Positions 1 through 64,000 of a stretch of DNA of 64,000 bases are shown here, one piece after another. The translations under genes were made by a program, and so were the position numbers. Every line of letters begins with the position of its first letter. Positions within the stretch are counted from its first letter, which is position 1. Below the pieces are notes generated by a model, which was not told the origin of the DNA, made no database searches, and saw only the letters and a program-made list of their open reading frames with translations. The stretch covers positions 6,948-70,947 of the forward strand of contig QZIW01000066.1 in the NCBI GenBank assembly GCA_003604985.1. The letters are read 5' to 3'. This stretch comes from Ammonifex sp. GTDB taxonomy: Bacteria > Bacillota > Desulfotomaculia > Desulfotomaculales > Ammonificaceae.

Positions 1-578
1 GTTATCTGCCCCGTATTGTTGACGATTTCAATATTCCGGCCCATCTCAGCGTTCTTCTGGATAATCATGGCTTTAGTAATGCCGAATTCCTTCAGCCGTT
101 CGAGCTCGCCAGTCTGGGCGTCGGCCACAGCCTCCACGGCTTGCATGATGTCCTTGTTCATCACGCCGGCCATATCCCCGATAGCAGGGAGCACTTTTTG
201 CGCTTCAAGACCGTAAGCTTGAAGCCGAACCGTCGCCTGTATGATGCTGTCAGTTTCAAAAGGCGTCCGGTTAGCAAAATCTACTGCCCAAGCCATCATA
301 GCCGCCGCTTTCTGCTGGTCTTTCATGACTACGTTCAAGGTATTGCGATAGTTTTCAAGGGCAACGGCGCCTTTCACACTACCAACAACCGCGGCCCCAA
401 ACCCTGCAGCCATAACTGCACCTACGGCTTTAATTGCCGTTCCAATCGCAGCCATTGCCGGTTCCAACTCCTGAGCCTGTTGGCTCAAACGCTGCATGGA
501 TGCCCGAGCTGCAGCTAATCCCTTTTGAAATCCAGCCATATTAAGGCTTAGGCGTACGGAAAGATCGCCAACTTGCAT
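1..578 (-). CDS. phage tail tape measure protein, N-terminal part (gene continues beyond left edge of window)
   Basis: Own minus-strand translation from ATG 578-576 behind AGGGGTGA: MQVGDLSVRLSLNMAGFQKGLAAARASMQRLSQQAQELEPAMAAIGTAIKAVGAVMAAGFGAAVVGSVKGAVALENYRNTLNVVMKDQQKAAAMMAWAVDFANRTPFETDSIIQATVRLQAYGLE.... Open to position 1. Absent from the ORF track because no stop lies in the window. Resembles the conserved TP901-type tape-measure N-terminal core and sits where that gene is expected, after the chaperone pair. Confidence 0.85.
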   Translation of the reverse strand, partial: MQVGDLSVRLSLNMAGFQKGLAAARASMQRLSQQAQELEPAMAAIGTAIKAVGAVMAAGFGAAVVGSVKGAVALENYRNTLNVVMKDQQKAAAMMAWAVDFANRTPFETDSIIQATVRLQAYGLEAQKVLPAIGDMAGVMNKDIMQAVEAVADAQTGELERLKEFGITKAMIIQKNAEMGRNIEIVNNTGQI

Positions 579-607
579 TGATGTCACCCCTGTCTATCGA
601 CTACAAT
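578..607 (+). promoter_or_regulatory. candidate sigma-A type promoter for the plus-strand moron
   Basis: TTGATG (578-583), 18-nt spacer, TACAAT (602-607). Lies 15-30 nt upstream of the RBS and start of the 622/637 ORF. The -35 overlaps the tape measure start codon. Confidence 0.4.
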
Positions 608-621
608 AGAAAAAACAACCA

Positions 622-1059
622 ATGGAGGTGTTTATTTTGGGGTTCTTAAGCGGTATCAAGCGTCAATTGACAACTCTCAATATAACTTACCTGGGCGGCC
701 ATCCTGACCTTACAAAATCACCAATTGCCGTTGGTGTCGGAAAAGAAGATGACATGATAGTCATCTATTTCGGCCCCACGTTTAGCCCTAAACTGAAAAT
801 ACCTAAAGCTGATGTCACGAACGTCACCCTCGAAAAAGCCAGCAAGCGCAGCCTTGGTAAGGCCGCTGCCGGGGCCATCGTCGGCGGTGTTCTCACCGGT
901 GGAATAGGTGCCATTGCCGGCGCGGCTCTTGGTGGGCGAAAAAAAGATGACAGTGTAATCGTAATGACGATCAAATACGGACCCGCTGAAGTCGACGTTC
1001 TTTTCGGCGGAGACGATGTAAGCAAAAAATATAGTCAATTTGTCGCTCTACTTCGCTAG
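622..1059 (+). CDS. hypothetical membrane-associated protein with C-terminal glycine-zipper segment (reverse-oriented moron in the tail module)
   Basis: 145-aa ORF. The likely real start is TTG 637, 8 nt after GGAGG (624-628). Contains GKAAAGAIVGGVLTGGIGAIAGAALGG (GxxxG repeats). The only plus-strand gene in a roughly 28-kb minus-strand block. Has its own promoter-like and terminator-like signals. Confidence 0.7.
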   Translation: MEVFILGFLSGIKRQLTTLNITYLGGHPDLTKSPIAVGVGKEDDMIVIYFGPTFSPKLKIPKADVTNVTLEKASKRSLGKAAAGAIVGGVLTGGIGAIAGAALGGRKKDDSVIVMTIKYGPAEVDVLFGGDDVSKKYSQFVALLR

Positions 1060-1283
1060 CGCCAACTCATCAACTCCTGCAACGAAAGCCGCTCCTGCGG
1101 CTTTTCCTTTTGTTCTCCCCCGTGGACCTGCAAATGCACCTCCGCCAGTCTCATCAACTTCCCCGGCGTACACCGCCAGAATGTTTCCTCATTCATCCCC
1201 AAAATAACCGTCCCCAGATACAGCAGCCAGACCCAATCCCACCCGCCGGACCCTACTTCTCCGGCGGGTTTTCTGCGTTTTTT
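1056..1283 (-). CDS. -1 frameshift extension of the tail assembly chaperone (gpGT-like fusion, 1056..1591 overall)
   Basis: After the slip, the -1 frame is open for 73 codons: RRKPAGEVGSGGWDWVWLLYLGTVILGMNEETFWRCTPGKLMRLAEVHLQVHGGEQKEKPQERLSLQELMSWR, stop at 1058-1056. Composition is protein-like and no independent start with an RBS is present. Confidence 0.7.
   Translation of the reverse strand, partial: KKRRKPAGEVGSGGWDWVWLLYLGTVILGMNEETFWRCTPGKLMRLAEVHLQVHGGEQKEKPQERLSLQELMSWR
1085..1111 (+). terminator. candidate rho-independent terminator of the moron
   Basis: AAAGCCGC-TCCT-GCGGCTTT hairpin (1085-1104) followed by a T-rich run, TCCTTTTG. Lies inside the frameshift extension of the opposite-strand chaperone gene. 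Confidence 0.5.
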
Positions 1284-1591
1284 TCGGGCTGAGGCAGCGC
1301 CTGGGAAATGGCTTCGTTCACCGCCTCAGTTACACGCTGTAAATCAGCGAGAGTTATCAGCCGGCCCACGTCTTTAACCGTCAACGCTTCGTCCTCATGC
1401 ACCAGCCCGGACCACAGCACGGCGCGCAGGGCCTTGACGCTTCCTTTAGCCAGCGCGTCCAAGGCCGCTTCCACGCTGCCCTGCTCTTCCTCCAGCGCCG
1501 CAAACGCATTTAAGTCGAATTTAAGCGTCCGCTCCTTGTCCAGAACCACTTTAACCGCCTTGGGCCGGATATCCGCAAGATTACTCATCAT
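1253..1591 (-). CDS. tail assembly chaperone (gpG-like, zero-frame product)
   Basis: 112-aa acidic ORF between the major tail gene and the tape measure gene. Ends just after an A_AAA_AAC slippery site. Confidence 0.8.
   Translation of the reverse strand: MMSNLADIRPKAVKVVLDKERTLKFDLNAFAALEEEQGSVEAALDALAKGSVKALRAVLWSGLVHEDEALTVKDVGRLITLADLQRVTEAVNEAISQALPQPEKNAENPPEK
1277..1283 (-). promoter_or_regulatory. programmed -1 ribosomal frameshift heptamer A_AAA_AAC
   Basis: Minus-strand codons are CCC GAA AAA AAC GCA. The heptamer is in the correct X_XXY_YYZ register 8 codons before the zero-frame stop. Confidence 0.7.
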
Positions 1592-1651
1592 ATCCCTCCT
1601 CCCTCCAAATAAAACTCCAGGGCGGCACTCAGGCCGCCCCCCCCCTTTTTT

Positions 1652-2218
1652 TTAGCTGATCGCCGTCGCCGTCTCGTTGATCACCACGGACAGCAACTTA
1701 TTCCCGGTCGCCTGGAGCGGGATGGCCTTCAGCTTCGCGCTCACCTTCGCGAAGTCTCCGTTCATACCTTCAAGCGAGAACTTCGGCGCGTCGGTGGTCT
1801 TTGCCTTGTGGATCACCACATGCACGTCCCCCAGTCCCGCGTCAACGTAGAGCGCTTGGCCCTCGATCTTGACGTAGCCCGGCTTGTCCCCATTTGCCAG
1901 GTCGTAGGTCTGTTTCTGGTTCGGCGTGGTGCCGCTGGCCGTCACAGCGCCGCCCATAAGTAACGCCAATACGTCAAGCGGCAATATGGCATTGTCGATA
2001 CCGATGTCCACGCTCTCCGGTTTCGAGAAAATGTCCAACAACACATTGTCACCGTGAAGCTCCTTGGTAACCATGTTGGGGGACACATCCAGCTTCAGTA
2101 TGCCGGGGATGTCCACCGGGCTGCCGTAAGTCGGCGATCCACCTGCCGGATCGGCGGTCAACGGAAACACTTTAGCGTCCTTAAGCTCAAGGACTTTTGT
2201 TTGGGTTGCAATCGGCAT
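1652..2218 (-). CDS. phage major tail protein
   Basis: 188-aa ORF directly upstream of the chaperone pair. Beta-rich and acidic, as expected for siphovirus tail tube proteins. Confidence 0.8.
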   Translation of the reverse strand: MPIATQTKVLELKDAKVFPLTADPAGGSPTYGSPVDIPGILKLDVSPNMVTKELHGDNVLLDIFSKPESVDIGIDNAILPLDVLALLMGGAVTASGTTPNQKQTYDLANGDKPGYVKIEGQALYVDAGLGDVHVVIHKAKTTDAPKFSLEGMNGDFAKVSAKLKAIPLQATGNKLLSVVINETATAIS

Positions 2219-2237
2219 TTAAGTTTCCTCTCCTTTC

Positions 2238-2564
2238 TTACAGGTGTAATGCGGCCACGGTTACCGTGGTCACCGCGCTGTAGGTAACATTCACCTTGCC
2301 CGTCGAATCATTAAAACGCTCCGGGTCAAACGGCCCGATCATCTTGTCCGCTCCGGCTGCAACCGCCACCGTGATATCGTGATCAAAACCCTGGTTGCAC
2401 GGGACAGCGGAATCAACAGTAACGTTAATGGAACTCGCGCTGCCGTTTTTCACGTGCAGAAAAGCCCGGCCGTCGTTGGTGAAGTTGTCACCGCCCGCCG
2501 CAGCCGCCGCGTAACTCGGCGTAAGGCCGGCAAGCGCAATGTTCTGAACCGTAAGTTGCGCCAC
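2238..2564 (-). CDS. hypothetical structural protein
   Basis: 108-aa ORF tightly packed between the tail-completion and major tail genes. No family recognised. Confidence 0.55.
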   Translation of the reverse strand: MAQLTVQNIALAGLTPSYAAAAAGGDNFTNDGRAFLHVKNGSASSINVTVDSAVPCNQGFDHDITVAVAAGADKMIGPFDPERFNDSTGKVNVTYSAVTTVTVAALHL

Positions 2565-2576
2565 TTTATCCCCTCC

Positions 2577-2912
2577 TTAATCCCTACTTGTCCAGACCGC
2601 AAGGTTAAACACAAACACCCCCCGATTATTCGCATCCCGCTCCAGTAACAATGGGGGCTGCATCGCCTGCGCCACCATCTTGCGGTTATTGATCTCAATA
2701 AATCGGTTTTCCGGCCGGTCAAGCAGGCTGAATATCTGCCAGATTTTTTTTCTCGCAACAGCATAGCTCTTGCTTCGAACTGTTATCTGAACCGTACGCC
2801 GCAGGTCCGGCAAAACCGCTTGAGCCGGATAGCCGCCCGTATCGAATACCGCAACTAAATCGTCTGGTTGATCGGGCCTCGCATCCAGGAAAATATCTGT
2901 TCCAACGGCCAA
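2577..2912 (-). CDS. tail completion / tail terminator-like protein
   Basis: 111-aa ORF from a TTG start. The frame stays open upstream to about 2970 (LPELARDIAGYLVDQGQALAVG...), so the true start may be earlier and non-canonical. Assigned mainly by position after the HK97 gp10-like gene. Confidence 0.55.
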   Translation of the reverse strand: MAVGTDIFLDARPDQPDDLVAVFDTGGYPAQAVLPDLRRTVQITVRSKSYAVARKKIWQIFSLLDRPENRFIEINNRKMVAQAMQPPLLLERDANNRGVFVFNLAVWTSRD

Positions 2913-2972
2913 AGCCTGCCCTTGATCAACCAGATAGCCCGCGATGTCCCTTGCAAGTTCCGGCAGAAGGCA

Positions 2973-3320
2973 TCACCTCGCATCCTTCAGGGCCTTCTTA
3001 ACCCGTAGGCCCACCAGCTTCTCCACCTTGGCCGCGTTGCGCTTGAACGGGTCCTCAAGATACTTTGCCTTGCCCCCGCGAGGATGGTTCAAAGTTAGAT
3101 CTTCATGCTGCTTAACGGCGTAGGGCGTACTAAAAGAAACATACACCGCCCCCTCAGTCGGGGCGTCAGTCACCGCCCCAGACCGGCGCAAAGTACCGGT
3201 ATCAATCGGCGCTTCGTCAATTGCCTCGGTGAGTATCGCCTCCGCCCCATCGTGAAGTGCCTGCATTGCCGCCTCACGGGCAATCTTCTTCGCCAGGTCG
3301 CCGCGCCATTTTAACGTCAT
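2973..3320 (-). CDS. HK97 gp10-family head-tail joining protein
   Basis: 115 aa containing APIDTGTLRRSG and LEDPFKRN, which resemble HK97 gp10-family motifs. ATGA-type overlap with the upstream gene. Confidence 0.75.
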   Translation of the reverse strand: MTLKWRGDLAKKIAREAAMQALHDGAEAILTEAIDEAPIDTGTLRRSGAVTDAPTEGAVYVSFSTPYAVKQHEDLTLNHPRGGKAKYLEDPFKRNAAKVEKLVGLRVKKALKDAR

Positions 3321-3631
3321 ACGGCCACCTCCCGGTGGCGGACAATACCATTTAAACCAGGAACCTCGCTCACCGCGATCACCGGCCAGTCACGGCCTCC
3401 GTACTCAATTACATCGCCCGGCTGAACCGCTTCCATGCAGAACACCCGCGCCTCAGAAACTACCTCTTGCCCTTGCCGATTCCGGACTATCCGACGCTTT
3501 GCTTCCCAGCGGACCGTGATTGTCTGGGCCGTAGTAAACGGCGGTTCGGAAATAAAGGTAGTCGCTTCGCCATACTCGTTTATCACCGCGGGCTTCCACA
3601 CGGCTGTTTGGTTCAGATACTGGTCGATCAC
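3317..3631 (-). CDS. head closure / head-tail adaptor protein
   Basis: ORF track gives 3317..3676. GTG 3631 forms a GTGA start-stop overlap with the upstream gene, so 3631 is preferred. Small beta-rich protein at the expected position. Confidence 0.65.
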   Translation of the reverse strand: MIDQYLNQTAVWKPAVINEYGEATTFISEPPFTTAQTITVRWEAKRRIVRNRQGQEVVSEARVFCMEAVQPGDVIEYGGRDWPVIAVSEVPGLNGIVRHREVAV

Positions 3632-3972
3632 CGTAGACCACCAGCCTTGAGGCCCGGCCCGCGCAGAAAGGCCCATGCTTGGGAAGCTATGGTCGGGTCA
3701 TGCCGCAGATTGTATGTCTCGGAAAGCGACCCTATACTGGAACTGGCTACTCCAGACTTTTGCAGCTCCGCCCTTTTGTCACCCGCTAAAAGCCATATAG
3801 CCTGCTCGCAGACGGCCTTATTAAAACGGGTGGATTCTACCATGTCCTCGTAGTCCGCCAGCTGGTTTTCGGCGGTCGTCAGCGCCTTGGTCTTGTCGGT
3901 GTCCGAAGCCGCGTCCCATACCGCGCTGTTTAGGCGAGTGCTGAAATATTCGTTGGCCGCCGTTAGGTCCAC
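3628..3972 (-). CDS. gp6-like head-tail connector protein
   Basis: 114-aa helical ORF immediately downstream of the major capsid gene. Confidence 0.65.
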   Translation of the reverse strand: MDLTAANEYFSTRLNSAVWDAASDTDKTKALTTAENQLADYEDMVESTRFNKAVCEQAIWLLAGDKRAELQKSGVASSSIGSLSETYNLRHDPTIASQAWAFLRGPGLKAGGLR

Positions 3973-4044
3973 CGCCCATCACCTCTCTAAACGGGGCCGT
4001 CCGGCACCCGCTGCCTGCAAATGCCGGACGTTGGCCCCTGTAAG

Positions 4045-5076
4045 TTACTCAGCCAGAACGACACCGATGAAGATGCCGTCTGCGTACGGGAAGGTCGGGA
4101 TCGCGGTGGCCGCAGCTTTGGTCCAGATGCCGGGCGGTTCGTCCACGGCGTCGACGCGGGCATAAATCCCGGCCGCTTCCCTGGCCTCAACCTCGGTGTC
4201 CAATAGCGCCTCAGCGGTCGGCCCCATGAGCGTGTCGCCGCATTTGGTCGGCGGCAGGAGTACGAACCGCGTGGACGGGAAGAAACGCACTGTCGAATAG
4301 GTCCCGGCTTCGGCCTGGCTACGGACCTGCAGGTCGTAGGTGGCGATGGCCGGCAGGTCGAGCTGTTCCATCAAGGTGTTCACCTGCGCCAGGCTCACGG
4401 CGCGGGTGCCGCCGGAATCCCCGTAGATCATTTTTCGAACCTGGGCGTTCTGGATGAGGTAGCTAACCACAGTGTTTGAGGTCAGGGCTCTGGTAGGCCG
4501 CACACCGCAAGCCGCTACCACGGCGTTTACCCAGGCTTGAATCTTCGTGACGGGCTCGGCAGTCGCTACAGCGCTCCAGAGGTCGTTGCCCGCCAGGGTC
4601 TCTTTGTTGCCCGCCGGGACGCCGTAGTCGACGGTCATCATAATCCCGTTCTCGTTCAGTGCCAACTGCCCGTAAGCGACCGCGTCCATCCGCATCTTCT
4701 CAATCCGTGCGTTTACGGAGTCGATCATGTTGTCCAGATCGTTATAGAGTTGGTTGCGAACCCTATCAACGTCGCCGGCGCCCTCACGCTTGAGAGCGAT
4801 AAGCTCCCGCTCGTTAAGCGGAATTTTCCGTTTGATCGGCGGGATCTCGCCGGTGACCTTGTCCGCACCGTCACGACTGGCAATCTGGGCTTCTGCGCCG
4901 TACATCTGCACGCTGGCCATTACCGGCAGGATGTTCTGGTCCTTCCAGTATTCAAAAGTCAACTCGTTGACGGTGTTCACGGGGAACAGCGTGGCCCCGA
5001 CGTAGTTTCGGGGCAGCCGCGCACGGGCATAGGCCAGGACGGCCTTCCGGCTGAACTCTTTAAGCAACGGATTCAT
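4045..5076 (-). CDS. major capsid protein (lambda gpE-like family)
   Basis: 343 aa. Size, position after the decoration and scaffold genes, and N-terminal ...ATLFPV...FEYW... with C-terminal ...IPTFPYADGIF are consistent with the capsid protein E family. Confidence 0.85.
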   Translation of the reverse strand: MNPLLKEFSRKAVLAYARARLPRNYVGATLFPVNTVNELTFEYWKDQNILPVMASVQMYGAEAQIASRDGADKVTGEIPPIKRKIPLNERELIALKREGAGDVDRVRNQLYNDLDNMIDSVNARIEKMRMDAVAYGQLALNENGIMMTVDYGVPAGNKETLAGNDLWSAVATAEPVTKIQAWVNAVVAACGVRPTRALTSNTVVSYLIQNAQVRKMIYGDSGGTRAVSLAQVNTLMEQLDLPAIATYDLQVRSQAEAGTYSTVRFFPSTRFVLLPPTKCGDTLMGPTAEALLDTEVEAREAAGIYARVDAVDEPPGIWTKAAATAIPTFPYADGIFIGVVLAE

Positions 5077-5103
5077 TTCCTTATCCCTCCAGTCTCCTCG
5101 GCA

Positions 5104-5832
5104 TTACCCAACAAACGTAATGCCGGGCATATTCGCTTTGACTACGGCGTCGGGCGCAACCGGCAGACGCGCCGAAATAACCCGCCCGTGGTCGATCGCG
5201 GTGGCCGCTTGGTCGGCGTGAGAGGCCCCGCCACTCGACGTAAAGCTGGTGAAGTAGACGGTCTCCGCCAGGATCGCCGTCGGAGTGACGTTCGGGTCGG
5301 TGCCCTCAGCAAGCGCTGTCGCCGCCACAGCCGCCACTACACCGGTGCCGTCGCTGCCCGCGCCGTTTGCGGCCAAGACCTGGTCTTTAACCCAGAGCGT
5401 GGCGTTGATGGCAGCGATAACCTGTGCCGCGGTGCTGGTGATGGCGCTGCCCGCATCGGTCGCAAGGTAGACTACAATAACGTCGCTCTCCACCCTGACA
5501 AACAGCGGCTGGCTGGCCGCGCCCGGAGCTTTGAGCTGAACTTTAATGCTATTACCGGCTGTCCCGGCCGCCTTAGCAGTTACCTTGACGTCGTTGTTGT
5601 CGCCGGCGGGATTGAGCGTAACCGTCGCGGCAACGCCGGCAGTATACTTTGCCCACTTGCCGTTGCCCTTTTTGCCGATGAACGAACCGGCAAGCAGCTT
5701 TTTAAGCCCCGCAGCGTCCGCAGAAACGTCACTGTGGTCCAGGGTTACGCCGCCGCGGATGTAGCGGACTTCCTTGCTATCCAGGAAACTTACTTCACCA
5801 CCAAAAGTCGTGGTCTTCAGTGTGAGGTCCAC
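5104..5832 (-). CDS. head decoration protein (gpD-like) with inserted Ala/Gly/Thr-rich domain
   Basis: 242-aa ORF between scaffold and capsid. The ends resemble decoration-protein beta strands and the middle is AGT-rich. Confidence 0.55.
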   Translation of the reverse strand: MDLTLKTTTFGGEVSFLDSKEVRYIRGGVTLDHSDVSADAAGLKKLLAGSFIGKKGNGKWAKYTAGVAATVTLNPAGDNNDVKVTAKAAGTAGNSIKVQLKAPGAASQPLFVRVESDVIVVYLATDAGSAITSTAAQVIAAINATLWVKDQVLAANGAGSDGTGVVAAVAATALAEGTDPNVTPTAILAETVYFTSFTSSGGASHADQAATAIDHGRVISARLPVAPDAVVKANMPGITFVG

Positions 5833-5845
5833 TGTTTATTCCCCC

Positions 5846-6580
5846 TTACTGTTTTGGCGCCCAGGGGTCAAGTCCCCCGGGAGCCTGTTGTGCTCCTTTG
5901 TTCCGTTCCTCCGCGATTTTCTTGGCCTCCGCCACCGGGTCAGGCGGGCCGCCCGCGCCGGGGTTAGAGGACGAACCTACGCCGCCGCTGCCCGTTTTGC
6001 CCGCCAGGTATGGCTTTTCTTTAACCAGAGCTTCGACGATGTGGTCGAGCCCCGAAACGGGTTTGCCATCCTTGACGAGCTGTTTACCATCCTTGTCCAC
6101 CGGGAACACGTTCATGGACTCCATGTCCACGTTCACGCCTGTTAGGTCGGCCAGTTTGTAGGCGGCCTCGATGTCAATCAGGTTCGACTTGGTAGCTGCG
6201 GCCACAAACACCGCTTTACGCAGCGCCTCCTGGGCTTTTCCTATGATACCGTCGGCATTTTTGGCCAACTCCTCGATCTTGGCCGTCACGGCCTTCAGGT
6301 CCGCGTTAGCATCCAGCTTCAGGACCTGCCTTGCCCTCTCCAGGAGGGCGTCGGTACCCGTTTTCAGCGCTTGGAGCTCAGTTTTAGCGGTATCGCGGTC
6401 CTTCTCAGCATCCCGGAGCTTTGACCGGTACTCCGCAGCCTCTTGGCGGAGATCCCGGACGTACTCGGCGGTGAATGTCTGGGCGGGCGGGTTGCCGCCG
6501 CCTCCACCTTGACCGCCGCCGCCGGGTGGTTCGTTGAGCAGCTGAAAACGTCTTTTAGGATTGTGTAGCCATTTGAGCAT
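5846..6580 (-). CDS. phage scaffolding protein (GP20-like)
   Basis: ATG 6580 behind AAAGGAGGA gives MLKWLHNPKRRFQLLNEPPGGGGQGGGGGNPP... followed by a long coiled-coil (EAAEYRSKLRDAEKDRDTAKTELQALK...). The track ORF extends to 6688, but that extra stretch has no RBS. Confidence 0.75.
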   Translation of the reverse strand: MLKWLHNPKRRFQLLNEPPGGGGQGGGGGNPPAQTFTAEYVRDLRQEAAEYRSKLRDAEKDRDTAKTELQALKTGTDALLERARQVLKLDANADLKAVTAKIEELAKNADGIIGKAQEALRKAVFVAAATKSNLIDIEAAYKLADLTGVNVDMESMNVFPVDKDGKQLVKDGKPVSGLDHIVEALVKEKPYLAGKTGSGGVGSSSNPGAGGPPDPVAEAKKIAEERNKGAQQAPGGLDPWAPKQ

Positions 6581-6658
6581 CAAGCTCGTCCTCCTTTGGG
6601 CTCCCGGCCCGGTAAAATTTTGCAGGAAACTAAAAACCCCCGGCGAATTGTGCCAGAG

Positions 6659-6988
6659 GTGATTGACTTGACCGACTGGACTATACAAAACGACCGCCAG
6701 TCCGTAACGGTGGGAATTAACACCCGTCTTTCCCAGCTACGCAAGCAGGGCCTGGTGCCTGCACTGATCCGGCTCGGGAAAGACCACACCCGCCTTTTCC
6801 TACGGGAGCATGGCCTCTCGTTCATCCCTAACCGGAAGCCGCGCGCCCTGGTCTCCGACCACCTAGTCTGGGACCCCGTCACAAACCGGCTGTGTTATAC
6901 CAGCCGGATGATACCTATTAGGTTTAACGACCTCCTTCTTCATGGTATAGCCGTGGAAGGAACCTCCCCGGCTAACTCGCCTCGTTGA
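6659..6988 (+). CDS. possible small HTH (excisionase/MerR-like) protein, reverse-oriented in the head module
   Basis: Part of plus ORF 6596..6988. Candidate starts are GTG 6659 or TTG 6668, after GAGGTGA. Contains INTRLSQLRKQGLVPALIRLGKDHTRLFLRE, which resembles HTH_17-type helices. Fills an otherwise 390-bp gap between the gp7-like and scaffold genes. Confidence 0.35.
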   Translation: MIDLTDWTIQNDRQSVTVGINTRLSQLRKQGLVPALIRLGKDHTRLFLREHGLSFIPNRKPRALVSDHLVWDPVTNRLCYTSRMIPIRFNDLLLHGIAVEGTSPANSPR

Positions 6989-7802
6989 TCTCCGCGTCGA
7001 TGTCTATGTACAGCCCGTAGGCGTGCTTGCAGTTCGGGTGAAACAGCCCGCCCGCCTTGGCGTCGTCTAAAGTGGGATAACCGGCGGTCTTCCCCGTCAG
7101 GCTGAGGACCTTGCCCTGCCAGTTAACGCATTTCGGGCAGGCCCCGACGTGCGTGCTGATCTTGACCAAGTCGTGCCCATGCTCCAGCAGCCGGTTGGCC
7201 GTGCCCTGCAGGTGGGCCTCCATCGTCGTAGTCCTGGCCACCGTGTCGGCGTAGGTCTTCATATTCCAGTCGCGGCCGGCCCGGTCCCGGAAGCCTGTTA
7301 TGCCGCTGCCGGCCAGTCGCTCGCGGAAGTCACGCGATACCTGCTGCCAGGTCTTGTGGCCTATGACGCTCTGCCGCGTGGTCTCCAGGGCGTACTCCCT
7401 ATAGATGTCCTGTACGCGCCGCCCGATTAGCTGGGCTACGCTGTCCAGTCGGTCGTATGCGTTGTCGGCCAGGACCTTGGCCGCCTGTTGATGGATGGCA
7501 CCGAAGCCCGCAATGAGCTTCTGGCCCCGCGCTTTTAGCTGGTTGTCGGCGAAGCCCGTTCCCTCGATGTAAACCCGAGGAATCGCCTCCTGACACCAGG
7601 TGCGACTCCCGGCCCGGAGGTCGCCCAGAATGGCCTGCACGTTTTTGAGCATCCCTTTTAGGTACTCGGTCTTGTTACCCTTAGCGATCGCCCGGTTAAG
7701 TTGGAGCAGTATTTCGCGCTCGGCCTCGGTGTACAGCCGCACCAGCCGGTCGGCCTCGGTTTCACTTAGCTTAACGAGCCGTTTGTCCGGGCCCCTGACC
7801 AT
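6972..7802 (-). CDS. phage head morphogenesis protein (SPP1 gp7 / Mu F family)
   Basis: 276 aa with C-terminal ...CPKCVNWQGKV...GGLFHPNCKH, typical of the family. Directly follows the portal gene. Confidence 0.85.
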   Translation of the reverse strand: MVRGPDKRLVKLSETEADRLVRLYTEAEREILLQLNRAIAKGNKTEYLKGMLKNVQAILGDLRAGSRTWCQEAIPRVYIEGTGFADNQLKARGQKLIAGFGAIHQQAAKVLADNAYDRLDSVAQLIGRRVQDIYREYALETTRQSVIGHKTWQQVSRDFRERLAGSGITGFRDRAGRDWNMKTYADTVARTTTMEAHLQGTANRLLEHGHDLVKISTHVGACPKCVNWQGKVLSLTGKTAGYPTLDDAKAGGLFHPNCKHAYGLYIDIDAEINEAS

Positions 7803-9277
7803 TAACCTCCACCGCCCTCGCCGCCCCCGCCACCTTCGGCGCCCTGCTCGCCCGACTTAGGCAGTGTTATGTTGGGGGCGGGCGGCGTCCGTTCTTTTGC
7901 CGCCTTTCGAATGCGGTCGATCTCCTCCTGCAGCGCCTTGCCCTCCAGTCCGTCAAGCCGTCTGACGCTGCTCTCCAGGCTGGTATTTTCTGCAGCGAGC
8001 CGGGAAGCCTCGATTTCAGCCTGCTCCATCTGGTCGACCGGCAGGCCGTCCGCCCAGACGATGCGCGGGATAGCAGGCTCGTAATTGCTTTTCCCGAAAG
8101 TCACGTCAAGCACCTGAGCCGCATAGAGGATGTTCTTTAGGCCCTGGTCGAAATACAGCTTCTTCCGGTTGATCTTGGCCAGGGTGCGGATCAGCCGGAA
8201 CTTCAGCGCCCGGCCACTTTCCGCTACGCCGCTTTTATCCAAACCGAACGCCGCCGGGGAGATTTCGGACATTATCATAAGGAGCTCCAGGAACTTGTCG
8301 ATCTCCTTAAATGCCGCTTCGAGCTGGGCGTCCCAGACCAGGTACTTGGGCAGGTCCCCCACCATCGTCTGGTCAACCTCGACCACCTGGAGGAGCTCCT
8401 TTTCTATGTACCACATTTTGCGTTTCTCGTCGTACTTCATCAGGCCGGGCGGCAGAATGAGCTTGGGGTCAGAGTGCTTGTCAAGAATCCGGTCTACCCG
8501 GCTCACCCGGTTATTCAGCCCGTCGAAAAGGCTCTCCAGGTCCTCGTAATCGCTGATGCCCCAAAACATATCGTCAAGCCGCCAGTTGGGGACGTGCTCA
8601 ACCAGCAGCCCGGGGTACTTGGTCTCCTGCTCATCCTTCAGCCCGTCGTATTCGTCCAGCGTCTTCAGCGGCACCTTCATGCGTATTTGGCTGCCGTCAA
8701 GAAGCCAGAGTTCGTTCCGGATCAGGCCGGGTAGATGGATCTCTTTCCGCAGGTACTTTCTGTCATTGACCTCCTTCGTCCAGGCCAGGGTAGCCCCGGT
8801 CATTTCCTGGACGTTGTCGCCGTTCAGGTGAGGAAAGAAGACGTGCGCCGGCACGGACTCGATGATCGCCTGCTCGCCCTCGGACCAGTCCCGGTACTTG
8901 CCGAACCGGGCCTTATAGACGGCATCGCCCCGGTAGCTGCTTGACAGCGCCATTTCATAGTTGACGGTATGCAGGTTGTTGTTGTTGAAGATGTTGTCCA
9001 TGGCCTTCTGTTCCGGGCTGTCCTCGTCGCCCAGGACGGCACGGATCGGCTCCCCGAACAGCAGGTCGGCGCAGATTTTGCTGATCAGCCCGGCAAAGTT
9101 GCAGACGATGTAGATGACGGCCTTATCCGCTTCTTTTTCGAGCCACTGCTGCATCCGGGCGTAAACGTCGTCGTGTTTCCCCATGAACAGCAGCCGGAAT
9201 AAGGCATACTTTTCGATCCGCTGTTTGTGGCCCTCGGGCGGCCAGGTCTCCCATGTCTCCCATGTCAAAAGTATCAC
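7802..9277 (-). CDS. portal protein (SPP1 gp6-like)
   Basis: 491 aa immediately downstream of the large terminase. Acidic, with a Gly-rich C-terminus. Confidence 0.85.
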   Translation of the reverse strand: MILLTWETWETWPPEGHKQRIEKYALFRLLFMGKHDDVYARMQQWLEKEADKAVIYIVCNFAGLISKICADLLFGEPIRAVLGDEDSPEQKAMDNIFNNNNLHTVNYEMALSSSYRGDAVYKARFGKYRDWSEGEQAIIESVPAHVFFPHLNGDNVQEMTGATLAWTKEVNDRKYLRKEIHLPGLIRNELWLLDGSQIRMKVPLKTLDEYDGLKDEQETKYPGLLVEHVPNWRLDDMFWGISDYEDLESLFDGLNNRVSRVDRILDKHSDPKLILPPGLMKYDEKRKMWYIEKELLQVVEVDQTMVGDLPKYLVWDAQLEAAFKEIDKFLELLMIMSEISPAAFGLDKSGVAESGRALKFRLIRTLAKINRKKLYFDQGLKNILYAAQVLDVTFGKSNYEPAIPRIVWADGLPVDQMEQAEIEASRLAAENTSLESSVRRLDGLEGKALQEEIDRIRKAAKERTPPAPNITLPKSGEQGAEGGGGGEGGGG

Positions 9278-10759
9278 CTACCATCCCGCTGGTTTGGCAC
9301 CGGCGGCCCGGGCGACCGTCCCGATGCCGGTGGCTATCTCTATGCCCGCGTAAGAGGCAACGTCTACCTGGTCCTTGTATTGGCCCTTGGGGAACGCGAT
9401 CAGCTCGTCTTCCCACTCGCCCATCCAGGGTGCTCCGAGCCGGAAGTAAACGGTGCCCACTTCGCACCTTGCAGCGAACGGCCGCGCCCGCGAAACCTTG
9501 TCCGTATCGGCTGGCAGCGGCCGGATCGGTAAGCCTTCTTTCTTACAGTCTTGTATGATATTCAGCCCGTAACTTGCTTCCTCAACGCCCTGGAAAGTCG
9601 GGCGCCACCGCTGGTATTGGGCTTTCATAATTTGCTTGTGCTTGGTAGTTTCAGCCCGCTCCCGGAAAACGTCCAAGAGGAGCAGGTCTTTGTCGGGCGT
9701 CACCGCCCAGGTAGCCAGGACGAAATAGCAACTGCTCTCCTTCTCCGTAGCCGCCGGGTCGCAGGTCTGGAATATCCAGCACTTAGACTTTTCAACCAGT
9801 TTCTCGCCTTCCGGGCCGGCCAGGACGTAGTACAAGCCCTCGTCGCGGAAGTACCGGAACCAGGACCGCTTGAACAGCGTACCCTCTTCGGGCGACGGCT
9901 TTTGCCTGTACAGCGAGTTCCACCAGTAGGTGCCGATCGTCCGCTTAATCTGGAGCAATTCCTTTTCACCGAACCGCTCCGGCCAAAGGGCCTCCCCCGG
10001 CTGTCGCCCAAGCGTATCGTCTTCTTCCGCCAGCCCGGGAAGGCTTATGACTTCCCACTGGTCCGCCTCCGGGTCTTCCTTGGCCTGCTTTAGCAGCCGC
10101 CCGGCCAGGTCGTCCTCGTTCCAGCGGGTCATTATGAGTATGATCGCTCCGCCGGGCTCAAGCCGGGTGTAGGCGGTAGACCTGTACCATTCCCACTGGC
10201 CGTCCCGAACGGTCTTGGAGGCAGCGTCTTTGTCGTTCTTCAGCGGGTCGTCGATTATAAACAGGTGGGCGCCCTTACCGGTGACCGGGCCCGCGACACC
10301 CGCCGTGTTCATGCCGCCCTCGTGACCCGCCAGGTCCCATCTTGCGCCCGCCGTGGAATCCCGTCTTAGTCGAACGCCGAAAACCTTGGGACCATATTCT
10401 TCAAGGATGTCCCTTGCCTTGCGGCCCCAGGAAGCCGCGAAGTCCGCCTCGTAACTGGTTAGCAACACCCGCCGGTCTGGGAACGTGCCGAGATACCAGG
10501 CGGCAAAATACTGGCTGGTCAGTTGGCTCTTGCCGTGCCGCGGGGGCATCAGGATCATTAAGCGCTTGATATGGCCCGCCGCCACCGCCAGCAGTTTTTC
10601 GTTAAGATAACTAAGGTGCGGGGCTAATCGCCACTTCTTACCGCTCGCTACCCACGCCAGGCCCGCCGGTGCCAGCGCTGCCAGGAATGATTCGTCCGAG
10701 CAGCTGGCCAGCAAGTCGTCGGGCTTCTGGGTCGGACAGAATGCGTTTTGCAAGTTCAT
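9278..10759 (-). CDS. terminase large subunit
   Basis: 493 aa. Walker A MPPRHGKS, Walker B-like HLFIIDDP, and a nuclease half with a MTRWNEDD-type motif. Confidence 0.9.
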   Translation of the reverse strand: MNLQNAFCPTQKPDDLLASCSDESFLAALAPAGLAWVASGKKWRLAPHLSYLNEKLLAVAAGHIKRLMILMPPRHGKSQLTSQYFAAWYLGTFPDRRVLLTSYEADFAASWGRKARDILEEYGPKVFGVRLRRDSTAGARWDLAGHEGGMNTAGVAGPVTGKGAHLFIIDDPLKNDKDAASKTVRDGQWEWYRSTAYTRLEPGGAIILIMTRWNEDDLAGRLLKQAKEDPEADQWEVISLPGLAEEDDTLGRQPGEALWPERFGEKELLQIKRTIGTYWWNSLYRQKPSPEEGTLFKRSWFRYFRDEGLYYVLAGPEGEKLVEKSKCWIFQTCDPAATEKESSCYFVLATWAVTPDKDLLLLDVFRERAETTKHKQIMKAQYQRWRPTFQGVEEASYGLNIIQDCKKEGLPIRPLPADTDKVSRARPFAARCEVGTVYFRLGAPWMGEWEDELIAFPKGQYKDQVDVASYAGIEIATGIGTVARAAGAKPAGW

Positions 10760-11207
10760 TATTGTCCCGCCTGTTATCTTCTTGCCTCACATTCTCGGTA
10801 GGCTCACCCCTGCTTAGTCGCTCGACCTTGACCGCCACGTCGAACCACCTGGCCAGATCGGCCGGCGACAAGTCTTCTGGATTTATCGTCCGTAAGCGCT
10901 CCACGAGTTTCTGCTGGAACAGCATGGCCTGGTTCGCATGCCGTTCGGCCATTGCTTTTACCCGCTTCTCGTTTTCGCGCCGGGCCCCCTGGTCCAGGTG
11001 GTCGTCCCAGGCTTCAACCCGCAAGACCCATTGCCAGCGAGAACTCCAGCGCTGGAGCAAAACCTTGTGTTTGCCTAACTGCTGGGATACTTTCGATAAA
11101 CTCCTGTCAGCACCCATGTCCCGGTAAATGCAAAAAGCCTCAAAGGCTTTCTGTGTCTCGCCTTTCTGTCGTTCCCAGGGCTGTCGGTCGTCCTTGCCCA
11201 ACCTCAT
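10638..11207 (-). CDS. terminase small subunit (HTH-type)
   Basis: 189 aa upstream of terminase large. N-terminal ...AFEAFCIYRDMGADRSLSKVSQQLG... is HTH-like. Overlaps the large terminase gene by 122 nt. Confidence 0.65.
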   Translation of the reverse strand: MRLGKDDRQPWERQKGETQKAFEAFCIYRDMGADRSLSKVSQQLGKHKVLLQRWSSRWQWVLRVEAWDDHLDQGARRENEKRVKAMAERHANQAMLFQQKLVERLRTINPEDLSPADLARWFDVAVKVERLSRGEPTENVRQEDNRRDNNELAKRILSDPEARRLAGQLLGRIIPGSAGTGGPGVGSER

Positions 11208-12130
11208 TCACCACCTAAATAATCGGCGGCCCAGTATTCTATGGCCTGCCAGAGGTTCTTTTTGCCCACATGGCCGTCTTCCTGCATCTGCTTGACGGCC
11301 CGCCTAACCACTTCGGCTGCCTCTTTAGGCATGGTGCCGCTGCCAAATATACTGGAGAGCGCAACCCAGGGCTCGTCATCCTCCCGTATGCCCACCTCCG
11401 CCACTATTTCCAGGGCCGTCCGCGCCATTACGGCGACCGCCGTGCCCGCAGACCGGATGTCCATAAATCGGGAGAACTTGATCACTGCGTCCGCAAACGC
11501 CTTAAACAACTCTATCGGCGCGACGGAGACCAGGTCTTGCCTGCCCTCTAAGCTGTTGATTAGCGCCTTCATGTCGTCCAGTTGGTGAGGAAGAAACACA
11601 AACGATACAGTCTTCCAGTCAAAGTCGACCTTCGGCGCTATAAGGGTGTCCAAGACGGCCTCCGGTTCGGTCAATATATCCTTGGGTAGATGGGCCTCCA
11701 GCATGTCGTCGACATCCGTTATAATTTGCGCTATTTGCCGGATGATGTTTTGGTCGTCGAACCCGCTGATGCTGTTATGTGCGAGCTGTTTAGCCGCTAT
11801 CTGCGAACGGCTCAGCCCCGACTCGTCCAGGAGCACGGTTATTTCCTTCAACCCCGCCTCCCTGGCCGCCCTGCTCCGGTGGTGGCCCGAGATTATTTCC
11901 ACCCTCCCGTTGACCAGGGCGCAGAAGGGCAGGCTTTCCAGGGAGCCACGCTTTTTCACGTTGGCGACCAGTTGTTTGAACATGGCCGGGTTCATGGTCC
12001 GAGCGTTGACATCTTGCTCCCGCAGGTTATCCAGGACAACTCTGGCTATGCTCAGTCCCTGGCCCAGTTCGATTATTTTTTCATAGACTTGGCCCTCGCC
12101 TTCCTCCACTGGGCTTCCTTCCTGAGCCAT
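11204..12130 (-). CDS. ParB-like nuclease domain protein
   Basis: 308 aa with ...VEIISGHHRSRAAREAGL..., a ParB/Srx N-terminal domain motif. Translationally coupled to the neighbouring genes. Confidence 0.75.
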   Translation of the reverse strand: MAQEGSPVEEGEGQVYEKIIELGQGLSIARVVLDNLREQDVNARTMNPAMFKQLVANVKKRGSLESLPFCALVNGRVEIISGHHRSRAAREAGLKEITVLLDESGLSRSQIAAKQLAHNSISGFDDQNIIRQIAQIITDVDDMLEAHLPKDILTEPEAVLDTLIAPKVDFDWKTVSFVFLPHQLDDMKALINSLEGRQDLVSVAPIELFKAFADAVIKFSRFMDIRSAGTAVAVMARTALEIVAEVGIREDDEPWVALSSIFGSGTMPKEAAEVVRRAVKQMQEDGHVGKKNLWQAIEYWAADYLGGE

Positions 12131-13506
12131 TCGGTTAATACCCCCTGTAGACTGTTGTCGTTCAAAGGCGCCTCGTATGTCAGGCGGTACCCCATCTTGG
12201 AATCCTTTGCCCGCCGCACGAGCTTCATAATGCCGCGTTCTTCTTTGCTTTCCGGTTTCGAAGTCAGCATGGCCGTGACCACGCTCTCGACTTTCTCGTA
12301 TTCCAGCGGAGAAAGCACCGGCTTGATCACCGCGCGGGTCAAGGCCGCCATTGACAGGAGCCGGCCCATGCGGAGCGTGTTATGGGGCGTCGTAACGCCG
12401 TAGGTCAGCAGCAGCGCCGTGCGCTCCTCCTGCCCGAACCTCCCGATGTTGAGCCAGCCTGGATCGTATCCGAACACGCCCGCCAGGTACCCGTCCACTT
12501 TTAAGGCCAAGTTGATCGGCGCCGATTTCCCGGCGAAGTTGTGCGTCCAAATAGACCGGTAGTACAGGGCGTTTGCCCTGGTGATGCTTTCCACCTCAAC
12601 GCGCGACCTCTCGGTAATAGCGTGATCCGCCGGCATCGGTGGCCCCTTGAGGGGCTCCATGGCGACCGGGCCTGGGCGGACGATTTTCTTTCCCCGCGCG
12701 AGAGCCTCTACCTCATCCGGCCTGTTTGTTGTAAGGTAGACATTTATGTTTTGGCGCACGCCGAAACGTGCGAATACGGGAGCGCCTGCGGTCTTACCCG
12801 GTTCGTTTTCCTCGTAGCAGATTACCAGGGCCTTTGCGTCCTTTGCCCACTGGCACATTAGTTTTACAAGGCCCGTTTCCGGGTCGAAGATTTCATATGG
12901 CGGTTCCTTCCACCGCATCCTTCCGCCGGTGTCGTACCACTTCTCAAAACCCGCCGTGTATGTGGGCGGGTTGATGCAGACAAGGGCCTCCGGGTCGGAC
13001 AGGACCTCCGTCAGGTGAGCCCACATGCAGAGCGGGCGGTACCTCATTCCTGAAAGCAGTTCCTTCGCCCGCTGTAGCTGCTTTCGGATTACGCCCACAT
13101 GGTGCTCTTGTCTTTTGTGCAGGTCGTGCAGCAACTCGGCGAAATATGTCTTGCCTGCCTTGGTAGCGGTTCTCAGGACCAGGTGCGTCCACAGGGCCAC
13201 GGCCGGGTCGGTCAAGTCCTCCCCCTCGTAGCCATCCGCCTCTAAGCGCAGCCCCGCCAGGTCCTGTCCCGTGATTGCGTAGCCCATTATCGAACTGAAC
13301 ATCGACACGTCGCTGGTGTCGATTTGGTCCGCTGGCCACCCGACAGACTGTGCTAAGTGAGCCATGGCGAAAGCCCCGGCGCATGGTTCTATAAACCGCG
13401 TGTAGCCCTGTCTCAAAGCGTTCTCGATAACCGCTTTCAAGAACGCCTGCTCTTTGGCAACCAGCGTGCCCAGGAAGAAAGAGCCTGGGTTCTGGAAACG
13501 TGCCAT
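12073..13506 (-). CDS. N6-adenine DNA methyltransferase (Dam-like N-terminal half) fused to an uncharacterised C-terminal domain of about 200 aa
   Basis: 477 aa. SAM motif FIEPCAGAF and catalytic INPPTY (an NPPY variant). I could not assign the C-terminal half. Confidence 0.7.
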   Translation of the reverse strand: MARFQNPGSFFLGTLVAKEQAFLKAVIENALRQGYTRFIEPCAGAFAMAHLAQSVGWPADQIDTSDVSMFSSIMGYAITGQDLAGLRLEADGYEGEDLTDPAVALWTHLVLRTATKAGKTYFAELLHDLHKRQEHHVGVIRKQLQRAKELLSGMRYRPLCMWAHLTEVLSDPEALVCINPPTYTAGFEKWYDTGGRMRWKEPPYEIFDPETGLVKLMCQWAKDAKALVICYEENEPGKTAGAPVFARFGVRQNINVYLTTNRPDEVEALARGKKIVRPGPVAMEPLKGPPMPADHAITERSRVEVESITRANALYYRSIWTHNFAGKSAPINLALKVDGYLAGVFGYDPGWLNIGRFGQEERTALLLTYGVTTPHNTLRMGRLLSMAALTRAVIKPVLSPLEYEKVESVVTAMLTSKPESKEERGIMKLVRRAKDSKMGYRLTYEAPLNDNSLQGVLTEWLRKEAQWRKARAKSMKK

Positions 13507-13563
13507 GAGATACCTCCAAACAAAAACAGATGCCCCCGCCGCGAGGCGAGGGCTTTTGTTTTC

Positions 13564-13639
13564 TGGGCCGCCGGGAGGGACTCGAACCCTCCATGCCCCG
13601 TGTAAAGAGCACGGTGCTCTACCGTTGAGCTACGGGCGG
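13564..13639 (-). tRNA. phage-encoded tRNA-like gene, formally anticodon CUU (Lys), atypical
   Basis: Hand fold of 76 nt. Acceptor CCGCCCG/CCGGCGG with one C-C mismatch. D arm GCTC-AACGGTA-GAGC. Anticodon arm CCGTG-CTCTTTA-CACGG. 6-nt variable loop. T arm GAGGG-TTCGAGT-CCCTC. Discriminator C and an encoded CCA. Confidence 0.7.
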
Positions 13640-13658
13640 ACGGTTTTGGTCGTTCGAT

Positions 13659-14099
13659 TTAGAAGAGGCTGAATGTCAACTGGGTAACCGTTTTACTTCC
13701 TTTGTCGGGTGGATAAAGCAGGTCCAGCTCCTCCACTTTTTCCCCTGTTTTAGACCCCCACCACTCCGCAAACACGAGCCTGTGACACCATTCCCGCGGC
13801 TTGCTCACGTCCTCGTAGCAGAGCAGAACCAGGTCCCTTCCGCCGTGCTCCCGGCTGATTCGCTCCAACTGGCGCCGGATTTTTTCGACCCCAATCCGAT
13901 CCAGCTTCGCATAAAACTTTGGCGTAAACGCCGCCCGGTCATTTATTTGGAACATCCATCCGTCCGGGGCCAGTTCCCTGACGTATTCAACCACTTGGTA
14001 CGGCAACGGAAACTTCGGAACGCCCAAAGTGATACCTACCGGCACGAGACCGCTGTCGGCTATTTGCTTGTGTTTATACCGGCCGGTATACAACTTCAC
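13659..14099 (-). CDS. DUF488-family protein
   Basis: 146 aa from a GTG start behind GGGGGGTG. ...DLVLLCYEDVSKPREWCHRLVFAEWW... matches the DUF488 signature. Confidence 0.7.
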   Translation of the reverse strand: MKLYTGRYKHKQIADSGLVPVGITLGVPKFPLPYQVVEYVRELAPDGWMFQINDRAAFTPKFYAKLDRIGVEKIRRQLERISREHGGRDLVLLCYEDVSKPREWCHRLVFAEWWGSKTGEKVEELDLLYPPDKGSKTVTQLTFSLF

Positions 14100-14156
14100 C
14101 TAAACACCCCCCAAAAAACCCATCCTTCAATCTTAGTCTATACCATAATTTAGGGG

Positions 14157-14176
14157 TATGCAAGTGTTTTTGCATA
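14157..14176. promoter_or_regulatory. 7-bp inverted repeat TATGCAA-N6-TTGCATA in the gap upstream of the DUF488/tRNA/packaging genes
   Basis: Read directly. On the minus strand its TTGCAT half could double as a -35 element. Confidence 0.35.
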
Positions 14177-14243
14177 AATAATTCCGTTTTTGATGGATAT
14201 GGGCGTTCGCCCTAATGCTCGCGTGAGCTTGCTGCCTTTCCCT

Positions 14244-14486
14244 CTACATTGCCACCTGCGCCCTGGCCGGGATCTCCGCTACCGGCCGTATCAGGTAGAC
14301 CCTGCCGGTGGCCCGGTTTGTGAGCGACGCCGTAACCCGCTTTTGCGCGGCCACGTTGTTTGCCCACCGCCTGGCCCTTATCACGCAGGCGTATGTTCGC
14401 GTCCTAACCCCCGGCGCCCTCACCGTGTACTTCCGTTTCGGGTACCGCCGTTTCCGGGTGAGCGGTGTCACCTGGTCGAACAACAA
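14244..14486 (-). CDS. hypothetical highly basic protein
   Basis: 80-aa ORF (KRRYPKRKYTVRAPG...). It is the last ORF before the packaging block. Overlaps the upstream ORF by 19 nt and has no clear RBS. Confidence 0.3.
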   Translation of the reverse strand: MLFDQVTPLTRKRRYPKRKYTVRAPGVRTRTYACVIRARRWANNVAAQKRVTASLTNRATGRVYLIRPVAEIPARAQVAM

Positions 14487-14656
14487 GACTGTCCCTCCCC
14501 TTGGGTTTTCTGCCCCGCCGCGGCTTTGGAGCCGTAAAAAATATTAGTCGTCCACATGCCACACCCGGGGCAGTTGAGGAATAGCTTGTCGGCTTCCGGT
14601 CCGGCGGTTTCCCACTTGTGGGCGCACCAGATGCAGCGTCGTTTGTACGACGGCAT
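14468..14656 (-). CDS. small zinc-ribbon protein
   Basis: 62 aa. Strong RBS AAGGAGGAGG before the ATG. CIWC...CPGC pattern. Confidence 0.45.
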   Translation of the reverse strand: MPSYKRRCIWCAHKWETAGPEADKLFLNCPGCGMWTTNIFYGSKAAAGQKTQGEGQSCCSTR

Positions 14657-14812
14657 TCGGCCTCCTCCTTCGCCAGATACTCCTTATACTTCACGCAATG
14701 CAGGTTGCACGCCAGTTTGCACTTCTCCCGCCTCTCGCATAACCAACAACATCGGTACTTCAGCTCCCGGCAGTCATACCGGCAAAAATTCGCCGGTCCT
14801 TTTTTGGCCATC

Positions 14813-15073
14813 TTAACCGGCCCCGCCTTCCCCGCCTTCGTGGTTATGGTCCGGAGGGACCTCGTGGGCGTTCCATGCCGGGCCACAGAGCTTGACTCCA
14901 TTGTCCCATTTGGCTACGGCGTATTCGGAAAACGGCTCTCCATGCCCTCCGTTCCACCCCTCAAAGACGGCATCGAAAAGGACCTCGCAGGTTGCGGCGT
15001 GGACGTGGACGCGGTACCGCTTGCCCTGTTCGAGCTTCCATCTGACTACCGGCATGCCCAGGTGTACCAGCAT
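14813..15073 (-). CDS. hypothetical protein, first ORF downstream of the late leader terminator
   Basis: ATG 15073 preceded by GAGGTGA. 86 aa: MLVHLGMPVVRWKLEQGKRYRVHVHAATCEVLFD.... The track ORF extends to 15148, into the terminator. Confidence 0.5.
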   Translation of the reverse strand: MLVHLGMPVVRWKLEQGKRYRVHVHAATCEVLFDAVFEGWNGGHGEPFSEYAVAKWDNGVKLCGPAWNAHEVPPDHNHEGGEGGAG

Positions 15074-15103
15074 CAACCCGATCACCTCAGCCCCGCCTTC
15101 CGC

Positions 15104-15138
15104 AAAAAAAAATAGCCCCCGGGGTTTTAGCCCGGGGG
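15104..15138 (-). terminator. strong rho-independent terminator
   Basis: Minus-strand RNA CCCCCGGG-CUAAAACC-CCCGGGGG, an 8-bp all-GC stem, followed by CUAUUUUUUUUU. Confidence 0.8.
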
Positions 15139-15326
15139 TTGCACGCACTTACTTTTTTGGTGGGCGTCGGCTCTGGGACGGCTGGAGTCCCCCGGCGCCC
15201 TATTAAATGCCGACTTGCGGCTTTTAATCCTGGGACGCGGGGCAGGGTTTTGGTGCGCCCCGCCCCGCGTCCAGCCAGCAACGCTTCTCCTGCGGGGAGG
15301 AAGGAGTGGTACCCTTATCCAATACG

Positions 15327-15347
15327 GTATTCCCAAAATGGGAATAC
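15327..15347. promoter_or_regulatory. perfect inverted repeat GTATTCCCA-N3-TGGGAATAC just downstream of the promoter (operator or first leader hairpin)
   Basis: Read directly. 9-bp arms. Confidence 0.5.
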
Positions 15348-15358
15348 GATACGCCACT

Positions 15359-15390
15359 ATAATACTTTAGGTCTCTGGAGATTGTCAACA
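15359..15390 (-). promoter_or_regulatory. near-consensus sigma-A promoter pointing at the late region
   Basis: Minus strand reads TGTTGACA, 18-nt spacer, TATTAT. Lies immediately after the stop of the 15394 gene. Confidence 0.6.
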
Positions 15391-15393
15391 TGT

Positions 15394-15651
15394 TTAAATT
15401 AATTCATACGGACGCCGCTTGGGACGCGGTTTCCGGCGCTTTCTTCCCGCGCGTTTTGAGCCACCTCGTTTGCCTCTCTTGCGGTCTCCCTGCCAGACGA
15501 ACCGGATATGGCTGTCTTTGATCCCTTTGACATGGGGCTCGTCCTCGTCCGGGATGTTGGGCCACCACTCGCCGCAGCCGCCGGGGCACCTGTAAAAGTC
15601 ATGCTCCTGCCACTCCAGCCGCTTCATGCAGATCGGGCAGTGCAGCTCCAT
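15394..15651 (-). CDS. Zn-ribbon protein with arginine/lysine-rich C-terminal tail
   Basis: ATG 15651 behind CAGGAGA. MELHCPICMKRLEWQEHDFYRCPGGCGEWW... and tail RKRGKRGGSKRAGRKRRKPRPKRRP. Confidence 0.6.
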   Translation of the reverse strand: MELHCPICMKRLEWQEHDFYRCPGGCGEWWPNIPDEDEPHVKGIKDSHIRFVWQGDRKRGKRGGSKRAGRKRRKPRPKRRPYELI

Positions 15652-15982
15652 CGGCTTCTCCTGGTTTTCCAACCCCCAACCCGCCTCCTTTTACCGCCAA
15701 AGCCCACAACGCCTGTTTGGTCTGCATTTTCAGCCCCCGGTGGAACGTGACAACAGAATACCCACCTTCTACTTCCGGTACGATGACCGCCCAAATGCCC
15801 GGTTTCACTTCGACATGGCCAGCTCCGGTTTTGTCAACCTCCATGCCCTGCCGCAGGGCCTCCTGGAGGTGGCGCCGAACCCTTCTGGCCAAATGCTTAC
15901 CGGTGGTGTTCCCGACGTAGTCCAGCCAGCGGGCCAGGGCGTGCGATGAAACAATTACGCGGGTTGCTGCTCGTTTGCTCAT
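15599..15982 (-). CDS. hypothetical phage protein
   Basis: 127-aa ORF. The 3' end overlaps the next gene, so the real stop or the neighbour's start is uncertain. Confidence 0.45.
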   Translation of the reverse strand: MSKRAATRVIVSSHALARWLDYVGNTTGKHLARRVRRHLQEALRQGMEVDKTGAGHVEVKPGIWAVIVPEVEGGYSVVTFHRGLKMQTKQALWALAVKGGGLGVGKPGEADGAALPDLHEAAGVAGA

Positions 15983-16026
15983 TGCATAGTGATACCTCCT
16001 TGTCGCCTGGAGTTTAGATGTTCGCC

Positions 16027-16329
16027 TTAGCCGACTGCTCTAATCACGTCGTCGACCGACCGGGCCAGGACGTGCTTCAGGTGCGGGCCGGTGTGGGGCA
16101 GCATGTCGTCGCGGAATTTGCGCTGTTCTCTGCTCAGGTCCGTACCCTCCGTTTTGACCTCGATCCAGAGGGTGCAGTCGTTCTTTACGGCCGTCAGGTC
16201 CGGGATGCCTTTGTAGCTGCCCAGGCCCTGCCGATTGTGCCAGACCATCCAGCCGGTAAGGGTCAGGTAATCGCTGATCGCCTTCTGGAGCTGGGCGTGC
16301 GTGGGCTTATATTCTGTTGCCTGGACCAT
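16027..16329 (-). CDS. VRR-NUC domain nuclease
   Basis: From ATG 16329. ...GIPDLTAV...LWIEVKTEG...EQRKF is a PD-(D/E)xK pattern of VRR-NUC type. Confidence 0.7.
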   Translation of the reverse strand: MVQATEYKPTHAQLQKAISDYLTLTGWMVWHNRQGLGSYKGIPDLTAVKNDCTLWIEVKTEGTDLSREQRKFRDDMLPHTGPHLKHVLARSVDDVIRAVG

Positions 16330-16999
16330 CGGCGGGCGGGCCTCCTTTCGCGGCAAGGGCTTGGTTCGCACGCTCTACCCAATCGGTAACAACGGCGCGT
16401 ATTTTGCTTTCCCAGTCAGGGTCACCGTCGCGGAGAGTTTTAACATAAATGTCCATAACCCGCTGAAATACGCTCTTGCCGTCTTCCAGCACGTCCTCCA
16501 GCCGCCGCACGTACTCCAAGTGGGCGCGGGCGGCAGTGCCGGAGAGCGCATTTTCGATAACCTTACGATAAACAGAGTCGGAGGAGTGCGTGCTGTAAAC
16601 CAAGTCAAGACAACTTTCAAGCGCACCTCTCATCGCCCCCGCCTCAGCGCGGCACTCGGCGAGTTGGGCTTTAAACTCTTTCGCATACCTGATAAATTCT
16701 TCAAAAGTTACCTTTTCGCTGGTCATTGCTCCTTTTAATGCTTCTTTAATCACCGCAAAATCAGCAGATAGATTTGCATTTTCAGTTCCCAGCCGCTTGA
16801 CCTCGGCCTGTGCCTCCTGCGCCCGCTGAATCCAATGCCGCCAGCCTTCGCGGGCTTCCAAAATATAACGTGTAGCCGTTGGACTAACTGACTTTGCGAT
16901 TACGTTCATATCGCTGTCAATGATGTTGTCGTCGAAGTCTTCCCACAGGAAAGGAATCTTCTCTAACAACTCTAAGTCTTTCCTAGCGTCACGTTCCAT
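16307..16999 (-). CDS. hypothetical coiled-coil protein
   Basis: 230-aa ORF. Visibly more AT-rich than its neighbours. Confidence 0.55.
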   Translation of the reverse strand: MERDARKDLELLEKIPFLWEDFDDNIIDSDMNVIAKSVSPTATRYILEAREGWRHWIQRAQEAQAEVKRLGTENANLSADFAVIKEALKGAMTSEKVTFEEFIRYAKEFKAQLAECRAEAGAMRGALESCLDLVYSTHSSDSVYRKVIENALSGTAARAHLEYVRRLEDVLEDGKSVFQRVMDIYVKTLRDGDPDWESKIRAVVTDWVERANQALAAKGGPPADGPGNRI

Positions 17000-17012
17000 C
17001 GTTGTCGACCTC

Positions 17013-17294
17013 CTAAATTATCCGGTTCCGACGCCTGGACTCCTGGGCCATGCGTCGCCGGTTCTTTTTGGTCCTCGCCCGCGCCCGCTTCTTCCGGGCC
17101 AGCTTGCGCTGCTGGGCCGCCCACTTTGACAGCTTACCGCCGCTGGTCAGACTAACCTGGGCGCTGTCCTTGCCGGCGAGTTTAAACCTGGCCGCGTATG
17201 CCAGTTCGAAAGGCACTTGGACAAAACCCGCCCGGGCCAGCTCCTCCTCGTTCTCCTTGGTGATCCGTCTTAGCTCTCCGGTGTCGATGTTCAA
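17013..17294 (-). CDS. hypothetical protein with basic tail
   Basis: 93-aa ORF. C-terminus KKRARARTKKNRRR. Confidence 0.45.
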   Translation of the reverse strand: MNIDTGELRRITKENEEELARAGFVQVPFELAYAARFKLAGKDSAQVSLTSGGKLSKWAAQQRKLARKKRARARTKKNRRRMAQESRRRNRII

Positions 17295-17309
17295 TTAGAC
17301 TCCTCCTCC

Positions 17310-17987
17310 TTAATCCGCCCTAAGTCGGCGTTTTAATGCTTCCTCCAAAGAGGGTCCGCTAATCGAGCCTTGATCGCCAGGCCCGTACCTAATAGTCAGC
17401 TTATCCGCCCTCCTCCGGCCCACCGGCAGCCACCCCGGCAGGACATTAACCAGGTAGTCGAGCGCCAGGCGAAGCTCGGGAAACCACTTCGTCTGGTGAT
17501 ACTGCAGCCAATAGCTGGCCTGGTTCGCCGTGCCCCACAGGACAACGATCTTGCCCTGCCGGTACGCCTCGCGGATTTCCATCGACGTGCCGATGCAGGC
17601 CGCGTCCCGGGTGTCCATTTCCACCAGGATGATGTCGGCCATCTTAACGTCCATAAGGTCGGCGGAGATCACGTCCTGCGGGCAGTAAACGTCCCCTTCT
17701 TTTTGCCCGCGCAACGGGTTTAGCACCCGGTAGCCCCGCTTGACCAGTAGCGCCGTAGCCTGCAGCCGCCACTCGTTGGCGTCAGCGAAAGTGCGGCCTT
17801 GGATGGAGCCCGCCAGGTAGACGGTGATGGGGCCGTCGTAAAACAGGCACTTGCCGTTTTGCCACTGGTTCTCAGGTCGGGGAAACAGGAGGCATCCTTC
17901 TCCGGCGGGCGGGAAAGCGCACTTGCTGCAGCCTTCGCAGGGGTCTTGGAGACTGTGGAATTTAGTGAACAACTGTAAATCAGCCAC
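17310..17987 (-). CDS. nucleoside 2-deoxyribosyltransferase-like protein with N-terminal Cys cluster
   Basis: 225 aa. VYLAGSIQG...ADIILVEMD...GTSMEIREAYRQGKIVVLWG matches the NDT/Rcl fold pattern. N-terminal CEGCSKC...C. Confidence 0.6.
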   Translation of the reverse strand: MADLQLFTKFHSLQDPCEGCSKCAFPPAGEGCLLFPRPENQWQNGKCLFYDGPITVYLAGSIQGRTFADANEWRLQATALLVKRGYRVLNPLRGQKEGDVYCPQDVISADLMDVKMADIILVEMDTRDAACIGTSMEIREAYRQGKIVVLWGTANQASYWLQYHQTKWFPELRLALDYLVNVLPGWLPVGRRRADKLTIRYGPGDQGSISGPSLEEALKRRLRAD

Positions 17988-18891
17988 TTAATTTCCCTCC
18001 TCCGTCGACCGGCCAGGGCACCTCATCCCAGATCCTGCCGTCGAGCAGGCGGCCTGTACGCTCAGAACCAGGTATCAAACGGTCACACACAAAATCGGCA
18101 GCGCCTTTGAACGCGCCCCAAGACTTAAAAAAGAAGGGCGTTCCGCTTGCCTGGCACTGGTCCCGTAGGCTCCGCACCCAATCAGGGTGGCAGGGACGGG
18201 CACCGGGGCCAGTTTCGGAGCCGCAGATAATCCAACTGATGGCGTTGGTTCCATCGGGATTGCAACGGGGTCCCGAAGGTTCGCCGTAGCGGTCGTAAAC
18301 CGAAAGATACGGTTCAAGGTCTATTGACCCCAATAGAGGTTCACACGAAACAAATCTCACCGCCGCCGGTATCTGAAGTAGTATCGGTATCCGCTTGTCA
18401 GCCATCTCTTGGTTTTCGGCGGTGACACCGAGGAATACATGCTTGTATTCACGCGGCCAGGCATTGAAGCCAACCCAATCGGAGTACCACCGGATAAACT
18501 CTGCCATCCGATGAGGCCGTTTCGTCAGAACCAAAAAGGCATGTCGCTTACAGTGGTGCATGTGTCCGAAAGCTTTGCGGATAAACTCAAGCGGCACGTC
18601 CTCATGGAAAAGGTCGTTCCATACCGCCCAAACGATAGACTTTCTTGTCCGCAGCGGAAGGTCTAAGTTCTGCTCCAACAGCCGGATATGCCCGTTCCAT
18701 TGGCCCCTCGTATTCGTCAGTCCGCCGTACCGCGCAAACATTTTCAGGTTCGCTTGGCCCGCCCGCATGTGTGCCTGAGAAGCCGCCCAACAGTTAGCGC
18801 AGCCTTCAGATACCGGTGTGCAACCTTCAACCAGTGACCAGGCCCGCTGCCAGTACATGCCCTTTTCCAGCCGTTTAGGCGAAACGTACAA
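17980..18891 (-). CDS. phage Gp37/Gp68 family protein (DUF5131)
   Basis: 303 aa. WSLVEGCTPVSEGCANCWA at the N-terminus and ...WIICGSETGPGARP..., typical of DUF5131. Confidence 0.75.
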   Translation of the reverse strand: MYVSPKRLEKGMYWQRAWSLVEGCTPVSEGCANCWAASQAHMRAGQANLKMFARYGGLTNTRGQWNGHIRLLEQNLDLPLRTRKSIVWAVWNDLFHEDVPLEFIRKAFGHMHHCKRHAFLVLTKRPHRMAEFIRWYSDWVGFNAWPREYKHVFLGVTAENQEMADKRIPILLQIPAAVRFVSCEPLLGSIDLEPYLSVYDRYGEPSGPRCNPDGTNAISWIICGSETGPGARPCHPDWVRSLRDQCQASGTPFFFKSWGAFKGAADFVCDRLIPGSERTGRLLDGRIWDEVPWPVDGGGKLSG

Positions 18892-18907
18892 GGCCAGCCC
18901 TCCTTTC

Positions 18908-19282
18908 TCAAAATCCTATTTTTTCGAGTACAGCGTCGTGCTCCTTAACCAACTGGTCAGCATACTCGAACGCCTGCTTCCGCTCGTTGCCCTTAAACCG
19001 CCGGCTGTGAAGGACGGGGTAATGGGTGCGGTCCCCGCCCGGTATGTCCGGTATAAGCCGCAGCCCGACGTAAAACTCAACCCGCGTGGTGAAGTGTTCT
19101 CGCCCGAGATAAACCACCTTGCGGAACTTAGTGTTTTTAATTACCTCCAACTGCGCCTTGGCCGCCGCCGCGTAGCTGATAATGGCCCGTATGTCCTGGT
19201 CGGCAAGTTCCAGCTGTATTCGGACGCTTCCGGCGTCGTAGTCGCGTTTCAGGTCTTCCAATGCTTTCTGGTTGTAATTCAC
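18908..19282 (-). CDS. hypothetical phage protein
   Basis: 124-aa ORF packed between the Dam and DUF5131 genes. Confidence 0.5.
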   Translation of the reverse strand: MNYNQKALEDLKRDYDAGSVRIQLELADQDIRAIISYAAAAKAQLEVIKNTKFRKVVYLGREHFTTRVEFYVGLRLIPDIPGGDRTHYPVLHSRRFKGNERKQAFEYADQLVKEHDAVLEKIGF

Positions 19283-19284
19283 GA

Positions 19285-20145
19285 TTAGCCCTCCTTGTTA
19301 AAAATCGTTACCTGCTCCACGGTCAAGGTCGCCGCGGCCACCGGGTTGATCCATAGTGTCTCGGTGCGCCGCCGGCCTCCCTCCGCTAAGGCCCTGGTGG
19401 TTTTGCGTTTCCAATGGCTTAGCCGGTCCTGGTATAACTGGCAGTCATAGCCCGATATGAGGACCGGGCCGGGGTGCTGGTCCAGGGCGTCCAAAAGCTC
19501 CGCGTGCTGCTCGTCGGTCATTTCGTGGGCGTATTGCGCCTTTTCTCTTCGGGTGGCCAGTAAATACGGCGGGTCCGCGTAGATCAGGACGCACGGGTGC
19601 TTATATCGTTCAATCAGTTGCATTGCGGGCTGGTTCTCTATTTGCGCCTGTTTAAGCCTTTCCGCTACGGCGAGGATCCGGACCGGCAAGCTGTTCCATA
19701 TCTTCGCGCAACTGGTCCCTTGCCTTCCCTGGATGTCGTTTCTCCAGCCCGTGCGGTGGCATAGCTTTGTGCCGCGGGCCATCCAGCAGCGAACCAGGAA
19801 CCGGCGGGCGTCCTCGAGAGCTTCGCCCGTTCGTTCGTAGCTTTCGTAATACTCTGCCCTCGCCCACGGTGTCTTTTCAATTAGGGCTGCCATGCCCTTT
19901 GGTCTTTCCCTAATAACCCGGAAGAGGTTGACGACGTCGCCGTTAATATCGTTAATAGTCTCGGTATGCGACGGGGGTTTAACGAAAAAGACCGCGCCGC
20001 TTCCAAAAAAGGGCTCAAGATAGGTTGAATGTGGCGGGAAATGTTTAACAATCCAACGCGCTATATTCCACTTCGAGCCCGGGTACCTTAAAACTGGCTT
20101 AAGCTCTGCCGGTCTCACGAACAACCGCCCCTTCCTCGGCCTCAT
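19285..20145 (-). CDS. DNA adenine methyltransferase (D12/Dam class)
   Basis: 286 aa. LRYPGSKW, LEPFFGSGAVFF and YADPPYL motifs. Confidence 0.85.
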   Translation of the reverse strand: MRPRKGRLFVRPAELKPVLRYPGSKWNIARWIVKHFPPHSTYLEPFFGSGAVFFVKPPSHTETINDINGDVVNLFRVIRERPKGMAALIEKTPWARAEYYESYERTGEALEDARRFLVRCWMARGTKLCHRTGWRNDIQGRQGTSCAKIWNSLPVRILAVAERLKQAQIENQPAMQLIERYKHPCVLIYADPPYLLATRREKAQYAHEMTDEQHAELLDALDQHPGPVLISGYDCQLYQDRLSHWKRKTTRALAEGGRRRTETLWINPVAAATLTVEQVTIFNKEG

Positions 20146-20419
20146 ACTGCAGCCCGCCCACCACGTCGGCGATCATCGTAGCGACGTTGTTTACGTCGGC
20201 CGCCTCCTCCGCGATGGCTTCCGGCGACTTCCACAGGATAGCTTCGTATAGCTCGGCTACTTCTTCCATCAGCTTGCGGAACAGGACGATGGCTGGAGTG
20301 CCCTGGTAGCTCTTGTGGTCGTTCGCCCTGAGTTTGATCTCCATTTTCCTGGCGATCGCCTGGACTACCGGGCGCGGCTCGATCGGCGCGGTCAGCGGGA
20401 CCGGCACGGCGTTTTTCAT
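20099..20419 (-). CDS. MazG-like nucleotide pyrophosphohydrolase (probable)
   Basis: 106 aa. LMEEVAELYEAI...AEEAADVNNVATMIADV is an EExxE/ExxxD helix pair. Confidence 0.5.
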   Translation of the reverse strand: MKNAVPVPLTAPIEPRPVVQAIARKMEIKLRANDHKSYQGTPAIVLFRKLMEEVAELYEAILWKSPEAIAEEAADVNNVATMIADVVGGLQYEAEEGAVVRETGRA

Positions 20420-20640
20420 TCCCTCACCTCCTGGCGTTTTGTCTTGGAAATGGCCTCCTTCAACCTTGCGATGCTGGTTTGTGCGTCGGCCTCGTTAGTG
20501 ACTTCCTTATCAAGGCATTTCACCCAGACATGCACGGTTATTGCTGCTTGGTAACCGTGTTCCTCAGAGAGTTTTACCAGTTCGGCAGCAGTTTCAGGCT
20601 TAATTCGTGGAGTACACTGGAACGGTGCCAGGGCGTCCAT
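20416..20640 (-). CDS. hypothetical phage protein
   Basis: 74-aa ORF with ATGA-type coupling to its neighbour. Confidence 0.45.
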   Translation of the reverse strand: MDALAPFQCTPRIKPETAAELVKLSEEHGYQAAITVHVWVKCLDKEVTNEADAQTSIARLKEAISKTKRQEVRE

Positions 20641-20886
20641 CTAAAAATCACCTACTATCTTCATGTGCTCGATTTGCTCTTGGGATGGCTGCGGGAATCC
20701 ATTGCACCGGGCGTCTTCAAAACCAGCAAGCGCCTTTTCAGCGTTATTAATCGCTGTCCGTTCCGTTGAGCCTAAACCGGCATCAACCGACGGGTCAGGA
20801 TATTTGTCTCGGTATGCTTCGCCGGCGGTTTTGACGTCTGCACGTAAATCCAACCACTTTTCAAAGACTTTAGGTGGCATTGCCAT
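20641..20886 (-). CDS. hypothetical phage protein
   Basis: 81-aa ORF in the same tightly packed block. Confidence 0.45.
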   Translation of the reverse strand: MAMPPKVFEKWLDLRADVKTAGEAYRDKYPDPSVDAGLGSTERTAINNAEKALAGFEDARCNGFPQPSQEQIEHMKIVGDF

Positions 20887-21412
20887 AACTGCAACTCACC
20901 TCCTGGCAGAACAAAATCGGCTCGGGTACTCGCCTGGCATACAGCGGGTGCCTGGGGTGGCCGTCCTTGGTCAGCCCGACACAGTACAGGGGCTTGCGGA
21001 TTTCCTGGATCAACTGAATAACCTGCTTGTCCCTGCCCTTAAACGCGCCCCTGGTCCCCCAGGCGGCTACAACCCACTGGCAGCCCATTGCCGCCCGGAC
21101 TATGTGCTTATCGTTTTCCGGGCCCACCGGGTCCGCAGCCCTCAGTAGTTCTCTTGGATCGGTCGCCCGGTAGGCGAAAAGGTTAACGACCTCGATGCCG
21201 CCGCAGCCCCAGGCTTTAGCCAGGCTGATACATCGTCGGATGGTGGGATCGTCCTGCCGGGCGTCCGCCGTACTGGGGTTAAGCATGATGAAGCAGGCGC
21301 GGTCCATTATGTCCGGCAGTTGGAGCAGGGTGAGGTACTGGCGGGTTCTCCATTCGCGGATTAGTGAGTAACGATATTTACCTGTTTCGTCGATCTCCGC
21401 AGAGGATTTCAT
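20870..21412 (-). CDS. DUF1643-family protein (UDG-like fold superfamily)
   Basis: ATG 21412. ...YRYSLIREW...CFIMLNPSTADA...DDPTIRRC...HPRHPLY matches DUF1643. The track ORF upstream of 21412 overlaps the loader gene. Confidence 0.7.
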   Translation of the reverse strand: MKSSAEIDETGKYRYSLIREWRTRQYLTLLQLPDIMDRACFIMLNPSTADARQDDPTIRRCISLAKAWGCGGIEVVNLFAYRATDPRELLRAADPVGPENDKHIVRAAMGCQWVVAAWGTRGAFKGRDKQVIQLIQEIRKPLYCVGLTKDGHPRHPLYARRVPEPILFCQEVSCSYGNAT

Positions 21413-21416
21413 ACCC

Positions 21417-22103
21417 CTACCCCCTGTGCAGCCGGTAGTTGCTCTCCGGCTGCTCGATAATACTGATGTGCCCGCGTGCCCTTTCCAGGATGCGGGAGCC
21501 GGTAGCCTGGTCGACCGCCAAAATCTCCTCCGGCGTCCGCTCGCTGGAGATAATCGTCGGCAGGCCATGCAGATAGCGATAGTTCACGATCAGGAAAATG
21601 GTCTCCATCACCCACGGGATAGGCGCTTCTCGCCCTTTCAGGAAGTCGTCCCAGAGCAGCAGATCCGCCTTCTTGATCTCCTCCGTCCGGGCGTGGGTGC
21701 CGGCGCTGGTTTTCAGCGCCGCCAGCAATTCCTCCATTACCTCGACGTGCGGAATATAGGCCACCGTGAGCCCGGTCTTCAAGGCCCGGTTAGCCACCGC
21801 CATGCATAGGTGGGTCTTGCCTGATCCGGGGACGCCCAGGAGGACCAGCCAATTGTTTTCGCCCAGGTCGCCCTCCTCCAACTGCCGGACATAGTGCCGG
21901 GCGCTCGACCACATGGAGCGTACTTCCGGCGTCGAGCTGTCCGGGTGAAAGTTCTCGAAGGTCTTAGCCCGGAAGGACTCGGTTATCCGGCTCGCCTTTA
22001 GCTGCCGTTCGAGCAGGCGCTGCCGCATACACTCGCAGGGCCTGGCCGTTTTGTGGTCCAGGAGGATCAGCCCGCGGTCGTGGCAGATGTTGCACTCAGG
22101 CAT
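21417..22103 (-). CDS. DnaC/DnaI-like replicative helicase loader (IstB-type ATPase)
   Basis: ATG 22103 overlaps the Rep-O-like stop (GATGCCTGA). N-terminal CNICHD...CEC zinc motif. Walker A GVPGSGKTH. Walker B LLLWDD. Confidence 0.85.
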   Translation of the reverse strand: MPECNICHDRGLILLDHKTARPCECMRQRLLERQLKASRITESFRAKTFENFHPDSSTPEVRSMWSSARHYVRQLEEGDLGENNWLVLLGVPGSGKTHLCMAVANRALKTGLTVAYIPHVEVMEELLAALKTSAGTHARTEEIKKADLLLWDDFLKGREAPIPWVMETIFLIVNYRYLHGLPTIISSERTPEEILAVDQATGSRILERARGHISIIEQPESNYRLHRG

Positions 22104-23181
22104 CGGCGTCGCCGGCGTAGACGAATTTGCTCCTGTCGATCGACGCCGGTAGTTTTCCAGGTCTGGTTGCACCTGTTCCATTGTTTCCTCGCGCTCCTTC
22201 CATATCTCGTTTGAGCCCGCGAATGATCCCGTGCGTGTATTCCTCCCGCCTGTTCGGGTACTTTTCGATGTGTAGTTTCATGGCCTGAATAACCAGTTCG
22301 GGCGGGAAGGTTGACCATTTGTCCATCCACGCCTGGACGACCGACATAGCCAGCCGGTTGCCCTTTCTGGTCCGGCGGATCATGGTCCAGTACCGCTTGA
22401 TGGCCTCCTGTTGCTGTGGTGAATAGCGTTCGTGCAGTTCTTCGAGAGAGGGAGGGCCCTCTTTGTCGTCGTCGTGAGCGGTCTCTTTAGAGAGTTTGTT
22501 TAAATCTTTATTTCTTATAATGAGTGGGTCGGTTTGTGGTATCTGGTGAGAGTCCATAAAGTCGCCGTTTGTGGTATCTGGTGAGCTACCAGAAACGTCC
22601 TGACCGTTTTGTGGTATCTGGTGAGCTACCAGTAATGGTGTTTGTGGTCGCTGACCAGCTACCAAAAGAGGGTCTTGCGGTATCTGGTGAGCTACCGAAT
22701 CGGCGGACTCTTTTTGGTCCGTAGGCACTTGCCCTGCTTGTGGTCGCTCGTCAGCTACCACTACGTTGGTTTGTGGTCGCTCGTCAGCTACCGCAAACAG
22801 GTTGCATTTGTGCCCAACGGTCTGCCAGCGGTCGGCGTATTTCTGATACCGGTAGGCTGCCGGACGCCTGCCCTCGCTCGGGCGGGTGACCAGAATTCCC
22901 ATGTCGACCAGCGCCTGTAGGCCCCGGATAACCGTGGACTTGGCCATGCCAGTGATGTCGGCAAACTCCTGGGTGCCGATATGCGCCCACTGCTTCTTGA
23001 TCGGCCGGCCGTCGCCGTCGCGCAGGGCGCTGCCGTCTATGTCGCGTTCGCAGTCGCCCCATGTCTTTCGGAGAACGACAAAAACGAGTTGGTACTGGGG
23101 GCCGCTGAGGCAAGCCTTGGCCAGGTCTTCGAGCACCAAGTTGGCGATCTGCGTATAGCCGTTTTCCAACTGCGGCCCCAT
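22096..23181 (-). CDS. replication initiator / replisome organiser (lambda O-like N-terminal domain)
   Basis: ATG 23181 behind TAGGAGGA. MGPQLENGYTQIANLVLEDLAKACLSGPQYQLVFVVLRKTWG. The central repetitive peptide (HQIPQ / ADERPQ) is encoded by the iterons. Confidence 0.8.
   Translation of the reverse strand: MGPQLENGYTQIANLVLEDLAKACLSGPQYQLVFVVLRKTWGDCERDIDGSALRDGDGRPIKKQWAHIGTQEFADITGMAKSTVIRGLQALVDMGILVTRPSEGRRPAAYRYQKYADRWQTVGHKCNLFAVADERPQTNVVVADERPQAGQVPTDQKESADSVAHQIPQDPLLVAGQRPQTPLLVAHQIPQNGQDVSGSSPDTTNGDFMDSHQIPQTDPLIIRNKDLNKLSKETAHDDDKEGPPSLEELHERYSPQQQEAIKRYWTMIRRTRKGNRLAMSVVQAWMDKWSTFPPELVIQAMKLHIEKYPNRREEYTHGIIRGLKRDMEGARGNNGTGATRPGKLPASIDRSKFVYAGDADA
22532..22792. repeat. phage replication origin: seven roughly 24-bp iterons inside the initiator gene
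   Basis: GTTTGTGGTATCTGGTGAGCTACC-type copies at 22532, 22567, 22606 and 22672. GTTTGTGGTCGCT(C/G)(G/A)(T/C)CAGCTACC-type copies at 22640, 22736 and 22769. An AT-rich stretch at 22490-22530 adjoins them. Confidence 0.8.
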
Positions 23182-23191
23182 CAATATCCTC

Positions 23192-23638
23192 CTAAGAGAT
23201 TTTTTGCTGCAACTCTCCGATCGGCGGCGGGTCGCCGTATTCAAATAGGCGGCATCGTATAACCTTGGTCAAAATCATTGTGGTGGGCCTGCCCGCCTCC
23301 AGCGCCCTCGGAACGTCGGCCACGGGCGCTGTCCGCTCGGTGTACTCAACCAAGCTTGACTTGTCGCCCTTGGCTATCCAGTCGCACAGCAGCGCGGTTG
23401 CGCGGCTGCAATAGAAGCAGGCGGACATGCTGCCGTCGAGTTTAAGGGGCACCTTCGCCGGGTGCGGAGGCTCGTACTTAATATCCAACCGGCTCGCCAT
23501 GGAGCGCGCTTGGCTGACCGTCCGGTTGAACCCGGCCCGCTTGAGCGCCTTGCAAGTTGCCTGGGGGCCGTGCTGCTTATAGTACCGGGCAAGGATTTGC
23601 TTCTCTTGGTCCTGCCACGCTTGGCCCAACTTCATCAC
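23192..23638 (-). CDS. hypothetical phage protein
   Basis: 148-aa ORF upstream of the initiator gene. Confidence 0.5.
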   Translation of the reverse strand: MMKLGQAWQDQEKQILARYYKQHGPQATCKALKRAGFNRTVSQARSMASRLDIKYEPPHPAKVPLKLDGSMSACFYCSRATALLCDWIAKGDKSSLVEYTERTAPVADVPRALEAGRPTTMILTKVIRCRLFEYGDPPPIGELQQKIS

Positions 23639-24081
23639 CTCGCAAACACGTGGTTGCCGATCCGCACGGTTATCGGCCGCGTCCTGATCCAGCGATCGGT
23701 AGCCGTCCGCGGGTTGTAGAAGAAAAGCGCACCCCGTGACGGGTCTACGCCTTCGAGCGCCAGAAACGCAGCCCAGAGACTGTCTGGACTTGGGCGGATG
23801 CCGTGCCGGTTGGCGAACTGAGGGGAAGGCATCCGCTGGTCGACCACAGCCGGGACGGTGGAGGGCCAGCGTGGGTCCTTAGTCCGGTTGACCACGACGG
23901 CCCCCACCGCTACCTTGCCCGCCAGCGGTTCGAGTGCGGCCTCAACCTCGATCAGCGCGGCCAGTTCAACCAGGCCGGGCTTGTATAGAGGGGAGGCGTG
24001 GGCGGGTGACGTAAAAAAATTGAGCATTGCCGCCAGAACCAATAAGAATCCGAGGCTTTCCCTCAACTCGCCACCTCCCAA
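23635..24081 (-). CDS. SleB-type cell wall hydrolase with signal peptide
   Basis: 148 aa. Hydrophobic N-terminus LGFLLVLAAMLNFFTSPAHA. ...AVGAVVVNRTKDPRWPSTVPAVVDQ...QF... matches the Hydrolase_2 pattern. Confidence 0.7.
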   Translation of the reverse strand: MGGGELRESLGFLLVLAAMLNFFTSPAHASPLYKPGLVELAALIEVEAALEPLAGKVAVGAVVVNRTKDPRWPSTVPAVVDQRMPSPQFANRHGIRPSPDSLWAAFLALEGVDPSRGALFFYNPRTATDRWIRTRPITVRIGNHVFAR

Positions 24082-24536
24082 GGCGCCTGCCAGTCCCAGA
24101 GGCCCTGAGCGCCCCTGGCCGGTATGGCCGGTTCAAAATGTTGAGGGTCGATGAAATCCCAGGCGAACCGGCCGGGCCGGTAGTCTCCGAAAGACCGCTC
24201 GGGCTCGCCGGGAAGCTGGCGGACCACGAAATAACCGCAGGTCCGGTTGTCGGCCGCTTCGACCATGCCGCCGGGTGTAATGCGGAATATGGTCTGCAGT
24301 TTCGCCTGGCCCACAATACAGCCCAACGGCAGGTCGCAGCCGATAATCCCGGCTTTTCTAAGCACTGAGAGGAAGGGCTCCTGCCGGCATAACTCCCGCG
24401 CCCAGGCCGGGAAGTTTTTGGCGGCGTGGATTGCCACGGGCCCACGGTAGTTCGTCGCCCAAGACCGGGTTTCCGGGCCTTTGAGGTTGAGCGCCAGCAA
24501 AGTGGCGTATGGCTGGTAAAGCGTTAGGGCCTTCAT
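24063..24536 (-). CDS. ASCH domain protein
   Basis: ATG 24536 with ATGA coupling. MKALTLYQPYATLLA...KGPETRSW... is a typical ASCH N-terminus. Confidence 0.65.
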   Translation of the reverse strand: MKALTLYQPYATLLALNLKGPETRSWATNYRGPVAIHAAKNFPAWARELCRQEPFLSVLRKAGIIGCDLPLGCIVGQAKLQTIFRITPGGMVEAADNRTCGYFVVRQLPGEPERSFGDYRPGRFAWDFIDPQHFEPAIPARGAQGLWDWQAPWEVAS

Positions 24537-24823
24537 TGGTAGGCCCTCTCCAGATGCCGCGAAGCGAGAACGCAGGGCGTCATTAAAACCTCGACAACCG
24601 TATTCTCGTCGACCGTCGTAGCCGGTCCAATCTCTGACTCTTGCTCTTGCGGAAAGTGAACTATGCAAACCTTGTGCTTTCTAAAAAACGCTTTTCTCTC
24701 GCCCACATAACCAACTCTTCCGTCCGGTTCCGGCAGCCGGATGACGGTGCCGTAATGGACGTTCTTAATCGCAGCCTCAACCTTGGCCACTATTTTCCTC
24801 TCCCTCCTGTTCGTTTTGCTCAA
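24533..24823 (-). CDS. hypothetical phage protein
   Basis: 96-aa ORF. Confidence 0.45.
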   Translation of the reverse strand: MSKTNRRERKIVAKVEAAIKNVHYGTVIRLPEPDGRVGYVGERKAFFRKHKVCIVHFPQEQESEIGPATTVDENTVVEVLMTPCVLASRHLERAYQ

Positions 24824-25319
24824 CCGGGGCCGGTTGTTGGACCGGCCCCGTATCGCATACCGGGCGCATCGCTGGGATAAGGACGTCGACTAACCAGTTA
24901 CGGAAAGCCAGGACTATATGTGTCGGTTGCGGTGGCGTCACCGATAAGGACAGGCGGCCAAGGGACTCGATAAGCGCCACACCTTCGCGGCCGGCCTGGG
25001 ATAGCAGGAAAGGGTCAGGGCCTATCAGTTGCCACAGGTGGAAGCAATTGTGGTGGATGTTGACATAGTTTTCTGGCGCGGGTAATAGCATACCCACCTG
25101 GATGTCAGGCGGCATGAACGTGTAACGGGCGTCGCGGATTTCATCCCACGTCGGGTAGCGCGTACCGTGGGCAATGCTCAGGTGCCAGCGGCCTCCCTCG
25201 ATGCCCACCATCACCTTGCACTCGCCGTATTCAAAGGCGCGGGCGGTCGGGGCTGGTGAGGGAATTTCTTTTATTTTCCTCGGTTCGTGTTTCTTGTCCG
25301 GTTTTTTGGCGTGCGACAA
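24777..25319 (-). CDS. hypothetical phage protein
   Basis: 180-aa ORF. The ...GGRWHLSIAHGTRYPTWDEIRDARY... motif recurs in phage proteins of unknown function. Confidence 0.5.
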   Translation of the reverse strand: MSHAKKPDKKHEPRKIKEIPSPAPTARAFEYGECKVMVGIEGGRWHLSIAHGTRYPTWDEIRDARYTFMPPDIQVGMLLPAPENYVNIHHNCFHLWQLIGPDPFLLSQAGREGVALIESLGRLSLSVTPPQPTHIVLAFRNWLVDVLIPAMRPVCDTGPVQQPAPVEQNEQEGEENSGQG

Positions 25320-25339
25320 AATAGTTGCCTCCTTTACTG

Positions 25340-26419
25340 TTAGCGGAGTAAGGCACCGGGCAGCCAGTCCACGAACTGGTCCAGCAGCCCCTGGTCCTTG
25401 CAGACTTTCGACAGGTCTTTTATCTCCAGCGGATTGTTGATGTCCGGCGAGAAGAACACGCCGGCCAGTTCGAGCACTTTTTCCCTCGTAATACCCATCG
25501 CGTAAACGGCCTGCCAGAACTCATTCCACTTGATCTTGCCGTTCCCGCTGTTGCCGTTTTGCCGGGCTGGGCCGGCTTGAGCTTCCGGAGCAGGTTGCGG
25601 ACCGGGTTTCGGCGGCGGCTCCTTGGTCTCGGCTGGCCCGCCTTCGGACCCGTTAACTACCTCGCCGTCTATAACCTTGCCGTCCGCGAGCACGTCCGGC
25701 GGGAAAAGGTCGTCCGGGGCTTCGTTCATGTCCAGGTCGATGCCCTGGGGAAGCGCATTTTCCTGGGGTATCGACTTCAGCATTTGCTCAAGCGTTAAAT
25801 GCTGATAGTGCAAGTCCAGGACGTAGACCGTTTTCTTCTTGCCCTCCACCGTGGCCTCATGCGGCTTGACCATCAGCTTCAGCGGAATCATGGCAATACG
25901 GCCACCAGTGAGTGACATTAAGAATCTAATGGCGCTGTTGAGGTTCAGGATCGTGTTGATGCTTCTGCTGTCCAGTTGCCAGCAGCCGATACCGGGAACC
26001 TTTGGCAGCAGGAACATCAGCGTGCCCACCGCTAGGCATTGTTTATTCTGGTACCACTCGCAGGTGTCGGGATTGCAGTCGATCTCCCGCAGCTCTCCGG
26101 TCTCCCGGTCCGCCTCTACCGCCTTCACCCCGTCGCCTTTGCAGATCAGGCCCGTGCCTTTTCCATAGCGCCGGTACCACTGCGGGAAGAAAGTTTCGAT
26201 ATTGTGTACCGGAAACATGATGTCGAGCACCTTGGGCTTTTCGCCGTAGACGTCGTGGAAAGCCTTGGCCATTGACTCCGGCGTGGACTGATCGGGATTG
26301 ACGACGAAATAGTCGACAGGTTTGGGGTAAGAAGACCGCTGCCCTTCCACCTTGACGCCCAGGCGGACCTTGCCCAGCCGGGGCAGCCTGGTACGCTCGG
26401 AAAGATTCTTAATCGGCAT
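25340..26419 (-). CDS. conserved-looking phage early protein with Cys-rich core, function unknown
   Basis: 359 aa. ...LICKGDG...IDCNPDTCEWYQNKQC.... Pro/Gly-rich linker followed by a small C-terminal domain. Confidence 0.55.
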   Translation of the reverse strand: MPIKNLSERTRLPRLGKVRLGVKVEGQRSSYPKPVDYFVVNPDQSTPESMAKAFHDVYGEKPKVLDIMFPVHNIETFFPQWYRRYGKGTGLICKGDGVKAVEADRETGELREIDCNPDTCEWYQNKQCLAVGTLMFLLPKVPGIGCWQLDSRSINTILNLNSAIRFLMSLTGGRIAMIPLKLMVKPHEATVEGKKKTVYVLDLHYQHLTLEQMLKSIPQENALPQGIDLDMNEAPDDLFPPDVLADGKVIDGEVVNGSEGGPAETKEPPPKPGPQPAPEAQAGPARQNGNSGNGKIKWNEFWQAVYAMGITREKVLELAGVFFSPDINNPLEIKDLSKVCKDQGLLDQFVDWLPGALLR

Positions 26420-27011
26420 TGCAGGCCGCCCCCTTCCCGTTCTCCGGCTTTCGGGCTTCGATCACCCGGCTGGCCCACATGTCGGCCCAGTGCAGGATCA
26501 TCTGCAGCGGAGTCTCCCTGCCCTGGATAACGCGGCCGTCGGGCGTGTATAGGCCGTTGTGGTAGAGGATCGCGTAAGTCTCTTCCTCGGTCAGGTAGAT
26601 GTACTGGCTCAGGATGTGGACGCTGGCCACCTGGTGCGGGATCGGCAAGCGCTCCGGGTTGCAGCAGTAAGGCTTGCTGTCGCTGACCTTGCCGCTTTTT
26701 ACCCGGTTCTGGATGTAGTGCGGTTTGGAGTAGTACATCGACTTACCCAGGTCGTGGAACAGGCCGCAGATGATCAGGGAATCGTCGGGGATGTCGTCTT
26801 TGTCCAGCCCAAAGGCGTTGCGCAGCCGGAACATCAGGCCGGTGACGTTCAGCGAGTGCCGGAGGTTGCCGGCCTCGCAGGCGCCGTGGTACTGGGTGCT
26901 GGACGGCGCGGTGAAATAGTCGCCTACGGCCAGGTAAAATACAAGGTGCTCTATGCCTTCGCGTTGGACACGGCGTAAATATTCAAATAACTCGTCTTTC
27001 AAGTCTTTCAA
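26409..27011 (-). CDS. HD-domain phosphohydrolase
   Basis: 200 aa. ...LIICGLFHDLGKS... HD motif. Confidence 0.75.
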   Translation of the reverse strand: MKDLKDELFEYLRRVQREGIEHLVFYLAVGDYFTAPSSTQYHGACEAGNLRHSLNVTGLMFRLRNAFGLDKDDIPDDSLIICGLFHDLGKSMYYSKPHYIQNRVKSGKVSDSKPYCCNPERLPIPHQVASVHILSQYIYLTEEETYAILYHNGLYTPDGRVIQGRETPLQMILHWADMWASRVIEARKPENGKGAACNAD

Positions 27012-27274
27012 GCCGATTCTCCTCCTTTTTGTCCAGGCTTGACCTGCGCGTAGACGAAGGCGATCTGTCCCGGCTCGTACAGGTGGCCCGGCGTGACTCC
27101 AAGGTACTGCGCCAGTTTTTCCACCTCGTCGGGCGTCGGAACGATATGCCCGTTCTCCAGCATCGACAGCCTGGACCGTTTAATGCCGATGTGTTCGGCG
27201 ACCGCCTGCTGGGACGCAGGCTTAGCGCCTTCGGCAAGCAACTTTTCGCGGTAAAAGCGGATACCGTTCTGCAT
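27008..27274 (-). CDS. XRE-family HTH protein
   Basis: 88 aa. ...SQQAVAEHIGIKRSRLSMLENG.... Confidence 0.75.
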   Translation of the reverse strand: MQNGIRFYREKLLAEGAKPASQQAVAEHIGIKRSRLSMLENGHIVPTPDEVEKLAQYLGVTPGHLYEPGQIAFVYAQVKPGQKGGESA

Positions 27275-27283
27275 GTCTCCTCC

Positions 27284-27418
27284 TTACCCGGCAAGCCCGA
27301 AATACAGGTTGCCGATAGCGACAAAAGTGGTAAGCAAGGCCAGCCGGGCGCCGCAGCGGCGGTTAATCCAGAAGCTGGCCGGAATAAGCAGAGGGCCGAT
27401 AATAAGGCTCTGGTTCAC
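27284..27418 (-). CDS. tiny hydrophobic (two-helix) protein
   Basis: GTG 27418, 8 nt after AAAGGAGGTG, with a GTGA overlap with the upstream stop. 44 aa: VNQSLIIGPLLIPASFWINRRCGARLALLTTFVAIGNLYFGLAG. Confidence 0.45.
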   Translation of the reverse strand: MNQSLIIGPLLIPASFWINRRCGARLALLTTFVAIGNLYFGLAG

Positions 27419-27819
27419 CTGGAACGCACCTCCTTTGGGATGGAAAAAACGCAACTGCAATTCATACACCACGCCGATATAGATGCGCCGCCGCCGGCCA
27501 AGTACCGGGCGTCAAGTGCGTTACAGGCAGGGCAGCGGCCGTCTATACTGGCGGCCTTGCCCCTGAAGACGATCGCCGGCATGGACTCGTCGCCTAAAAC
27601 AAAGTTCAACTGGACTTCGTAAGGCCCGCAGTCAACATTCAGGCCAGGCGGGAGAATGTCGGTCAGGTAAGCGTTCATGGCAGCGCGGCTTATCTGTCCG
27701 CGGGCGAAGCTGTTGATCAGGCCGGCAACGCAGCGGCGGATTTTGGGCGGGGTGTGGGAGAAATAAACGATTTTCGACTTGCCCCGGATCGTTTCGGGTG
27801 TTACACTCATTACAGACAC
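27415..27819 (-). CDS. hypothetical Cys-containing protein
   Basis: 134-aa ORF. ...CPACNALD...CMNCSC.... Confidence 0.5.
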   Translation of the reverse strand: MSVMSVTPETIRGKSKIVYFSHTPPKIRRCVAGLINSFARGQISRAAMNAYLTDILPPGLNVDCGPYEVQLNFVLGDESMPAIVFRGKAASIDGRCPACNALDARYLAGGGASISAWCMNCSCVFSIPKEVRSR

Positions 27820-28368
27820 CTACTTTTTCTGAGCGCCGTTCGGGCGCTTTCTCTTTTCTGGGTACTCCTTGTCGATGTTCTCCTGCTCGACCTCGTCGTA
27901 CAGATCCGCCAGGCTGATGTCCCAGCCGTCAGAGACCACACAGAGGAACGTTTCAGCAGCGCGTATGGCCTGAATCACCTCCCGGAACATCCCTCTGGCC
28001 TGCGTTTTCTCAGGTTCGGTCAAAAGAGGGTTCAGCCACAGCCGGGGGGTTCCGCGAACCGCCTCCCCGGCTTCTTCCAATTCCAGCAGGAAATAATCCC
28101 TGGCCACAAGGCGGTGGTTTTCGATATTTGCCAGGGAAAGGGCCATCACCCCGCCGGTGGCCTCCCGCTGTAGGGCCTTGTAGAACCGTGCCTGATCGAG
28201 CGCCCGGGCGAGGTGCCGCCGCATTTCCTTCGTTATGCCCCGCTGGCCCTGTTCGATCTTGCGGACCAGGCTGCCGCTGCAGTGGGCCTTCTCTGCGAGC
28301 GCGTCGGCGCTCCGTCCCGTTTTCTTCCTTTCCTCCCTGAGAATTGTCCCAAGTTCCAGTTTGATCAC
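27820..28368 (-). CDS. HTH (XRE-like) regulator with extra C-terminal domain
   Basis: 182 aa. N-terminal ...GRSADALAEKAHCSGSLVRKIEQGQRG.... Confidence 0.65.
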   Translation of the reverse strand: MIKLELGTILREERKKTGRSADALAEKAHCSGSLVRKIEQGQRGITKEMRRHLARALDQARFYKALQREATGGVMALSLANIENHRLVARDYFLLELEEAGEAVRGTPRLWLNPLLTEPEKTQARGMFREVIQAIRAAETFLCVVSDGWDISLADLYDEVEQENIDKEYPEKRKRPNGAQKK

Positions 28369-28492
28369 ACCCCCTTTGTCCCAGCACAGGCGGGCCGGGC
28401 ATGTTACGCTTTACTTGATCACCCCGCCGGACTGAAAGTATTCAGCCCAGCGCCGTTGCCGGCGGCGTTCCCGTAGCCATTCGTGATATGAC

Positions 28493-28669
28493 TTAGCCAG
28501 CTTTTTGAGCCGTTTCCGGATCAGCCTTAGCAACCTTGCTCACCTCCTTTGCGCCGGGGTCCGGGCGGCGGCAAGCCTTGAGAGCCACGCTTGCCAGTGT
28601 GGCGGCCACGGTTACCAGGCTGGACTTTTGAGAGTTATACCGACGTTCGACCGTCAGTTGGTTACCCAT
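28493..28669 (-). CDS. small hypothetical protein
   Basis: ATG 28669 behind GGAGGAATTACG. 58 aa. Confidence 0.4.
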   Translation of the reverse strand: MGNQLTVERRYNSQKSSLVTVAATLASVALKACRRPDPGAKEVSKVAKADPETAQKAG

Positions 28670-28846
28670 CGTAATTCCTCCGGTGAGGTGTAACATGAAA
28701 TACCTTGTTGAGCTGATCGGCGACTGTGACCACAAAGAGCTGCAGCGTAAAATCAACTACTGGTTACGGGCGGAAAGGCCCCGCCGGGTCTACAGTGTCC
28801 AGTTTGTCGCCGACGGAACCGAGCTTACTTACTGCTGCCTGTTCCT

Positions 28847-29251
28847 TTACGCGCCGGGCAGATCGGCGGGCCGGTCGTCATCGGCCACAAACAAAACGCC
28901 TGGGGGGACGCCGAAGGGTTCAGCGATCCGCCGGGCGTTTCGTAGTTTGGTTTTCTTGCCCTTCTCGATCCGGCACAACCAGGCGGGTGACATACCAATT
29001 AGGCAGGCCAGGTGCGCGAGCGACCAGCCGCGGCCTACCCGCATCATCTGGAGCATCGTCACACCATACTCGTTACGCCGGGGCTCAACGAGCAGGATGT
29101 CTGTAGCCCGCCGGTGCTCCTGGTGAATGATCTGGTGTATCCGCTGGCGGCTGATCCGCAGTTCCCTGGCCACGGCAGCCTGTGTATCTCCGTTAGCCAG
29201 TTGGCTGATGATTTGCTTGGTCCGCTCGGCCATGTGCGCCAAAATAACCAC
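28847..29251 (-). CDS. early regulator with two HTH motifs (Cro/antirepressor-side gene)
   Basis: 134-aa track ORF. Start could be 29251, 29242 or 29233. ...GDTQAAVARELRISRQRIHQI... plus ...GWSLAHLACLIGMSPAWLCRIEKG.... Divergent from the repressor gene. Confidence 0.7.
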   Translation of the reverse strand: MVILAHMAERTKQIISQLANGDTQAAVARELRISRQRIHQIIHQEHRRATDILLVEPRRNEYGVTMLQMMRVGRGWSLAHLACLIGMSPAWLCRIEKGKKTKLRNARRIAEPFGVPPGVLFVADDDRPADLPGA

Positions 29252-29254
29252 CTC

Positions 29255-29276
29255 GGTGATTTAATTATAAATCACC
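29255..29276. promoter_or_regulatory. operator-like inverted repeat GGTGATTTA-N4-TAAATCACC in the divergent immunity promoter region
   Basis: Read directly. An extra GGTGAT half-site lies at 29296-29301. An extended -10, TGGTAGAAT (29342-29350), faces the repressor gene. Confidence 0.55.
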
Positions 29277-29372
29277 TAACCGGGGATGTCAATAAGGTGA
29301 TAACCATGTCGGCAATATTTTAAATTTTGGGCTTCCCAAGTTGGTAGAATAAACTTGCGGGGTGAGGAGATT

Positions 29373-29849
29373 ATGAGCATCCTTGGGGATAGACTTAGAC
29401 GTATCCGGGAAATGCAAGACCCGCCGTTGCTGCAGAAGACGGCCGCGCGGGAAATGGGCATGGAGCCGAACACCCTCAGCCGTTATGAGTTGGGGGAACG
29501 TGAGCCGGACGCCGAAACCCTGGTCAAGCTCGCCGAATACTACGGTACCACGACGGATTATTTATTGGGCAGGGCCAACAACCCGAACCTGCCGGAAGAA
29601 AGGGAAAACGGCGTGATGCAACTCGTGCCCCACCACGCCAGAGACCGGGTAGAAGCATTCTCGGAGCTTGGGGAGATAGCGGATCGGGCCGGTCTTTCGT
29701 CCGAGCAGATTACGAAGTTAATTAAGGTGATCGCCGAAGTGATTGCGCCGCCCAAGGGCAGCAGGAAAAGCAGTTTGGCGGCGCACATGGAGAGCCCTCA
29801 ACCGGGGCAGGTCGCTGGCGGGTGTGTTGATGGGGACGATAACCATTGA
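29373..29849 (+). CDS. CI-like XRE-family repressor
   Basis: ATG 29373 behind GGTGAGGAG. MSILGDRLRRIREMQDPPLLQKTAAREMGMEPNTLSRYELGEREP.... Confidence 0.8.
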   Translation: MSILGDRLRRIREMQDPPLLQKTAAREMGMEPNTLSRYELGEREPDAETLVKLAEYYGTTTDYLLGRANNPNLPEERENGVMQLVPHHARDRVEAFSELGEIADRAGLSSEQITKLIKVIAEVIAPPKGSRKSSLAAHMESPQPGQVAGGCVDGDDNH

Positions 29850-30342
29850 CCACTTGTTGCTAATTGCCTCGTTTTTGGGCGCCAGGGTGACGTATTCCGA
29901 CCTTCACGCCATACATCCAAAACTCGAGGCCTATACGAGATTCCCGGCGATCCATCTTGATAAATCCCTGGAGTGCCGTCCGCGCCAGCACAGGTGCGTT
30001 CTTGCCGAAGAGATCGGGCATGTCTGCTACCCGCCCAGACCGGGCCATGTGGCCTACCACGTCGCCGGCTCGTGGAACTCCCTGGATTATGAGGCCCGCG
30101 ACGGCTTGGCGGTAATTGTAGCCCAGGACGAACGCAAAGCCCTAAAGTGGGCAACCGGGCTGTTGATACCCAATAGCGCTTTCTGGCGCTTTGCTGGGAA
30201 AGGGCCACAAAGTATGGAAGACTGGCTGGAGGAGTTCGACGTGGAAAGGTGGTTCTTGGAAGCCAAAATCGGCCTGATCCGCGTAAGTCAGCCACCGAGG
30301 CAGCGGCTGCAGTGGAGGAATCTGATCAAACGCTCAATGTAA
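29830..30342 (+). CDS. ImmA/IrrE-like metalloprotease homolog with variant EEIGH motif
   Basis: ATG 29830 overlaps the repressor 3' end. ...CVLAEEIGHVCYPP... and ...ERKALKWATGLLIP align with HExxH ... E..An.FA..LL.P of the family. Confidence 0.65.
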   Translation: MGTITIDHLLLIASFLGARVTYSDLHAIHPKLEAYTRFPAIHLDKSLECRPRQHRCVLAEEIGHVCYPPRPGHVAYHVAGSWNSLDYEARDGLAVIVAQDERKALKWATGLLIPNSAFWRFAGKGPQSMEDWLEEFDVERWFLEAKIGLIRVSQPPRQRLQWRNLIKRSM

Positions 30343-31189
30343 AGGCGTTTCTCTGTACCTGCCTATGCTTCGCTGAAACTGCCAAACGACTTCTACAGCA
30401 GGAATGTTGTATGGTTCTAAGCATCTGCTGGAACTCCATCATCCCCCTGTTGGCGATGTTCAATTCGCCGTCAAAGCGGTAAGCGCGCGGGTCTGACTCC
30501 GACCCGTACTCAGTTATTGCGGAAAAATCTATACTGCCGGTTAGTTCTGCAATGTCCTGCGACTTCGGGTCGGACGGTGTGAACGTGCCGATACCCACTC
30601 TTTTCTCCTCCGAAAAAAGGACCCGTTCCACCGGCACTTCTTCTATTCCGCCGCTGAATTCGGTCTCCAACCGCAGTCGACATGCAGGACAGAGTTCACC
30701 CTCAATGTGGATCCCGTACTCTTCCTGAAACTCGCCCCGCAACTCGCGCGGGATAAGGTGGAGCGGTTCTTCGTGCATTGGACACCCTTTGATGCCGTAC
30801 AGTGCCCCCTCGTCCGTCCGGCTGTACTCTTCAAGCCCCCGTTTCAGCATGTTCACCAGTGTGGATTTGCCGCCGCTCACCGGGCCCATTAACAGCAGGA
30901 TCCGCTTACGGACGTCCAACCGGCGCGCTGCAGGGTGAAAGTATTCTTCAACAAGCTTTTCAAGCGTTCGGTCCAGCCCAAAAAGCTCCCGGTTAAAAAA
31001 GCAATAACGTTTTTGGCCATTAACCTCCTCAACGCCGGCTGCAGTAATCAAATCGTATAACCGGCTGTGCGCTAACCGGCACACGTGCGGGTTCTTCCGG
31101 ACTATTTCGAGATACTCCCGGAAGCTTCCCTCCCAGGCCAAACGTTGCTTGGCCGTGCGGTATTCTTCCAAGCGCCTCAAAAAGTACAA
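30326..31189 (-). pseudogene. prkA: prkA (PrkA serine protein kinase / AAA ATPase) truncated after about 258 codons by the prophage junction
   Basis: TTG 31189 behind AGGAGGGG. MYFLRRLEEYRTAKQRLAWEGSFREYLEIV..., Walker A LLLMGPVSGGKST, ...GSESDPRAYRFDGELNIANRGMMEFQQML. Resemblance to PrkA stops near 30416, then 29 unrelated codons run into phage DNA. Confidence 0.8.
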
Positions 31190-31498
31190 ACCTACCCCTC
31201 CTGGAACAGTCGTCGGCCCTTGGACGTCAGTCGCCCATGTTAAAAAATCTTCATGGCTTAGCCGGTAGTCGGTGGCCGGTGGGTCAGTGGTAGCGCCAAA
31301 TAACCTCGCTTCAATGAAATATATGCTTTCCGGAAGGTAAAAAGGACGGCATATCCGGCCGATAGCCCGAAAGCGCATTTGTCAAACAGTGGAATGACAA
31401 TCTGAATATATTATTACGGAAGGTAGAATCTCCAAGGAGGTTGCGTTTTACGGTCGCCGGCTTGCCTGAAACCGTTTTCAGGCAGGCTCCCAAAAACC

Positions 31499-33208
31499 AT
31501 GGAAAAGTTAAAGATGCTGCTTGTAAAGCTCCTTATGCTACCGTTGTTACCACTATTCGGCTGGGGACCGGTTACCCATCCTTACATTAACTTTATGGCG
31601 CTCAAGCGGGCCGAGCAGGAAGCTGCCCTTGGTAATTCGAAAATCAACCGGGGTCTTCTTGCCCGCATCAAGCGCCAACGCCCCCGTTTTATTTTCGGCG
31701 CCAACAGCGCGGATACCATTGCAACCCTGCACGTTTTCACCGGTACTCCAGTCTACGATCATACGCATAATTACGTCCCGGATTGCGCCACAGGCCGCCC
31801 GGTCTTTGGCTACGCCTTGATCCGGGAATGGTTTGAAGCCCGCGATCGCGAGGCCAGGTGTTACCCGGAAGAGGACCTGGTGGTGGCCTGCGGCTGGCTG
31901 GCCCACCAACTGGCTGACTGGTACAGCCACTACGCCGCTGTAAACAGTGAGGGCCATTTAGGCCCTGACCCTTCCGCCTCGCCGGACGGGCAGACCTTAT
32001 TCTCCGGATATGCTAATTCACACCGCGTCCTGGGAGCAGATTTTTATCCGGAAATTTTGCGCGAGTACCGGCAGATAGACCATGCCTTGATTGAGTTTTT
32101 TCACGATCTTCTTATAACCTACTACGACCGGGAGGGCATCTTTAATACGAGCAGGGTAGATTTTTTTAAGGCCTATGGCTCGGGGGCGGATGCATACAAC
32201 CTGCTCACCGCCACCTCGGAGCGTTTCCGCGGTGTTGCCGCGCGTATTTCACCCGACCAACTTTCGCTGCTCAAAGACAACCTCCGCACTACTGTCAAGG
32301 GGATCCGGCTGCTTATCCATCTGTTGTTTTTCCTCCGCCCCGGACTGCCCGACGCGGTATATCGTGACGTCAGTCCAAACGCTACCGGCGGGCCGGATTA
32401 TATCGGGCTGTCCGTAGAAGAGGTCCTGAACGGGCTTTTTTGTAAGACCGACGCGGAGATCGCCCAGGAGGCCCGTCTCCCATACAACACGCCCCGGAAT
32501 ATTTGCCCTGAGTCTTGTCTGGTGCGCGAGGTAACTACACCCGGCACTCTTCTCTTCCGAGTGGCACACCGGCTTGGTTCATTTTTACCGGAAGCGTTTA
32601 GCCAACCTTACAGTCAATCCGAAAACTTAAGTTTGCGCTTTTTGAAATTTTTTGAGTTGCGCGGCAAGTTGTTGGACCGGGTGCTGGCCGAGCTAACCCT
32701 TAAAAAGCTGCAGGCTTTCACCGAAAACACCGAGGAGAACGCGGTGCTTTCTTTCATCAGTATGCTTTTGACGGATGTCCATCCGGATTTTGAAACCGCA
32801 CGCGCACGTTTCCGCACACTCCTGCCGCCGCTCGTACAACTTGGAGGCCCAACCGAACTTTCCGAAGCAGAACGACTTACGGTGATGCTAAATGCCAGTG
32901 AAATCTGCGTCCGCGCCATTCCGGCGGCCCCATTCAATGATCCCAACCGCCGGGTTAAAACCCTTGACGTAAGTACCCTGCGCTTTTTGTTGGACGGGTA
33001 CAACGTCCTGGCAGGCACCGACTACTGTGACTTTACCGTCAATGAGAATGATTCCCGCCGGGACATCCGCGTCAGGCTGAAAGAACCAGTGTCGGAAGGG
33101 TATCACCGGCTCTCGGTAACGATAAATGATTTTTACGGCGTGTCAGCCAAACCTCTGGAGCGAGACTTCTGGATCGACGTTGGAACTACGGTTCGAATAA
33201 TTCGGTAA
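31499..33208 (+). CDS. secreted zinc-dependent phospholipase C / P1-nuclease-fold protein with long C-terminal extension
   Basis: 569 aa. Signal-like N-terminus, GWGPVTHPY at the mature start, HQLADWYSH and HALIEFFHD His/Asp clusters. Confidence 0.6.
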   Translation: MEKLKMLLVKLLMLPLLPLFGWGPVTHPYINFMALKRAEQEAALGNSKINRGLLARIKRQRPRFIFGANSADTIATLHVFTGTPVYDHTHNYVPDCATGRPVFGYALIREWFEARDREARCYPEEDLVVACGWLAHQLADWYSHYAAVNSEGHLGPDPSASPDGQTLFSGYANSHRVLGADFYPEILREYRQIDHALIEFFHDLLITYYDREGIFNTSRVDFFKAYGSGADAYNLLTATSERFRGVAARISPDQLSLLKDNLRTTVKGIRLLIHLLFFLRPGLPDAVYRDVSPNATGGPDYIGLSVEEVLNGLFCKTDAEIAQEARLPYNTPRNICPESCLVREVTTPGTLLFRVAHRLGSFLPEAFSQPYSQSENLSLRFLKFFELRGKLLDRVLAELTLKKLQAFTENTEENAVLSFISMLLTDVHPDFETARARFRTLLPPLVQLGGPTELSEAERLTVMLNASEICVRAIPAAPFNDPNRRVKTLDVSTLRFLLDGYNVLAGTDYCDFTVNENDSRRDIRVRLKEPVSEGYHRLSVTINDFYGVSAKPLERDFWIDVGTTVRIIR

Positions 33209-33211
33209 CCG

Positions 33212-33576
33212 TTACACCTTCCCCCCGGCATGGCGCACCACGTTCAGTGCCCGTTCGTACAACGCCTCATCCAGGGTGGCAGCGAGAATTACATTTCGCC
33301 CCGATGCCACCACCGGTATACCGTTCTCCATTTCCAGCGCCGCAACATCCACAGCCGTCACCCCCGCGTCCCGGTCGGCCACAAAGTCCGCGCCAAACGT
33401 CAAGCCGGTCGGACCTGAGGTGTTCCGATTGTGGGGCTTAGTTGATCAACACCATCCCGTGTGAACTGATCCAAACGGTCGAACTTCAGGTCGCTAACGC
33501 CGATGGATTTGAGCTGGTCTGCCGCAAATTCTGCTTCTTCGGAATCCCTGAAGTAAGCAAAAATGGTCTTTCCCAC
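33212..33576 (-). pseudogene. frame-split paralog of the 35578..35958 gene
   Basis: Two abutting ORFs (33400..33576 and 33212..33403) in different frames overlap at GCTTGACG. Part 1 (GKTIFAYFRDSEEAEFAADQLKSIGVSDLKFDR) and part 2 (...VILAATLDEALYERALNVVRHAGGKV) match the N- and C-termini of the intact paralog. Confidence 0.5.
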
Positions 33577-33767
33577 CAGTACTCGCCCAAGTGTGTTTTT
33601 CAGACAAATCTTATTGTATGCCGTACCCTGAATCTTATAAGCGTGCCGGACCCTTTGCCCGGCGCACCTTGAGTTTTAGTATTGCCCCATTCCCCCGTGT
33701 TCCGCGTAATTAACCAACCTGGGGGCATCTTAATAAATAATAAACTCAGGCCTGAGGAGGTTGACTC

Positions 33768-35462
33768 ATGGGAAGGCGTATCGTCATTATCGGCGGGGTA
33801 GCCTGCGGCCCCAAAGCTGCGGCCCGTGCACGCCGGCGGGATCCGGAAGCGGAAATCACCATCGTGGAACAGGGGGAGCACGTGTCGGTAGGCCGCTGCG
33901 GGATACCCTACTATGTAGGAGGGAAGGTAAACGATATCGAGCAGCTTTTTTCCTCCTCCGTGGGTATCGTTCGCGACGCCGATTTCTTTCAGGGAGTCAA
34001 GAACGTACGCGTGCTTGTCAAAACGCGGGCGGACAGAATCGACCGCGCCAGGAAGCAGGTACACGTTACCGACCTGACCACAGGCGCCACCGAGACGCTC
34101 CCTTACGACAAGCTGGTGTTATCCACCGGGGCCAGGCCGCTCCGTCTGAACATTCCCGGTGTTGACCTCAACCGCGTGCACAACATGTGGTCGCTCAGCG
34201 ACGCGAAAGCCATTCGCGACGCAGCGTGGTCAGGGGAAGTGGGCCACGTCGTGATAATCGGGGCGGGGCTGATCGGGCTTGAAATGGCGGAGGCGCTGCT
34301 TGAAGCCGATATCCCCGGTGCGAAACCCGAAATCACCGTCGTCGAAGCCATGCCTCATATCGCACCCTCCTTTTTGGACCCGGAGATGGCCGCTCTCGTT
34401 ACCAAGCACCTGGAAGCCAAAGGGCTTCACATTCGCACCGGCGAACTCGTCCAGCGGCTGGAGGGCGATGAGACCGACGCCGTCCGGCGGGTTGTCACCG
34501 CCCAGGGAACCTATCCCGCAGACCTGGTAGTGGCCGCCATCGGACTGGCTCCCAACGTCGACCTGGCCCGCGAAGCCGGGCTGACCATCGGCGTTACCGG
34601 TGCCATTGCCGTGAACCAGTGCCTGGAGACCAGTGACCCGGATATATACGCCGGCGGCGATTGTGTGGAAAACATGAGCCTGATTAACTGCCGGCCCGTT
34701 TATACGCCGCAGGGTTCAGTCGCCAACCGACACGGCAGGGTTATCGGCAACAACCTCACCGGCATGCGCGATGTCTTTCCCGGGGTACTGGGAACCGTGA
34801 TTTTCAAGGTTTTCGACTTCACTGTGGGACGGACCGGTCTTACCGAGTCCCAGGCCCGCGATTCCGGTCACCAGGTTGAAACCGCCATCGTTTCCGGGGC
34901 TGACCACGCCCACTTCTACCCGGGGTCAGGCTCGGTAGTCGTCAAGTTGATCGTCCACGTGCCCACGCGCAGGGTCCTCGGCGCTCAACTGGTGGGCGAG
35001 GGAGACGTGAACAAGCGCCTGGACGCGCTAGTGGTGGCCGCCACCATGAAGGCGACGGTCGACCACCTGGCGAACTTCGATCTTGCTTACGCGCCGCCGT
35101 ACAACACCGCGATGGATATCCTTCACCACGCGGCGAATACCATGCGCAACAAATTGGCGGGTTTGGCAAGGACGGTAACACCCGTGGAACTTAAAGACCG
35201 CCTTGCCAGTGGGGATAACCTTGTGGTGCTGGACGTGCGAACGCAACCCGAAACCGAGGAGCGGCCCGCTCCGTACAAAGGCGTGACCCACATCCCGCTC
35301 GGGCAGTTGCGTAACAGCGCCGGCGCGCTTTCAGGCGACAAGACGATCGTTTCGTTCTGTCAGGTAAGCTTGCGGGCTTGGGAAGCGCAGCGGATTCTTG
35401 AAGCCGAAGGATTGTCAAACGTCCGGTTTCTGGAGGGCGGCCTGGCGGCCTGGCCATACTGA
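33768..35462 (+). CDS. CoA-disulfide reductase / NADH-dependent persulfide reductase type flavoprotein with C-terminal rhodanese domain
   Basis: 564 aa. IVIIGGVACG FAD motif, redox Cys in VGRCGIPYY, second GAGLIGLE dinucleotide motif, and a rhodanese loop FCQVSLRA. Confidence 0.8.
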   Translation: MGRRIVIIGGVACGPKAAARARRRDPEAEITIVEQGEHVSVGRCGIPYYVGGKVNDIEQLFSSSVGIVRDADFFQGVKNVRVLVKTRADRIDRARKQVHVTDLTTGATETLPYDKLVLSTGARPLRLNIPGVDLNRVHNMWSLSDAKAIRDAAWSGEVGHVVIIGAGLIGLEMAEALLEADIPGAKPEITVVEAMPHIAPSFLDPEMAALVTKHLEAKGLHIRTGELVQRLEGDETDAVRRVVTAQGTYPADLVVAAIGLAPNVDLAREAGLTIGVTGAIAVNQCLETSDPDIYAGGDCVENMSLINCRPVYTPQGSVANRHGRVIGNNLTGMRDVFPGVLGTVIFKVFDFTVGRTGLTESQARDSGHQVETAIVSGADHAHFYPGSGSVVVKLIVHVPTRRVLGAQLVGEGDVNKRLDALVVAATMKATVDHLANFDLAYAPPYNTAMDILHHAANTMRNKLAGLARTVTPVELKDRLASGDNLVVLDVRTQPETEERPAPYKGVTHIPLGQLRNSAGALSGDKTIVSFCQVSLRAWEAQRILEAEGLSNVRFLEGGLAAWPY

Positions 35463-35577
35463 ATTAACGCGCAACCAGGAATAAGAAAGCCCGCCGGCGC
35501 CTTTTAATGTCACAAACCGCACAATAGTAGCTTTGCCGGTGGGCTTGATGGAGTGGGTCAACACGCACCTGATCTGA

Positions 35578-35958
35578 TCAGACCCTGCCTCCAGACTCCT
35601 CAATAACCTGGACCGCTTTGTCGTGAAGGGATGGGTTCACCTCGGCTCTGAGAATGACACTACCCCTTCCGGTGTCGCCCTCGTTGCCCGTGCCGCCTGC
35701 TTCCTCCACATCGCCCGGGGCCCCGCCGCCGGTGGTCAGGTCTTCGTCACCGCGTTCCCGACCAGTGCCGCCCATTAGATCACCCAGGCCGGGAATGCTC
35801 GCCGTAAGACGGTCCACCACATCGCCGAAAACGCCCCTTGCGGTACGACCGGATCTGTCAATCTGAACGTCCGCCGCACCAAGGGCCCTCAGGCGGTTTG
35901 CGGCGTGTTCCGCTTCTTCCCGTTTGTTGAAGTAACCGATAAGACTCTCTTTTGGCAT
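35578..35958 (-). CDS. hypothetical small protein (intact paralog)
   Basis: ATG 35958 behind AGGAGGAA. MPKESLIGYFNKREEAEHAANRLRALGAADVQIDR... with a Gly/Asp/Glu-rich middle ...VILRAEVNPSLHDKAVQVIEESGGRV. Confidence 0.6.
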   Translation of the reverse strand: MPKESLIGYFNKREEAEHAANRLRALGAADVQIDRSGRTARGVFGDVVDRLTASIPGLGDLMGGTGRERGDEDLTTGGGAPGDVEEAGGTGNEGDTGRGSVILRAEVNPSLHDKAVQVIEESGGRV

Positions 35959-36319
35959 CAGATAATTCCTCCTAAGCGTAGTTTTACCAATATTCAAGCC
36001 ACCCTTATTCTCTCCCGGCTCCGAAATTTTATTCACATGGTCTCTCCGGCTTTATCTTAAAGGAAGCGAACATCCCACACCATGTCCAACGCATAGCACA
36101 AAAAAAGCGTCATAAGCGCCAACGTGTTACTTTTCGTTTTTACCTAATTGCCTTCGGTAAAACTTCCGGCACTGCTTTTACAGAAAAAAAGCGTGGATAA
36201 GTCAGCGGAGACAATCACCGCCCTGGGGTTGCCGTGTTTGCTTCCCGATACTTCACGACTCCGAAAGACTGGCGCCCTGCGCCTATAGGAATGGCGGCGC
36301 CGATGCTGCTTTGGAACGG

Positions 36320-37585
36320 TCAGTTCCTCGCCACAACCGCAGTTCGCAGCACGTCCCACATCTCTTGCGAAACCAGGCCCAACCGCCAGAGGGCGATGCC
36401 ATCGAGGTTGTACCGCTTGGCGATCCCTACCTTGGTAAACATGCTTTCCGGGGTCTCACTGGGCGCCGAGATGCCGAGCATCAGTTTTTCGGGCGGGATG
36501 ACGGCTTTGGCCATTGCCACGGCCTCGGTGACGAGGTTTACCGGTTCTGGTTTTGGGCCGTAATCATAGGCCATAATGATAATCCGGTCGCTTAGTTCCC
36601 CCAGCGCCCGGTAGTCATAACCCTTATAAGCGCTGTTGGGAGCGTGGAGCGTTAATGTTAAGGTTTTACCCGCGCTTTTTAACCGTGTGGACAGCAAGCG
36701 AACGAAATCCGTAAACCTGTACCGCACCGCCGAAAGGTCTTCGCCGGCGGCCGACAATCCCAAGCCTTCGAAATCAAGATTCACGCTTTGGTATGCGCCG
36801 GCTTCCTTCACGATCTCATCCACCGCCGTCGTGGTCGCCGATTCATCGGACAGCAAACAGGTAATGAAGTTGTCCGAATCTGTAAGGTGAATCACCATTT
36901 CAGTTTTGAGGCCGTACCCTTCGGCTGATTCCAGGACCTTTTCCCATCCGGGTGGACGCTGCCAACCTGTTCCGGACGAGGTAAGAAGAATTCCCTCTTG
37001 GCTCAAGCTGTACCAACCGAGAGCCACCACGCTGACCATATCTGTATTACCTGTACCCGTTTCGGGGTAAACCCCACCAAAAAGATCGGTCCAGCTACTG
37101 GTCCGCGCGTCACCCAGGGCGTAAAAGCCGGTCACCGTAATGGTTTTTGGTGCCGAAGTAATCTTCACGCTGCGAATGGTTGATTCCCAGAGCACCGTGC
37201 AGCCGAAGGCCTCGCTGAAAAAGCGCAACGGCACCAGCGTTCTCCCACCAAGGATTGCCGGGGCTACATCCAGAGAGATGGAACTCTCGTTATAATAAGC
37301 GGTACAGTTACCAATCAGCAGTTTAATGAAGGTTTTGCCGTCTGTCGCGTTCACCGTTCTCGTCGTGCCGTCCCAAGTCACGTTTACATTGATAGCCTCT
37401 GCTATGGCTCGGAAAGGAACCAGGGTGCGCCCGTCCCTGATTACCGGCGGCACGTCGAAGGCAACCGGCAACCCGTCAACCGCCACCGTTATATCGTTGT
37501 TCTGTCCTCGCGCAGAGGCGGGAAGAGCAAGAGCACCAATTAGAACAATTACAACGATAAAGATTAGAAGGAGTAACCTGTTCAT
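36320..37585 (-). CDS. GH18-family (YaaH/YdhD-like) hydrolase with N-terminal copper-amine-oxidase-like stalk domain
   Basis: ATG 37585. Signal/TM segment. Repeated ...RTLVP(F/L)R...A... stalk motifs. VNLDFEGL catalytic-type DxE motif. Confidence 0.7.
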   Translation of the reverse strand: MNRLLLLIFIVVIVLIGALALPASARGQNNDITVAVDGLPVAFDVPPVIRDGRTLVPFRAIAEAINVNVTWDGTTRTVNATDGKTFIKLLIGNCTAYYNESSISLDVAPAILGGRTLVPLRFFSEAFGCTVLWESTIRSVKITSAPKTITVTGFYALGDARTSSWTDLFGGVYPETGTGNTDMVSVVALGWYSLSQEGILLTSSGTGWQRPPGWEKVLESAEGYGLKTEMVIHLTDSDNFITCLLSDESATTTAVDEIVKEAGAYQSVNLDFEGLGLSAAGEDLSAVRYRFTDFVRLLSTRLKSAGKTLTLTLHAPNSAYKGYDYRALGELSDRIIIMAYDYGPKPEPVNLVTEAVAMAKAVIPPEKLMLGISAPSETPESMFTKVGIAKRYNLDGIALWRLGLVSQEMWDVLRTAVVARN

Positions 37586-37683
37586 GGTACGGCCGCCTTT
37601 CACTGCTTCATTAACTGCTTCGTCAAAAAACATCCGGTCTTACAAAACCCTAGGAGACCGCTGTAAAACTACGCCCGGCTAAC

Positions 37684-37787
37684 TTGGAAGTGAGAGGTGA
37701 GAAGTCAGAGGTTAGACCATTTGTCGGAATTCGCACAGCGAATTCCATCGAGATTCCCACATCCAACCTCCGGCCTCCAACTTCCAA
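37684..37787. repeat. roughly 104-bp imperfect palindrome with purine-rich/pyrimidine-rich arms and a perfect inner 9-bp inverted repeat
   Basis: Outer arms TTGGAAGTGAGAGGTGAGAAGTCAGAGGTTAGA versus TCCAACCTCCGGCCTCCAACTTCCAA. Inner GGAATTCGC-ACA-GCGAATTCC (37726-37746). Shares the 12-mer TTGGAAGTGAGA with 62162-62173 (opposite strand). Confidence 0.6.
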
Positions 37788-37900
37788 AATGCCATGCTTG
37801 TTTTTCGCGGCCTCCAGACTTTTTTTGCCGGAAGATTCAACTCGGGCATTGACAGTCTTTCTCCAAGAAATTTGGTTTTGCAACACCCTTCTAGACGGCT

Positions 37901-38704
37901 TCACTCCGTGAAAAAACTCTGCCACTCCTCCTTGCCGAGGAAGCTGTCTTCCACGTTCTCCTCCATCTCCTTGAACATCTCGAACGGCACCGAAAAAGTC
38001 ATGCAGTCTCTGCCGATCTGCTTCCTCACGGTTTTACGCGCCGACAGATCCACCAGGCCGATCACCGCCCTCGGATTTTTCGAATTTGATTCCCTGTAAG
38101 TAAAGATGCCGATGGACTGGCACCCTGCGCCGAAAGGAATGACGACGCTTTCCGTACTCTCACGCGCGTAGTTCGCCAGCACTACCAGCGCGGTAAGCTG
38201 GTCCGGGTTGGGCAGAAAAATGACGGCCACCGGCGCTTCCTCACGCTGCTGAACATATTCAAGGGGTTTGAAAACCACATACTTTTTGGGGATGTCGGTA
38301 AAAGGCATGACTTCGAGGAACCGCTTCACCAGTTCGGGCGACTTAATATACCTCTCCCCGTGCAGGACGTTGTCGACAAACCCTTCTCTGAAGGAGTCAA
38401 CGTCCTCCCTCGTGGTCCCTAGTTGTGCGCTACCCGTCGAAAGAAAACGGCAAAACGCCTCAACACCGCCCTGCCAGTTCAGGTACTGGTTGCCGAAACC
38501 CAATCCGGTCCCGCCTCCGAGGCAGCCGAACGTTTTGCGGTCCACCACCGCCGTCCGGCCCCTGGCGGCGTTCGCAAACAGCCACATGACGCAGCCCCAA
38601 CCACCCTCCTTGAACTGGAGCGCCCCTTCGGGCTTCTCGTCCGCCCACAACAGGGCCACGGGGCCGTATTTAAACTTCAACACGGCGGCGATTTTACTTT
38701 CCAC
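37901..38704 (-). CDS. DUF169-family protein
   Basis: 267 aa. ...GGWGCVMW...FGCLGGGTGLGFG... resembles DUF169. Confidence 0.6.
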   Translation of the reverse strand: MESKIAAVLKFKYGPVALLWADEKPEGALQFKEGGWGCVMWLFANAARGRTAVVDRKTFGCLGGGTGLGFGNQYLNWQGGVEAFCRFLSTGSAQLGTTREDVDSFREGFVDNVLHGERYIKSPELVKRFLEVMPFTDIPKKYVVFKPLEYVQQREEAPVAVIFLPNPDQLTALVVLANYARESTESVVIPFGAGCQSIGIFTYRESNSKNPRAVIGLVDLSARKTVRKQIGRDCMTFSVPFEMFKEMEENVEDSFLGKEEWQSFFTE

Positions 38705-38970
38705 TCTATTCCCTCCGGCCTGGAAGCCATTTTGTCAAAATTGTACCACACCACGTTTTGCAAACCAATCCCGCCTCCACAAAGTCCGGGTTACCCGCCC
38801 GCCTTATAATTACGAAACCCACCCCCTTTTGCGCAACGAAAATCTGGAGCACTTTAACACCGCAGACATAAATTACATCTCCCAAATCGAGTCGAATAAA
38901 TAGGAGTTAAGTCGGAGCACGTCGTATTCTTTTCGCTAAACGGATCCTACAGGTCGAGGAGGTTCGAAGC

Positions 38971-41040
38971 GTGCGCAAACCCGTCCTTTTTTGTTCCCTT
39001 GGTCTTGCAATCGTGCTTGCACTGGCGGCGGTTTTCGGTTTCAGCGAAGGCCGTGGGCTCCTTTCAACACGTCCCGGAAATAATGGCGCCAATACCGCCA
39101 AAACGGACCAATCGCAACCCAAAGGGCCGGTGTCAAAACCCAAACCCAGCACAGAAGATATTAAAGAGGCGGCCCGCGCGGTTAAAGCCAACGAACTCGG
39201 CCAGGTGCCTATTCTCGTCTACCACCTGATCGGAAATCGGGAAGACCGGTGGCAGCGTACCCCTGAGAACCTGCGCCGGGACCTTGCAGAGCTTTATGAC
39301 CGCGGTTACGTTTTGGTTTCACTCAGCGACTATTTGAATGGCAACCTAAACATTCCCGCCGGCAAGTCACCGGCCATATTAACCTTTGACGACAGCACAC
39401 CGGGTCATTTTCGACTCCTCGAAAAAGACGGCGAAACTACCGTCGACCCACACTGTGCGGTAGGCATCCTGCGCGCTTTCGGCCGCCGGCACCCTGATTT
39501 CGGCAGTACCGCAACCTTCTTTGTTAACACGCGGCCATTCGGAGGTGAACCCGGGCAGGAGGCGTACTGGAAGCAGAAACTCCAGATGCTGGTACGGTGG
39601 GGGTTTGAAATCGGCAATCATACCTTGCATCATACGAATCTTAAAAATGTGTCCCCCCAAAAGGTACGGGCGGAAATCGCCGGCCTGCAGGCACTCGTTC
39701 AGCAAGCAGTGCCCGGATACCGGCCGGCGGCCTTTGCCATCGTCCAGGACGGCGTGCCCCAACCATACGAAACGGTGGTGCAGGGGACCTATGAAGGCGT
39801 AAACTACCACCATAACGGCGTTGTACTCTGGGCCTGGAGCGCCTCCCAATCGCCCTTCCACCGGGGTTTTGACCCCCTGCGCATTCAGCGCATTCAGGTT
39901 TTTGAAGACCACGGTTCAAGCTCCCTGACCAACTGGCTGGACCGCATCGAACCCACGCGGTACATCAGTGACGGCAACCCCGCAACGATAGCCTTCCCCC
40001 GGGGCTGGGAAGAATCCTTTAAAGAATCGGTCGCCGGAAAAGCCGTTGTGTATGATGTCGAGAAGGAAACAGACCGGACGCCCCGGCATGAGCAGCAGGC
40101 GGACAACGCCAGAGGCGTGCACGTTACCTTCATGTGGGCCTCCTCCCCTGCCAGGTGGAACCAGATTGTCGACCTGGTGCAAACCAGCGGGCTCAACGCC
40201 ATTGAGCTCGACATAAAGGATGAATCCGGGCATATCGGTTACCTCTCGGAGGTCCCGTTAAGCCGAAAAATAGGCTCAACCCACAACTACCTTCCCATAA
40301 GGGAGATGCTGAAAGGACTTCGCGATAAGGGCATCTACAGCATCGGCAGATGTGTCGTGCTGCGGGACCCGGTGTTGGCCCGGGCGCGCCCCGACTTCAT
40401 GGTCCGCACCCGTGACGGGCGTCCCCTTGCCGGCGGCGTCTGGGTCAATCCCTGTTCACGCGAGGTTTGGGATTATAACATCGCCCTGGCGAAGGAGGCA
40501 TACGCGCTGGGTTTTGACGAGGTTCAATTCGACTACCTCCGTTTTCCCGAGGGAAAAGAAGCTTGGACCTCAATTTATCCGGGTATGGGAAACCGCCACC
40601 GGACGGACGTGATTACCGAGTTCGTACGGACCGCACGTGAGGAACTCGGCTGGGAGAAATGGCTGTCCGTCGCCGTGTTCGGCTTCATCGGGTTCGCCAA
40701 GGACGACCTGCTCATAGGCCAGCGGCCCGAGCGATTGGCACCGTTTCTCGATTTTCTTTCCCCTATGGCCTACCCCTCCCATTACAGCCCCGGGAACTAC
40801 GGTTTCGCCAACCCCAACGCTCACCCCGCCGAAGTCGTAGATGGAACACTCGCCGACTTCGAACGCCTCATCGACACCAGCGGCTGCCGGCTCCGGCCCT
40901 GGCTCCAGGCCTTTACTCTCGGCCCGCCCCCATACGGACCGGCGGAAATAAAAGCGCAGACAAGAACCGTTCACCAGCGTGGTATAAACACCTGGCTGCT
41001 GTGGAATCCTGCTGTAGTTTACAAGCGCGAAGCACTGTAA
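38971..41040 (+). CDS. polysaccharide deacetylase (NodB) domain fused to a predicted glycoside-hydrolase-like TIM-barrel domain
   Basis: 689 aa. Signal/TM segment. ...ILTFDDSTPGHF... and ...GNHTLHH... NodB motifs. C-terminal ...GLNAIELDIKDESG...FDYLRFPE.... Confidence 0.7.
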   Translation: MRKPVLFCSLGLAIVLALAAVFGFSEGRGLLSTRPGNNGANTAKTDQSQPKGPVSKPKPSTEDIKEAARAVKANELGQVPILVYHLIGNREDRWQRTPENLRRDLAELYDRGYVLVSLSDYLNGNLNIPAGKSPAILTFDDSTPGHFRLLEKDGETTVDPHCAVGILRAFGRRHPDFGSTATFFVNTRPFGGEPGQEAYWKQKLQMLVRWGFEIGNHTLHHTNLKNVSPQKVRAEIAGLQALVQQAVPGYRPAAFAIVQDGVPQPYETVVQGTYEGVNYHHNGVVLWAWSASQSPFHRGFDPLRIQRIQVFEDHGSSSLTNWLDRIEPTRYISDGNPATIAFPRGWEESFKESVAGKAVVYDVEKETDRTPRHEQQADNARGVHVTFMWASSPARWNQIVDLVQTSGLNAIELDIKDESGHIGYLSEVPLSRKIGSTHNYLPIREMLKGLRDKGIYSIGRCVVLRDPVLARARPDFMVRTRDGRPLAGGVWVNPCSREVWDYNIALAKEAYALGFDEVQFDYLRFPEGKEAWTSIYPGMGNRHRTDVITEFVRTAREELGWEKWLSVAVFGFIGFAKDDLLIGQRPERLAPFLDFLSPMAYPSHYSPGNYGFANPNAHPAEVVDGTLADFERLIDTSGCRLRPWLQAFTLGPPPYGPAEIKAQTRTVHQRGINTWLLWNPAVVYKREAL

Positions 41041-41096
41041 TCAAGACTGACCTTGAATAATCAAGCCGGTCGCCCCGGCTATCCTAAAAGGCCTGC

Positions 41097-42500
41097 ATGA
41101 AGGAGAGCGGTCTTATTAAAAAATCATGGGTTCAGGCGGTGCTGAAACTCGGCGTGGCAATGGCCGGGGTTGTCCTGTCCATTTGGATTTTCGGGCCCGC
41201 ACGGTGCCAAATCGACGGCTTGACGGTGCAGCAGGCAATCCGCCCCGCCGCTTACGGCCATACGGTCGTTGAGATCCCCCCGCTGGGCGCCCTGACGGCA
41301 AAAACCCACGCGTCTCCCCTGCAGTACAGGGTTACGCTCCTCCGCGTCGAAGAAAAAATGGTCACCTCCACCATTACCGATTGGAGCCTGGACAAACTCT
41401 GGCAGCGCGTCGAACACGACGCGCAAAGAGCGCTGTTGGGATTCGTGTTGCGCCAGTTGATCGCAGGGGTACTTGGCGCGGTTTTACTCTCGCTCTTCCT
41501 TTTACGCCTCGCCCCCAAAAAGGTCTGGCAGCCCGCGGTAATCGGGTTGCTCCTCACCGGGGCCTGGCTGGCGCCTGCCTATGCGACTTACCAGATTCGG
41601 GCTTTCGAGCACCCCGCCTACAGCGGCATGATCGCTGCGGCCCCGCGCGTGCTTGCACTCAGCGAAAACCTGGTAACAGGTTTCCACAGACTCAGGGCCG
41701 ATACCCCGGAGGTGCTGGCTAATCTTCAGAACCTGTTTGACCGTGCTGACGGGCTGAACGGTTTTTCGGGCGTTGAGAAAGGCAAAAAGCTTCTCCTGGT
41801 ATCCGACATCCACAATAACCCCGTGGGTTTGGCCGTTACCAGGGAACTCGCAGCTCGTTTCGCGGTCGACGCGGTGCTCGACGCCGGGGATCTGACGGAT
41901 TTCGGGTCCCCGCTGGAGCTAAACCTGATTGAAGACCTTACCAAAATCGGCGTGCCTTACGTCTTTGCACCGGGCAACCACGATTCTCCTGAGGTGAAAG
42001 CGTATTTGGCTTCCAAGCCCGGTGTCTACGTGCTTAAAGGGGAGGTTGTGACCGTGGCAGGCTTCAGGGTGCTTGGCTCGCCTGACGCGTCTTCGTACGG
42101 CCGCGAAGTGGGGGCAAGCACATCGGCGGCGGAACAAAGCGAAAGCGAAGCCCAGGCTGCTTCCCTAGCAAGTGTCCTTGGCCATGTAGAAAATCCGGTG
42201 GACGTATTACTGGTGCACAATCCCCAGGTTGCCCGCACGTTTTTTGGCCGGGTACCCCTCATCGTTTTCGGACACACGCACCTTACAGGGGTGGAAGGAA
42301 ACCGGGCTTCCCTGCTCCTGAACCCGGGTACTACCGGCGCAGCGGGCATCAGGGGTTTCCGGGCCTATAAAGAAATCCCGTACACAGCTATGGTCGTGTA
42401 TTTTGACGACGCCAAACTGACCACAGCTGTGGACATCATAAGCTATGGGCCGCGGGAGGGCAATTTCCGCGTGGAACGGCGCATGGTCGCCGAGCCGTAG
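41097..42500 (+). CDS. membrane-anchored metallophosphoesterase
   Basis: 467 aa. N-terminal TM helices. LLLVSDIHNN, DAGDLTDFG, GNHD and GHTH motifs. Confidence 0.8.
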   Translation: MKESGLIKKSWVQAVLKLGVAMAGVVLSIWIFGPARCQIDGLTVQQAIRPAAYGHTVVEIPPLGALTAKTHASPLQYRVTLLRVEEKMVTSTITDWSLDKLWQRVEHDAQRALLGFVLRQLIAGVLGAVLLSLFLLRLAPKKVWQPAVIGLLLTGAWLAPAYATYQIRAFEHPAYSGMIAAAPRVLALSENLVTGFHRLRADTPEVLANLQNLFDRADGLNGFSGVEKGKKLLLVSDIHNNPVGLAVTRELAARFAVDAVLDAGDLTDFGSPLELNLIEDLTKIGVPYVFAPGNHDSPEVKAYLASKPGVYVLKGEVVTVAGFRVLGSPDASSYGREVGASTSAAEQSESEAQAASLASVLGHVENPVDVLLVHNPQVARTFFGRVPLIVFGHTHLTGVEGNRASLLLNPGTTGAAGIRGFRAYKEIPYTAMVVYFDDAKLTTAVDIISYGPREGNFRVERRMVAEP

Positions 42501-42561
42501 CCCGCCCGATGGTCAGCCGGTCCGGTAAACCCTTTCTCAAGTTAAGTATTAACGCAACCAG

Positions 42562-42663
42562 ATGATTTACGAGATCGAGGCGGAAAAACAAGACCCGGAA
42601 GTCGTGGCGCGGGCCTGGATTGAAGACCACCCGGAAAAAGTCAAAGCCTTGCTGGGTAGGTAA
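42562..42663 (+). pseudogene. C-terminal remnant resembling a glycine-betaine/osmoprotectant ABC substrate-binding protein
   Basis: 33 codons, MIYEIEAEKQDPEVVARAWIEDHPEKVKALLGR, with a stop 4 codons upstream of the ATG. Followed by a terminator. Confidence 0.4.
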
Positions 42664-42668
42664 ATAAT

Positions 42669-42701
42669 AAAACCGGGTACTCTGACGGGTACCCCGGTTT
42701 T
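42669..42701. terminator. bidirectional rho-independent terminator
   Basis: AACCGGGTAC-N8-GTACCCCGGTT hairpin (one bulge), flanked by an A/T run on one side and TTTT on the other. Sits between convergent genes. Confidence 0.6.
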
Positions 42702-42771
42702 CACTCTACCCGTATTCTCCCCCGTTTTGGACAAAAACCATGCGGGGGACCGGACAAGAGGCGGGGATCGA

Positions 42772-45114
42772 TCACCCATTTGTCTGCTTAAAGAGCTTAA
42801 CGAACTCCTCGACCAAATCCGGGTCGAACTGAGTGCCTACACATCTCTTAAGTTCCTCTACGGCCTCCTCCACGGGCATGGCCTTGCGGTACGGCCGGTC
42901 GTTGGTCATGGCGTCGAAAGCGTCTGCGATGGCAAGGATACGGCACTCCAGCGGGATATCTTCCCCTTTGAGTCCAAGGGGATAGCCCTCGCCGTTCCAC
43001 CACTCATGATGTTTAAGGATCCAGTCGGCGATGGGCGGAAGGTCCGGGATCGACTGCGCGATGCGGTGCCCGATCTCGCAGTGGCGCTGCATCTCGGCGC
43101 GTTCATCCGCGGTTAGGGGGCCGGGTTTTAAGAGGATGCGGTCCGAGACGCCGACCTTGCCGATGTCGTGAAACAAAGCCAGGAGCCGGAGATCGCTGAC
43201 CCGATGGTCGGGAAGGCCGATAGCAGCGGCAATACCGGCTACTAAATCCTGCAAGCGGTCCACATGCCCCTCGGTGATGAAGTCTTTGGCCTCCAGCGTC
43301 TTCATAAGGGTCTGAACGATGGCGCTGCGGGCGCTGCGGCTGCGGTGCAGTTTTTCACGGTACATGTTGTTGTCGGCTTCCTTGTACAGTTCACCGACAT
43401 TTATTGTCCCTTCCTCACCGACCGCAAAACCCACGGATATACTCAGGGGAATCTCGGGGTTGGCCTCGTTGTACTTGGCAAGGGCATCCCGAATTCTCTG
43501 GCACGCGCCTTCAACGGCAGTCCTGTCGCTTCTCGTGAGCAATACGGCGAATTCATCGCCCCCGATCCGGGCAACCACGTCACCGTGGCGGAAGCATTTC
43601 CGGATTACATCGGCAGCGGCCACAAGCAGGTTATCACCCGCATCGTGCCCCATGGTATCGTTCACAAGCTTCAACCCGTCGACGTCGCACAGTATAATGC
43701 CTATCGGTGTGGAGCGCGACCCCTCCAGATGGTGCATCGCATCCTCGAAGTAAGTACGGTTGTACAACCCGGTGAGCGGGTCGTGCTGACTCAGGTGCTG
43801 CAGTTGTTCCTCCATACGCCGGCGCTCGGTAACATCATAAAACTGCTCGACCACTATTTGAATCTCGCCGTTTTCGTCCAAAATCGGGTTGCTCCGGCAA
43901 TCGAGATAGAGACCGAGTTCCGGTACGTATTTTTCAACCCGTTCCAACCGCTTCGTACGCCACGCTCGCTCCGTGGCGCAGGGGCGGCACCGGCTGGTCC
44001 GCCCGATCAGCTCAAAGCACCTCTTACCCTTGGCCTGTTCCGGCGTCAATTGCAGCAAACGGTAGCCTGCCTTGTTCAAACGAATAATCCGGTGGTCTGG
44101 GTCCTGGATCCCGACGGCATCGGGGATGGCATCAAGCACACCTTCCAGCAGCGCCTTGGCGTTACGGAGTTCTTCCTCCACCTTTTTGCGCTCGGAGATC
44201 TCCGTGAAACTTTCCACCAGGCACCGGCGGCCGTTCAAAGTCGCCGGCACAACGGTTTTAATGATCGGCACCGTCCCGCCGCCGTGCCTCAGCAGAACGC
44301 GCTCCGAATGGTCGATGCTTTGGCCGAGGTCGGTAATCGGACACGACCCCTTGCCCGCCGGACAGATGAACTGATTACAGGCCGCGCCGACAACCTGATC
44401 TTGCGGGAGACCTATCATCTCTGCGGCTACGCGGTTGACGGAAACGATTTCGAAAGTCTCCGCATCGACCACCACAATCCCGCTCTGCACGGAATCGAGG
44501 ATGATCTTCAGGCGGTTTTCACTTTCCCGCAGTGCCTCTTCCATCCGTTTGCGTTCCGTAATATCCACGCCAAAACAGATCACACCCTCGAATTTGTCCT
44601 TCTTCCACAAACCACTGCACTGCCAGGATATAAGTCTTTCCTCACCGGATTGGGTTATCACGGGGTTTTCAAGGGGTATGGGCAACACCACTTTTTTTGA
44701 GAGCATCCTTCTAAACATATCCCAGACGTACGGATACCGGTCTCTCGGTACGATGATGTCGAACCAGTTTTTGCCAAAGATTTCAGATTTGCGATAGCCC
44801 GTGATGGTTTCAGCGGTCTTATTGAAAAGTTTGATGCTCCCGCAGGCATCGAGGCCGACGATCATCAAATTTGCGGTTTGAATAAGGTTGTCGGTGAAAT
44901 TCTTCGCTTCCACCAGCGCGTCGATCGCCTGCATGTACTCAAGGGCCTCCCATTCCTCGGCACAGGCGCTACTGTCTTCCGAATCGGCGGACATGGCCCG
45001 CAGCTGCACGCTCTCCCGCAAGGCATCCCTTACCCCTCGAAGTTCGTTGATTTCCCGGCGCAAACGCCGCAGTTCCTCCAGCAATTGCGCCTTTGTCTTG
45101 TTCCGGTCGTTCAT
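42772..45114 (-). CDS. multi-PAS sensor with GGDEF diguanylate cyclase and HD-GYP phosphodiesterase domains
   Basis: 780 aa. RIGGDEFAVLL (GGDEF). LFHDIGKVGV and HHEWWNGEGYPLGL (HD-GYP). Confidence 0.85.
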   Translation of the reverse strand: MNDRNKTKAQLLEELRRLRREINELRGVRDALRESVQLRAMSADSEDSSACAEEWEALEYMQAIDALVEAKNFTDNLIQTANLMIVGLDACGSIKLFNKTAETITGYRKSEIFGKNWFDIIVPRDRYPYVWDMFRRMLSKKVVLPIPLENPVITQSGEERLISWQCSGLWKKDKFEGVICFGVDITERKRMEEALRESENRLKIILDSVQSGIVVVDAETFEIVSVNRVAAEMIGLPQDQVVGAACNQFICPAGKGSCPITDLGQSIDHSERVLLRHGGGTVPIIKTVVPATLNGRRCLVESFTEISERKKVEEELRNAKALLEGVLDAIPDAVGIQDPDHRIIRLNKAGYRLLQLTPEQAKGKRCFELIGRTSRCRPCATERAWRTKRLERVEKYVPELGLYLDCRSNPILDENGEIQIVVEQFYDVTERRRMEEQLQHLSQHDPLTGLYNRTYFEDAMHHLEGSRSTPIGIILCDVDGLKLVNDTMGHDAGDNLLVAAADVIRKCFRHGDVVARIGGDEFAVLLTRSDRTAVEGACQRIRDALAKYNEANPEIPLSISVGFAVGEEGTINVGELYKEADNNMYREKLHRSRSARSAIVQTLMKTLEAKDFITEGHVDRLQDLVAGIAAAIGLPDHRVSDLRLLALFHDIGKVGVSDRILLKPGPLTADERAEMQRHCEIGHRIAQSIPDLPPIADWILKHHEWWNGEGYPLGLKGEDIPLECRILAIADAFDAMTNDRPYRKAMPVEEAVEELKRCVGTQFDPDLVEEFVKLFKQTNG

Positions 45115-45398
45115 CCTTTTCGAACGTCCCTCCCGGTGGTCATCTTAAACTACGTCCCTTAATAAAATGGCAAATTAACGGCACCGGTTTCCACATAAAG
45201 GTGGCGGAGGAAGACTTTCGACAGAACCGTAGGATTTCCCTGCTTTAGGAGGATAATTTTCTACAATATTCGATATTTTTTTGAGGATAACGCGGATTAA
45301 AAGCCCCCCGAGGGGTTCGGCTGAGGGGAGGATTTCATGCGGTATTGTGTTGACGTTTAAGGCCGGGACTTGAGAATTCATTCCTTATTGTTCCGAAT

Positions 45399-46805
45399 CT
45401 AACCGTCTTTTCCCGCCGCTGCTTCCTCGCGCGTCGCATTCACAAGCGCCAAAATCGCGGCGGTCTTGTCGCGACCTTCACCGCTTCCGCGTGCGGAACT
45501 CGGGCTTAACGCAACCGGGACCGTGCGCAGGAGAATCTTTAGATCGAGGAGCAAAGAGTAGTTGCGGATATAGTAAAGGTCGTATCGCAGCTTGTCCTCC
45601 GGGGAGGTGGTGTAACGACCATAGACTTGAGCCAAGCCCGTAAGCCCGGGTTTAACAAGGTGGCGGTAGCGGTAGGCCTGGTGTACAAGCGTGAATTCGT
45701 CTACAAAAACCGGTCGTTCGGGGCGCGGCCCCACTAAACTCATTTCCCCCTTGAGCACGTTAAAGAGCTGTGGCAATTCATCGATTCTGGTGGCCCGCAG
45801 CACTTTCCCCACTTGTGTCACCCTTCGGTCGTCCGCCTGGGCCAGCGTGGGCCCCGTTTCCTCCTCGGCGTTTTCGACCATGGTCCTCAGCTTCAGCAAC
45901 CGGAAAACGCGACCGCGGTATCCCACGCGCTCCTGGACGTAAAACACGGCACCCCGTGAAGAAAAACGCACGGCAAAAACGGCCAGCGCGAAAAGCGGCG
46001 ATAGAACAACCAAGATCAGCAAGGCCGCGGTGATATCCACCGCGCGTTTAATCACCGTTTGCAGTGCCGACAGCCTGACGTCCTCCACCTGTAAAACAGG
46101 GAGGTCGTCCAACTGTTCAACCCTGGCTCCGGTCAGCATTACTTCGTACAGCTCCGGCACCAGGTAGACCTCGCGGCCCAAATCAAGACACAAGGCCACA
46201 ACCTTGGCCTTGTGCTCATGTGGCACTCCCGGCCCCACCACCACGCCGTCCACCATCGGTAAGTCCTGTTTCAACGCCGCGACATCACCAGGTTTTAGGA
46301 CCGCCCGGATGTGAATCAGGCCCTGCGGTAAATCAAGGAGTTTTTCGAGCACCGGGCGCGTGGTTTCCAGCAAGCCGACGAAGAGGAGTTCCCGGCGCCC
46401 GTGAACCAGGCGATCAAGGTACCAGCAGATGCCGCGCCACAGCAGCACGCCTGTAAACTGTGCAAAAAGACCCAAGAGCAGAACGCTTCTGGGAAAAGCA
46501 AATCCCCGCACCCAGAACGCTATGGCGGCCGTTGCCAGCCCCACACCGAATATTGCCGGCACAAGCGCCCTCATTACCGGCATAAACCCGCTCAAATGAC
46601 GCTCATAAAGACCAAGCCCGGCAAAAAGTAGAATTGCGGTAAGGCAGGCCCACGGCAGGGTAGCAAGGAGCGCCTCCATGTTGGTCGCCGGTGGAACGCC
46701 TCCGAAACGAAAGTAAAAAACCGCTACCAGCGCCAGGTTTAAAACCGCAAGGTCACCTACGGCTACCAGCCAGATCGGTATTCGTCTCAAATTCCTGTTC
46801 GCCAT
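45399..46805 (-). CDS. undecaprenyl-phosphate sugar phosphotransferase (Bac_transf family)
   Basis: 468 aa. Multiple TM helices. ...LKLRTM...DDRRVTQVGKVLRATRIDELPQLFNVLKGEMSLVGPRPERP. Confidence 0.85.
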   Translation of the reverse strand: MANRNLRRIPIWLVAVGDLAVLNLALVAVFYFRFGGVPPATNMEALLATLPWACLTAILLFAGLGLYERHLSGFMPVMRALVPAIFGVGLATAAIAFWVRGFAFPRSVLLLGLFAQFTGVLLWRGICWYLDRLVHGRRELLFVGLLETTRPVLEKLLDLPQGLIHIRAVLKPGDVAALKQDLPMVDGVVVGPGVPHEHKAKVVALCLDLGREVYLVPELYEVMLTGARVEQLDDLPVLQVEDVRLSALQTVIKRAVDITAALLILVVLSPLFALAVFAVRFSSRGAVFYVQERVGYRGRVFRLLKLRTMVENAEEETGPTLAQADDRRVTQVGKVLRATRIDELPQLFNVLKGEMSLVGPRPERPVFVDEFTLVHQAYRYRHLVKPGLTGLAQVYGRYTTSPEDKLRYDLYYIRNYSLLLDLKILLRTVPVALSPSSARGSGEGRDKTAAILALVNATREEAAAGKDG

Positions 46806-46853
46806 AACACCTGATCCAAATACCTATTAAGGCGGTCTGTTGAAAGCACCCCG

Positions 46854-48041
46854 CTAACTTCGCTGCAGGCCGCCGTTTTTCCTCCTCGCCTCACCCGCCA
46901 AATAAAACCTGTAGATCCCGGCCATCTCTTCTCTTACCCTCGACAAATCGTACGCCTGCACCTGTTTTTTCCCCTCGTCGCCCATCCGCCGCCCCAGGTT
47001 CTTGTCCTGCAGCAAGGCCACAAGCGCCGTTGCAGTGCCGGCCGCATCGCCCACCTCAACAAGGAATCCGTTCGCTTTGTCCGCCACCAAATCCCTGTTT
47101 CCCCTGACGTTTGTGGCCACCACCGGTTTTGCCGCCGCCATGGCTTCGAGAATGACGCGCGGCAGCCCTTCCCGCTTGGAGGTCAAAACTACTACGTCTG
47201 CGCACGCTATAACCCGCGGCACGTCGTTCCGGAACCCCAAGAACCTGACATTTTGCCAAACCCCTAAATCTCGCGCCAGATTTTCAACCGCCCGGCGCCT
47301 TTCTCCTTCGCCTGCCAGCAACAAGACCGCTTGAGGCAGCGTCCGCACAACTTCGCGCCAGGCCCGGAGCACTTGCTCGTGATTTTTCACCCTGCTGAAC
47401 TCTGCGACGGCAACCGCCACCGGCACATCCGGCCTCACATCCAACTCCTGCCTGATTCCGGACTTTGCTTCGTCAACCTTATCGAACGCTTCCAGGGTTA
47501 CTCCCACACCGGGTATCAGGAACACCTCACCCCTCACCGGCAGACCCCGCGCGCGGGTTAAGTCTTCTTCATTCAACACTATCATCCCGTCCGTCCAACG
47601 GGCCGCCAACCATTCCATCGGGTAATAGAAAAGCCAGTTGCGTACAGGCGCCCCCTTGAAAAAATGTAAACCGTGCGCCGTATAAAGTACGGGCCTGAAG
47701 CCGCAGAGCCTGGCGGCCAGGCGCGTCAGGAAAGAGGCCACCGGCGTATGTACATGTACCAGCGCGTATGAACGGTGCTTTAGAATCCCTACCAGGCATA
47801 TAAGCGCTCTTAAGTTTGACCAGGAGAGCGGCCGCCTTCCGAAAGGGACCTGGTTCAGCTTCACCCCCAGCGGGTCAAAAGCTTCCGCCTCGCCCGCAGG
47901 ATCGCAAGCCGATTCGACCTCATAACCCCACTGCTGAAACATGTTTAAATAGGGGACGTGAAAGGCCAGCAGGTGCCGGGCCACCGTTGCCACGAATAAT
48001 ATTCGCCCAGTTTCCTTCGCCATGTTCCACCTTAAGTCCAA
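46854..48041 (-). CDS. glycosyltransferase family 4 (GT-B fold)
   Basis: 395 aa. ...VVLTSKREGLPRVILEAMAAAKPVVAT... E-x7-E region. The start may be ATG 48023. Confidence 0.8.
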   Translation of the reverse strand: MDLRWNMAKETGRILFVATVARHLLAFHVPYLNMFQQWGYEVESACDPAGEAEAFDPLGVKLNQVPFGRRPLSWSNLRALICLVGILKHRSYALVHVHTPVASFLTRLAARLCGFRPVLYTAHGLHFFKGAPVRNWLFYYPMEWLAARWTDGMIVLNEEDLTRARGLPVRGEVFLIPGVGVTLEAFDKVDEAKSGIRQELDVRPDVPVAVAVAEFSRVKNHEQVLRAWREVVRTLPQAVLLLAGEGERRRAVENLARDLGVWQNVRFLGFRNDVPRVIACADVVVLTSKREGLPRVILEAMAAAKPVVATNVRGNRDLVADKANGFLVEVGDAAGTATALVALLQDKNLGRRMGDEGKKQVQAYDLSRVREEMAGIYRFYLAGEARRKNGGLQRS

Positions 48042-48058
48042 ATAGCTCTTGGCTTACG

Positions 48059-48883
48059 CTAACAAGCCGTCCATTTAAGCGCCGGCTTTTGTCCAATGAT
48101 ACCCGCCCGGTGACCTCGGGACAGCAGTTCGTCCACCGCGCGCCGGCCTTGCTCCCCGAGGTCGAGGGTCCATGCGTTCACGTACATGCCGACAAATCGG
48201 TCGGCGTCCTCCTTGCCAAGCCCCCTGGCATAAGAAAGCGCGTGACTGAGCGCCTCGTCCCGGTGTGCGAGCGCCCAGCCGATGGCTTGTCGCAACAAAC
48301 CGTCAATCTCGGCCGCCCGGTTTTCGTGCCGCCGGTGAAGCACATTCCCTCCGAGGGGCAGGGGCAACCCCGTTTCTTCTTTCCACCATGCCCCAAGGTC
48401 GATGATTTTTTTTAGCCCTTCTTGCGGGTAAGTAATCTGGCCTTCGTGGATGATCAAACCGCCTTCCACCTGACCGTTAATTACCGCGCCTGCTATTTGG
48501 TCAAAAGGCAGAACTTTAGTTTTCACACTTGGGCGCCAGAGTTTTAGGGCCAGGTAGGCCGTGGTCATCTCCCCCGGCACCGCAACGGCCGCGGGCACTT
48601 TCTCGTCGGGCGCATCCGCCGGAACCACCACGAGCGGGCCGTACCCGTCGCCCACGCTCGCCCCACACGAAAGAAGGAGATAGTTCTTTGCGACGTAAGG
48701 ATAAGCGTGGAAGGAAATCGCCGAGACGTCGTAAACCCCCTCGAGCGCCGCCCTGTTAAGGGTTTCAATGTCCTGGAGCACATGTTTGAAAGAATAACCA
48801 CAGATCTCGAGCTTTCCCAGGGCAAGGGCGGAAAACATAAAGGCGTCATCGGCATCGGGGCTGTGGGCTAACGTTAGTTCCAA
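48059..48883 (-). CDS. MqnA/MqnD-family (futalosine pathway) protein
   Basis: 274 aa. ...LAHSPDADDAFMF...DIETLN...YDVSAISFHAY.... Confidence 0.6.
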   Translation of the reverse strand: MELTLAHSPDADDAFMFSALALGKLEICGYSFKHVLQDIETLNRAALEGVYDVSAISFHAYPYVAKNYLLLSCGASVGDGYGPLVVVPADAPDEKVPAAVAVPGEMTTAYLALKLWRPSVKTKVLPFDQIAGAVINGQVEGGLIIHEGQITYPQEGLKKIIDLGAWWKEETGLPLPLGGNVLHRRHENRAAEIDGLLRQAIGWALAHRDEALSHALSYARGLGKEDADRFVGMYVNAWTLDLGEQGRRAVDELLSRGHRAGIIGQKPALKWTAC

Positions 48884-49029
48884 CCGTAATCCCTCCCTGT
48901 CTTCACAGTAAAAAATTATAACATGTCTTAAGGCCCATGATTATACCGAGTTTGGACAAACCGGTGGGTAAGTTCAAAATTCCGTGGTTCGGGTTCGCCG
49001 GGCAAATGCGGTAATCAGCGCCGTGAGCG

Positions 49030-49764
49030 TCACGGTGGTCCGCCCGCGAACCCTTTCCATGAATATAAGAACCCAAAGAGTACCGGCTGGTGGACAAGGT
49101 AAATGACGAGCGAGCGGTACCCCAGATACGTAAGCAGCCGAACCGCCCGGGCGGAGGGAATTTCTTTCAACCTTATCAAGCGCGCTCCGCGGGGGTAAAA
49201 AATGCAACCCGCGCCAATTCCCACAAGCACCACCCCAAACCAGGGAAAAACGGGAACATAGTCAACCATGTAAAGGTCGGGCGGGCTCAGCCCCAGCCAG
49301 ACAAGCCAGGGGAAATCAACCGTTATCCGTGCGAAATAGTTGCCGGCAGCGATGAAAGCTGCGCCGAAAACCAGGTTACCCGCACCGAACCGCAAAAAGG
49401 GGTAGGCGAAAATTAGAGCGAAGCCGATTAAGTGCAGGACCCCGAAAAACACCGTACCCTCACCCAAAAAAAGCCGGGTAACAACGGTGATCAGAATCCC
49501 CCAAACCAGAATTTTTAGCCCTCTGCTTAAATACGCTGTAAACCGGACCCGTCGCATACGCGCATAACCAAGCCACAAAGAAACCCCCACCAGGAAGACG
49601 AAGGTGGTGAGGATGGCTTTCTGGAACAGAAGCCAGAGCCCTGCCGTCACATCCCCGTGGTAAAAACCCAGATAGTTTAAGTCCCAGGCGAGGTGGTAAA
49701 CGACCATCGCCACAATGGCCGACCCGCGCAGCGCGTCGATCTCCCACAAGCGCCCGACCTTCAT
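49030..49764 (-). CDS. DUF1624 / acyltransferase-like integral membrane protein
   Basis: 244 aa. ...EIDALRGSAIVAMVVYH... followed by multiple TM segments. Confidence 0.65.
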   Translation of the reverse strand: MKVGRLWEIDALRGSAIVAMVVYHLAWDLNYLGFYHGDVTAGLWLLFQKAILTTFVFLVGVSLWLGYARMRRVRFTAYLSRGLKILVWGILITVVTRLFLGEGTVFFGVLHLIGFALIFAYPFLRFGAGNLVFGAAFIAAGNYFARITVDFPWLVWLGLSPPDLYMVDYVPVFPWFGVVLVGIGAGCIFYPRGARLIRLKEIPSARAVRLLTYLGYRSLVIYLVHQPVLFGFLYSWKGFAGGPP

Positions 49765-49928
49765 CCCCGGTTGCCTCCCGAAGGGTGACTTCTAATTATT
49801 CTTACGGTTGTAATTACCGCCGTCAATAGCTGCCGGCGCATCTTTGCGAACGGGAGGGAAGGAAACACAACTTTTGTGCTGCTGCCCGGGACCTTGTGTG
49901 ATGGCCGAAACACGCATCGCGTGAAATA

Positions 49929-49950
49929 AAAAAGCCGCTTCCGCGGCCTT
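49929..49950 (-). terminator. weak rho-independent terminator after the small acidic ORF
   Basis: Minus-strand RNA GCCGC-GGAA-GCGGC followed by UUUUUAUUU. Confidence 0.4.
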
Positions 49951-49967
49951 CCAAATGGTTCCTCGTT

Positions 49968-50096
49968 TTAGGCATCAAACTCAACCACAATCGGGTTCTT
50001 ATCTTTGTCGTCCAACTCGCTAAGAAATTCTTCTGAAGAAAGGAAGCGGTACTGTACTTCTTCTCCTTCAATCCAGGTGACCAGGTACATTGACAT
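49968..50096 (-). CDS. possible 42-aa acidic protein
   Basis: Own translation: MSMYLVTWIEGEEVQYRFLSSEEFLSELDDKDKNPIVVEFDA. AAAGGTGG upstream, and TGTTATAAT (extended -10) further upstream. Too short for the ORF track. Confidence 0.4.
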   Translation of the reverse strand: MSMYLVTWIEGEEVQYRFLSSEEFLSELDDKDKNPIVVEFDA

Positions 50097-50237
50097 TATT
50101 CTTGCTGCCACCTTTCATGTATTCTGTATACAATACTATTAAGATTATAACAATTCTATGCCGAAGGGGCAACCGGTTTTATAAAATGCGTGGGCCGGGA
50201 AAAGCCTGGGTAAACCCGAGTAGGCGCCTGATCGACG

Positions 50238-50963
50238 TTATTTCACGCCCATACGCCGAAGCATGACTCGCCTGGCGTTTTTTTCAAAGGTGTCGTCCAA
50301 CCCCTTGATGAAACGTTTGTCACCGCGCCGATTAAGAGCGAGTCTAAGAAGGTAGTCCGTAAGGTGCGAATTCTTCGGCAGGAGGGGACCGTGCAGGTAA
50401 GAGCAAAAAACGTTTTTGTAGCGGGCCCCCTCAAAACCGTCCCGGCCGTTGTTCCCGTACCCCTTGAGCACCCTCCCCAAAGGCTTGATATTCCCGAGGA
50501 AAGTCTGCCCGGAATGGTTTTCGAAGCCGCAGGCCTGTACCTTGTGACCGCCAAACTCCAGTTCGATGGCGATGTTGCCTATAAGCCGCTTACTACCCGC
50601 CTGAGTGTAGAAATCAAGGATCCCCAGGCCGGGTATTTCCGTCCCGTCCAGGGTGCGGTAGTAATGTCCTAACAACTGGTAACCGCCGCAGATAGCCAGA
50701 ACGACGAGGCCGTCTTCAATGGCGTCAGCCAGATCGGCGGTCCGGGTTCTCAGATCGGCGGTTATCAACTCCTGTTCCCGGTCGGAACCCCCGCCTAAGA
50801 AAAGAAAATCCGCCCGGGCAAAATCAATCGACTCACCCAGATTGATTTCCTCCACCTGCACCGGGATACCCCGCCACCGGCAGCGCTTAACAAACGCAAT
50901 GATATTCCCGCGGTCACCGTAAAGGTTAAGAAGGTCGGGGTAAAGATGACAGACGGTCAGCAT
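50238..50963 (-). CDS. gatD: lipid II isoglutaminyl synthase glutaminase subunit GatD (CobQ-type amidotransferase)
   Basis: 241 aa. MLTVCHLYPDLLNLYGDRGN... and ...LAICGGYQLLG.... Overlaps the upstream murT gene. Confidence 0.8.
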   Translation of the reverse strand: MLTVCHLYPDLLNLYGDRGNIIAFVKRCRWRGIPVQVEEINLGESIDFARADFLFLGGGSDREQELITADLRTRTADLADAIEDGLVVLAICGGYQLLGHYYRTLDGTEIPGLGILDFYTQAGSKRLIGNIAIELEFGGHKVQACGFENHSGQTFLGNIKPLGRVLKGYGNNGRDGFEGARYKNVFCSYLHGPLLPKNSHLTDYLLRLALNRRGDKRFIKGLDDTFEKNARRVMLRRMGVK

Positions 50964-52356
50964 TGTTTACCTCCATTGCGTAGCGCCGGAGTATTTTGTC
51001 AACCGGCCAGAGCGCAGTATAGGTGGCCAAAAGGTAGACTCCGCTGCCCATACCCTCCAGAACCCGGCGGACGCCGCTCTTAATGGCGGGATGTACCTCA
51101 ATTTTCCCTGTAGGCACGCCGGCATATTTGAGGCGCAGGGCCATCTCTTCCGCCCTCCTCCCGGAACAGACGAAACAGAGAATTTGTTTTTGTCGTTCGA
51201 GGGATTCAAAGTCCACGTCCCAAATCCAGGAAATGTCGCGGCCGTCGGCATCGTTATCGTTCAAGGCAATGAACACATCTTTGGGCTGGGGGGAGCCAAT
51301 CAGGTTCAGGCTTTCGTTGAAGCCGGCAGGGTTTTTCACCAGATTAAGGTACACCGGCCTGCCTTTGTAGACAAATTTCTGCAGGCGTCCTACCGCAGGC
51401 ACGTAAGTGCTGAGGCTTGCGGCGATCTTCTCCGGCGCTATTCCCAGCCACAGTCCGGCACCCAACACGGCTAGAGCGTTAAAAACGTTATAAAACCCGC
51501 TGGTCGGGAGTATAACCTGGGTTAAGGTTTCCTTCACCCTTACACTGCAGTGTGTTGTATGGTCGGTGGTAAATACGGTATTAGCCTCTACGTCCGCCGG
51601 GGGTCGCGCAAAGCCGCACCCGGGGCACCTGAACGCCCCGAGTTGGCTGTAGTGGTAATAAGCGTAAATAAACTCCTTGCCGCAAAGCGGGCAAAAGCGC
51701 GCTTCCCTGGTCGGCGTTTGGGCTTCTTTACCCCGGATGCGGTTGCCCAACCCGTAAAAAATGAATGGCCGGCCCACGCCGGCAAACTGAGCCACCAAAG
51801 GATCATCTGCGTTCAGCACCAGCTTAACGGCGGGGATCCTCTGCAACGTAGTTTTGATGTAAGAAACCGTTTTGTCCAGTTCGCCATACCGGTCAAGTTG
51901 GTCCCTGAAGAAATTGGTGACGACCACAACCGTCGGCTTGACTAACTCCGCTACCTGCGGGAAGGCCGCTTCGTCCACCTCCAGAAGCGCGGCGTCGTGT
52001 TTCAGCCCCCCCCTGATCCCTGCCGCTCTAATAAAAGCCGCGGTCACCCCGGTAATCAGGTTCGCCCCTTCACGGTTGGCGATCACCCGGCGGCCGCAGG
52101 ACTCTAACACACCGGCCAGCATGTTGTTGGTGGTGGTCTTGCCGTTTGTCCCGGTCACCAGGACGGCACACGGGACCTGCCGGGCAAGGGCCTCCAGCGT
52201 TCCCGGGAAAACGCGCAGCGCTACCACCCCCGGCAGCGAAGACCCGCGCCCCCCAAAAATTCTACTTAAATAGTGGGCTACCTTCCCGGCGGCAATTGCG
52301 GCTATAATCCGGATGCGCACTGAAATTCCCCCATGTTTAGGTAAACCATATCTCAT
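50926..52356 (-). CDS. murT: lipid II isoglutaminyl synthase MurT (Mur ligase family)
   Basis: 476 aa. VTGTNGKTTT P-loop and CPLCG...CPGCG zinc ribbon. Paired with gatD. Confidence 0.8.
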   Translation of the reverse strand: MRYGLPKHGGISVRIRIIAAIAAGKVAHYLSRIFGGRGSSLPGVVALRVFPGTLEALARQVPCAVLVTGTNGKTTTNNMLAGVLESCGRRVIANREGANLITGVTAAFIRAAGIRGGLKHDAALLEVDEAAFPQVAELVKPTVVVVTNFFRDQLDRYGELDKTVSYIKTTLQRIPAVKLVLNADDPLVAQFAGVGRPFIFYGLGNRIRGKEAQTPTREARFCPLCGKEFIYAYYHYSQLGAFRCPGCGFARPPADVEANTVFTTDHTTHCSVRVKETLTQVILPTSGFYNVFNALAVLGAGLWLGIAPEKIAASLSTYVPAVGRLQKFVYKGRPVYLNLVKNPAGFNESLNLIGSPQPKDVFIALNDNDADGRDISWIWDVDFESLERQKQILCFVCSGRRAEEMALRLKYAGVPTGKIEVHPAIKSGVRRVLEGMGSGVYLLATYTALWPVDKILRRYAMEVNNADRLSSLPRPS

Positions 52357-52431
52357 TATACTACCCGAACATTGAAAATCAAGGCGACCACTGTAGGATA
52401 CGGTCCCCTACGGATCGGCCGGATTTTCCGT

Positions 52432-54156
52432 TCAGTTTTCCTGGCAGGGGGGGCAGTTTACCAGCGGCGTCAAAGGTTGCTCTTTGCGTGAGCCCGTCCG
52501 GTAAAGCGTAAGGCCTTTCAACCCGAGTGCGTGAGCCTCACGGAAAATGGCGGCCACGTCTGCTTCGGTGGCCGTTTGCGGCAGATTAACGGTCTTGCTT
52601 ACCGCGTTATCGACGTATTTCTGAAAAGCGGCCTGTGTCTTCAGGTGCCACTGGGGGCTTATCTCCAGTGCTGTTTTGAAGATCTTACGGGTCTGTTCCG
52701 GCACCTCGTGCGTTTCCTGCAGCGTTCCGTTCAGGTAGACCGCGTTTAAAATCGTTTCCCGCTGCGCCTCGGAAAAACCGGCCCTGAGATACCCGAGAAA
52801 AACCTTATCCACCATGAGCAGTTTCTTGCCGTCAAGGACCGTGCGGGTGTAGCTCAACGCAAAGACCGGTTCAATACCGGGACTCACCCCGGCAATCCCG
52901 CTAACCGAACCGGTGGGGGCGATGGTCGTAAGGGTGGCGTGCCGTAGTGGAAGCTCCGGGTGGTAAACGGAACCGGCCCAACTCGGGAAAGGCCCCCTCT
53001 CCCCGGCAAGCGCTCTGGAAGCGGCGCGGGCCTCCTCAATAATGAAAGACGCCACCTCTTCCGCAAGGTCCAATGCCCCGTCGGAATCGTAAGGAATCTC
53101 CAGCGAGTAGAGCATATCCGCCCATCCCATAACCCCGAGGCCTATCTTTCGCGAGCGCCTGGTTGCCGCGGCGATCTCCGGCGTGGGAAAACTGTTGATC
53201 TCAATCACGTTGTCCAGGAAACGGACGGCCAGGTGAACCACTTCCCGGAGTTTATCCCACGCAACACTCATACCTTGGATCATCTGCAACAGGTTTACCG
53301 AACCGAGCGTGCAGGATTCGTAAGGCAGCAACGGCTGCTCCCCGCAAGGATTTGTAGCCTCAATGTCACCAAGTGCCGGCGTGGGATTGGCGCGGTTGAC
53401 GGCATCGATAAAAATCACGCCGGGTTCGCCGTTTTTGTAGGCGTGGCGGGTGATCTCATCAAATATCTGCCGGGCCGGAAGCGTTCTGTAGACCTTACGC
53501 TTGAAAACCAACGGGTATTCCTTATCTCGCTTTACAGCCGTAAGGAATTCGTCCTTTAAGGCCACCGATATGTTGAAGTTCCTGAAAGCTCCTTCCTGAT
53601 CCTTTGAAGCGATGAACTCAAGGATGTCCGGATGGTCGGCCTGCAGGATTCCCATGTTTGCGCCCCGACGGACCCCTCCCTGCTTTATCTCCTCTGTGGC
53701 GGCGTTAAAAATACGCATAAAGCTTACCGGCCCGGAGGCAACGCCGCCGGTTGACTGCACCGGGTCCCCCTTGGGTCTTAAACGCGAAAAATTAAAACCT
53801 GTGCCCCCGCCGCTTTTATGAATGAGCGCCGCTTCCTTAAGCGTTTCAAAAATTGATTCGATACTGTCCTCGACCGGCAGCACAAAACAGGCGGCCAACT
53901 GGCCTAATTCCCGGCCGGCGTTAATAAGGGTGGGGCTGTTCGGAAGAAAATCGAAGTTGGACATCAGCGTAAAAAAGCGCTGCGCCCAACTCCCTACCTG
54001 TTTCGCGTCCGCGCCGAAGCGGGCTTCGGCCGACGCCACCGCTCGCGCGACGCGCCAGAACAGTTCCTCGGGCGTTTCGACTACTCTTCCCGCTTCGTCC
54101 CGCTGGAGGTATCGCCCCTCAAGTATGGTTCTCTGGTTTATATCAAGCTTCATCAT
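52432..54156 (-). CDS. nrdJ: adenosylcobalamin-dependent (class II) ribonucleotide reductase
   Basis: 574 aa. ...NPCGEQPLLPYESCTLGSVNL... active-site region. Monomeric class II size. Confidence 0.85.
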   Translation of the reverse strand: MMKLDINQRTILEGRYLQRDEAGRVVETPEELFWRVARAVASAEARFGADAKQVGSWAQRFFTLMSNFDFLPNSPTLINAGRELGQLAACFVLPVEDSIESIFETLKEAALIHKSGGGTGFNFSRLRPKGDPVQSTGGVASGPVSFMRIFNAATEEIKQGGVRRGANMGILQADHPDILEFIASKDQEGAFRNFNISVALKDEFLTAVKRDKEYPLVFKRKVYRTLPARQIFDEITRHAYKNGEPGVIFIDAVNRANPTPALGDIEATNPCGEQPLLPYESCTLGSVNLLQMIQGMSVAWDKLREVVHLAVRFLDNVIEINSFPTPEIAAATRRSRKIGLGVMGWADMLYSLEIPYDSDGALDLAEEVASFIIEEARAASRALAGERGPFPSWAGSVYHPELPLRHATLTTIAPTGSVSGIAGVSPGIEPVFALSYTRTVLDGKKLLMVDKVFLGYLRAGFSEAQRETILNAVYLNGTLQETHEVPEQTRKIFKTALEISPQWHLKTQAAFQKYVDNAVSKTVNLPQTATEADVAAIFREAHALGLKGLTLYRTGSRKEQPLTPLVNCPPCQEN

Positions 54157-54290
54157 CGCAACTATTCCTTCACCGCCTCGGAATTACCAGCTGCCGATTT
54201 TTCCGCCTTCCGACTTTAGACTTTACCGGTATAATACCCGACTTGTGTTCTCCCGTACAATAACGGTAGCGCACAAGAGGGTTTTTCGAG

Positions 54291-54325
54291 CAAAACAAAA
54301 AGGCAAACAGCACGAACTGTTCGCC
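54291..54325 (-). terminator. rho-independent terminator downstream of rsgI
   Basis: Minus-strand RNA GGCGAACAG-UUCGUG-CUGUUUGCC followed by UUUUUGUUUU. Confidence 0.65.
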
Positions 54326-54353
54326 CGCTGGAACCCTGTCGGCGCTGTTGCTT

Positions 54354-55181
54354 CTACTCCTCCTGGGCCGGGATCGGCGCGGCGAAAAACACGTTCGGCT
54401 TTTGCCCCCGCTCCAGGTATGAACTCTCGGGACGGGTTAGGACCCAGCCTTTATCATCCATTATGGCGGAGAGGATCAAATTGTGCTCCTTCTCAAGCCT
54501 TAGGGGTGATTCTTCGCGCAACACGCGGCCGGCGATATTGACCCCGCGGCGCTTCAGTTCCTGCTGCAGAACGTATCTTCCGCTTGAAAGATCGGTTTTC
54601 AAGGCCTGGCGGCGAACGTCGGTATCGGCGCAGAGTGCAACGATTTCTACCTTACCGCGCTGTACCGGATAGCGGTCGGCAACCATAACGGCCAAAGCCT
54701 CGACGCCGATCCTTTCATCCTCCTGCCCGCAAGTCCCGGTGACCATAACGATGTTGTCTTCTCCTTCCCTCAAGTACCCTGCGGCCAGGGCTTTCTCAAG
54801 CAGACACTCGACGCCGTAATCGAGGGGTTTGCCGCGCAAATCACCCAAGTCGGAAACCAGTTTCTTCCCCGCAAAGTTAAAGCCTTTAAGCCCGGTAATT
54901 GCCAACCCCCGGTCAACGGTAAATTCCACACTCGGCTCAACGTCTATCGCCACATAAGCCCAGGGGGAAGGCTGGAGAAAGCGGTACGCCCCAAACCCCA
55001 GACAGACCACCGTAAAAACCGCAGCCGCCAACCACATTGACGGCCTCCGCCGCCGGGGTGGGATAACCGGCGCCTCCTCGCCGAGCGCGGTTTCCTCGTT
55101 TATTGTCCCGCGGCAGTAAGTCCCGTCGTTTGTCAGAAAAATCCCGGTACCGTTTTGCTTTTTGAGTAACATCCCTTGCAT
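54354..55181 (-). CDS. rsgI: anti-sigma-I factor RsgI-like protein
   Basis: 275 aa. N-terminal MQGMLLKKQNGTGIFLTNDGTYCR (RsgI_N-like), a single TM helix, and position directly after sigI. Confidence 0.65.
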   Translation of the reverse strand: MQGMLLKKQNGTGIFLTNDGTYCRGTINEETALGEEAPVIPPRRRRPSMWLAAAVFTVVCLGFGAYRFLQPSPWAYVAIDVEPSVEFTVDRGLAITGLKGFNFAGKKLVSDLGDLRGKPLDYGVECLLEKALAAGYLREGEDNIVMVTGTCGQEDERIGVEALAVMVADRYPVQRGKVEIVALCADTDVRRQALKTDLSSGRYVLQQELKRRGVNIAGRVLREESPLRLEKEHNLILSAIMDDKGWVLTRPESSYLERGQKPNVFFAAPIPAQEE

Positions 55182-55198
55182 TTTGGCCCTGCCTCACT

Positions 55199-55897
55199 TT
55201 ATCTTTTGATATAGGAATTTAGGTAAATGAAGCGGTCGGGATGACGGAAAATAATCGCGAGGGCCAGAAGGTATTTCCGGTTTTTCTCGATTACTTTGGG
55301 GCTCAGCCCGGTTTTTACCGATACCTTCTTTACCGGCAGCCGCTCTTTTCGCCCGAAGCGTTGGAAAAGCTCGTTCTCCACCGCCAAGGCTTTGGCCGCT
55401 CCGATAAGCGCCATCCGGCTGTCGCGGTGTTTGGGCGAAAGGTGAACCAACTCGTCCAGCGAAATGCCGAATTCCGACAGCGCCTCTTCGTAATCCTGGA
55501 TTTCTTCGGCGCGGTCCTGGGCCGACCTGTCCCACAGAAACTCCGTCCAGGCCGCCGCTGTATCGTCCAGCAAATTTTCCTCGGAAATATTGGTGGCGCC
55601 GCTGCTCAAACGCCGGACCTCCTGTCGGAAGTAGTTTGCCAGGCGACTTTTTATTACCAGCCTGGCGAAGGCTAAAAACGGCACGTTCCTCTCAGGCTCG
55701 TACCTGGTTACGGCCTCGTCAAAAGCGATGAGGCCGATACTCAATTCATCATCCCGGCCCCACTGGAGCATTCGCCGGCAAGACGAAACGACGACGTTAA
55801 AGATGAAACTCCGGTGGGCTTCAACCAGCGTGTTGCGTGCGTCAGCATCTCCTTCTTTGGCCCGTGCAAGCAACAATCCGAGGGTGCCACCGTCCAT
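55199..55897 (-). CDS. sigI: RNA polymerase sigma factor SigI
   Basis: 232 aa. ...AKEGDADARNTLVEAHRSFIFNVV...ELSIGLIAFDEAVTRYEPERNVPFLAFARLVIKSRL.... Confidence 0.75.
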   Translation of the reverse strand: MDGGTLGLLLARAKEGDADARNTLVEAHRSFIFNVVVSSCRRMLQWGRDDELSIGLIAFDEAVTRYEPERNVPFLAFARLVIKSRLANYFRQEVRRLSSGATNISEENLLDDTAAAWTEFLWDRSAQDRAEEIQDYEEALSEFGISLDELVHLSPKHRDSRMALIGAAKALAVENELFQRFGRKERLPVKKVSVKTGLSPKVIEKNRKYLLALAIIFRHPDRFIYLNSYIKR

Positions 55898-56028
55898 TTC
55901 GGAGACTCCTTGTGTCTGATGGCCCTCCGCACCGGTCTTACAAGCTAATACACAAACGAATGTCGGTTTGGAGGGTAATCAGTCATCTAAAAAACGTTTA
56001 ACACTATTTTAGACCAAAATACACAAGA

Positions 56029-56631
56029 TTAGGAGGCTTTTTTTGCTCTACGCGCCATAATAAGGAGGTATATCCCCAGTCCCAGAAAGGAACCAATCAG
56101 CAGTATCGGTTGCATTTGCTGCGTCAGTTTCTCCCAACCTTGCTCGAAAAACATTCCGAGAGAAAGATAAAGCGCGCTCCAGACGACGGCAAAAGCAGTC
56201 GTTAAAGCGAAAAAAATGACCGGCCGTAAACCTCCGACGCCCGCAATGTACGGCGTAAGGTTGCTGATCCCCGGGATGAAGCGTCCAAACACGACAAACC
56301 CCGGCGCCGAATTACTCAGGTAAGCACGCGCCTGCTTGAGGCGTCCGGGTGTAACCCCCAGTAGACGGCCGCTGCGTTCGAAAACCTTTTCGCCCAACTT
56401 CATGCCCAAACAATATGCGGCGAGCGAGCCCGTCACAAACCCAAAAGAAGTGGCTAACCATGCGGCTGGAAAAGCCATGTAACCCTCGGCAATCAAAAAC
56501 CCGGCGATGATTATCATTATGCCGCCGGGAAAAAAGGGGACGCCCAGAGCCTCGATGAAGCTGCTAAGCAGAATCCCGCCGATGCCAAAAGCGGTGAGAT
56601 AACTGAGGATAAACTCTTTGACCATCATCAC
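56029..56631 (-). CDS. DedA-family membrane protein
   Basis: 200 aa, polytopic. ...GRFIPGISNLTPYIAG.... Confidence 0.75.
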   Translation of the reverse strand: MMMVKEFILSYLTAFGIGGILLSSFIEALGVPFFPGGIMIIIAGFLIAEGYMAFPAAWLATSFGFVTGSLAAYCLGMKLGEKVFERSGRLLGVTPGRLKQARAYLSNSAPGFVVFGRFIPGISNLTPYIAGVGGLRPVIFFALTTAFAVVWSALYLSLGMFFEQGWEKLTQQMQPILLIGSFLGLGIYLLIMARRAKKAS

Positions 56632-56678
56632 CCTCCGGTGCGGGGGACATAGAACTCGTTAATGTCAACCCGCTCAGG

Positions 56679-58430
56679 CTATAATACCCTTGCCACACCG
56701 CTGTAAATCACACCCCGCTGTCCGTCCAGGGTCACCACCTGTCCGTCTTTAAGAACCGCCGTGGCCGCTTCAACACCCACCACCACCGGCATCCCGAATT
56801 CAAGCCCTACAATTGCGGCGTGGGACGTTAAACCACTAACCTCGGTAATGATGCCTGCGCAACGTTCCATCGCCGGCACGAATTCCCTGTCCGTGGCCGG
56901 GGCCACCATGATGTCCCCGGGTCGAATGCGTTCAAGGGCTTCCCTCGCCGTGTGTACGACCCGTACCGTCCCGGTGACCGCTTTTATACCGATGCCTGTT
57001 CCCCGCGCGAGCATGTCGCCCACCGTATGTACTTTTAAAAGGTTCGTAGTCCCGTGCACGCCCACGGGAACCCCCGCCGTGATTACGACCAGGTCCCCCG
57101 CTTTTACGTACTGCGCCCCTAAAGCCGCTTCTACCGCCCCCTGGATCATCTGATCGGTGTTTTCGATCTTGCCGACGAGAAGAGGGAGCACCCCCCGGAC
57201 GATGGTCAACCGCCTTACGACGCGCTTACTGGGGATCACGGCCACGACCGGAGGCCGGGGCCGGTACTTTGCCACCATTCTTGCGGTGTAGCCGGTGGTG
57301 GTAGCGGTTATGATCGCCGCAGCGCCCAGATCTTGAGCGGTAGTACAAGTGGCGAAGCTGATGGCATCCGTTACCGTGTGCTTTGAAAGGATTCTCTTCT
57401 GCCCGAGAATCTCGTCAAACGACAGGGACTCTTCAGCTCGGGCCGCAATTCTGGCCATTACCGCCACCGACTCCACAGGGTAACGGCCGACTGCCGTTTC
57501 TCCCGACAGCATGACCGCATCCGTACCATCTATGATGGCGTTAGCAACGTCGCTGGCCTCAGCGCGCGTGGGGGTGGGATTGGCCACCATGGACTCCAAC
57601 ATCTGGGTCGCCGTAATCACCGGTTTCCCGGCACTGTTCGCCTCCCCGATAATCCTTTTTTGGGCCAGAGGAACCTCCTCAATCGGAATCTCCAGTCCGA
57701 GGTCCCCCCGCGCCACCATCACGCCGTCGGAGACCTTCAGGATGGGACTAAGATTCTCCAACCCTTCCCAGTTTTCGATTTTAGCGATAATCCAAGTGTC
57801 GGCTCCCGCTTCTTCAATAAGCCGCCGCGCTGCTATCACGTCTTCAGCCCTTCTTACGAAAGACAGGGCGATGAAATCGGCCTCTTCGGCAATGGCAAAC
57901 TTGATATCGCTGATATCCTTTTCGGTGAGGGAAGGTAAGTTTACTTTGATTCCCGGTAGATTTACACCTTTGTGAGCGCTGATCGGCCCTCCGTTTTCCA
58001 CGCGGCACCGAACGCCGTTTTCGGTAGTGGCCACAACTCTTAATCTGACCAGGCCATCGGACACCATGATAAGGTTCCCGGGGCGGACGTCATTGACCAG
58101 TCCCTCATAGTTAACCGGAACATGGTGCCGTGTGCCCTTAAAGTTCCCCGGGATCAGCTCTAATTCTTCCCCTTCTTCAACCGCGAAAGGTCCCGGTTCC
58201 AATTCCCCTAAACGTATGCGCGGTCCCCTGATGTCAACCATGATACCAAGGTATTTTCCTAATTGACCCGCTGCTTTCCTCAGGACATTCAGCCGGCGCC
58301 TGTGGTCCTCCGGTGTGCCGTGGGACATGTTGACCCTGGCGACGTTCATTCCCATCCTCAGCAGTCCCTCTATTACGGCCGGGTCTTCGGTCGCCGGTCC
58401 TAAGGTACAAACAATTTTTGTACGTCTCAT
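56679..58430 (-). CDS. pyk: pyruvate kinase with C-terminal PEP-utilizer mobile domain
   Basis: ATG 58430 behind GGAGGGTAAG. MRRTKIVCTLGPA.... C-terminal ...GIITEVSGLTSHAAIVG.... Confidence 0.9.
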   Translation of the reverse strand: MRRTKIVCTLGPATEDPAVIEGLLRMGMNVARVNMSHGTPEDHRRRLNVLRKAAGQLGKYLGIMVDIRGPRIRLGELEPGPFAVEEGEELELIPGNFKGTRHHVPVNYEGLVNDVRPGNLIMVSDGLVRLRVVATTENGVRCRVENGGPISAHKGVNLPGIKVNLPSLTEKDISDIKFAIAEEADFIALSFVRRAEDVIAARRLIEEAGADTWIIAKIENWEGLENLSPILKVSDGVMVARGDLGLEIPIEEVPLAQKRIIGEANSAGKPVITATQMLESMVANPTPTRAEASDVANAIIDGTDAVMLSGETAVGRYPVESVAVMARIAARAEESLSFDEILGQKRILSKHTVTDAISFATCTTAQDLGAAAIITATTTGYTARMVAKYRPRPPVVAVIPSKRVVRRLTIVRGVLPLLVGKIENTDQMIQGAVEAALGAQYVKAGDLVVITAGVPVGVHGTTNLLKVHTVGDMLARGTGIGIKAVTGTVRVVHTAREALERIRPGDIMVAPATDREFVPAMERCAGIITEVSGLTSHAAIVGLEFGMPVVVGVEAATAVLKDGQVVTLDGQRGVIYSGVARVL

Positions 58431-58481
58431 CTTACCCTCCAAAGCAAAACCCAGTCTTAGGCGCAACATTTCTCCTGGTAT

Positions 58482-59444
58482 TTATATCGCTAAGACCTCG
58501 GCCAAACGGTAGAGTTCTTTGTCAATTTGTTTTTTAACCTCAAATACCCGCGCAAGGTCGTAGTGCTTCAAACGGCTGCCGGTGAGGCCAACCATGGCGC
58601 TTCGCTCTCCCGCCTCAAGCAGGTCGATAGCCCGGGCGCCCATTATACTTGCCAGAATCCGGTCATATGCGGTCGGCGCCCCCCCGCGCTGGATATGCCC
58701 GAGTACGGTTATTTTAGTATCAAAACCCGTGCGCGCTTTAATTTCACGGGCAACCTCGGCGGCGGAACCCGCCCCTTCGGCAACAATGATTACACTATGC
58801 AGTTTTCCCCTGCGTACACCACGCAACAACCGGCGGCAGACGGCTTCCAGGTCAAACGGCGACTCCGGAATCAAGATCGATTCCGCCCCGCCGGCCAATC
58901 CGGCGGCAAGAGCGATAAAACCGGAATGACGGCCCATAACCTCCACCACGAACGTCCGCTCATGGGAAGTAGCCGTGTCACGGATTTTATTTATCGCATC
59001 GACGACGTTGTTCACCGCGGTATCGAAGCCGATCGTGAAGTCGGTACCGGAGATATCGTTGTCAATAGTAGCGGGGACACACAGCACCGGAATCTCGGTT
59101 TCCCGGTAAAAGGTGAAGGCCCCCTTCAAGGAACCGTCCCCGCCGATGATCACAAGGCCGTCAATACCTGCCCGCCGTACGGACGCGTGGGCCTGCATCC
59201 TTCCTTCCGCGGTAAGAAACTCCTCCGATCTTGCCGTCAGAAGGATGGTACCGCCCGCTTGAATGACATCAGCCACAGACCCGGCGTTTAGGGGTTGAAT
59301 GTCCCCGTCGATCAGACCCGCAAAACCACGCCTGACCCCCAAAACCTCGTAGCCGTGGAATATCCCTTTCCGCACCACCGCGCGGATAGCGGCATTCATT
59401 CCCGGTGCGTCGCCACCGCTGGTTAATACGCCAATCCGGTGCAA
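58482..59444 (-). CDS. pfkA: ATP-dependent 6-phosphofructokinase
   Basis: 320 aa. MHRIGVLTSGGDAPGMNAAIRAVV..., IGGDGS and PATIDND motifs. Confidence 0.9.
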   Translation of the reverse strand: MHRIGVLTSGGDAPGMNAAIRAVVRKGIFHGYEVLGVRRGFAGLIDGDIQPLNAGSVADVIQAGGTILLTARSEEFLTAEGRMQAHASVRRAGIDGLVIIGGDGSLKGAFTFYRETEIPVLCVPATIDNDISGTDFTIGFDTAVNNVVDAINKIRDTATSHERTFVVEVMGRHSGFIALAAGLAGGAESILIPESPFDLEAVCRRLLRGVRRGKLHSVIIVAEGAGSAAEVAREIKARTGFDTKITVLGHIQRGGAPTAYDRILASIMGARAIDLLEAGERSAMVGLTGSRLKHYDLARVFEVKKQIDKELYRLAEVLAI

Positions 59445-59520
59445 AAAAGCCCCCCTTGAGTATGGGGAAAGCGCAGTACCTGGAACATTAAAGGAATGCC
59501 GTATAAGGGCTCGAAAGCCC

Positions 59521-60474
59521 TTAACCTCCTACGGAACCTATATTCCTGTATTTTGCGTAGCGGCGCTGGACCAGTTCTTCGGGAGGGACGTCTTTGAGGG
59601 ATTCCAGATTCCGGGCGAGCGATTTGCGCAGCAAGTCGGCTGCTGCGTATGGATCCCGGTGAGCCCCGCCAAGGGGTTCCGGTACCACCTCATCGACGAT
59701 TCTTAGAGACAGGAGGTCCTGAGCTGTAAGCTTCAACGCTTCCGCGGCCTCCCTCGCCCGTGCTGCATCCTTCCACAAAATGCTCGCACATCCCTCCGGC
59801 GTGATCACCGAAAAAATGGCGTGCTCGAGCATCAAAGTCCTGTTACCGACTCCCAGCGCCAGTGCGCCGCCGCTTCCCCCTTCACCGATAACTATTACTA
59901 TTATCGGTATCCGGAGTACGCTCATACGCAGTAAATTTTGTGCGATCGCCTGGCTTTGCCCGCGCTCTTCCGCACCGATGCCGCAATGGGCCCCCGGGGT
60001 ATCCAAAAAGCTGATCACCGGCCGTCTGAATTTCTCAGCCTGCTCCATAAGTCTCAAGGCCTTGCGAAAGCCTTCGGGATGCGCCATGCCGAAGTTCCGG
60101 CTCACGTTTTCTTTGGTATCCCGCCCTTTCAGGTGACCGATCACGGTAACCGAGGTCCCTTGAAAAAGTCCGATTCCTCCGTAAATTGCCGGGTCATCAC
60201 TGTAACAACGATCGCCGTGAAGCTCGAGAAAATCCTCAAAAAGCATCCTCACGTAATCCTCAGTGTTGGGACGGTCCGGGTGGCGGGCGAGCTGTACCTG
60301 CTGCCACGGAGTAAGATTGGCAAAAATGGAGCTTTTAAGTTCGTCCGCGCGCCTTTTCAGGTTGTCTATCTCGTCGGAAAGGTCGAGGCCTTTTTCCTCG
60401 CTGAAGGAAGTCAGTTCCGCAATTTTGCTTTCGAGTTCAATGAGCGGTTTTTCAAAATCAAGGACTGCCGGCAC
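59521..60474 (-). CDS. accA: acetyl-CoA carboxylase carboxyltransferase alpha subunit
   Basis: GTG 60474 behind GGGAGGGAG. VPAVLDFEKPLIELE.... The track ORF extends to 60522. Confidence 0.85.
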   Translation of the reverse strand: MPAVLDFEKPLIELESKIAELTSFSEEKGLDLSDEIDNLKRRADELKSSIFANLTPWQQVQLARHPDRPNTEDYVRMLFEDFLELHGDRCYSDDPAIYGGIGLFQGTSVTVIGHLKGRDTKENVSRNFGMAHPEGFRKALRLMEQAEKFRRPVISFLDTPGAHCGIGAEERGQSQAIAQNLLRMSVLRIPIIVIVIGEGGSGGALALGVGNRTLMLEHAIFSVITPEGCASILWKDAARAREAAEALKLTAQDLLSLRIVDEVVPEPLGGAHRDPYAAADLLRKSLARNLESLKDVPPEELVQRRYAKYRNIGSVGG

Positions 60475-61357
60475 TATGCTCCCTCCCTTGGTGCAGCATA
60501 AGGATGCGCGCCAGGGTCTCACGCATTTTACACCGGGGTACCACGAGGTCGATCATTCCGTGCTGCTGAAGAAACTCAGCGGTCTGGAAACCTTCCGGGA
60601 GTTTTTGCTTGATGGTTTGCTCAATCACGCGTGGACCCGTAAAACCGATCAGTGCCCCTGGTTCGGCAATAATAATGTCGCCCAGCATGGCAAAGCTTGC
60701 GCTGACACCGGCGGTGGTCGGGTCGGTAAGGACCGTAACGTACAGGAGTCCCGCGGCATTAATATGCTTGAGCACCACCGCCGTTTTTGCCATTTGCATC
60801 AGCGCTACCATGCCCTCCTGCATGCGGGCGCCGCCGGAAGCGATAAAAAGAATGAGCGGCAATTGACGTTCACAGGCCCGTTCAACCGCACGGGCGACCT
60901 TTTCGCCTACCGCGGCTCCCATACTGGCCATAATGAACCGTGAGTCCATTATTCCTACTACGGTTCTGTACCCCAGGATGCTGCCTTCCCCGGTAACCAC
61001 CGCTTCACTTAGTCCCGTTGTCTGCCGGACCTCCGCCAATTTCTCCGGGTAATTTGGGAAACCCAGCGGGTTGTCCGCGACCAACTCGGCATCGCATTCA
61101 ACAAAACTTCCCTCATCAAGGGTAAACTGCAGTCTCTCTTCCACGCCGATGCGAAAATGATAGCCGCATTTTATACACACGTGAAGGTTTTTGGCCATGT
61201 CTTTCTTATAAATGATCAGGCCGCACTTGGGGCATTTGCTCCAAAGCCCTTCAGGCATCTCTTTTTTGTCTTCTTGAGGCACGGTAACGTACTTGGGCTT
61301 TTTGAACACTATCACCGGTGATCCTCTCCCTTTTAATACCGGGTAGGGATACGGCAC
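60458..61357 (-). CDS. accD: acetyl-CoA carboxylase carboxyltransferase beta subunit
   Basis: CPKCG...CIKCG zinc ribbon and the carboxyltransferase core. The true start may be near 61315 (VIVFKKPKYVTV). Confidence 0.85.
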   Translation of the reverse strand: MPYPYPVLKGRGSPVIVFKKPKYVTVPQEDKKEMPEGLWSKCPKCGLIIYKKDMAKNLHVCIKCGYHFRIGVEERLQFTLDEGSFVECDAELVADNPLGFPNYPEKLAEVRQTTGLSEAVVTGEGSILGYRTVVGIMDSRFIMASMGAAVGEKVARAVERACERQLPLILFIASGGARMQEGMVALMQMAKTAVVLKHINAAGLLYVTVLTDPTTAGVSASFAMLGDIIIAEPGALIGFTGPRVIEQTIKQKLPEGFQTAEFLQQHGMIDLVVPRCKMRETLARILMLHQGREHSAGSP

Positions 61358-61479
61358 AACTTAAAAACCGGAGCGCTTTTAAAGAAGGTCGTGCAGATAA
61401 AGGGGTGGTTTCGGCGGCGATTTTACGATCCCTGTCCCCAAACTGCTCCTTGCCCCGGCTCGATGACGATATAAAATTG

Positions 61480-61701
61480 CTAAAGTGCTGCCAAAAGCTT
61501 ATGCGCCTCTTCAGCCTCGGCTTCCGGCACAAGAACCTCGAACGCCTGGTGATCGATTGTCCCGGTGTTCGCGATATCCAGCTTAACTAACAAGCCTTCG
61601 CTGGTAAACAAGTCCCTTATTTTTTCGGCCTCTCTCTTGTTGGGGGCGATATATACCACCGTCCACACGAAGGGCACTCCCTGTCCAAACAATTTTTTCA
61701 A
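61480..61701 (-). CDS. small hypothetical protein
   Basis: 73-aa ORF between mtrB and accD. Confidence 0.5.
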   Translation of the reverse strand: MKKLFGQGVPFVWTVVYIAPNKREAEKIRDLFTSEGLLVKLDIANTGTIDHQAFEVLVPEAEAEEAHKLLAAL

Positions 61702-61789
61702 TTATACCCGGAACGCTTGTCCCGAATGCCCGGACCTTGCTTCGACGACCGAATAAAACAACCGGAACGGACCATGTGTGCACAGCATG

Positions 61790-62020
61790 CTAATCTTCGG
61801 TGCGGATGCCGCCGTGTTTCGTTAAGAGTTCCGCTTTCCCCCTGATCTTTATCGCGGAGGTGTGTTCAGTAAACTGGGCGATCATTACTTCACCCTTGTC
61901 AAGTTTCTCCGTATGATGGAACTTGGTATCCCTGCCGCGAGTAAGCCCCATGATGGTAACACCGTTTTCCATCGCCTTAATTACGATATAATCCGCCAGA
62001 ACCCAATCCTGCTCAGGCAT
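61790..62020 (-). CDS. mtrB: trp RNA-binding attenuation protein TRAP
   Basis: ATG 62020. ...[54 protein letters not shown]... is nearly collinear with Bacillus MtrB as I remember it ([54 protein letters not shown]). Confidence 0.85.
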
Positions 62021-62161
62021 TCTGTACCCCCCCGTCTCTGGCAAGTATGATAGCACACACGACCTCAAAGGGCAAGTTTCTCGCTGCTACAAGCCTCTGA
62101 TTAAAACGCGTTCGACATCAAAATTCGCTAAACTTTAAACTTTAAATTTCTACCACAAGCA

Positions 62162-62214
62162 TCTCACTTCCAACCTCCCACTCCTCACCCCTCACCTCCC
62201 ACTTCTCATCTCTC
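62162..62214 (-). repeat. purine-rich tract with 9 GAG triplets on the mtrB-coding strand
   Basis: Minus-strand RNA UGAGAGAUGAGAAGUGGGAGGUGAGGGGUGAGGAGUGGGAGGUUGGAAGUGAGA. It starts at the dnaE stop codon. Confidence 0.6.
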
Positions 62215-64000
62215 ATACCCGGCGCCAGGCGACTTTGATGTTTTTTTCCCCCACCATCTCTTTGAGCAGACTAACTACGGGTGAGGCGAGGTCCACCCAG
62301 TAGTCCTCAGGGGCCTTCCGGACGGCTGTTTCTCCCGGCGCGCACACGTAAACCGGGCAGGTGCCGCTGTACTGTTTCAAGGTTTCCTTCAGCCGCGCCA
62401 TGAACCCCGGCTCACCATCGGGGAGGCGAAGATAGATCTCCGCCTTCTCCCAATCCACCGCCGTAACCTCTTCCGCTAGAAGTTTCGCCCGTTCTCCGGC
62501 CGGTGCTTTCCGCCCCCGCACCAGGACGACCGCTTCCGGTTTCAACACATGCCGGCATTCCTGGTAAACACGCGGGTATAGTACGACTTCAATAACTCCG
62601 GTCAGGTCCTCGAGTTGAAGGATCGCCATCTGTTCCCCCCTCCGGGTGCGAAGCCGCCGCACCCCCAGGGCCAGCCCCCCGGCTGAAAAGGAGCTGTCGG
62701 GATCAGCTTCCGGCAAGTCAACCGCCTGGATATTGGTCAAGGCCCTTAAGATCTCCCGGTAGTTTTCCAGGGGATGACCCGTGATGTACAGGCCCAAAAG
62801 CTCTTTTTCCATGGAAAGCAGTTCCGATTGTGGGAACTCTTTTAGTCTGTGATCAATTTTCAGGCTGTATCCACCGTTTTGGAGGTCGCCGAAAAGGCTC
62901 AGTTGATTGGAATCCCTTTCCCGCAGCGAACGCTGGGCAAGCTCCAGACCCTCACTGAGCATGTTCAGTACCTGGCTCCTGGTATGGCCTAGCGAAGCAC
63001 AGGCCCCTGCGCGCGCCAGACTTTCCAAAACGCGGTGATTGATGACGCGGGGGTTCATCCGGGAGCAAAAATCGCCGAAATCGCGGAAGGCACCTCCATC
63101 GTTCCGGGCAGCGATAACGGCCTCGACCGCACTTTCACCGACATTCTTGATCGCCGCCAGTCCGAAGCGGATGCCGTTCGGCACCACCGTGAAATTGTGG
63201 CCGCTCTCGTTTACATCGGGTGGGAGAACCGCAATCCCCAATCGCCGGCACTCTTCAACGTATGCCGCGACTTTATCGCTGTTGTCGCGGGAGGAAGTCA
63301 ACAGGGCGGCCATATACTCAACCGTGTAATGCGCCTTGAGGTAAGCCGTCTGAAAGGCCACCATGGCGTACGCCGCCGAATGGCTCTTGTTGAAGCCATA
63401 ACCCGCGAAATACTCCATAAGGTCAAAGATTTCGCCCGCGAGTTTTTCATTAATGCTGTTCTTTATCGCCCCTTCCACGAACCGGGACCTTAGGCCGGCG
63501 ATTATCTCGGGCTTTTTCTTTCCCATCGCCCGCCGCAAGAGGTCCGCTTCACCCAGGCTGAACCCGGAAAGGGCGCTTGCGATCTTCATCACCTGCTCCT
63601 GGTAAAGGATCACACCGTAGGTTTCTTTAAGAATCGGCTCGAGTTTAGGGTGCGGGTAACTTACCGGTATCCTTCCGTGTTTGCGCCGGATAAAGTCTTC
63701 AACCATGCCACTCCCTAAGGGTCCCGGGCGGTAAAGCGCCACAAGGGCAATCAGGTCTTCAAACGTGTTTGGTTTAAGCTCCCGCAGGATGTTGCGCATG
63801 CCGCTCGACTCCAGTTGAAAAACACCGGTTGTTTCACCCCGGCACAAAAGCTCGTAAGTGGCGGTATCCTCAAGCGGTAAACGCTCGATGTTAAGTGCTA
63901 CACGGCGGTGTTTTGCAACCAGCTTCACCGTGTCGGCAATCACGGTGAGAGTCCTGAGGCCCAGGAGGTCCATTTTCAGGAGACCCAGTTCTTCCACGGC
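62213..64000 (-). CDS. dnaE: DNA polymerase III alpha subunit, C-terminal part (gene continues beyond right edge)
   Basis: Open from the window end. ...DLLGLRTLTVI..., ...FNKSHSAAYA..., followed by HhH and OB-fold regions. Confidence 0.9.
   Translation of the reverse strand, partial: AVEELGLLKMDLLGLRTLTVIADTVKLVAKHRRVALNIERLPLEDTATYELLCRGETTGVFQLESSGMRNILRELKPNTFEDLIALVALYRPGPLGSGMVEDFIRRKHGRIPVSYPHPKLEPILKETYGVILYQEQVMKIASALSGFSLGEADLLRRAMGKKKPEIIAGLRSRFVEGAIKNSINEKLAGEIFDLMEYFAGYGFNKSHSAAYAMVAFQTAYLKAHYTVEYMAALLTSSRDNSDKVAAYVEECRRLGIAVLPPDVNESGHNFTVVPNGIRFGLAAIKNVGESAVEAVIAARNDGGAFRDFGDFCSRMNPRVINHRVLESLARAGACASLGHTRSQVLNMLSEGLELAQRSLRERDSNQLSLFGDLQNGGYSLKIDHRLKEFPQSELLSMEKELLGLYITGHPLENYREILRALTNIQAVDLPEADPDSSFSAGGLALGVRRLRTRRGEQMAILQLEDLTGVIEVVLYPRVYQECRHVLKPEAVVLVRGRKAPAGERAKLLAEEVTAVDWEKAEIYLRLPDGEPGFMARLKETLKQYSGTCPVYVCAPGETAVRKAPEDYWVDLASPVVSLLKEMVGEKNIKVAWRRV

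What the first reader, a model, noticed from the sequence alone, without database searches (positions are those of the whole stretch)
579..1111. Reverse-strand glycine-zipper moron wedged between tail chaperone and tape measure genes
In a roughly 28-kb run of minus-strand phage genes, one plus-strand cassette sits exactly between the gpGT-like chaperone stop (1056) and the tape measure start (578). This junction is normally uninterrupted.
- Promoter: TTGATG-18-TACAAT.
- Translation signals: a GGAGG RBS with a TTG or ATG start.
- Terminator: a hairpin followed by a T-run.
- Product: about 140 aa, with a small N-terminal beta-rich domain (ITYLGGHPDL...IVIYFGP...) followed by a GxxxG glycine-zipper stretch, GKAAAGAIVGGVLTGGIGAIAGAALGG.

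Autonomous expression from a lysogen together with a membrane-perturbing motif is the usual signature of a lysogenic-conversion, superinfection-exclusion or abortive-infection effector. I do not recognise the family.
Basis: partly seen in the sequence, partly recalled or inferred. Interest (0 to 1): 0.65.

Follow-up and report, generated by a model that had tools for sequence, protein, structure and literature searches.

The report
Antisense prophage moron beside tape-measure gene
A small stand-alone gene sits backwards between a prophage's tail-chaperone and tape-measure genes; it encodes a split PH-fold protein with a glycine-zipper membrane segment, from a catalogued family that nobody has studied, and is a plausible but untested candidate for blocking infection by rival phages.

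Summary
A plus-strand gene (TTG 637 to stop 1059, 140 aa) fills the gap between the tape-measure start (576-578, minus) and the frameshifted chaperone stop (1056, minus). It has a promoter-like site, a GGAGG ribosome-binding site, a hairpin plus T-run terminator, and lower GC3 than its neighbours.

The family is not unknown. Close homologues carry Pfam PF27000, 'PH_gly_zipper', which has no characterised member. The AlphaFold model is a PH/PTB-like sandwich, with the highly conserved zipper inserted between strands 5 and 6.

It meets the in-silico criteria for a moron:
- One phage with a related chaperone (L103) runs straight from chaperone to tape measure. All 18 loci with related tape-measure genes lack the gene.
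- Other relatives carry different cargo at the same junction.
- Ten of 70 non-redundant family loci lie within 71 nt of a tape-measure start, in both sipho- and myophages and on either strand.
- Other members sit in other prophage accessory sites, a restriction-type island, or plain chromosome.

This junction is where the first described moron lies: HK97 gene 15, an inner-membrane exclusion protein. I infer a lysogen-expressed membrane protein, most likely blocking genome entry. The function is untested.

The parts
578..607 (+). Sigma-70-type promoter-like site, TTGATG-18-TACAAT. The -35 hexamer abuts the tape-measure start codon on the other strand.
   Evidence: 9 of 12 matches. By eye, -10-like hexamers sit at the equivalent place in L002 (TGgTACAAT) and L001 (TATAAT), though the scans of those loci reported no qualifying promoter there. 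Not significant on its own.
624..628 (+). GGAGG ribosome-binding site, 8 nt upstream of TTG 637
   Evidence: The same GGAGG placement occurs in L002 and L001.
637..1059 (+). PH_gly_zipper gene, 140 aa plus stop (TTG start; the alternative ATG 622 gives 145 aa)
   Evidence: There are 181 homologues, nearly all carrying PF27000. The protein scores 191 bits against a profile built from them.
643..672 (+). N-terminal helix (residues 3-12, GFLSGIKRQL), moderately amphipathic. It belongs to the conserved MGF(F/L)..K N-terminus.
   Evidence: AlphaFold helix 3-12. Hydrophobic moment 0.47; motif present in 65 of 173 members.
676..834 (+). First half of the PH-like sandwich (strands 1-5), including the near-invariant YLGGHP motif
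   Evidence: pLDDT about 90; Y18, G21 and P23 conserved; PH/PTB domains are the top fold matches.
847..948 (+). Glycine-zipper insert, RSLGK-AAAGAIVGGVLTGGIGAIAGAALGG-RKKD. The hydrophobic core is 25 aa, with basic residues on both sides.
   Evidence: Invariant S72, G74, K75, G79, G83, G91, G95, G99. Mean Kyte-Doolittle hydropathy 1.58. Low pLDDT in the monomer model.
955..1053 (+). Second half of the PH-like domain (strands 6-7 and the C-terminal helix)
   Evidence: pLDDT 92-96; Y132 near-invariant.
1084..1115 (+). Intrinsic-terminator-like hairpin plus T-run. It is embedded in the last codons of the chaperone's frameshift extension on the other strand.
   Evidence: -14.5 kcal/mol, z = -3.7. 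A homologous hairpin occurs in L002, and unrelated hairpins with T-runs occur at the same place in L001 and L005.
1..578 (-). Flank: N-terminal 192 aa of the tape-measure protein. The gene runs off the window.
   Evidence: PF20155 TMP_3; phrog_973 at 7e-20.
1056..1591 (-). Flank: tail assembly chaperone G (1253-1591) and its -1 frameshift G-T product. The slippery site A_AAA_AAC is at 1283-1277 and the stop at 1056.
   Evidence: The T extension is 68% identical in L002 and 51% in L103.

Best explanation
This is a moron: an accessory, independently transcribed one-gene cassette wedged antisense between the tail assembly chaperone and tape-measure genes of a temperate siphophage. The host is a Peptococcaceae- or Desulfotomaculia-like Bacillota.

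Its product belongs to the uncharacterised Pfam family PF27000 (PH_gly_zipper). It has an N-terminal amphipathic helix, then a cytoplasmic PH-like beta-sandwich. The loop between strands 5 and 6 of that sandwich is replaced by a 25-residue glycine-zipper segment flanked by basic residues.

Shown here:
- the gene and its signals;
- family membership and fold;
- that the junction is uninterrupted, or holds other cargo, in related phages;
- that family members recur next to tape-measure start codons in unrelated tail modules.

Inferred:
- The gene is transcribed from its own promoter in the lysogen. During lytic growth, opposing late transcription would silence it.
- There is no signal peptide, and both halves of the PH domain must lie on the same side of the membrane. 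The zipper would therefore dip into the inner leaflet as a re-entrant hairpin and drive oligomerisation.
- The assembly acts at the cytoplasmic membrane against superinfecting phages, most likely at the step where the incoming tape-measure protein opens the channel for DNA entry. HK97 gp15, encoded at the same junction, works at that step.
For: Gene and signals.

Family: 181 homologues, nearly all carrying PF27000, named PH_gly_zipper. At E <= 1e-10 there are 255 clusters at 50% identity.

Fold: pLDDT 80, pTM 0.67, a seven-strand sandwich plus a C-terminal helix with the zipper between strands 5 and 6. All top PDB fold matches are PTB or PH domains.

Moron criteria:
- L103, whose chaperone is 54% identical, runs straight from chaperone to tape measure.
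- L105 and L106 carry an antisense HD-domain gene at the same junction, and L107 carries an unrelated 286-aa gene.
- None of 18 loci with related tape-measure genes has the gene.
- GC3 is 0.475 against 0.54-0.78 in neighbours.

Independent transcription:
- Terminator hairpins follow the stop codon in the window, L002, L001 and L005.
- In L005 the gene is co-directional with the tail genes, yet it still has promoter-like and terminator-like sites.

Recurrence: 10 of 70 non-redundant loci lie within 71 nt of a tape-measure start, and none at a tape-measure end. They include sipho- and myophages and both strands.

Other members sit in typical prophage cargo or defence sites:
- next to a serine recombinase;
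- in a methylase/helicase island;
- upstream of terminase;
- after lysis genes;
- next to a KAP NTPase.

Temperate lifestyle: a repressor and an ImmA-type protease lie on the plus strand at 29.4-30.3 kb.

Precedents: HK97 gene 15 lies between the chaperone and tape-measure genes and encodes an inner-membrane exclusion protein whose effect depends on the incoming tail (PMC3594210). Tab and SNIPE also act through tape-measure proteins (PMC10884400; PMC13190303).
Against: - There are no expression data and no phenotype for any family member. I found no paper on the family.
- There is no match to known defence proteins (PADLOC) and no homology to gp15/YebO.
- The promoter match is no better than chance on its own.
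- Six of the ten copies next to a tape-measure gene are co-directional with it. Several lie 12-55 nt from its start; I scanned only L005 of these for a terminator. They may be late-expressed.
- Some members lie in ordinary chromosomal neighbourhoods, so the ancestral role need not be anti-phage.
- The zipper is modelled with low confidence (pLDDT about 47). Its membrane topology is inference.
- The zipper has no significant similarity to the hydrophobic segments of the neighbouring tape-measure proteins.
Confidence: 0.4

Rival explanations
1. It is a host-fitness or membrane-homeostasis factor, not an anti-phage one. PH_gly_zipper proteins would be general stabilisers or stress proteins of the inner membrane face, and prophages carry them as ordinary lysogenic-conversion cargo.
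For: Family members occur in plain chromosomal contexts:
- Ferruginibacter, among leucine-biosynthesis and transporter genes;
- Paenibacillus and Oceanobacillus, next to ATP sulfurylase, a nucleoside transporter and a phosphonate-binding protein.

Many members carry a C-terminal SHOCT domain, which is common on membrane-associated oligomeric proteins (PMC3581485). Other glycine-zipper proteins are proposed membrane stabilisers (YfgH preprint, listed). No toxin or enzyme domain is fused in any architecture I examined.
Against: It does not explain why 10 of 70 loci abut a tape-measure start codon in unrelated tail modules. Nor does it explain the neighbours in restriction-type and KAP NTPase contexts.
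Confidence: 0.2
2. It is an abortive-infection effector. The PH domain senses an infection cue, and the glycine zippers then assemble into a pore that depolarises the cell.
For: Glycine zippers can permeabilise membranes; the T6SS effector Tde1 needs one to cross the target cell's membrane (PMC10240207, listed). Bacterial PH domains are reported to form oligomeric rings (PMC3581485, citing Xu et al. 2010). The zipper is extremely conserved. The gene occurs in defence-type neighbourhoods.
Against: The 25-residue zipper sits inside a folded domain, so a membrane-spanning pore is geometrically awkward. No partner, antitoxin or sensor gene is conserved beside it. There is no PADLOC hit. Constitutive expression of a pore former from a lysogen would be costly.
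Confidence: 0.15
3. It is a late-expressed accessory factor for the tape-measure protein. It would shield that protein's hydrophobic segments during tail assembly, or help form the channel during the phage's own infection.
For: The gene lies strictly next to tape-measure start codons. Six copies are co-directional and close to the tape-measure start (12-55 nt); I checked only one of them, L005, for a terminator. The Bacillaceae-type copies carry long coiled-coil N-terminal extensions.
Against: The window copy and three other lineages are antisense to the late operon. All 18 loci with tape-measure N-termini 54-78% identical to the window's do without the gene. Many family members are not in tail modules at all. 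Even the co-directional L005 copy has a terminator-like hairpin in front of the tape-measure gene.
Confidence: 0.1

Closest known systems
HK97 gene 15 moron (gp15, YebO-like superinfection exclusion protein)
   Same: It occupies the same genomic slot, between the tail assembly chaperone and tape-measure genes. It is an accessory unit of the kind defined by its own promoter and terminator, and it encodes a small protein that acts at the inner membrane. gp15 is expressed from the prophage and blocks genome entry in a way that depends on the incoming phage's tail (PMC3594210).
   Different: There is no sequence relationship (no YebO match). gp15 is described as a small protein that inserts into the inner membrane. 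This protein is a split PH fold with an internal glycine zipper and no N-terminal membrane anchor. The window copy is antisense to the tail operon. The function here is untested.
Pfam PF27000 (PH_gly_zipper)
   Same: The window protein is a typical single-domain member. Its 99%-identical relative P0001 and nearly all homologues carry the family. The fold and zipper position fit the family name.
   Different: Membership gives a name and nothing more. I found no characterised member and no paper. The local Pfam copy lacks the model, so membership rests on precomputed hits to homologues and on my own profile.
Prophage and host proteins that act through the tape-measure protein: Tab, Ltp, SNIPE
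   Same: All are phage-resistance factors whose specificity maps to, or which associate with, the incoming or assembling tape-measure protein. Tab is also a moron inside a late operon (PMC10884400; PMC3952083; PMC13190303).
   Different: These proteins are unrelated to this one. Tab lies between the terminase genes and blocks assembly. Ltp is a surface lipoprotein. SNIPE is a nuclease. No interaction between PH_gly_zipper and a tape-measure protein has been shown.
Glycine-zipper hairpin membrane proteins (C19orf12-like; SlyB/YfgH-type lipoproteins)
   Same: They share a short Gly/Ala-rich zipper. There is a weak match to C19orf12-like over the zipper (E 0.12 for the window protein; 6e-4 for P0244). 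From my own knowledge, C19orf12 is also thought to be a soluble domain interrupted by a glycine-zipper hairpin.
   Different: The matches fall below Pfam thresholds and cover only the low-complexity zipper. There is no lipoprotein signal. The cellular compartment differs, and there is no homology outside the zipper.

Membership tests
Pfam PF27000 PH_gly_zipper | Match to the family profile | tested here: met
   The evidence is indirect. P0001 (99% identical) and nearly all of the 120 listed homologues carry PF27000, named PH_gly_zipper. The window protein scores 191 bits against a profile built from 72 members. The model is absent from the local Pfam copy.
Pfam PF27000 PH_gly_zipper | PH-like fold interrupted by a glycine zipper | tested here: met
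   The AlphaFold model has five strands, the zipper, two strands and a C-terminal helix. The top 50 PDB fold matches are almost all PTB or PH domains, with TM about 0.5 and E about 1e-2.
Phage moron (Juhala/Hendrix sense) | Inserted between two genes that are adjacent in related phages | tested here: met
   L103 runs from chaperone to tape measure with no insert. None of 18 loci with related tape-measure genes has the gene.
Phage moron (Juhala/Hendrix sense) | Own promoter and terminator | tested here: inconclusive
   Consensus-like sites are present and positionally conserved. The promoter match alone is at chance level, and there are no transcript data.
Phage moron (Juhala/Hendrix sense) | Base composition differs from the flanking genes | tested here: met
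   GC3 is 0.475 against 0.54-0.78 in the window. It is the lowest GC3 of the genes compared in each of L001, L002, L005, L009 and L065 (only the tape-measure gene was compared in L065).
Phage moron (Juhala/Hendrix sense) | Expressed from the repressed prophage | not testable with these tools
   Needs RNA-seq or 5'-RACE of a lysogen.
HK97 gp15 / YebO exclusion proteins | Sequence homology to gp15/YebO | tested here: not met
   No such family appears in the Pfam, NCBIfam or PHROG results.
HK97 gp15 / YebO exclusion proteins | Gene located between the tail chaperone and tape-measure genes | tested here: met
   PMC3594210.
HK97 gp15 / YebO exclusion proteins | Blocks genome entry of superinfecting phage | not testable with these tools
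   Needs plaque and DNA-injection assays.
Known anti-phage defence systems (PADLOC-DB v2) | Match to any defence-protein model | tested here: not met
   0 families at E <= 1.
Curated glycine-zipper and bacterial PH families in Pfam (Gly-zipper_*, Rick_17kDa_Anti, bPH_*) | Profile match above threshold | tested here: not met
   Only sub-threshold hits to DUF6861 and C19orf12 over the zipper. bPH_3 appears only as an extra N-terminal domain in one multidomain relative, P0244.

The most novel reading that the evidence does not exclude
PH_gly_zipper proteins are a widespread, so far unrecognised family of prophage-encoded blockers of phage genome entry, or another membrane-level defence. They would work through a new architecture: a ring-forming cytoplasmic PH domain that pushes a glycine-zipper hairpin into the inner leaflet. 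Their repeated placement next to the tape-measure start would reflect action on the tape-measure channel.
Probability: 0.25. Interest if true: 0.7.

Novelty: new variant of a known kind. Interest (0 to 1): 0.5.

Why it matters
Morons at the chaperone/tape-measure junction are the textbook example of prophage cargo, but few have an assigned function. Here an uncharacterised protein family recurs at that junction. It appears in sipho- and myophage tail modules of several Bacillota lineages and one MAG labelled Betaproteobacteria.

If the family blocks genome entry or otherwise defends the lysogen, it would add a new fold to the small set of proteins known to act at the injection step. It would also give PF27000 a function. 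Other cargo at the same junction, such as the HD-domain gene in L105/L106, suggests this slot could be mined systematically for prophage-encoded defence genes in Gram-positive anaerobes.

If the gene is only a membrane housekeeping protein carried along by phages, the finding is an ordinary annotation.

Tried and rejected
1. The zipper as a mimic of the tape-measure protein's own membrane segments. BLASTP of the zipper against ten neighbouring tape-measure proteins gave nothing better than E about 0.06, all low-complexity matches. Unsupported.

2. The gene and the tape-measure 5' region travelling together as a module. This was suggested by 48-51% identity of tape-measure N-termini in L001 and L005. 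I rejected it because 18 loci with closer tape-measure N-termini (54-78%) lack the gene.

3. Isolated phages. tblastn of the window protein, P0041 and P0183 against 50,697 phage records found no match. The low-complexity filter may mask the zipper.

4. Sequence search of the PDB gave only a chance-level hit. NCBIfam gave only sub-threshold zipper hits. PADLOC gave none.

5. The viral structure library gave weak PH-like matches only, and none with a known function.

6. Fusion of the domain to the chaperone in the Bacillaceae-type 325-aa proteins. I rejected this because the N-terminal 200 aa are a K/E-rich coiled coil, and separate chaperone genes lie upstream.

7. Literature searches for the family name, and for glycine zipper combined with prophage or with PH domain, found nothing on this family.

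8. The primary HK97 gp15 paper (PMC3430355) is not held. I used the authors' open commentary instead.

Full report
**Observation**

On the minus strand the tape-measure gene starts at 576-578 and runs off the left end of the window; its 192 N-terminal residues match PF20155 and phrog_973. The tail assembly chaperone G is at 1253-1591 (phrog_2115 at 1e-26; Phage_TAC_11). A canonical -1 slippery heptamer, A_AAA_AAC, lies at 1283-1277. It extends G into a 175-aa G-T product that stops at 1056. The extension is 68% identical in the related locus L002 and 51% in L103.

Between these two genes, on the plus strand, lies an ORF from 622 to 1059. The real start is probably TTG 637, for three reasons:
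- GGAGG at 624-628 is 8 nt upstream of it.
- The 99%-identical database protein P0001 is 140 aa and begins MGFLSG.
- An N-terminus of MG followed by two hydrophobic residues is found in 65 of 173 family members.

The promoter-like site TTGATG-18-TACAAT (578-607) and the hairpin 1084-1105 followed by a T-run were both picked up by the scan. The promoter match alone is at chance level: 2 found against 1.8 expected. The hairpin is stable (-14.5 kcal/mol, z = -3.7). It is conserved base for base in L002. Unrelated hairpins with T-runs occupy the same position in L001 and L005. In the window and in L002 the hairpin lies inside the last codons of the chaperone's T extension on the other strand.

**What the protein is**

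A search of 5.8 billion protein clusters returned 181 homologues. Nearly all carry Pfam PF27000, and many also carry a C-terminal SHOCT domain. The context tables name PF27000 'PH_gly_zipper'. The local Pfam copy lacks this model, which is why the window protein itself showed only sub-threshold zipper hits.

A profile search of 1.84 billion representatives found 255 clusters at E <= 1e-10 and 63 at E <= 1e-30. The family is real but small.

In a 72-sequence alignment the invariant positions are G21 of a YLGGHP motif, plus S72, G74, K75, G79, G83, G91, G95 and G99. That gives a G-x3-G ladder across a 25-residue Gly/Ala-rich core, bracketed by RS.GK and GGRKKD.

The AlphaFold model (pLDDT 80, pTM 0.67) has these elements in order:
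- an N-terminal helix;
- five strands;
- the zipper, at low confidence;
- two more strands;
- a C-terminal helix.

Foldseek against the PDB returns almost only PTB and PH domains, with TM about 0.5. The 'small beta-rich domain followed by a zipper' is therefore one PH-like domain split by the zipper.

There is no signal peptide. Both halves of the domain must lie on the same side of the membrane, and basic residues flank the zipper. From this I infer a cytoplasmic domain with the zipper entering the inner leaflet as a re-entrant hairpin, helped by the amphipathic N-terminal helix. This is inference, not a result.

**Is it a moron?**

The surrounding element is a temperate phage. From left to right the window holds:
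- tail, head, portal and terminase genes;
- replication genes and a recombination-directionality-factor-like gene, all on the minus strand;
- a plus-strand repressor (HTH_3) and an ImmA-type protease at 29.4-30.3 kb.

The host's PrkA is 71-81% identical to those of Peptococcaceae, Desulfofundulus and Pelotomaculum genomes.

Phages with related chaperones show that the insertion is optional:
- L103 (chaperone 54% identical) goes directly from chaperone to tape measure.
- L105 and L106 have an antisense 206-aa HD-domain gene at the same junction.
- L107 has an unrelated 286-aa gene there.

Among 18 loci whose tape-measure N-termini are 54-78% identical to the window's, from both siphophage and myophage tail modules, none encodes a PH_gly_zipper protein.

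The gene's GC3 is 0.475, against 0.54-0.78 for its neighbours. The same tendency is seen in five other loci.

L002 is a true relative of the window phage: capsid 77%, tape-measure N-terminus 68%, chaperone 64% identical. It carries the gene at 67% identity in the same antisense position. The insertion is therefore old and has been maintained in this lineage.

**Recurrence next to the tape-measure gene**

I surveyed 117 fetched loci with my own ORF calls, a family profile, and an iterative tape-measure search. Ten of 70 non-redundant family loci have the gene within 71 nt of a tape-measure start codon, and none lies next to a tape-measure stop.

| Orientation relative to tape-measure gene | Loci |
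|---|---|
| Antisense (4) | window; L002; L001 (Desulfoscipio); L065 (a MAG labelled Uliginosibacterium) |
| Co-directional (6) | L005 (Syntrophomonas myophage, between a TAC_7 chaperone and the tape measure); L009, L010, L011, L013 (Bacillaceae-type siphophages, tape measures of 1,700-1,950 aa); L047 |

In L001 other genes, an antirepressor among them, lie between this gene and the chaperone, yet it still abuts the tape-measure start. In L005 the co-directional copy still has a promoter-like site upstream and a 9-bp hairpin plus T-run before the tape-measure gene, so it too looks like a self-contained unit.

Other family members lie in:
- other prophage cargo sites: beside a serine recombinase, upstream of terminase, after the lysis genes;
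- a methylase/helicase island;
- beside a KAP NTPase;
- ordinary chromosomal neighbourhoods.

**Mechanism**

I found no paper on the family and no characterised member. PADLOC has no match.

The best guide is position. The first moron ever named, HK97 gene 15, lies between the tail chaperone and tape-measure genes. It is expressed from the prophage, inserts in the inner membrane, and blocks genome entry in a way that depends on the incoming phage's tail (PMC3594210). Tab, Ltp and SNIPE show that the tape-measure protein is a repeated target of resistance factors.

I therefore favour a lysogen-expressed, membrane-associated protein that interferes with superinfecting phages at the membrane, most likely at genome entry. 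My confidence in that whole chain is about 0.4. That it is an accessory PH_gly_zipper moron is far more secure than what it does.

The rivals are:
- a general membrane-homeostasis factor carried as cargo (0.2);
- a gated pore-forming abortive-infection effector (0.15);
- a late-expressed tape-measure accessory factor (0.1).

The accessory-factor idea is weakened by the antisense copies and by the many close tape-measure relatives that lack the gene.

Two attractive ideas failed when tested. The zipper shows no significant similarity to tape-measure hydrophobic segments. The gene and the tape-measure 5' end do not travel as a unit.

**Novelty and verdict**

The specific function remains inference. 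The family is catalogued but uncharacterised, and the junction has a classic precedent, so this is a new variant of a known kind rather than something categorically new.

Its interest lies in the recurrent tape-measure-adjacent placement of an unstudied split-PH/glycine-zipper protein, which makes a clear, testable candidate for a new injection-step resistance factor. Interest 0.5.

Noticed in passing
window 30326-31378 (-), with the prophage end near 30.3 kb: The host PrkA ORF is only 350 aa, and homologues align only up to about residue 321; from my own knowledge, PrkA is usually about 630 aa. The prophage's repressor/ImmA module abuts it. The prophage may therefore be integrated inside prkA, a sporulation-associated gene, like the intervening elements of spore formers. 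A Gp3-like recombination directionality factor lies at 25340-26419.
   Followed up: partly
L105 5554-6174 (-); L106 5554-6174 (-); L107 5398-6258 (+): Phages with chaperones about 52% identical to the window's carry different cargo at the same chaperone/tape-measure junction. L105 and L106 have an antisense 206-aa HD-domain protein; L107 has an unrelated 286-aa protein. The junction looks like a cargo hot spot in this phage group.
   Followed up: partly
window 1619-1655: A GC-rich hairpin (GGCGGCACTCAGGCCGCC) lies between the major tail gene and the chaperone gene. It has a run of C then T on the plus strand and a T-rich tail on the minus strand, so it may be a two-way terminator or an attenuator that lowers chaperone expression. 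L002 has the same element at about 8975-9000.
   Followed up: no
L007 8001-8666 (protein P0021): One family member, 55% identical to the window protein, is fused at its C-terminus to a ribosomal protein L7/L12 C-terminal domain (PF00542, E 4e-22). It sits after the lysis genes of a prophage.
   Followed up: no
L009 6389-7375, L011, L013 (proteins P0183, P0189, P0193): In Bacillaceae-type siphophages the family domain is preceded by a K/E-rich coiled-coil region of 150-200 aa. The gene lies 12-51 nt upstream of very long tape-measure genes (1,696-1,946 aa). I did not scan these loci for a terminator. These copies may be expressed late with the tail genes.
   Followed up: partly
window 12073-13506 (-), 17980-18891 (-), 19285-20145 (-): The prophage carries a DAM-like methylase fused to a phage GNAT-like domain, a DUF5131 protein, and a separate D12-class adenine methyltransferase. 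These may be anti-restriction or DNA-modification cargo.
   Followed up: no
L033 7405-8802; L113 1-5545: Family members lie 2 nt upstream of a KAP-family P-loop NTPase (L033), and beside an N6/N4 methylase plus ResIII helicase pair (L113). Both are defence-island-like neighbourhoods.
   Followed up: no

Follow-up and report, generated by a model that had tools for sequence, protein, structure and literature searches.

How does the prophage of Ammonifex sp. pass from its early to its late genes? Late-gene antitermination is a textbook paradigm; to our knowledge, its mechanism is known almost only from lambdoid coliphages, and little is known of late control in the many temperate phages of anaerobic Firmicutes that are uncultured. 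The window analysed here is a stretch of 64,000 nt of Ammonifex sp. DNA (GCA_003604985.1 QZIW01000066.1:6948-70947), in which positions 1 to ~31,400 are a prophage with nearly all of its genes on the minus strand. A promoter of perfect consensus sequence, with a palindromic operator (29292–29264), opens the early region and adjoins a divergent HTH repressor gene; the region carries genes of replication and DNA metabolism (Phage_rep_O, Dam methylase, DUF5131, deoxyribosyltransferase and a VRR-NUC resolvase). On the far side of the region described here are a DUF488-like gene, tRNA-Lys(CUU), a DAM-like/GNAT fusion, a ParB-like nuclease, terminase, portal and head genes. A unit of promoter, leader and terminator sits exactly between the early genes and the packaging and morphogenesis genes, and the ParB, terminase and portal genes are on the same strand as its promoter (minus). 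An earlier sequence-only reading had proposed that this unit and the zinc-ribbon gene beside it form an antitermination switch. The promoter, leader, hairpin, terminator and zinc-ribbon ORF that it listed are all present on the minus strand, and we lean slightly towards a temperate-phage early/late switch built like the lambda Q cassette from different parts.

The late promoter (15359–15388, minus strand) is of the sigma-70 type, with TTGACA at 15388–15383, an 18-nt spacer and TATTAT at 15364–15359. It matches the consensus at 11 of 12 positions and, as the earlier reading had it, points towards the late and packaging genes. It is the best site in 1–20 kb; only two sites in the prophage reach at least 11/12, this one and the early promoter. 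The predicted transcription start is near 15352. Because this promoter and those of the relatives described below are near consensus (perfect TTGACA, 10–12/12), an activator should be unnecessary, and the late promoter is expected to be constitutive.

From this start to the end of the U-tract at 15104, the predicted leader is 249 nt long. A leader of about 245 nt with no credible ORF had been predicted, and our coding test confirmed this. The codon-position signal is absent, and all leader ORFs score between −0.18 and −0.38 bits per codon, whereas known genes score +0.37. A leader peptide was also rejected. A 253-nt stretch of the leader folds at −119 kcal/mol (z = −5.3 against shuffles). Its promoter-proximal part, +1 to +32 (15321–15352, minus strand; GTATCGTATTCCCATTTTGGGAATACCGTATT), is our candidate loading site, chosen for its identity to the closest relative. 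This box holds a perfect 9-bp hairpin at 15347–15327 (GTATTCCCA-TTT-TGGGAATAC), two CGTAT(T) direct repeats and the sub-sequence CCCATTTT. The leader body (15139–15320, minus strand) is structured and non-coding. It comprises a CU-rich stretch, CACUCCUUCCUCCCC, at 15308–15294, a GC hairpin at 15272–15233 with 15-nt arms that are 93% complementary, an AU-rich hairpin at 15227–15203, a GC hairpin at 15200–15162 and an A-rich linker. The GC-rich pairings that had been taken as mutually exclusive turned out to be slipped registers of one hairpin, produced by a GGGGC duplication.

The leader ends in an intrinsic terminator (15104–15138, minus strand), CCCCCGGG-CUAAAAC-CCCGGGGG, followed by CUA and U9. 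The stem consists of eight G–C pairs (15138–15116), and the U9 runs to 15104. The hairpin energy is about −17 to −18 kcal/mol, and the terminator was an independent module in every fold prediction. The 8-bp all-GC stem and the U9 had been described correctly, with the 3-nt CUA spacer between them overlooked. The terminator is presumed to be efficient, although this CUA counts against it. The first ORF past the terminator (14813–15088 with its Shine–Dalgarno sequence, minus strand) starts at ATG 15073 and encodes 86 aa of no known family. It lies about 30 nt beyond the terminator and has no promoter of its own; its strong Shine–Dalgarno sequence, GAGGTGATC, is at 15088–15080, 16 nt past the U-tract. 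Small ORFs and then the packaging region follow on the same strand. The identity of this first late ORF is uncertain, and so is its strand, as the JGI annotation chose a competing antisense ORF (14804–15115, plus strand, convergent, ending at the terminator), and the codon scores are +0.22 bits per codon for the 86-aa ORF and +0.18 for the antisense ORF. A second intrinsic terminator (13532–13553, minus strand) lies after tRNA-Lys(CUU), 26 nt before the DAM-like/GNAT gene. There is no promoter in between, and late transcripts must pass at least two terminators.

The gene that precedes the promoter (15394–15651, minus strand) encodes an 85-aa zinc-ribbon protein, the candidate antiterminator. 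The coding signal is good (GC3 ~0.9, positive codon score), and the protein belongs to a family. The stop codon, TAA, is at 15396–15394, and the −35 hexamer lies 5 nt further on. The N-terminus reads CPIC-x13-CPGGCGEWWP, and the tail is RKRGKRGGSKRAGRKRRKPRPKRRPYELI. The family alignment requires the start at ATG 15651; in the 77-aa database call (P0001), the first CxxC is lost. AlphaFold predicted a confident Zn ribbon for residues 1–30 (pLDDT >90), a single helix at 46–58 and a low-confidence, non-helical tail (pLDDT 54–71). A Foldseek search of the PDB with this model returned generic zinc ribbons only, at E > 0.9, and no link to a transcription factor.

In a word-indexed search of 5.8 billion proteins, the sole match of the 85-aa protein was itself, and single-protein searches of IMG/VR with it and with its 127-aa neighbour gave no match. 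That the protein is an orphan was nevertheless ruled out by an exhaustive HMMER scan of 1.84 billion representative proteins, which found 17 family members at E<1e-3. A profile search of the 5.8 billion proteins found 27. The members are 65–190 aa long, mostly 80–110 aa. They share an N-terminal signature, CPxC-x12-13-[FY][YW]xCPxCxGE[WFY]WP, an acidic linker carrying one helix, and a basic tail with a conserved RG.RGG(G)S.SGRK.RKK core that is followed by a short aromatic C-terminal motif. The Cys, E, W and G columns of the alignment are invariant. The earlier reading had seen in the tail an arginine-rich RNA-binding motif. A basic tail is indeed conserved, but its motif is GG-S-x-S-G-R-K-R-K-K and not a helical arginine-rich motif of the lambda N type; we infer that it binds RNA.

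No model in Pfam, PHROG or NCBIfam covers the family. At E up to 1, 13 members gave no Pfam match, including to the Q21, Q-lambda and Q82 families (PF06530, PF03589, PF06323) and to Ogr_Delta (PF04606). Together with the Foldseek result, this upholds the claim that the parts are unrelated to the lambda systems. Named members are hypothetical proteins (e.g., Dtox_3704, SOV_04570) or generically mislabelled as Zn-finger or ribosomal proteins. The organism-named ones come from Firmicutes (Desulfofarcimen acetoxidans, Sporomusa ovata), and none of the isolate phages in 50,697 GenBank records carries the gene. Judged by its sequences, the family is real, rare and uncharacterised. At one locus (L033), a paralogue is fused to an HNH nuclease. 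The zinc-ribbon module can thus apparently serve other nucleic-acid-binding roles, which counts against the antiterminator reading.

We compared 39 loci with family members, which came from assemblies, metagenomes and viral contigs. Sixteen lineages serve as representatives, and 11 of them have a promoter that matches at 10 or more of 12 positions and begins −12 to +39 nt from the stop codon of the zinc-ribbon gene; TTGACA is perfect in 10 of these 11. Against the same-strand promoter rate as background (0.0066 such sites expected per locus), the binomial P is ~5e-21, with lineages that are not fully independent. The TGA stop lies inside a TTGACA in three cases, namely the duplicate loci L038/L055, L058 and L061. 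This hexamer is the −35 of the scored promoter in L058 only, and L061 is without a −10. Of the 20 loci with a promoter that we examined, 18 have one or two hairpins with U-tracts between this promoter and the first late gene. These terminators lie at +5 to about +240, ahead of the next long ORF. Leader length varies from about 40 to 300 nt across the lineages.

Downstream, the relatives have genes for terminase (small and large subunits, of five unrelated Pfam types) or ParB, methylase or HNH genes and then terminase. Upstream are replication proteins and RusA, RecU or VRR-NUC resolvases. The gene thus occupies the same position as lambda Q. The closest relative (P0122, 48% protein identity; loci L065 and L066) has a window-like architecture. 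In L065, TTGACA-18-TACGAT lies shortly past the stop codon, the leader of ~300 nt is strongly folded (z = −6.0), and the terminator is ~35 nt before the first late gene. Five of the 16 lineages are exceptions, with no promoter nearby (L059, L061, L033) or with the promoter past an inserted gene (L040, L060). Two loci outside the 16 also have no adjacent promoter: in L067, three small genes intervene, and L068 is a tail-less variant amid tail genes. Across many phage lineages, the core layout of the proposal, in which regulator, promoter, terminator and late genes follow one another, therefore has strong comparative support. Loci reached through the DAM-like/GNAT gene were also considered and rejected; common to them is a DUF488/tRNA-Lys/methylase/ParB cassette only, with no switch.

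Conservation between related loci is sharply bounded. Between eight loci of the largest subgroup, pairwise identity is 0.8–0.9 over a stretch that begins with the zinc-ribbon gene and extends ~90 nt beyond the stop codon, and 0.2–0.5 in the flanks on both sides. This block takes in the promoter and the first hairpin, and the terminase modules downstream differ. The gene, the promoter and the proximal leader therefore appear to move as one mosaic block, and such co-inheritance of a gene and a cis site is the pattern expected of a regulator with its cognate target. The first hairpin of this subgroup has an invariant stem base and an indel-rich top; it gave no usable covariation, the check that had been suggested for the leader.

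The comparison of the window with L065 narrows the cis site further. From +1 to +33 (GTAnCGTATnCCC(A)ATTTTnnnAATAnCGT), 24 of 33 positions are identical (73%). Identity is 5/18 (28%) in the spacer, 32% upstream and 9/40 (23%) in the next 40 nt, and the values for the spacer and the following 40 nt are at random level. Most of the ~250-nt leader is thus not conserved even at 48% protein identity. In three other lineages, whose proteins are ~34% identical, AGCTACCYGTC at +1 to +11 is 85–92% conserved, whereas promoter spacers between related loci have 6–41% identity. The box of the window is of the GTAnCGTATnCCC type; another type is AGCTACCCGTC. Going by these alignments, the conserved cis element is the transcribed +1 to +33 and not the promoter spacer. 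The perfect hairpin, which is present in the window as the earlier reading had it, is not kept in L065. Only the 5′ arm and the loop remain there, so the sequence rather than the hairpin seems to matter. The element is transcribed from the predicted start, where the DNA is buried in the polymerase during initiation or a promoter-proximal pause, and recognition as nascent RNA would therefore be more economical.

Searches for the leader outside these loci gave little. The leader had no match in phage GenBank records or in 26 related prophage loci (blastn, nhmmer). An exact search of IMG/VR with the 21-mer hairpin gave two chance matches within AT-rich coding sequence, and a degenerate pattern of promoter plus box, run on the same database, added nothing to the window/L065 subfamily.

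The location of the conserved element bears on whether the protein acts on initiation instead. It could be a DNA-binding activator or timing repressor, in the manner of P2 Ogr/Delta or RinA/ArpU, with the terminators as leaky attenuators or insulators. Its place just upstream of terminase genes is common to all known late regulators, among them activators. It is also a small zinc-binding protein like Ogr; Ogr and P4 Delta have ~70–90 aa and four cysteines and control the late morphogenetic operon, which is the role proposed here. The conserved box overlaps the transcription start and could seat a repressor, and the perfect 21-bp palindrome of the window box resembles an operator. However, the palindrome is not kept in the closest relative, L065, and we rejected it as a DNA operator on this ground. 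Ogr activates promoters that have no −35 element by binding upstream DNA. The promoters here are near consensus, with a perfect TTGACA, should need no activator and are followed by terminators. The DNA that an activator would bind (spacer and upstream) is not conserved, the protein matches neither Ogr_Delta (PF04606) nor a DNA-binding family, and the order of stop codon, promoter and terminator would be pointless for simple initiation control. We consider regulation of initiation unlikely.

The leader RNA itself could also be the active component. The promoter–terminator unit would then be a self-contained small RNA gene or a cis-acting RNA of the put/EAR type, and the zinc-ribbon protein would have an unrelated role in DNA binding, packaging or nuclease targeting. 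The unit is discrete: it has both a strong promoter and a terminator, and its RNA folds well in the window and in L065 alike (z = −5.3 and −6.0). Recurrent CU-rich, anti-Shine–Dalgarno-like stretches are a means by which the RNA could act, the convergent plus-strand ORF of JGI ends at the terminator, and the HNH fusion of L033 fits a different role of the zinc ribbon. HK022 put and Bacillus EAR RNAs, whose folds are defined and conserved, act with no phage protein dedicated to them. Like them, the leader is a structured promoter-proximal RNA before terminators in a long operon. Unlike them, it has an unconserved body of ~40 to 300 nt and a tightly linked protein gene. With the first 10–33 nt alone conserved, such leaders are a poor fit to a trans-acting RNA, and inheritance as one block ties the promoter-proximal leader to the gene. 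Furthermore, the first downstream ORF has a strong Shine–Dalgarno sequence 16 nt past the U-tract and no promoter of its own, and if RNA alone antiterminated behind a consensus promoter that is not regulated, the late genes would be constitutive. An autonomous RNA is thus a doubtful explanation.

A ligand- or tRNA-sensing attenuator (riboswitch or T-box-like) or a type III toxin–antitoxin RNA controlling the downstream ORF is largely refuted and very improbable, for although the leader is long and structured, ends in a terminator ~30 nt before an ORF, has a 7-nt segment (15195–15189) complementary to the 5′ arm of that terminator and lies near a phage tRNA-Lys gene, Rfam 15 covariance models at E up to 10 found no leader family (best leader matches at E 5 to 9; in the whole window, tRNA-Lys alone passes the threshold), the leader body is not conserved in relatives, the terminator is free-standing, no tandem repeats were found in the leader, and the downstream ORF has just 86 aa and no ToxN-like match. 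The 7-nt segment offers the only plausible antiterminator pairing, and the fold with this pairing forced is 14.5 kcal/mol worse than the terminator fold. Thus, the RNA is not a self-contained two-state switch, and read-through needs a factor.

Protein-dependent antitermination is the reading that we prefer. Stop codon, promoter, terminator and late genes in this order make sense only with control exerted at read-through. The small early-operon protein is the one component linked in every case, and the leader has no alternative fold; hence, we propose that the 85-aa protein is the antiterminator. In this mechanism, a host sigma-A promoter directly behind the last early gene would fire unaided, and its transcripts would stop at the terminator 215–249 nt downstream. 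A lysogen or an early infection would then make the short leader RNA only. The same terminator would also stop read-through from the early operon and so insulate the late genes. The last early gene would supply the 85-aa zinc-ribbon protein with its glycine/serine/lysine/arginine tail. Once accumulated, the protein would recognise the box at +1 to +32, most likely as nascent RNA, and so would load onto the polymerase through RNA. With RNA polymerase, it would form an elongation complex that resists the leader terminator and later ones, such as that at 13553–13532. The DNA-modification, terminase, portal and capsid genes would thereby be switched on. The effect is probably processive, as suggested by the second terminator, which stands ahead of the DAM-like/GNAT, ParB and terminase genes with no promoter between.

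We regard the cassette as a probable new counterpart, as yet uncharacterised, of the lambda Q switch for late genes. As in lambda, the regulator gene stands between the replication and resolvase genes on one side and the late operon on the other, as the last gene ahead of that operon. In both, a strong promoter that needs no activator leads into an intrinsic terminator, which lies a few tens to ~250 nt further on; the '6S' RNA of lambda has 194 nt, and the leader predicted here ~249 nt. Both systems have further terminators within the late operon and a regulator that is inherited together with its cis site, and Q-lambda has a zinc ribbon too. The differences are also clear. The 85-aa protein has no sequence or fold relationship to the Q families (Pfam, Foldseek), is shorter than their 150–210 aa and has no helix-turn-helix. 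Its cis element is at the transcribed +1 to +33 and that of Q between −35 and −10. The hosts of organism-named members are Firmicutes, not enterobacteria. There is no clear −10-like pause element in the window, where our search found only TATCGT (4/6) at +2 to +7. A strong second hexamer resembling a −10 is found in five lineages; it abuts the −10, at −6 to −1, and is not downstream of the start.

By a published definition, a Q cassette opens with the Q gene, behind which come a promoter, a sigma-dependent pause element, a terminator and finally the late genes, and three unrelated protein families already fill the Q role (PMC9388147). The zinc ribbon of Q-lambda contacts DNA and the zinc-binding domain of the polymerase (PMC9388147). 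The locus has the regulator gene with an adjacent promoter, the terminator before the late genes and the late genes downstream. A Q binding element in the promoter DNA was not found; spacer and upstream DNA are unconserved between related loci.

In its small basic protein and in the likely target, an element of the promoter-proximal nascent transcript, the system resembles lambda N/nut and HK022 Nun. As with N/nut, the window element contains a short hairpin, and several terminators should be read through. In the 85-aa protein, the basic region lies at the C-terminus, is rich in glycine, serine and proline and is predicted to be disordered, whereas that of N is an N-terminal helical arginine-rich motif. 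The 3′ arm of the window hairpin is lost in L065, and we identified no boxA-like element. N acts at the early boundary and the proposed switch at the late one, and the zinc-ribbon domain is found only on this side of the comparison.

In the conAn systems of Gram-positive conjugative plasmids, a gene and an RNA region are co-transcribed from an upstream promoter, and protein and RNA act together, mainly in cis; the RNA alone antiterminates at short range (PMC8191782). They share with the loci described here a small, poorly conserved protein gene followed by a structured non-coding region (260–600 bp in conAn) and their occurrence in Gram-positive mobile elements (PMC8191782). They differ in that a consensus promoter here splits the gene from the leader and terminators lie inside the leader. 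As far as tested, the 85-aa protein is unrelated to all the systems compared, ConAn being set apart by its layout. By analogy, the cassette likely functions like lambda Q/PR′/tR′, with a loading mode closer to N/nut or conAn.

More tentatively, these proteins with a zinc ribbon and a basic tail may form a fourth family of late-gene processive antiterminators, one that is structurally unrelated and by far the smallest, in phages of Firmicutes and related anaerobes. They would load via the first 10–33 nt of the nascent late transcript and so combine the logic of a Q-type cassette with N-type RNA loading. This would be an independent solution to the problem of late-gene antitermination. The family would also give annotation a handle on the early/late boundary in uncultured phages and prophages of anaerobic Firmicutes. 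A very small protein with a short cis element could serve as a portable read-through switch in Gram-positive synthetic biology. Lysogens would constitutively make a leader RNA of 40–300 nt, possibly with a function of its own.

The bulk of the 250-nt leader is not accounted for by the switch, since relatives manage with 40–150 nt. CU-rich stretches recur across several leaders; those of L047 and L052 carry CACCTCCTTTCT, which we take to resemble the 3′ end of 16S rRNA. The long structured body of the window and L065 and these recurrent anti-Shine–Dalgarno-like stretches may mean that the leader RNA has a further function. We also observed a weak, degenerate promoter-like site, TTGCAT-17-TAGACT, at 14163–14135, which could feed the DUF488/tRNA/methylase cassette independently.

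The 85-aa zinc-ribbon gene (15394-15651, minus strand) overlaps its upstream neighbour, a 127-aa ORF at 15982-15599 on the same strand, by 53 nt (15599-15651). The codon score of the 127-aa ORF is 0.19 without its last approximately 30 codons and drops to 0.07 when they are added, and these final codons thus look non-coding. In public gene calls, the zinc-ribbon gene is either missing (JGI) or shortened to 77 aa.

CU-rich stretches recur across the leaders, being found in the window (15294-15308, CACUCCUUCCUCCCC), in the L032-type leaders, in L047 and L052, in L063, and in the closest relative, L065. The stretch in L047 and L052 is CACCTCCTTTCT, similar to the 16S rRNA 3' terminus. The leader stretches may pair with Shine-Dalgarno sequences, although pyrimidine runs this long are fairly common.

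At three loci with zinc-ribbon family members, the cassette carries an inserted ORF for a DUF559-type (Vsr-like) endonuclease. In L031 (4240-4635) and L054 the insertion follows the consensus late promoter and precedes the terminator; in L060 (3798-4235) it follows the zinc-ribbon gene and precedes the promoter. Because the ORF falls inside the promoter-terminator interval in L031 and L054, it looks like a selfish nuclease carried along on the leader transcript, which is presumed to be constitutive. In L033, the gene next after the zinc-ribbon gene (about 1425-1900) encodes an HNH endonuclease to which a paralogue of the zinc ribbon (…CPECGSEFWP…), with a basic linker, is fused; L034 has the same sequence. 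The module has therefore been reused as a nucleic-acid-binding domain.

The window also holds a conserved cassette ahead of the terminase (11204-14099, minus strand), which is kept in this position in 26 further genomes, mostly diverse Firmicutes (loci L004-L029). Its order is a DUF488-like gene, tRNA-Lys(CUU), an intrinsic terminator, a fusion of DAM-like (PF22555) and GNAT-like (PF22559) domains, and a ParB-like nuclease. ARAGORN identified the tRNA-Lys(CTT) in 16 of the 26 loci. As a dedicated tRNA adjoins a GNAT-fold enzyme, one idea is that the cassette could carry out aminoacyl-tRNA-dependent DNA modification. Upstream of the DUF488-like gene, an AT-rich gap contains a degenerate promoter-like site, TTGCAT-17-TAGACT (14135-14163, minus strand), at the same relative position as the strong TTGACA-16-TAGAAT promoters that precede the cassette in L008 and other related prophages.

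In these DAM/GNAT-related prophages, tandem consensus promoters are preceded by the gene for a 216-aa protein rather than by that for the zinc-ribbon protein (L008, gene at 3745-4395, promoters at 4435-4542). The 216-aa protein of L008 has no Pfam match and may represent a further late regulator that is so far uncharacterised.

The early promoter of the window prophage (29264-29292, minus strand) matches the consensus perfectly (12/12), and the palindrome GGTGATTTATAATTAAATCACC covers its -10 element. Together with the divergent HTH repressor gene (29355-29849, plus strand), this is a classic immunity region.

Follow-up and report, generated by a model that had tools for sequence, protein, structure and literature searches.

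In Bacillus subtilis, the full-size temperate phage SPbeta resides inside spsM, a mother-cell sporulation gene, and its large serine recombinase (LSR) SprA and recombination directionality factor (RDF) SprB act on att sites with inverted-repeat arms, precise excision rebuilding the open reading frame (PMC4191935, PMC5499854). The SPbeta recombinase is apparently expressed from a vegetative-type promoter (PMC4191935, PMC5499854), and in a system of this type the direction of recombination would therefore be set by the RDF. The element described here, which interrupts prkA within the window (the whole 64-kb stretch of DNA analysed), resembles SPbeta, together with its relatives, in these respects, the LSR and its apparent promoter being seen in the relatives only. 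The differences are that spsM belongs to the sigma-K class and prkA to the early sigma-E class, that the LSR of the relatives is only distantly similar to YokA/SprA (E 9e-19), and that a gp3-like protein or an ORF of 35-55 aa, rather than SprB, is the RDF candidate. Moreover, mother-cell excision has been demonstrated for SPbeta, whereas for the window element it is only inferred.

The skin element in sigK (SpoIVCA/Skr; CD1231/CD1234 in C. difficile) likewise carries an LSR gene beside one junction, and, like skin, relatives of the window element have been reduced to non-phage remnants of 4-10 kb that still split their gene. Unlike the defective skin, the window element seems to be a complete phage, and in its relatives the LSR gene runs into the target's 3' half, which supplies the stop codon. 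The same class of intervening elements includes vrin in spoVR (Geobacillus), vfbin in spoVFB, gin in gerE and yin in yabG; gin is a minimal unit of a recombinase and a small RDF, comparable to two of the relatives (L191 and L016). spoVR is functionally linked to prkA-yhbH (PMC4191935, PMC5595907, PMC10747680). In contrast to spoVR, spoVFB, gerE and yabG, for which this has not been described, prkA-yhbH is entered at several independent sites by different LSR lineages. Finally, phi10403S in comK of Listeria (active lysogeny) is also a prophage in a host regulatory or developmental gene that could serve as a reversible switch, but the recombinase context and the cell biology differ, and there is no evidence for lysis-free excision of the window element.

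Full-text literature searches returned no paper describing prkA as a split-gene target, and prkA does not occur once in PMC4191935, PMC5595907 or PMC10747680. The initial annotation, which knew of no such role for prkA, thus agrees with the literature, and as far as these searches reach, prkA is a new addition to the few sporulation genes known to be interrupted in this way.

Structure of the split prkA gene

PrkA is an AAA+/Lon-like 'serine protein kinase'. The minus-strand ORF at 30326..31378 matches the PrkA AAA domain (PF08298) with E 2.7e-83, but only over profile positions 2-245 of 358. Its prkA part occupies 30428..31189 on the minus strand and comprises codons 1-254, from a TTG start at 31189 through the Walker A motif GPVSGGKST to the terminal ...NRGMMEFQ. 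The same TTG is called as the start of the intact 630-aa prkA of this species in two other assemblies (L091/L092), and the window DNA is identical to nt 1-772 of that gene at 770 of 772 positions. The assignment of this ORF to the N-terminal part of PrkA, made earlier from the letters alone, is therefore confirmed. The 64-kb window contains neither a PrkA C-terminal domain nor another piece of PrkA, and no homologue of an LSR. Membership of the PrkA family, which we tested as PF08298 and PF06798 in one polypeptide, fails for the window ORF, which lacks PF06798, while the intact L091 allele contains both domains; the window ORF is a truncated gene and not a functional family member. The fragment shows no visible decay.

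Identity to the intact prkA ends at the codon of Gln254 (EFQ/EML, the slash marking the break), within the invariant motif NRGxMEFQ/EMLKCDEK. Because of a G>C mismatch at 30427 and an identical register across the related junctions, the boundary between host and phage DNA most likely lies at the CAG of Gln254 (30428-30430). The initial annotation had correctly recognised a break at a prkA junction, but its position near 30416 needs correction, and with the boundary most likely at Gln254 the foreign tail grows from the 29 codons given there to 33. This read-through tail (30326..30427, minus strand) consists of 33 phage-encoded codons and a stop (QMLRTIQHSCC...TLSV), in which the 'QML' directly after Gln254 is most likely phage DNA imitating the host 'EML'. 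The 'RTIQ' tail recurs in proteins from other taxa (P0001, P0010, P0050 and P0056). As stated earlier, the ORF ends 17 nt inside the ImmA-like gene (29743..30342), the two 3' ends overlapping. In the lysogen, prkA is thus split, and a stump of 254 codons is fused to 33 phage codons.

The proposed comparison with close relatives lacking the prophage could be made in the two same-species assemblies mentioned above, which carry the intact 630-aa prkA at the same locus, followed by yhbH (DUF444). An identical 569-aa neighbour gene flanks both the split prkA and the intact prkA-yhbH of this species. A contig of the same population (L094) starts at the junction with the 3' half of prkA, a 375-aa gene, and when the window N part and this C part are joined in silico, exactly the intact PrkA results. 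As far as these assemblies go, the split prkA is the one at the native locus, and the species also has the site in unoccupied form. The insertion is polymorphic in the population. The expectation that the C-terminal half lies beyond the prophage is met only in part, since it exists as a separate piece on a junction-starting contig, but its connection to the left end of this prophage was not seen.

The search for that far end was otherwise negative. An exact-DNA scan of metagenome contigs with the 3' side of the species' prkA gave 0 matches, in a collection that does not include L094, which carries the pattern. Scans of viral contigs for the attP pattern, the window's own P' end and attL also gave 0 matches. 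Searching with the peptide expected for the LSR tail, as translated from the prkA C part, found nothing, which is uninformative because the L191 LSR enters this part in another frame and stops after 4 codons. None of the phage relatives found via the tail protein carries this type of LSR, and no DNA is shared between the window phage and any of the retrieved LSR loci.

The adjoining prophage

To the left of the junction, from 30427 down to position 1, the DNA carries phage genes throughout, in agreement with the earlier description. This right-hand 30.4 kb of the prophage (1..30427) runs through immunity HTH genes, replication genes, a Dam methylase, terminase, portal, capsid and tail genes, and at least another 6.5 kb of prophage, with the tape measure and an 854-aa tail protein, lies past window position 1, which makes at least 36 kb visible in total. 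The source contig (JGI 3300007354 Ga0104761_1000148) stops inside the tail genes.

Next to the junction, an ImmA/IrrE-like M78 metalloprotease is encoded at 29743..30342 on the plus strand (PF06114, E 4.7e-5; phrog_87, metallo-protease), called as 170 aa at 29830-30342; this gene is convergent with the prkA N part. It is preceded by a candidate Xre/CI-type HTH repressor at 29355..29849 on the plus strand (PF01381, E 1.3e-13; phrog_8/phrog_4, transcriptional repressor), called as 145 aa at 29412-29849. A perfect sigma-70 consensus promoter (TTGACA-17-TATAAT, 12/12 matches) at 29264..29292 on the minus strand faces left toward the early operon, divergently from the repressor gene. The first early gene (28847..29251, minus strand) encodes an HTH or sigma-70 region-4-like regulator, and no terminator-like site was found between the prkA N part and the early operon. 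Further left on the minus strand follow a replication module at 21417..23244, with a Rep-O-like initiator (22096-23244) and a DnaC/IstB-like loader (21417-22181), and a packaging and head module at 4045..10558 identified by Pfam hits, with terminase (9278-10558), SPP1-type portal (7802-9277), major capsid protein (4045-5076), a minor capsid protein and a scaffold. The element looks like a complete temperate phage of siphovirus type, recently acquired in appearance, and its host is an uncultured Firmicute that resembles spore-formers. No recombinase of any kind, integrase included, is encoded in the visible 36 kb, so the observation that no integrase flanks the immunity module holds well beyond that module.

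The early operon also contains, at 25340..26419 on the minus strand, a gene whose product matches PF18897 ('Recombination directionality factor-like') with E 8e-55 over profile positions 1-189 of 191. The match is full length, and its score of 186 bits against a cut-off of 23.6 satisfies sequence membership. This family is based on gp3, the RDF of phiC31 and phiBT1; the window protein differs from gp3 in its size of 359 aa with a C-terminal extension and in its origin from a Firmicute phage. The gene is co-directional with prkA and has no intergenic region of its own. According to Fogg et al. 2018, cited in PMC12286644, gp3-type RDFs are known as cofactors of serine integrases only. The gp3-like protein has no close relative in phage databases and no solved homologue, and neither it nor the ImmA-like protein has close relatives in IMG/VR. 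The small relatives that split prkA lack a gp3-like gene. We therefore treat the ORF as a candidate by family assignment only, its RDF function and its partnership with an LSR being inferred.

Attachment sites and related elements

Aligning the window junction with those of L001, L006, L016, L130 and L191 set the register of a putative attL at 30400..30451 on the minus strand. It consists of a half-site from the host, AACAGGGGGATGATGGAGTTC (30431-30451), CAG as the crossover region (30428-30430) and the P' half-site of the phage, CAGATGCTTAGAACCATACAAC (30406-30427). The junctions have only CAG in common. The junction arm CTTAGAACCATACAAC is identical, over 16 of 16 nt, to that of elements inserted in prkA at the same nucleotide. 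In the 64 kb this 16-mer (30406-30421) occurs once, exactly at the break, against 0.2 copies expected by chance even allowing 3 mismatches. With the arm unique and placed in this way, the resemblance of the junctions is not due to chance. The P' arm of the window is also an inverted copy of the sequence that codes for the LSR C-terminus (LYGSK) in the relatives. The attB sequence is ATGATGGAGTTCCAGGAGATGCTTAAATGCGACGAG, and an attP with both arms, of which the window carries the P' arm, is exemplified by L118 (GTTGTATGGTTCTGAACATATCAG/CAAATATTTAAACCCATACAAC). The att features of serine integrases, namely an attP of ~45-50 bp, imperfect inverted arms, a short crossover and no long target duplication, are all found across the relatives' attP sites and the junctions.

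Elements with the common arm split prkA at this very nucleotide in Moorella-like, Desulfoscipio and Peptococcaceae genomes and in metagenome contigs. At their far end, an LSR gene directly adjoins the prkA 3' half and reads into it (L001, L013, L016, L127, L130, L131, L191 and L110). The prediction of a serine recombinase at the left end is thus borne out in homologous elements, although only in these relatives, the LSR and attR of the window prophage being unseen. The elements range from 3,916 bp (L191, whose 453-aa LSR stops 4 codons into the prkA C part) and 10,021 bp (L001/L111) to a 46-kb provirus (L110). In silico excision from L111, L130, L016 and L191 gives PrkA ORFs of 630-631 aa; rebuilding of the ORF, as known for intervening elements in sporulation genes, is thus met in silico only. 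Several relatives are remnants of 3.9-10 kb that have no phage structural genes and retain the LSR and a small ORF, and the prkA halves around them contain no stops or frameshifts.

Free attP sites, with both arms and a prkA-like centre, adjoin LSR genes in L113-L122 and L129, followed by HTH and ImmA genes in antisense, which is the layout needed for the window arrangement; the P arms of L130 and L131 served to fix the orientation of the L113 attP. The LSRs of the relatives contain the Resolvase, Recombinase and Zn_ribbon_recom domains, an architecture not seen for the window phage, and the solved proteins most closely related to them are serine integrases, SPbeta SprA/YokA and TP901-1 among them. 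Upstream of the LSR genes lies a sigma-A-like extended -10, and regex scans of these regions found no convincing sigma-E or sigma-K promoter, although consensus scans are weak evidence either way. In Moorella-like hosts, L110 and L111 have an identical prkA C part with different elements and diverged LSRs, which indicates repeated fresh integration rather than long vertical retention. L190 and L130 carry unrelated cargo.

Probable LSR integration, possible excision and the prkA-yhbH region

The best overall explanation, which we hold to be probable, is that a temperate phage integrated site-specifically into the prkA coding sequence by an LSR-type mechanism from which precise excision is possible. 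From the shared arm, the gp3-like gene and the lack of an integrase in 36 kb, we infer with high confidence that the integrase is an LSR encoded at the unseen far end. As in every related element with a visible far end, the LSR gene would read through the P arm (~GTTGTATGGTTCTAAG...CAG), followed by GAGATGCTTAAATGCGACGAGCGG, into the 3' half of prkA, and the predicted far junction is an LSR gene ending in the inverted arm and adjoining GAGATGCTTAAATGCG. Integration would leave no target duplication. The LSR and a directionality factor, either the gp3-like protein or the small conserved ORF (35-55 aa) beside the LSR of the relatives, would excise the element and precisely restore prkA.

Two other origins of the junction were considered and rejected. 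Since the far end is unseen, a tyrosine integrase or DDE transposase could in principle be encoded there and the likeness to LSR junctions be coincidental. We consider this very unlikely, given a break at the nucleotide used by LSR elements with a 16/16-nt arm in the same register, the identity of that arm with the inverted LYGSK-coding sequence, and the gp3-like RDF. Even more improbable is that an old relic or a mis-assembly accounts for the prkA piece, a normal prkA being present elsewhere. The source is indeed a metagenome contig, and contigs of another sample (3300038436) break at or near the junction, but these breaks fit a mixture of lysogen and non-lysogen haplotypes. Furthermore, the undecayed fragment is 99.7% identical to the intact allele and has the same upstream neighbour, and its junction agrees to the nucleotide with independent assemblies from other taxa.

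How the integrated element behaves is less certain. In B. subtilis, prkA is sigma-E-dependent, its product is located at the spore coat and its knockout lowers sporulation (PMC4415436; PMC9512850). The element thus lies inside the coding sequence of a mother-cell sporulation gene, a role taken from the B. subtilis literature and not from this organism. If it behaved like skin or SPbeta, it would be kept in the germ line and excised in the terminally differentiated mother cell, where PrkA would then be made; a possible trigger would be read-through from the prkA promoter, which has the same direction as the early operon with the gp3-like gene. We lean toward such inferred mother-cell excision for the 4-10-kb relatives, while for the full-size window phage we are close to undecided and incline slightly against it. 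The site may instead reflect ordinary disruptive lysogeny, in which the conserved prkA stretch is merely a reliable attB, lysogens without PrkA sporulate worse or later, and excision occurs only at induction. This remains a serious possibility that we entertain without regarding it as the probable one. It accords with a complete-looking, recent element that is polymorphic in the population, with the lack of a detected sporulation-type promoter near the relatives' LSR genes, and with independent integration of different elements in one host species; the B. subtilis prkA mutant still sporulates, less efficiently (PMC4415436), and the loss would be tolerable. Simple inactivation would, however, not lead one to expect degenerate relatives of 3.9-10 kb that keep the LSR and undamaged prkA halves, and the convergent targeting of prkA-yhbH at five or more sites parallels that of known mother-cell genes.

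Break points are located near PrkA residues 144, 254, 288 and 507 and in yhbH. At the level of sequence, prkA-yhbH is a multi-site LSR hotspot, different LSR lineages being found at independent sites. With at least four sites in prkA and one in yhbH, at least 3-4 LSR lineages, and hosts in Desulfotomaculia, Moorellia, Alicyclobacillaceae and Paenibacillaceae, it is possible that no other sporulation locus is hit as heavily and as convergently, and its elements may be phage-controlled sporulation switches for which the host prkA promoter is the developmental sensor. This combined proposal is speculative, and we think it unlikely as it stands. Under it, the prophage would hold PrkA off, sporulation would be delayed or lowered until excision, and sigma-E-type transcription from the host prkA promoter would directly trigger excision of the window phage, by a transcript that would run antisense through the repressor and ImmA genes and sense into the early operon with the gp3-like RDF.

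The locus would add prkA, and apparently yhbH, to the targets sigK, spsM, spoVFB, spoVR, gerE and yabG, and would extend the list of split genes past Bacillus and Clostridium to Desulfotomaculia, Moorellia, Alicyclobacillus and Paenibacillus. Convergence on several sites constitutes independent evolutionary evidence that PrkA and YhbH are needed only in the terminal cell or are worth phage control, and it bears on the still unclear role of PrkA. Mother-cell excision is directly testable in Alicyclobacillus contaminans (GCA_000429525, GCA_030161695) and Paenibacillus sp. 598K (GCA_003851045), both carriers that can be cultivated, and in Moorella isolates with the 10-kb element, if available. 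For genome engineering, the family also offers natural LSR/attP/attB sets with a highly conserved attB and candidate small RDFs, which have practical interest.

The excess of short PrkA matches is partly a property of the search, full-length proteins dominating another search; inspection of the sequences of the short matches revealed genuine common break points.

Structure of the interrupted prkA locus

The minus-strand ORF at 30326..31378, with its PrkA-like coding start at a TTG at 31189, matched the PrkA AAA domain (PF08298, E 2.7e-83) only over profile positions 2-245 of 358. No PrkA C-terminal domain, second PrkA piece or serine-recombinase homologue was found anywhere in the window. The ORF overlaps by 17 nt the end of an M78/ImmA-like gene (29743..30342, plus strand), which is accompanied by an Xre/CI-type HTH gene (29355..29849, plus strand). 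A perfect sigma-70 consensus promoter (TTGACA-17-TATAAT, 29292..29264, minus strand) faces a leftward early operon, whose products are HTH regulators, an HD protein, a gp3-like protein, a cell-wall hydrolase, Rep-O-like and DnaC-like replication proteins, a Dam methylase and a DUF5131 protein. From there to position 1 come the genes for the terminase, an SPP1-type portal, the capsid and the tail. The layout drawn in the initial annotation, a prkA 5' part overlapping an ImmA-like gene with phage DNA to its left, is correct, and the profile matches agree with it. The source contig Ga0104761_1000148 (JGI 3300007354; 73,230 bp) continues only 6.5 kb beyond position 1 and ends within tail genes, adding a tape measure, an 854-aa Laminin_G-type tail protein and two more ORFs. 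The prophage also carries DNA-modification-type genes on the minus strand at 17310-20145 and 12073-13506, including a nucleoside 2-deoxyribosyltransferase-like protein with DUF6811, DUF5131, a D12 Dam methylase, a 477-aa DAM-like/GNAT-phage-like protein and a ParB_N protein.

A comparison with relatives lacking the prophage, which had been proposed as a check, could be made on two Logan contigs (L091 and L092). On both, a gene 100% identical to the 569-aa gene located to the right of prkA (31499..33208) precedes an intact prkA of 630 aa (PF08298 and PF06798) and DUF444/yhbH. The window DNA is identical to nt 1-772 of the intact prkA at 770 of 772 positions, and the likeness stops abruptly thereafter. 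The split gene is at the species' own prkA locus, and natural populations are polymorphic for the prophage insertion. Of two contigs from a third sample (JGI 3300038436), L090 stops about 90 nt short of the break, at the one strain SNP, whereas L094 (1,771 bp) begins with AGGAGATGCTTAAATGCG, 5 nt before ATGCTT, and encodes the remaining 375 PrkA residues with 100% identity, followed by yhbH. Joined in silico, codons 1-254 of the window and L094 give the intact PrkA exactly. The two host-side contigs of this sample thus end at or close to the att site, which is the expected outcome for a mixture of lysogen and non-lysogen haplotypes or of excised and integrated forms.

At the break, the intact allele reads ATGATGGAGTTCCAG GAGATGCTTAAATGCGAC and the window reads ATGATGGAGTTCCAG CAGATGCTTAGAACCATACAACATTCC. 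Host likeness persists for nine bases past CAG with a single mismatch at 30427, and these bases are best read as phage DNA. Related junctions share one register, in which the sequence varies immediately behind CAG on the 5' side and immediately in front of it on the 3' side (where Desulfoscipio geothermicus, L013, has CAA). Since all of them align in this register, we placed the crossover in the Gln254 codon (30428-30430, EFQ|EML, hereafter site 1), and the foreign tail is therefore 33 codons long. This position lies inside the range of 30400-30430 previously assigned to the att site, whereas the earlier end of likeness near 30416 and the count of 29 foreign codons most likely need this small correction. 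The target motif NRGxMEFQEMLKCDEK showed no variation in protein sequence among 79 species-representative loci, and the prkA target is a very stable attB.

Serine-recombinase elements at site 1

PrkA N-terminal fragments of other taxa end at the same residue and often read on into the foreign peptide that is also present in the window (RTIQ...). Such fragments made up at least 15 separate clusters at 90% identity (P0001, P0010, P0020, P0050 and P0056 among the fragments), and the Moorella sp. fragment P0010 was present in 47 blocks of the collection. On a Moorella-like contig (L001/L111), the prkA 5' part is followed by a 10,021-bp element encoding DUF5131, ParE, DUF4236/TPR, an HTH-S24 repressor and a HARE-HTH protein. 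Its far end is a 522-aa large serine recombinase (LSR; Resolvase, Recombinase and Zn_ribbon_recom domains) whose frame enters the prkA 3' part. The same layout was found in D. geothermicus, a Peptococcaceae MAG (L016, 4,032-bp element), metagenome contigs L127, L130 (6,904 bp) and L131, the 3,916-bp element of L191 (an SLH protein, a 54-aa ORF and the LSR) and a 46-kb IMG/VR provirus (L110). In silico deletion of the element at CAG| restored PrkA ORFs of 630-631 aa in L111, L130, L016 and L191. Among 80 GTDB species-representative loci found via the C-terminal half, 77 were intact, two were split at site 1 and one was a contig starting at the junction.

The LSR-proximal arm of these elements, GTTGTATGGTTCTAAG, encodes the conserved LSR C-terminus LYGSK, and the other element end is its inverted copy, CTTAGAACCATACAAC. 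This second arm is present in the window at 16/16 positions, exactly at the junction and with no other copy. A complete attP with both arms and a centre resembling the prkA target is present on metagenome contigs whose LSR genes share 53-69% identity with the Moorella-type enzyme, and on some of these contigs antisense HTH and ImmA-like genes lie next to attP. Such an order of LSR, attP and convergent immunity genes would give the arrangement of the window upon integration.

The attR/LSR end of the window prophage was not recovered by exact-DNA and pattern scans, nor by two protein look-ups, and searches found no close phage relatives. A peptide search for the far-end LSR tail also found nothing, although it was uninformative because of the LSR frame seen in L191. 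No integrase or transposase domain was found in the visible 36 kb of prophage. The 359-aa gp3-like protein (25340..26419, minus strand) matched the full profile of PF18897 ("Recombination directionality factor-like", E 8e-55); neither IMG/VR nor INPHARED contained a close relative of it, and it had no solved homologue. Proteins of the gp3 type are described as cofactors of serine integrases in a passage of PMC12286644 citing Fogg et al. 2018, and by family assignment only, ours is a putative recombination directionality factor (RDF) of the phiC31 gp3 type. Because the junction is homologous to those of LSR elements, the visible 36 kb show no integrase or transposase domain and a gp3-family protein is encoded, we infer that the window phage uses an LSR, its own recombinase end being unseen.

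In the integrated state, the LSR frame crosses attR and takes its last codons and stop from prkA DNA (L001 20760-20800, L191 9000-9035, L013 9968-10060), ending as LYGSKNNRKC*, LYGSRNSGDA* or with a longer out-of-frame tail. As a consequence, the recombinase has one C-terminus when the element is integrated and another when it is excised. A conserved, divergent ORF of 35-55 aa (consensus MIIERxYSxDPxDxE..ALLL) lies 50-100 nt upstream of every site-1 LSR gene (L001 19024-19131, L191 7441-7605, both minus strand; equivalents in L013, L016, L110, L113, L118, L127, L130, L131 and L132), and even the 3.9-kb minimal element retains it. The gp3-like gene is absent from the small site-1 relatives, which have this ORF instead. 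It resembles SprB, Skr, CD1234 and GirX in size and position and is a candidate small directionality factor.

L110 and L111 have 100% identical prkA 3' parts (377 codons) and different elements, with LSR genes 96.6% identical (86 codons differ, 76 synonymous and 10 non-synonymous) and likeness ending just upstream of the LSR. This suggests either repeated fresh, independent integrations or modular exchange at one site. Two further loci were observed. The site-1 split prkA of L190 (GCA_020725625.1 DYET01000198.1, 927-11316) adjoins 9.5 kb of island-type metabolic cargo without phage genes (KAS III, Liv-type ABC transporter, acyl-CoA synthetase, NHL-repeat protein). In Desulfocucumis palustris (L006, BFAV01000130.1, 6937-8959), extra 114-aa prkA and 53-aa resolvase fragments upstream of the split prkA look like debris of an earlier element or rearrangement.

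Possible excision in the mother cell

Integration cuts PrkA off behind the part of the AAA domain that contains Walker A, and the non-lysogen allele is intact. In the mechanism that we propose, the LSR would catalyse integration by attP x attB, and excision would need the LSR and an RDF; the mother cell would lose the element and make PrkA while the spore keeps it, which is untested. prkA is a member of the sigma-E regulon of the mother cell, the PrkA protein is located at the spore coat and loss of prkA lowers B. subtilis sporulation (PMC4415436); the ATPase/protease activity of PrkA is required (PMC9512850). Known intervening elements all reside in mother-cell genes (PMC4191935, PMC10747680). 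Both points favour mother-cell excision. It is also favoured because relatives reduced to 4-10 kb still retain the LSR, the small ORF and both gene halves undamaged. Against this or neutral are three points: the promoters of the LSR genes of relatives are sigma-A-like with an extended -10 and give no clear signal for sigma-E or sigma-K, the integrations in L110/L111 look fresh, and B. subtilis tolerates prkA loss (PMC4415436). SPbeta sprA resembles these LSR genes in its promoter, and control there lies with the RDF.

For the window prophage, the prkA promoter points in the same direction as the early operon with the gp3-like gene and is antisense to the repressor and ImmA genes, and no terminator-like site was found between 30326 and ~29436. 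Transcription from prkA would thus be antisense to the immunity genes before it entered the early operon in the sense direction, so host sporulation-specific transcription could both interfere with immunity and express the gp3-like RDF.

Other break points in prkA-yhbH and known systems

A second fixed break, counted in at least 25 protein clusters, lies after ...GRFALISADE (~residue 288), where an LSR of a different lineage is antisense directly after the prkA 5' part. Elements here range from ~3 kb, as in Alicyclobacillus contaminans (L169/L170 10001-14975, an oxidoreductase and the antisense LSR), up to full prophages; in Paenibacillus sp. 598K (L171 10001-12521) genes for terminase, portal, ClpP and capsid come after the antisense LSR. 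A prkA 5' fragment was also present in 18 IMG/VR proviruses, mostly at or near the contig edge, with an antisense LSR next to it in 16 of them. Their breaks include ~144 (L187-L189) and ~507 (L173, L175, L177), three each and all with antisense LSRs of yet other lineages, and 288-291 in eight (L172, L174, L176, L178, L179, L181, L183, L186). These further break points, each with an antisense LSR, make prkA a multi-site integration hotspot. Furthermore, yhbH also appears to be split by LSR elements. Two more of the IMG/VR proviruses (L180, L184) have a full-length prkA and an LSR downstream, inside yhbH, and in A. contaminans (L169 15013-17606; L170 15014-17608) the DUF444 protein breaks off near residue 346 of 391, directly before a second, antisense LSR, beyond which lie prophage-like genes (DUF4236, BRCT, M78 peptidase, HTH, ParB).

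The initial annotation knew of no such role for prkA, and our full-text literature search bears this out, as no paper tied prkA to intervening elements, to the integration of prophages or to serine recombinases; the supplementary tables of large surveys of LSRs are not excluded. Key papers on intervening elements mention prkA nowhere. The closest systems are SPbeta/spsM, skin/sigK, vrin/spoVR, vfbin/spoVFB, gin/gerE and yin/yabG, and the proposed mechanism is the same in kind. A recombinase stop codon taken from the target gene, as in the prkA elements, and one operon targeted at several sites by several LSR lineages, as in prkA-yhbH, have not been described for them. What is new compared with these systems is the gene that is targeted, the lineage of the LSR and the att sites.
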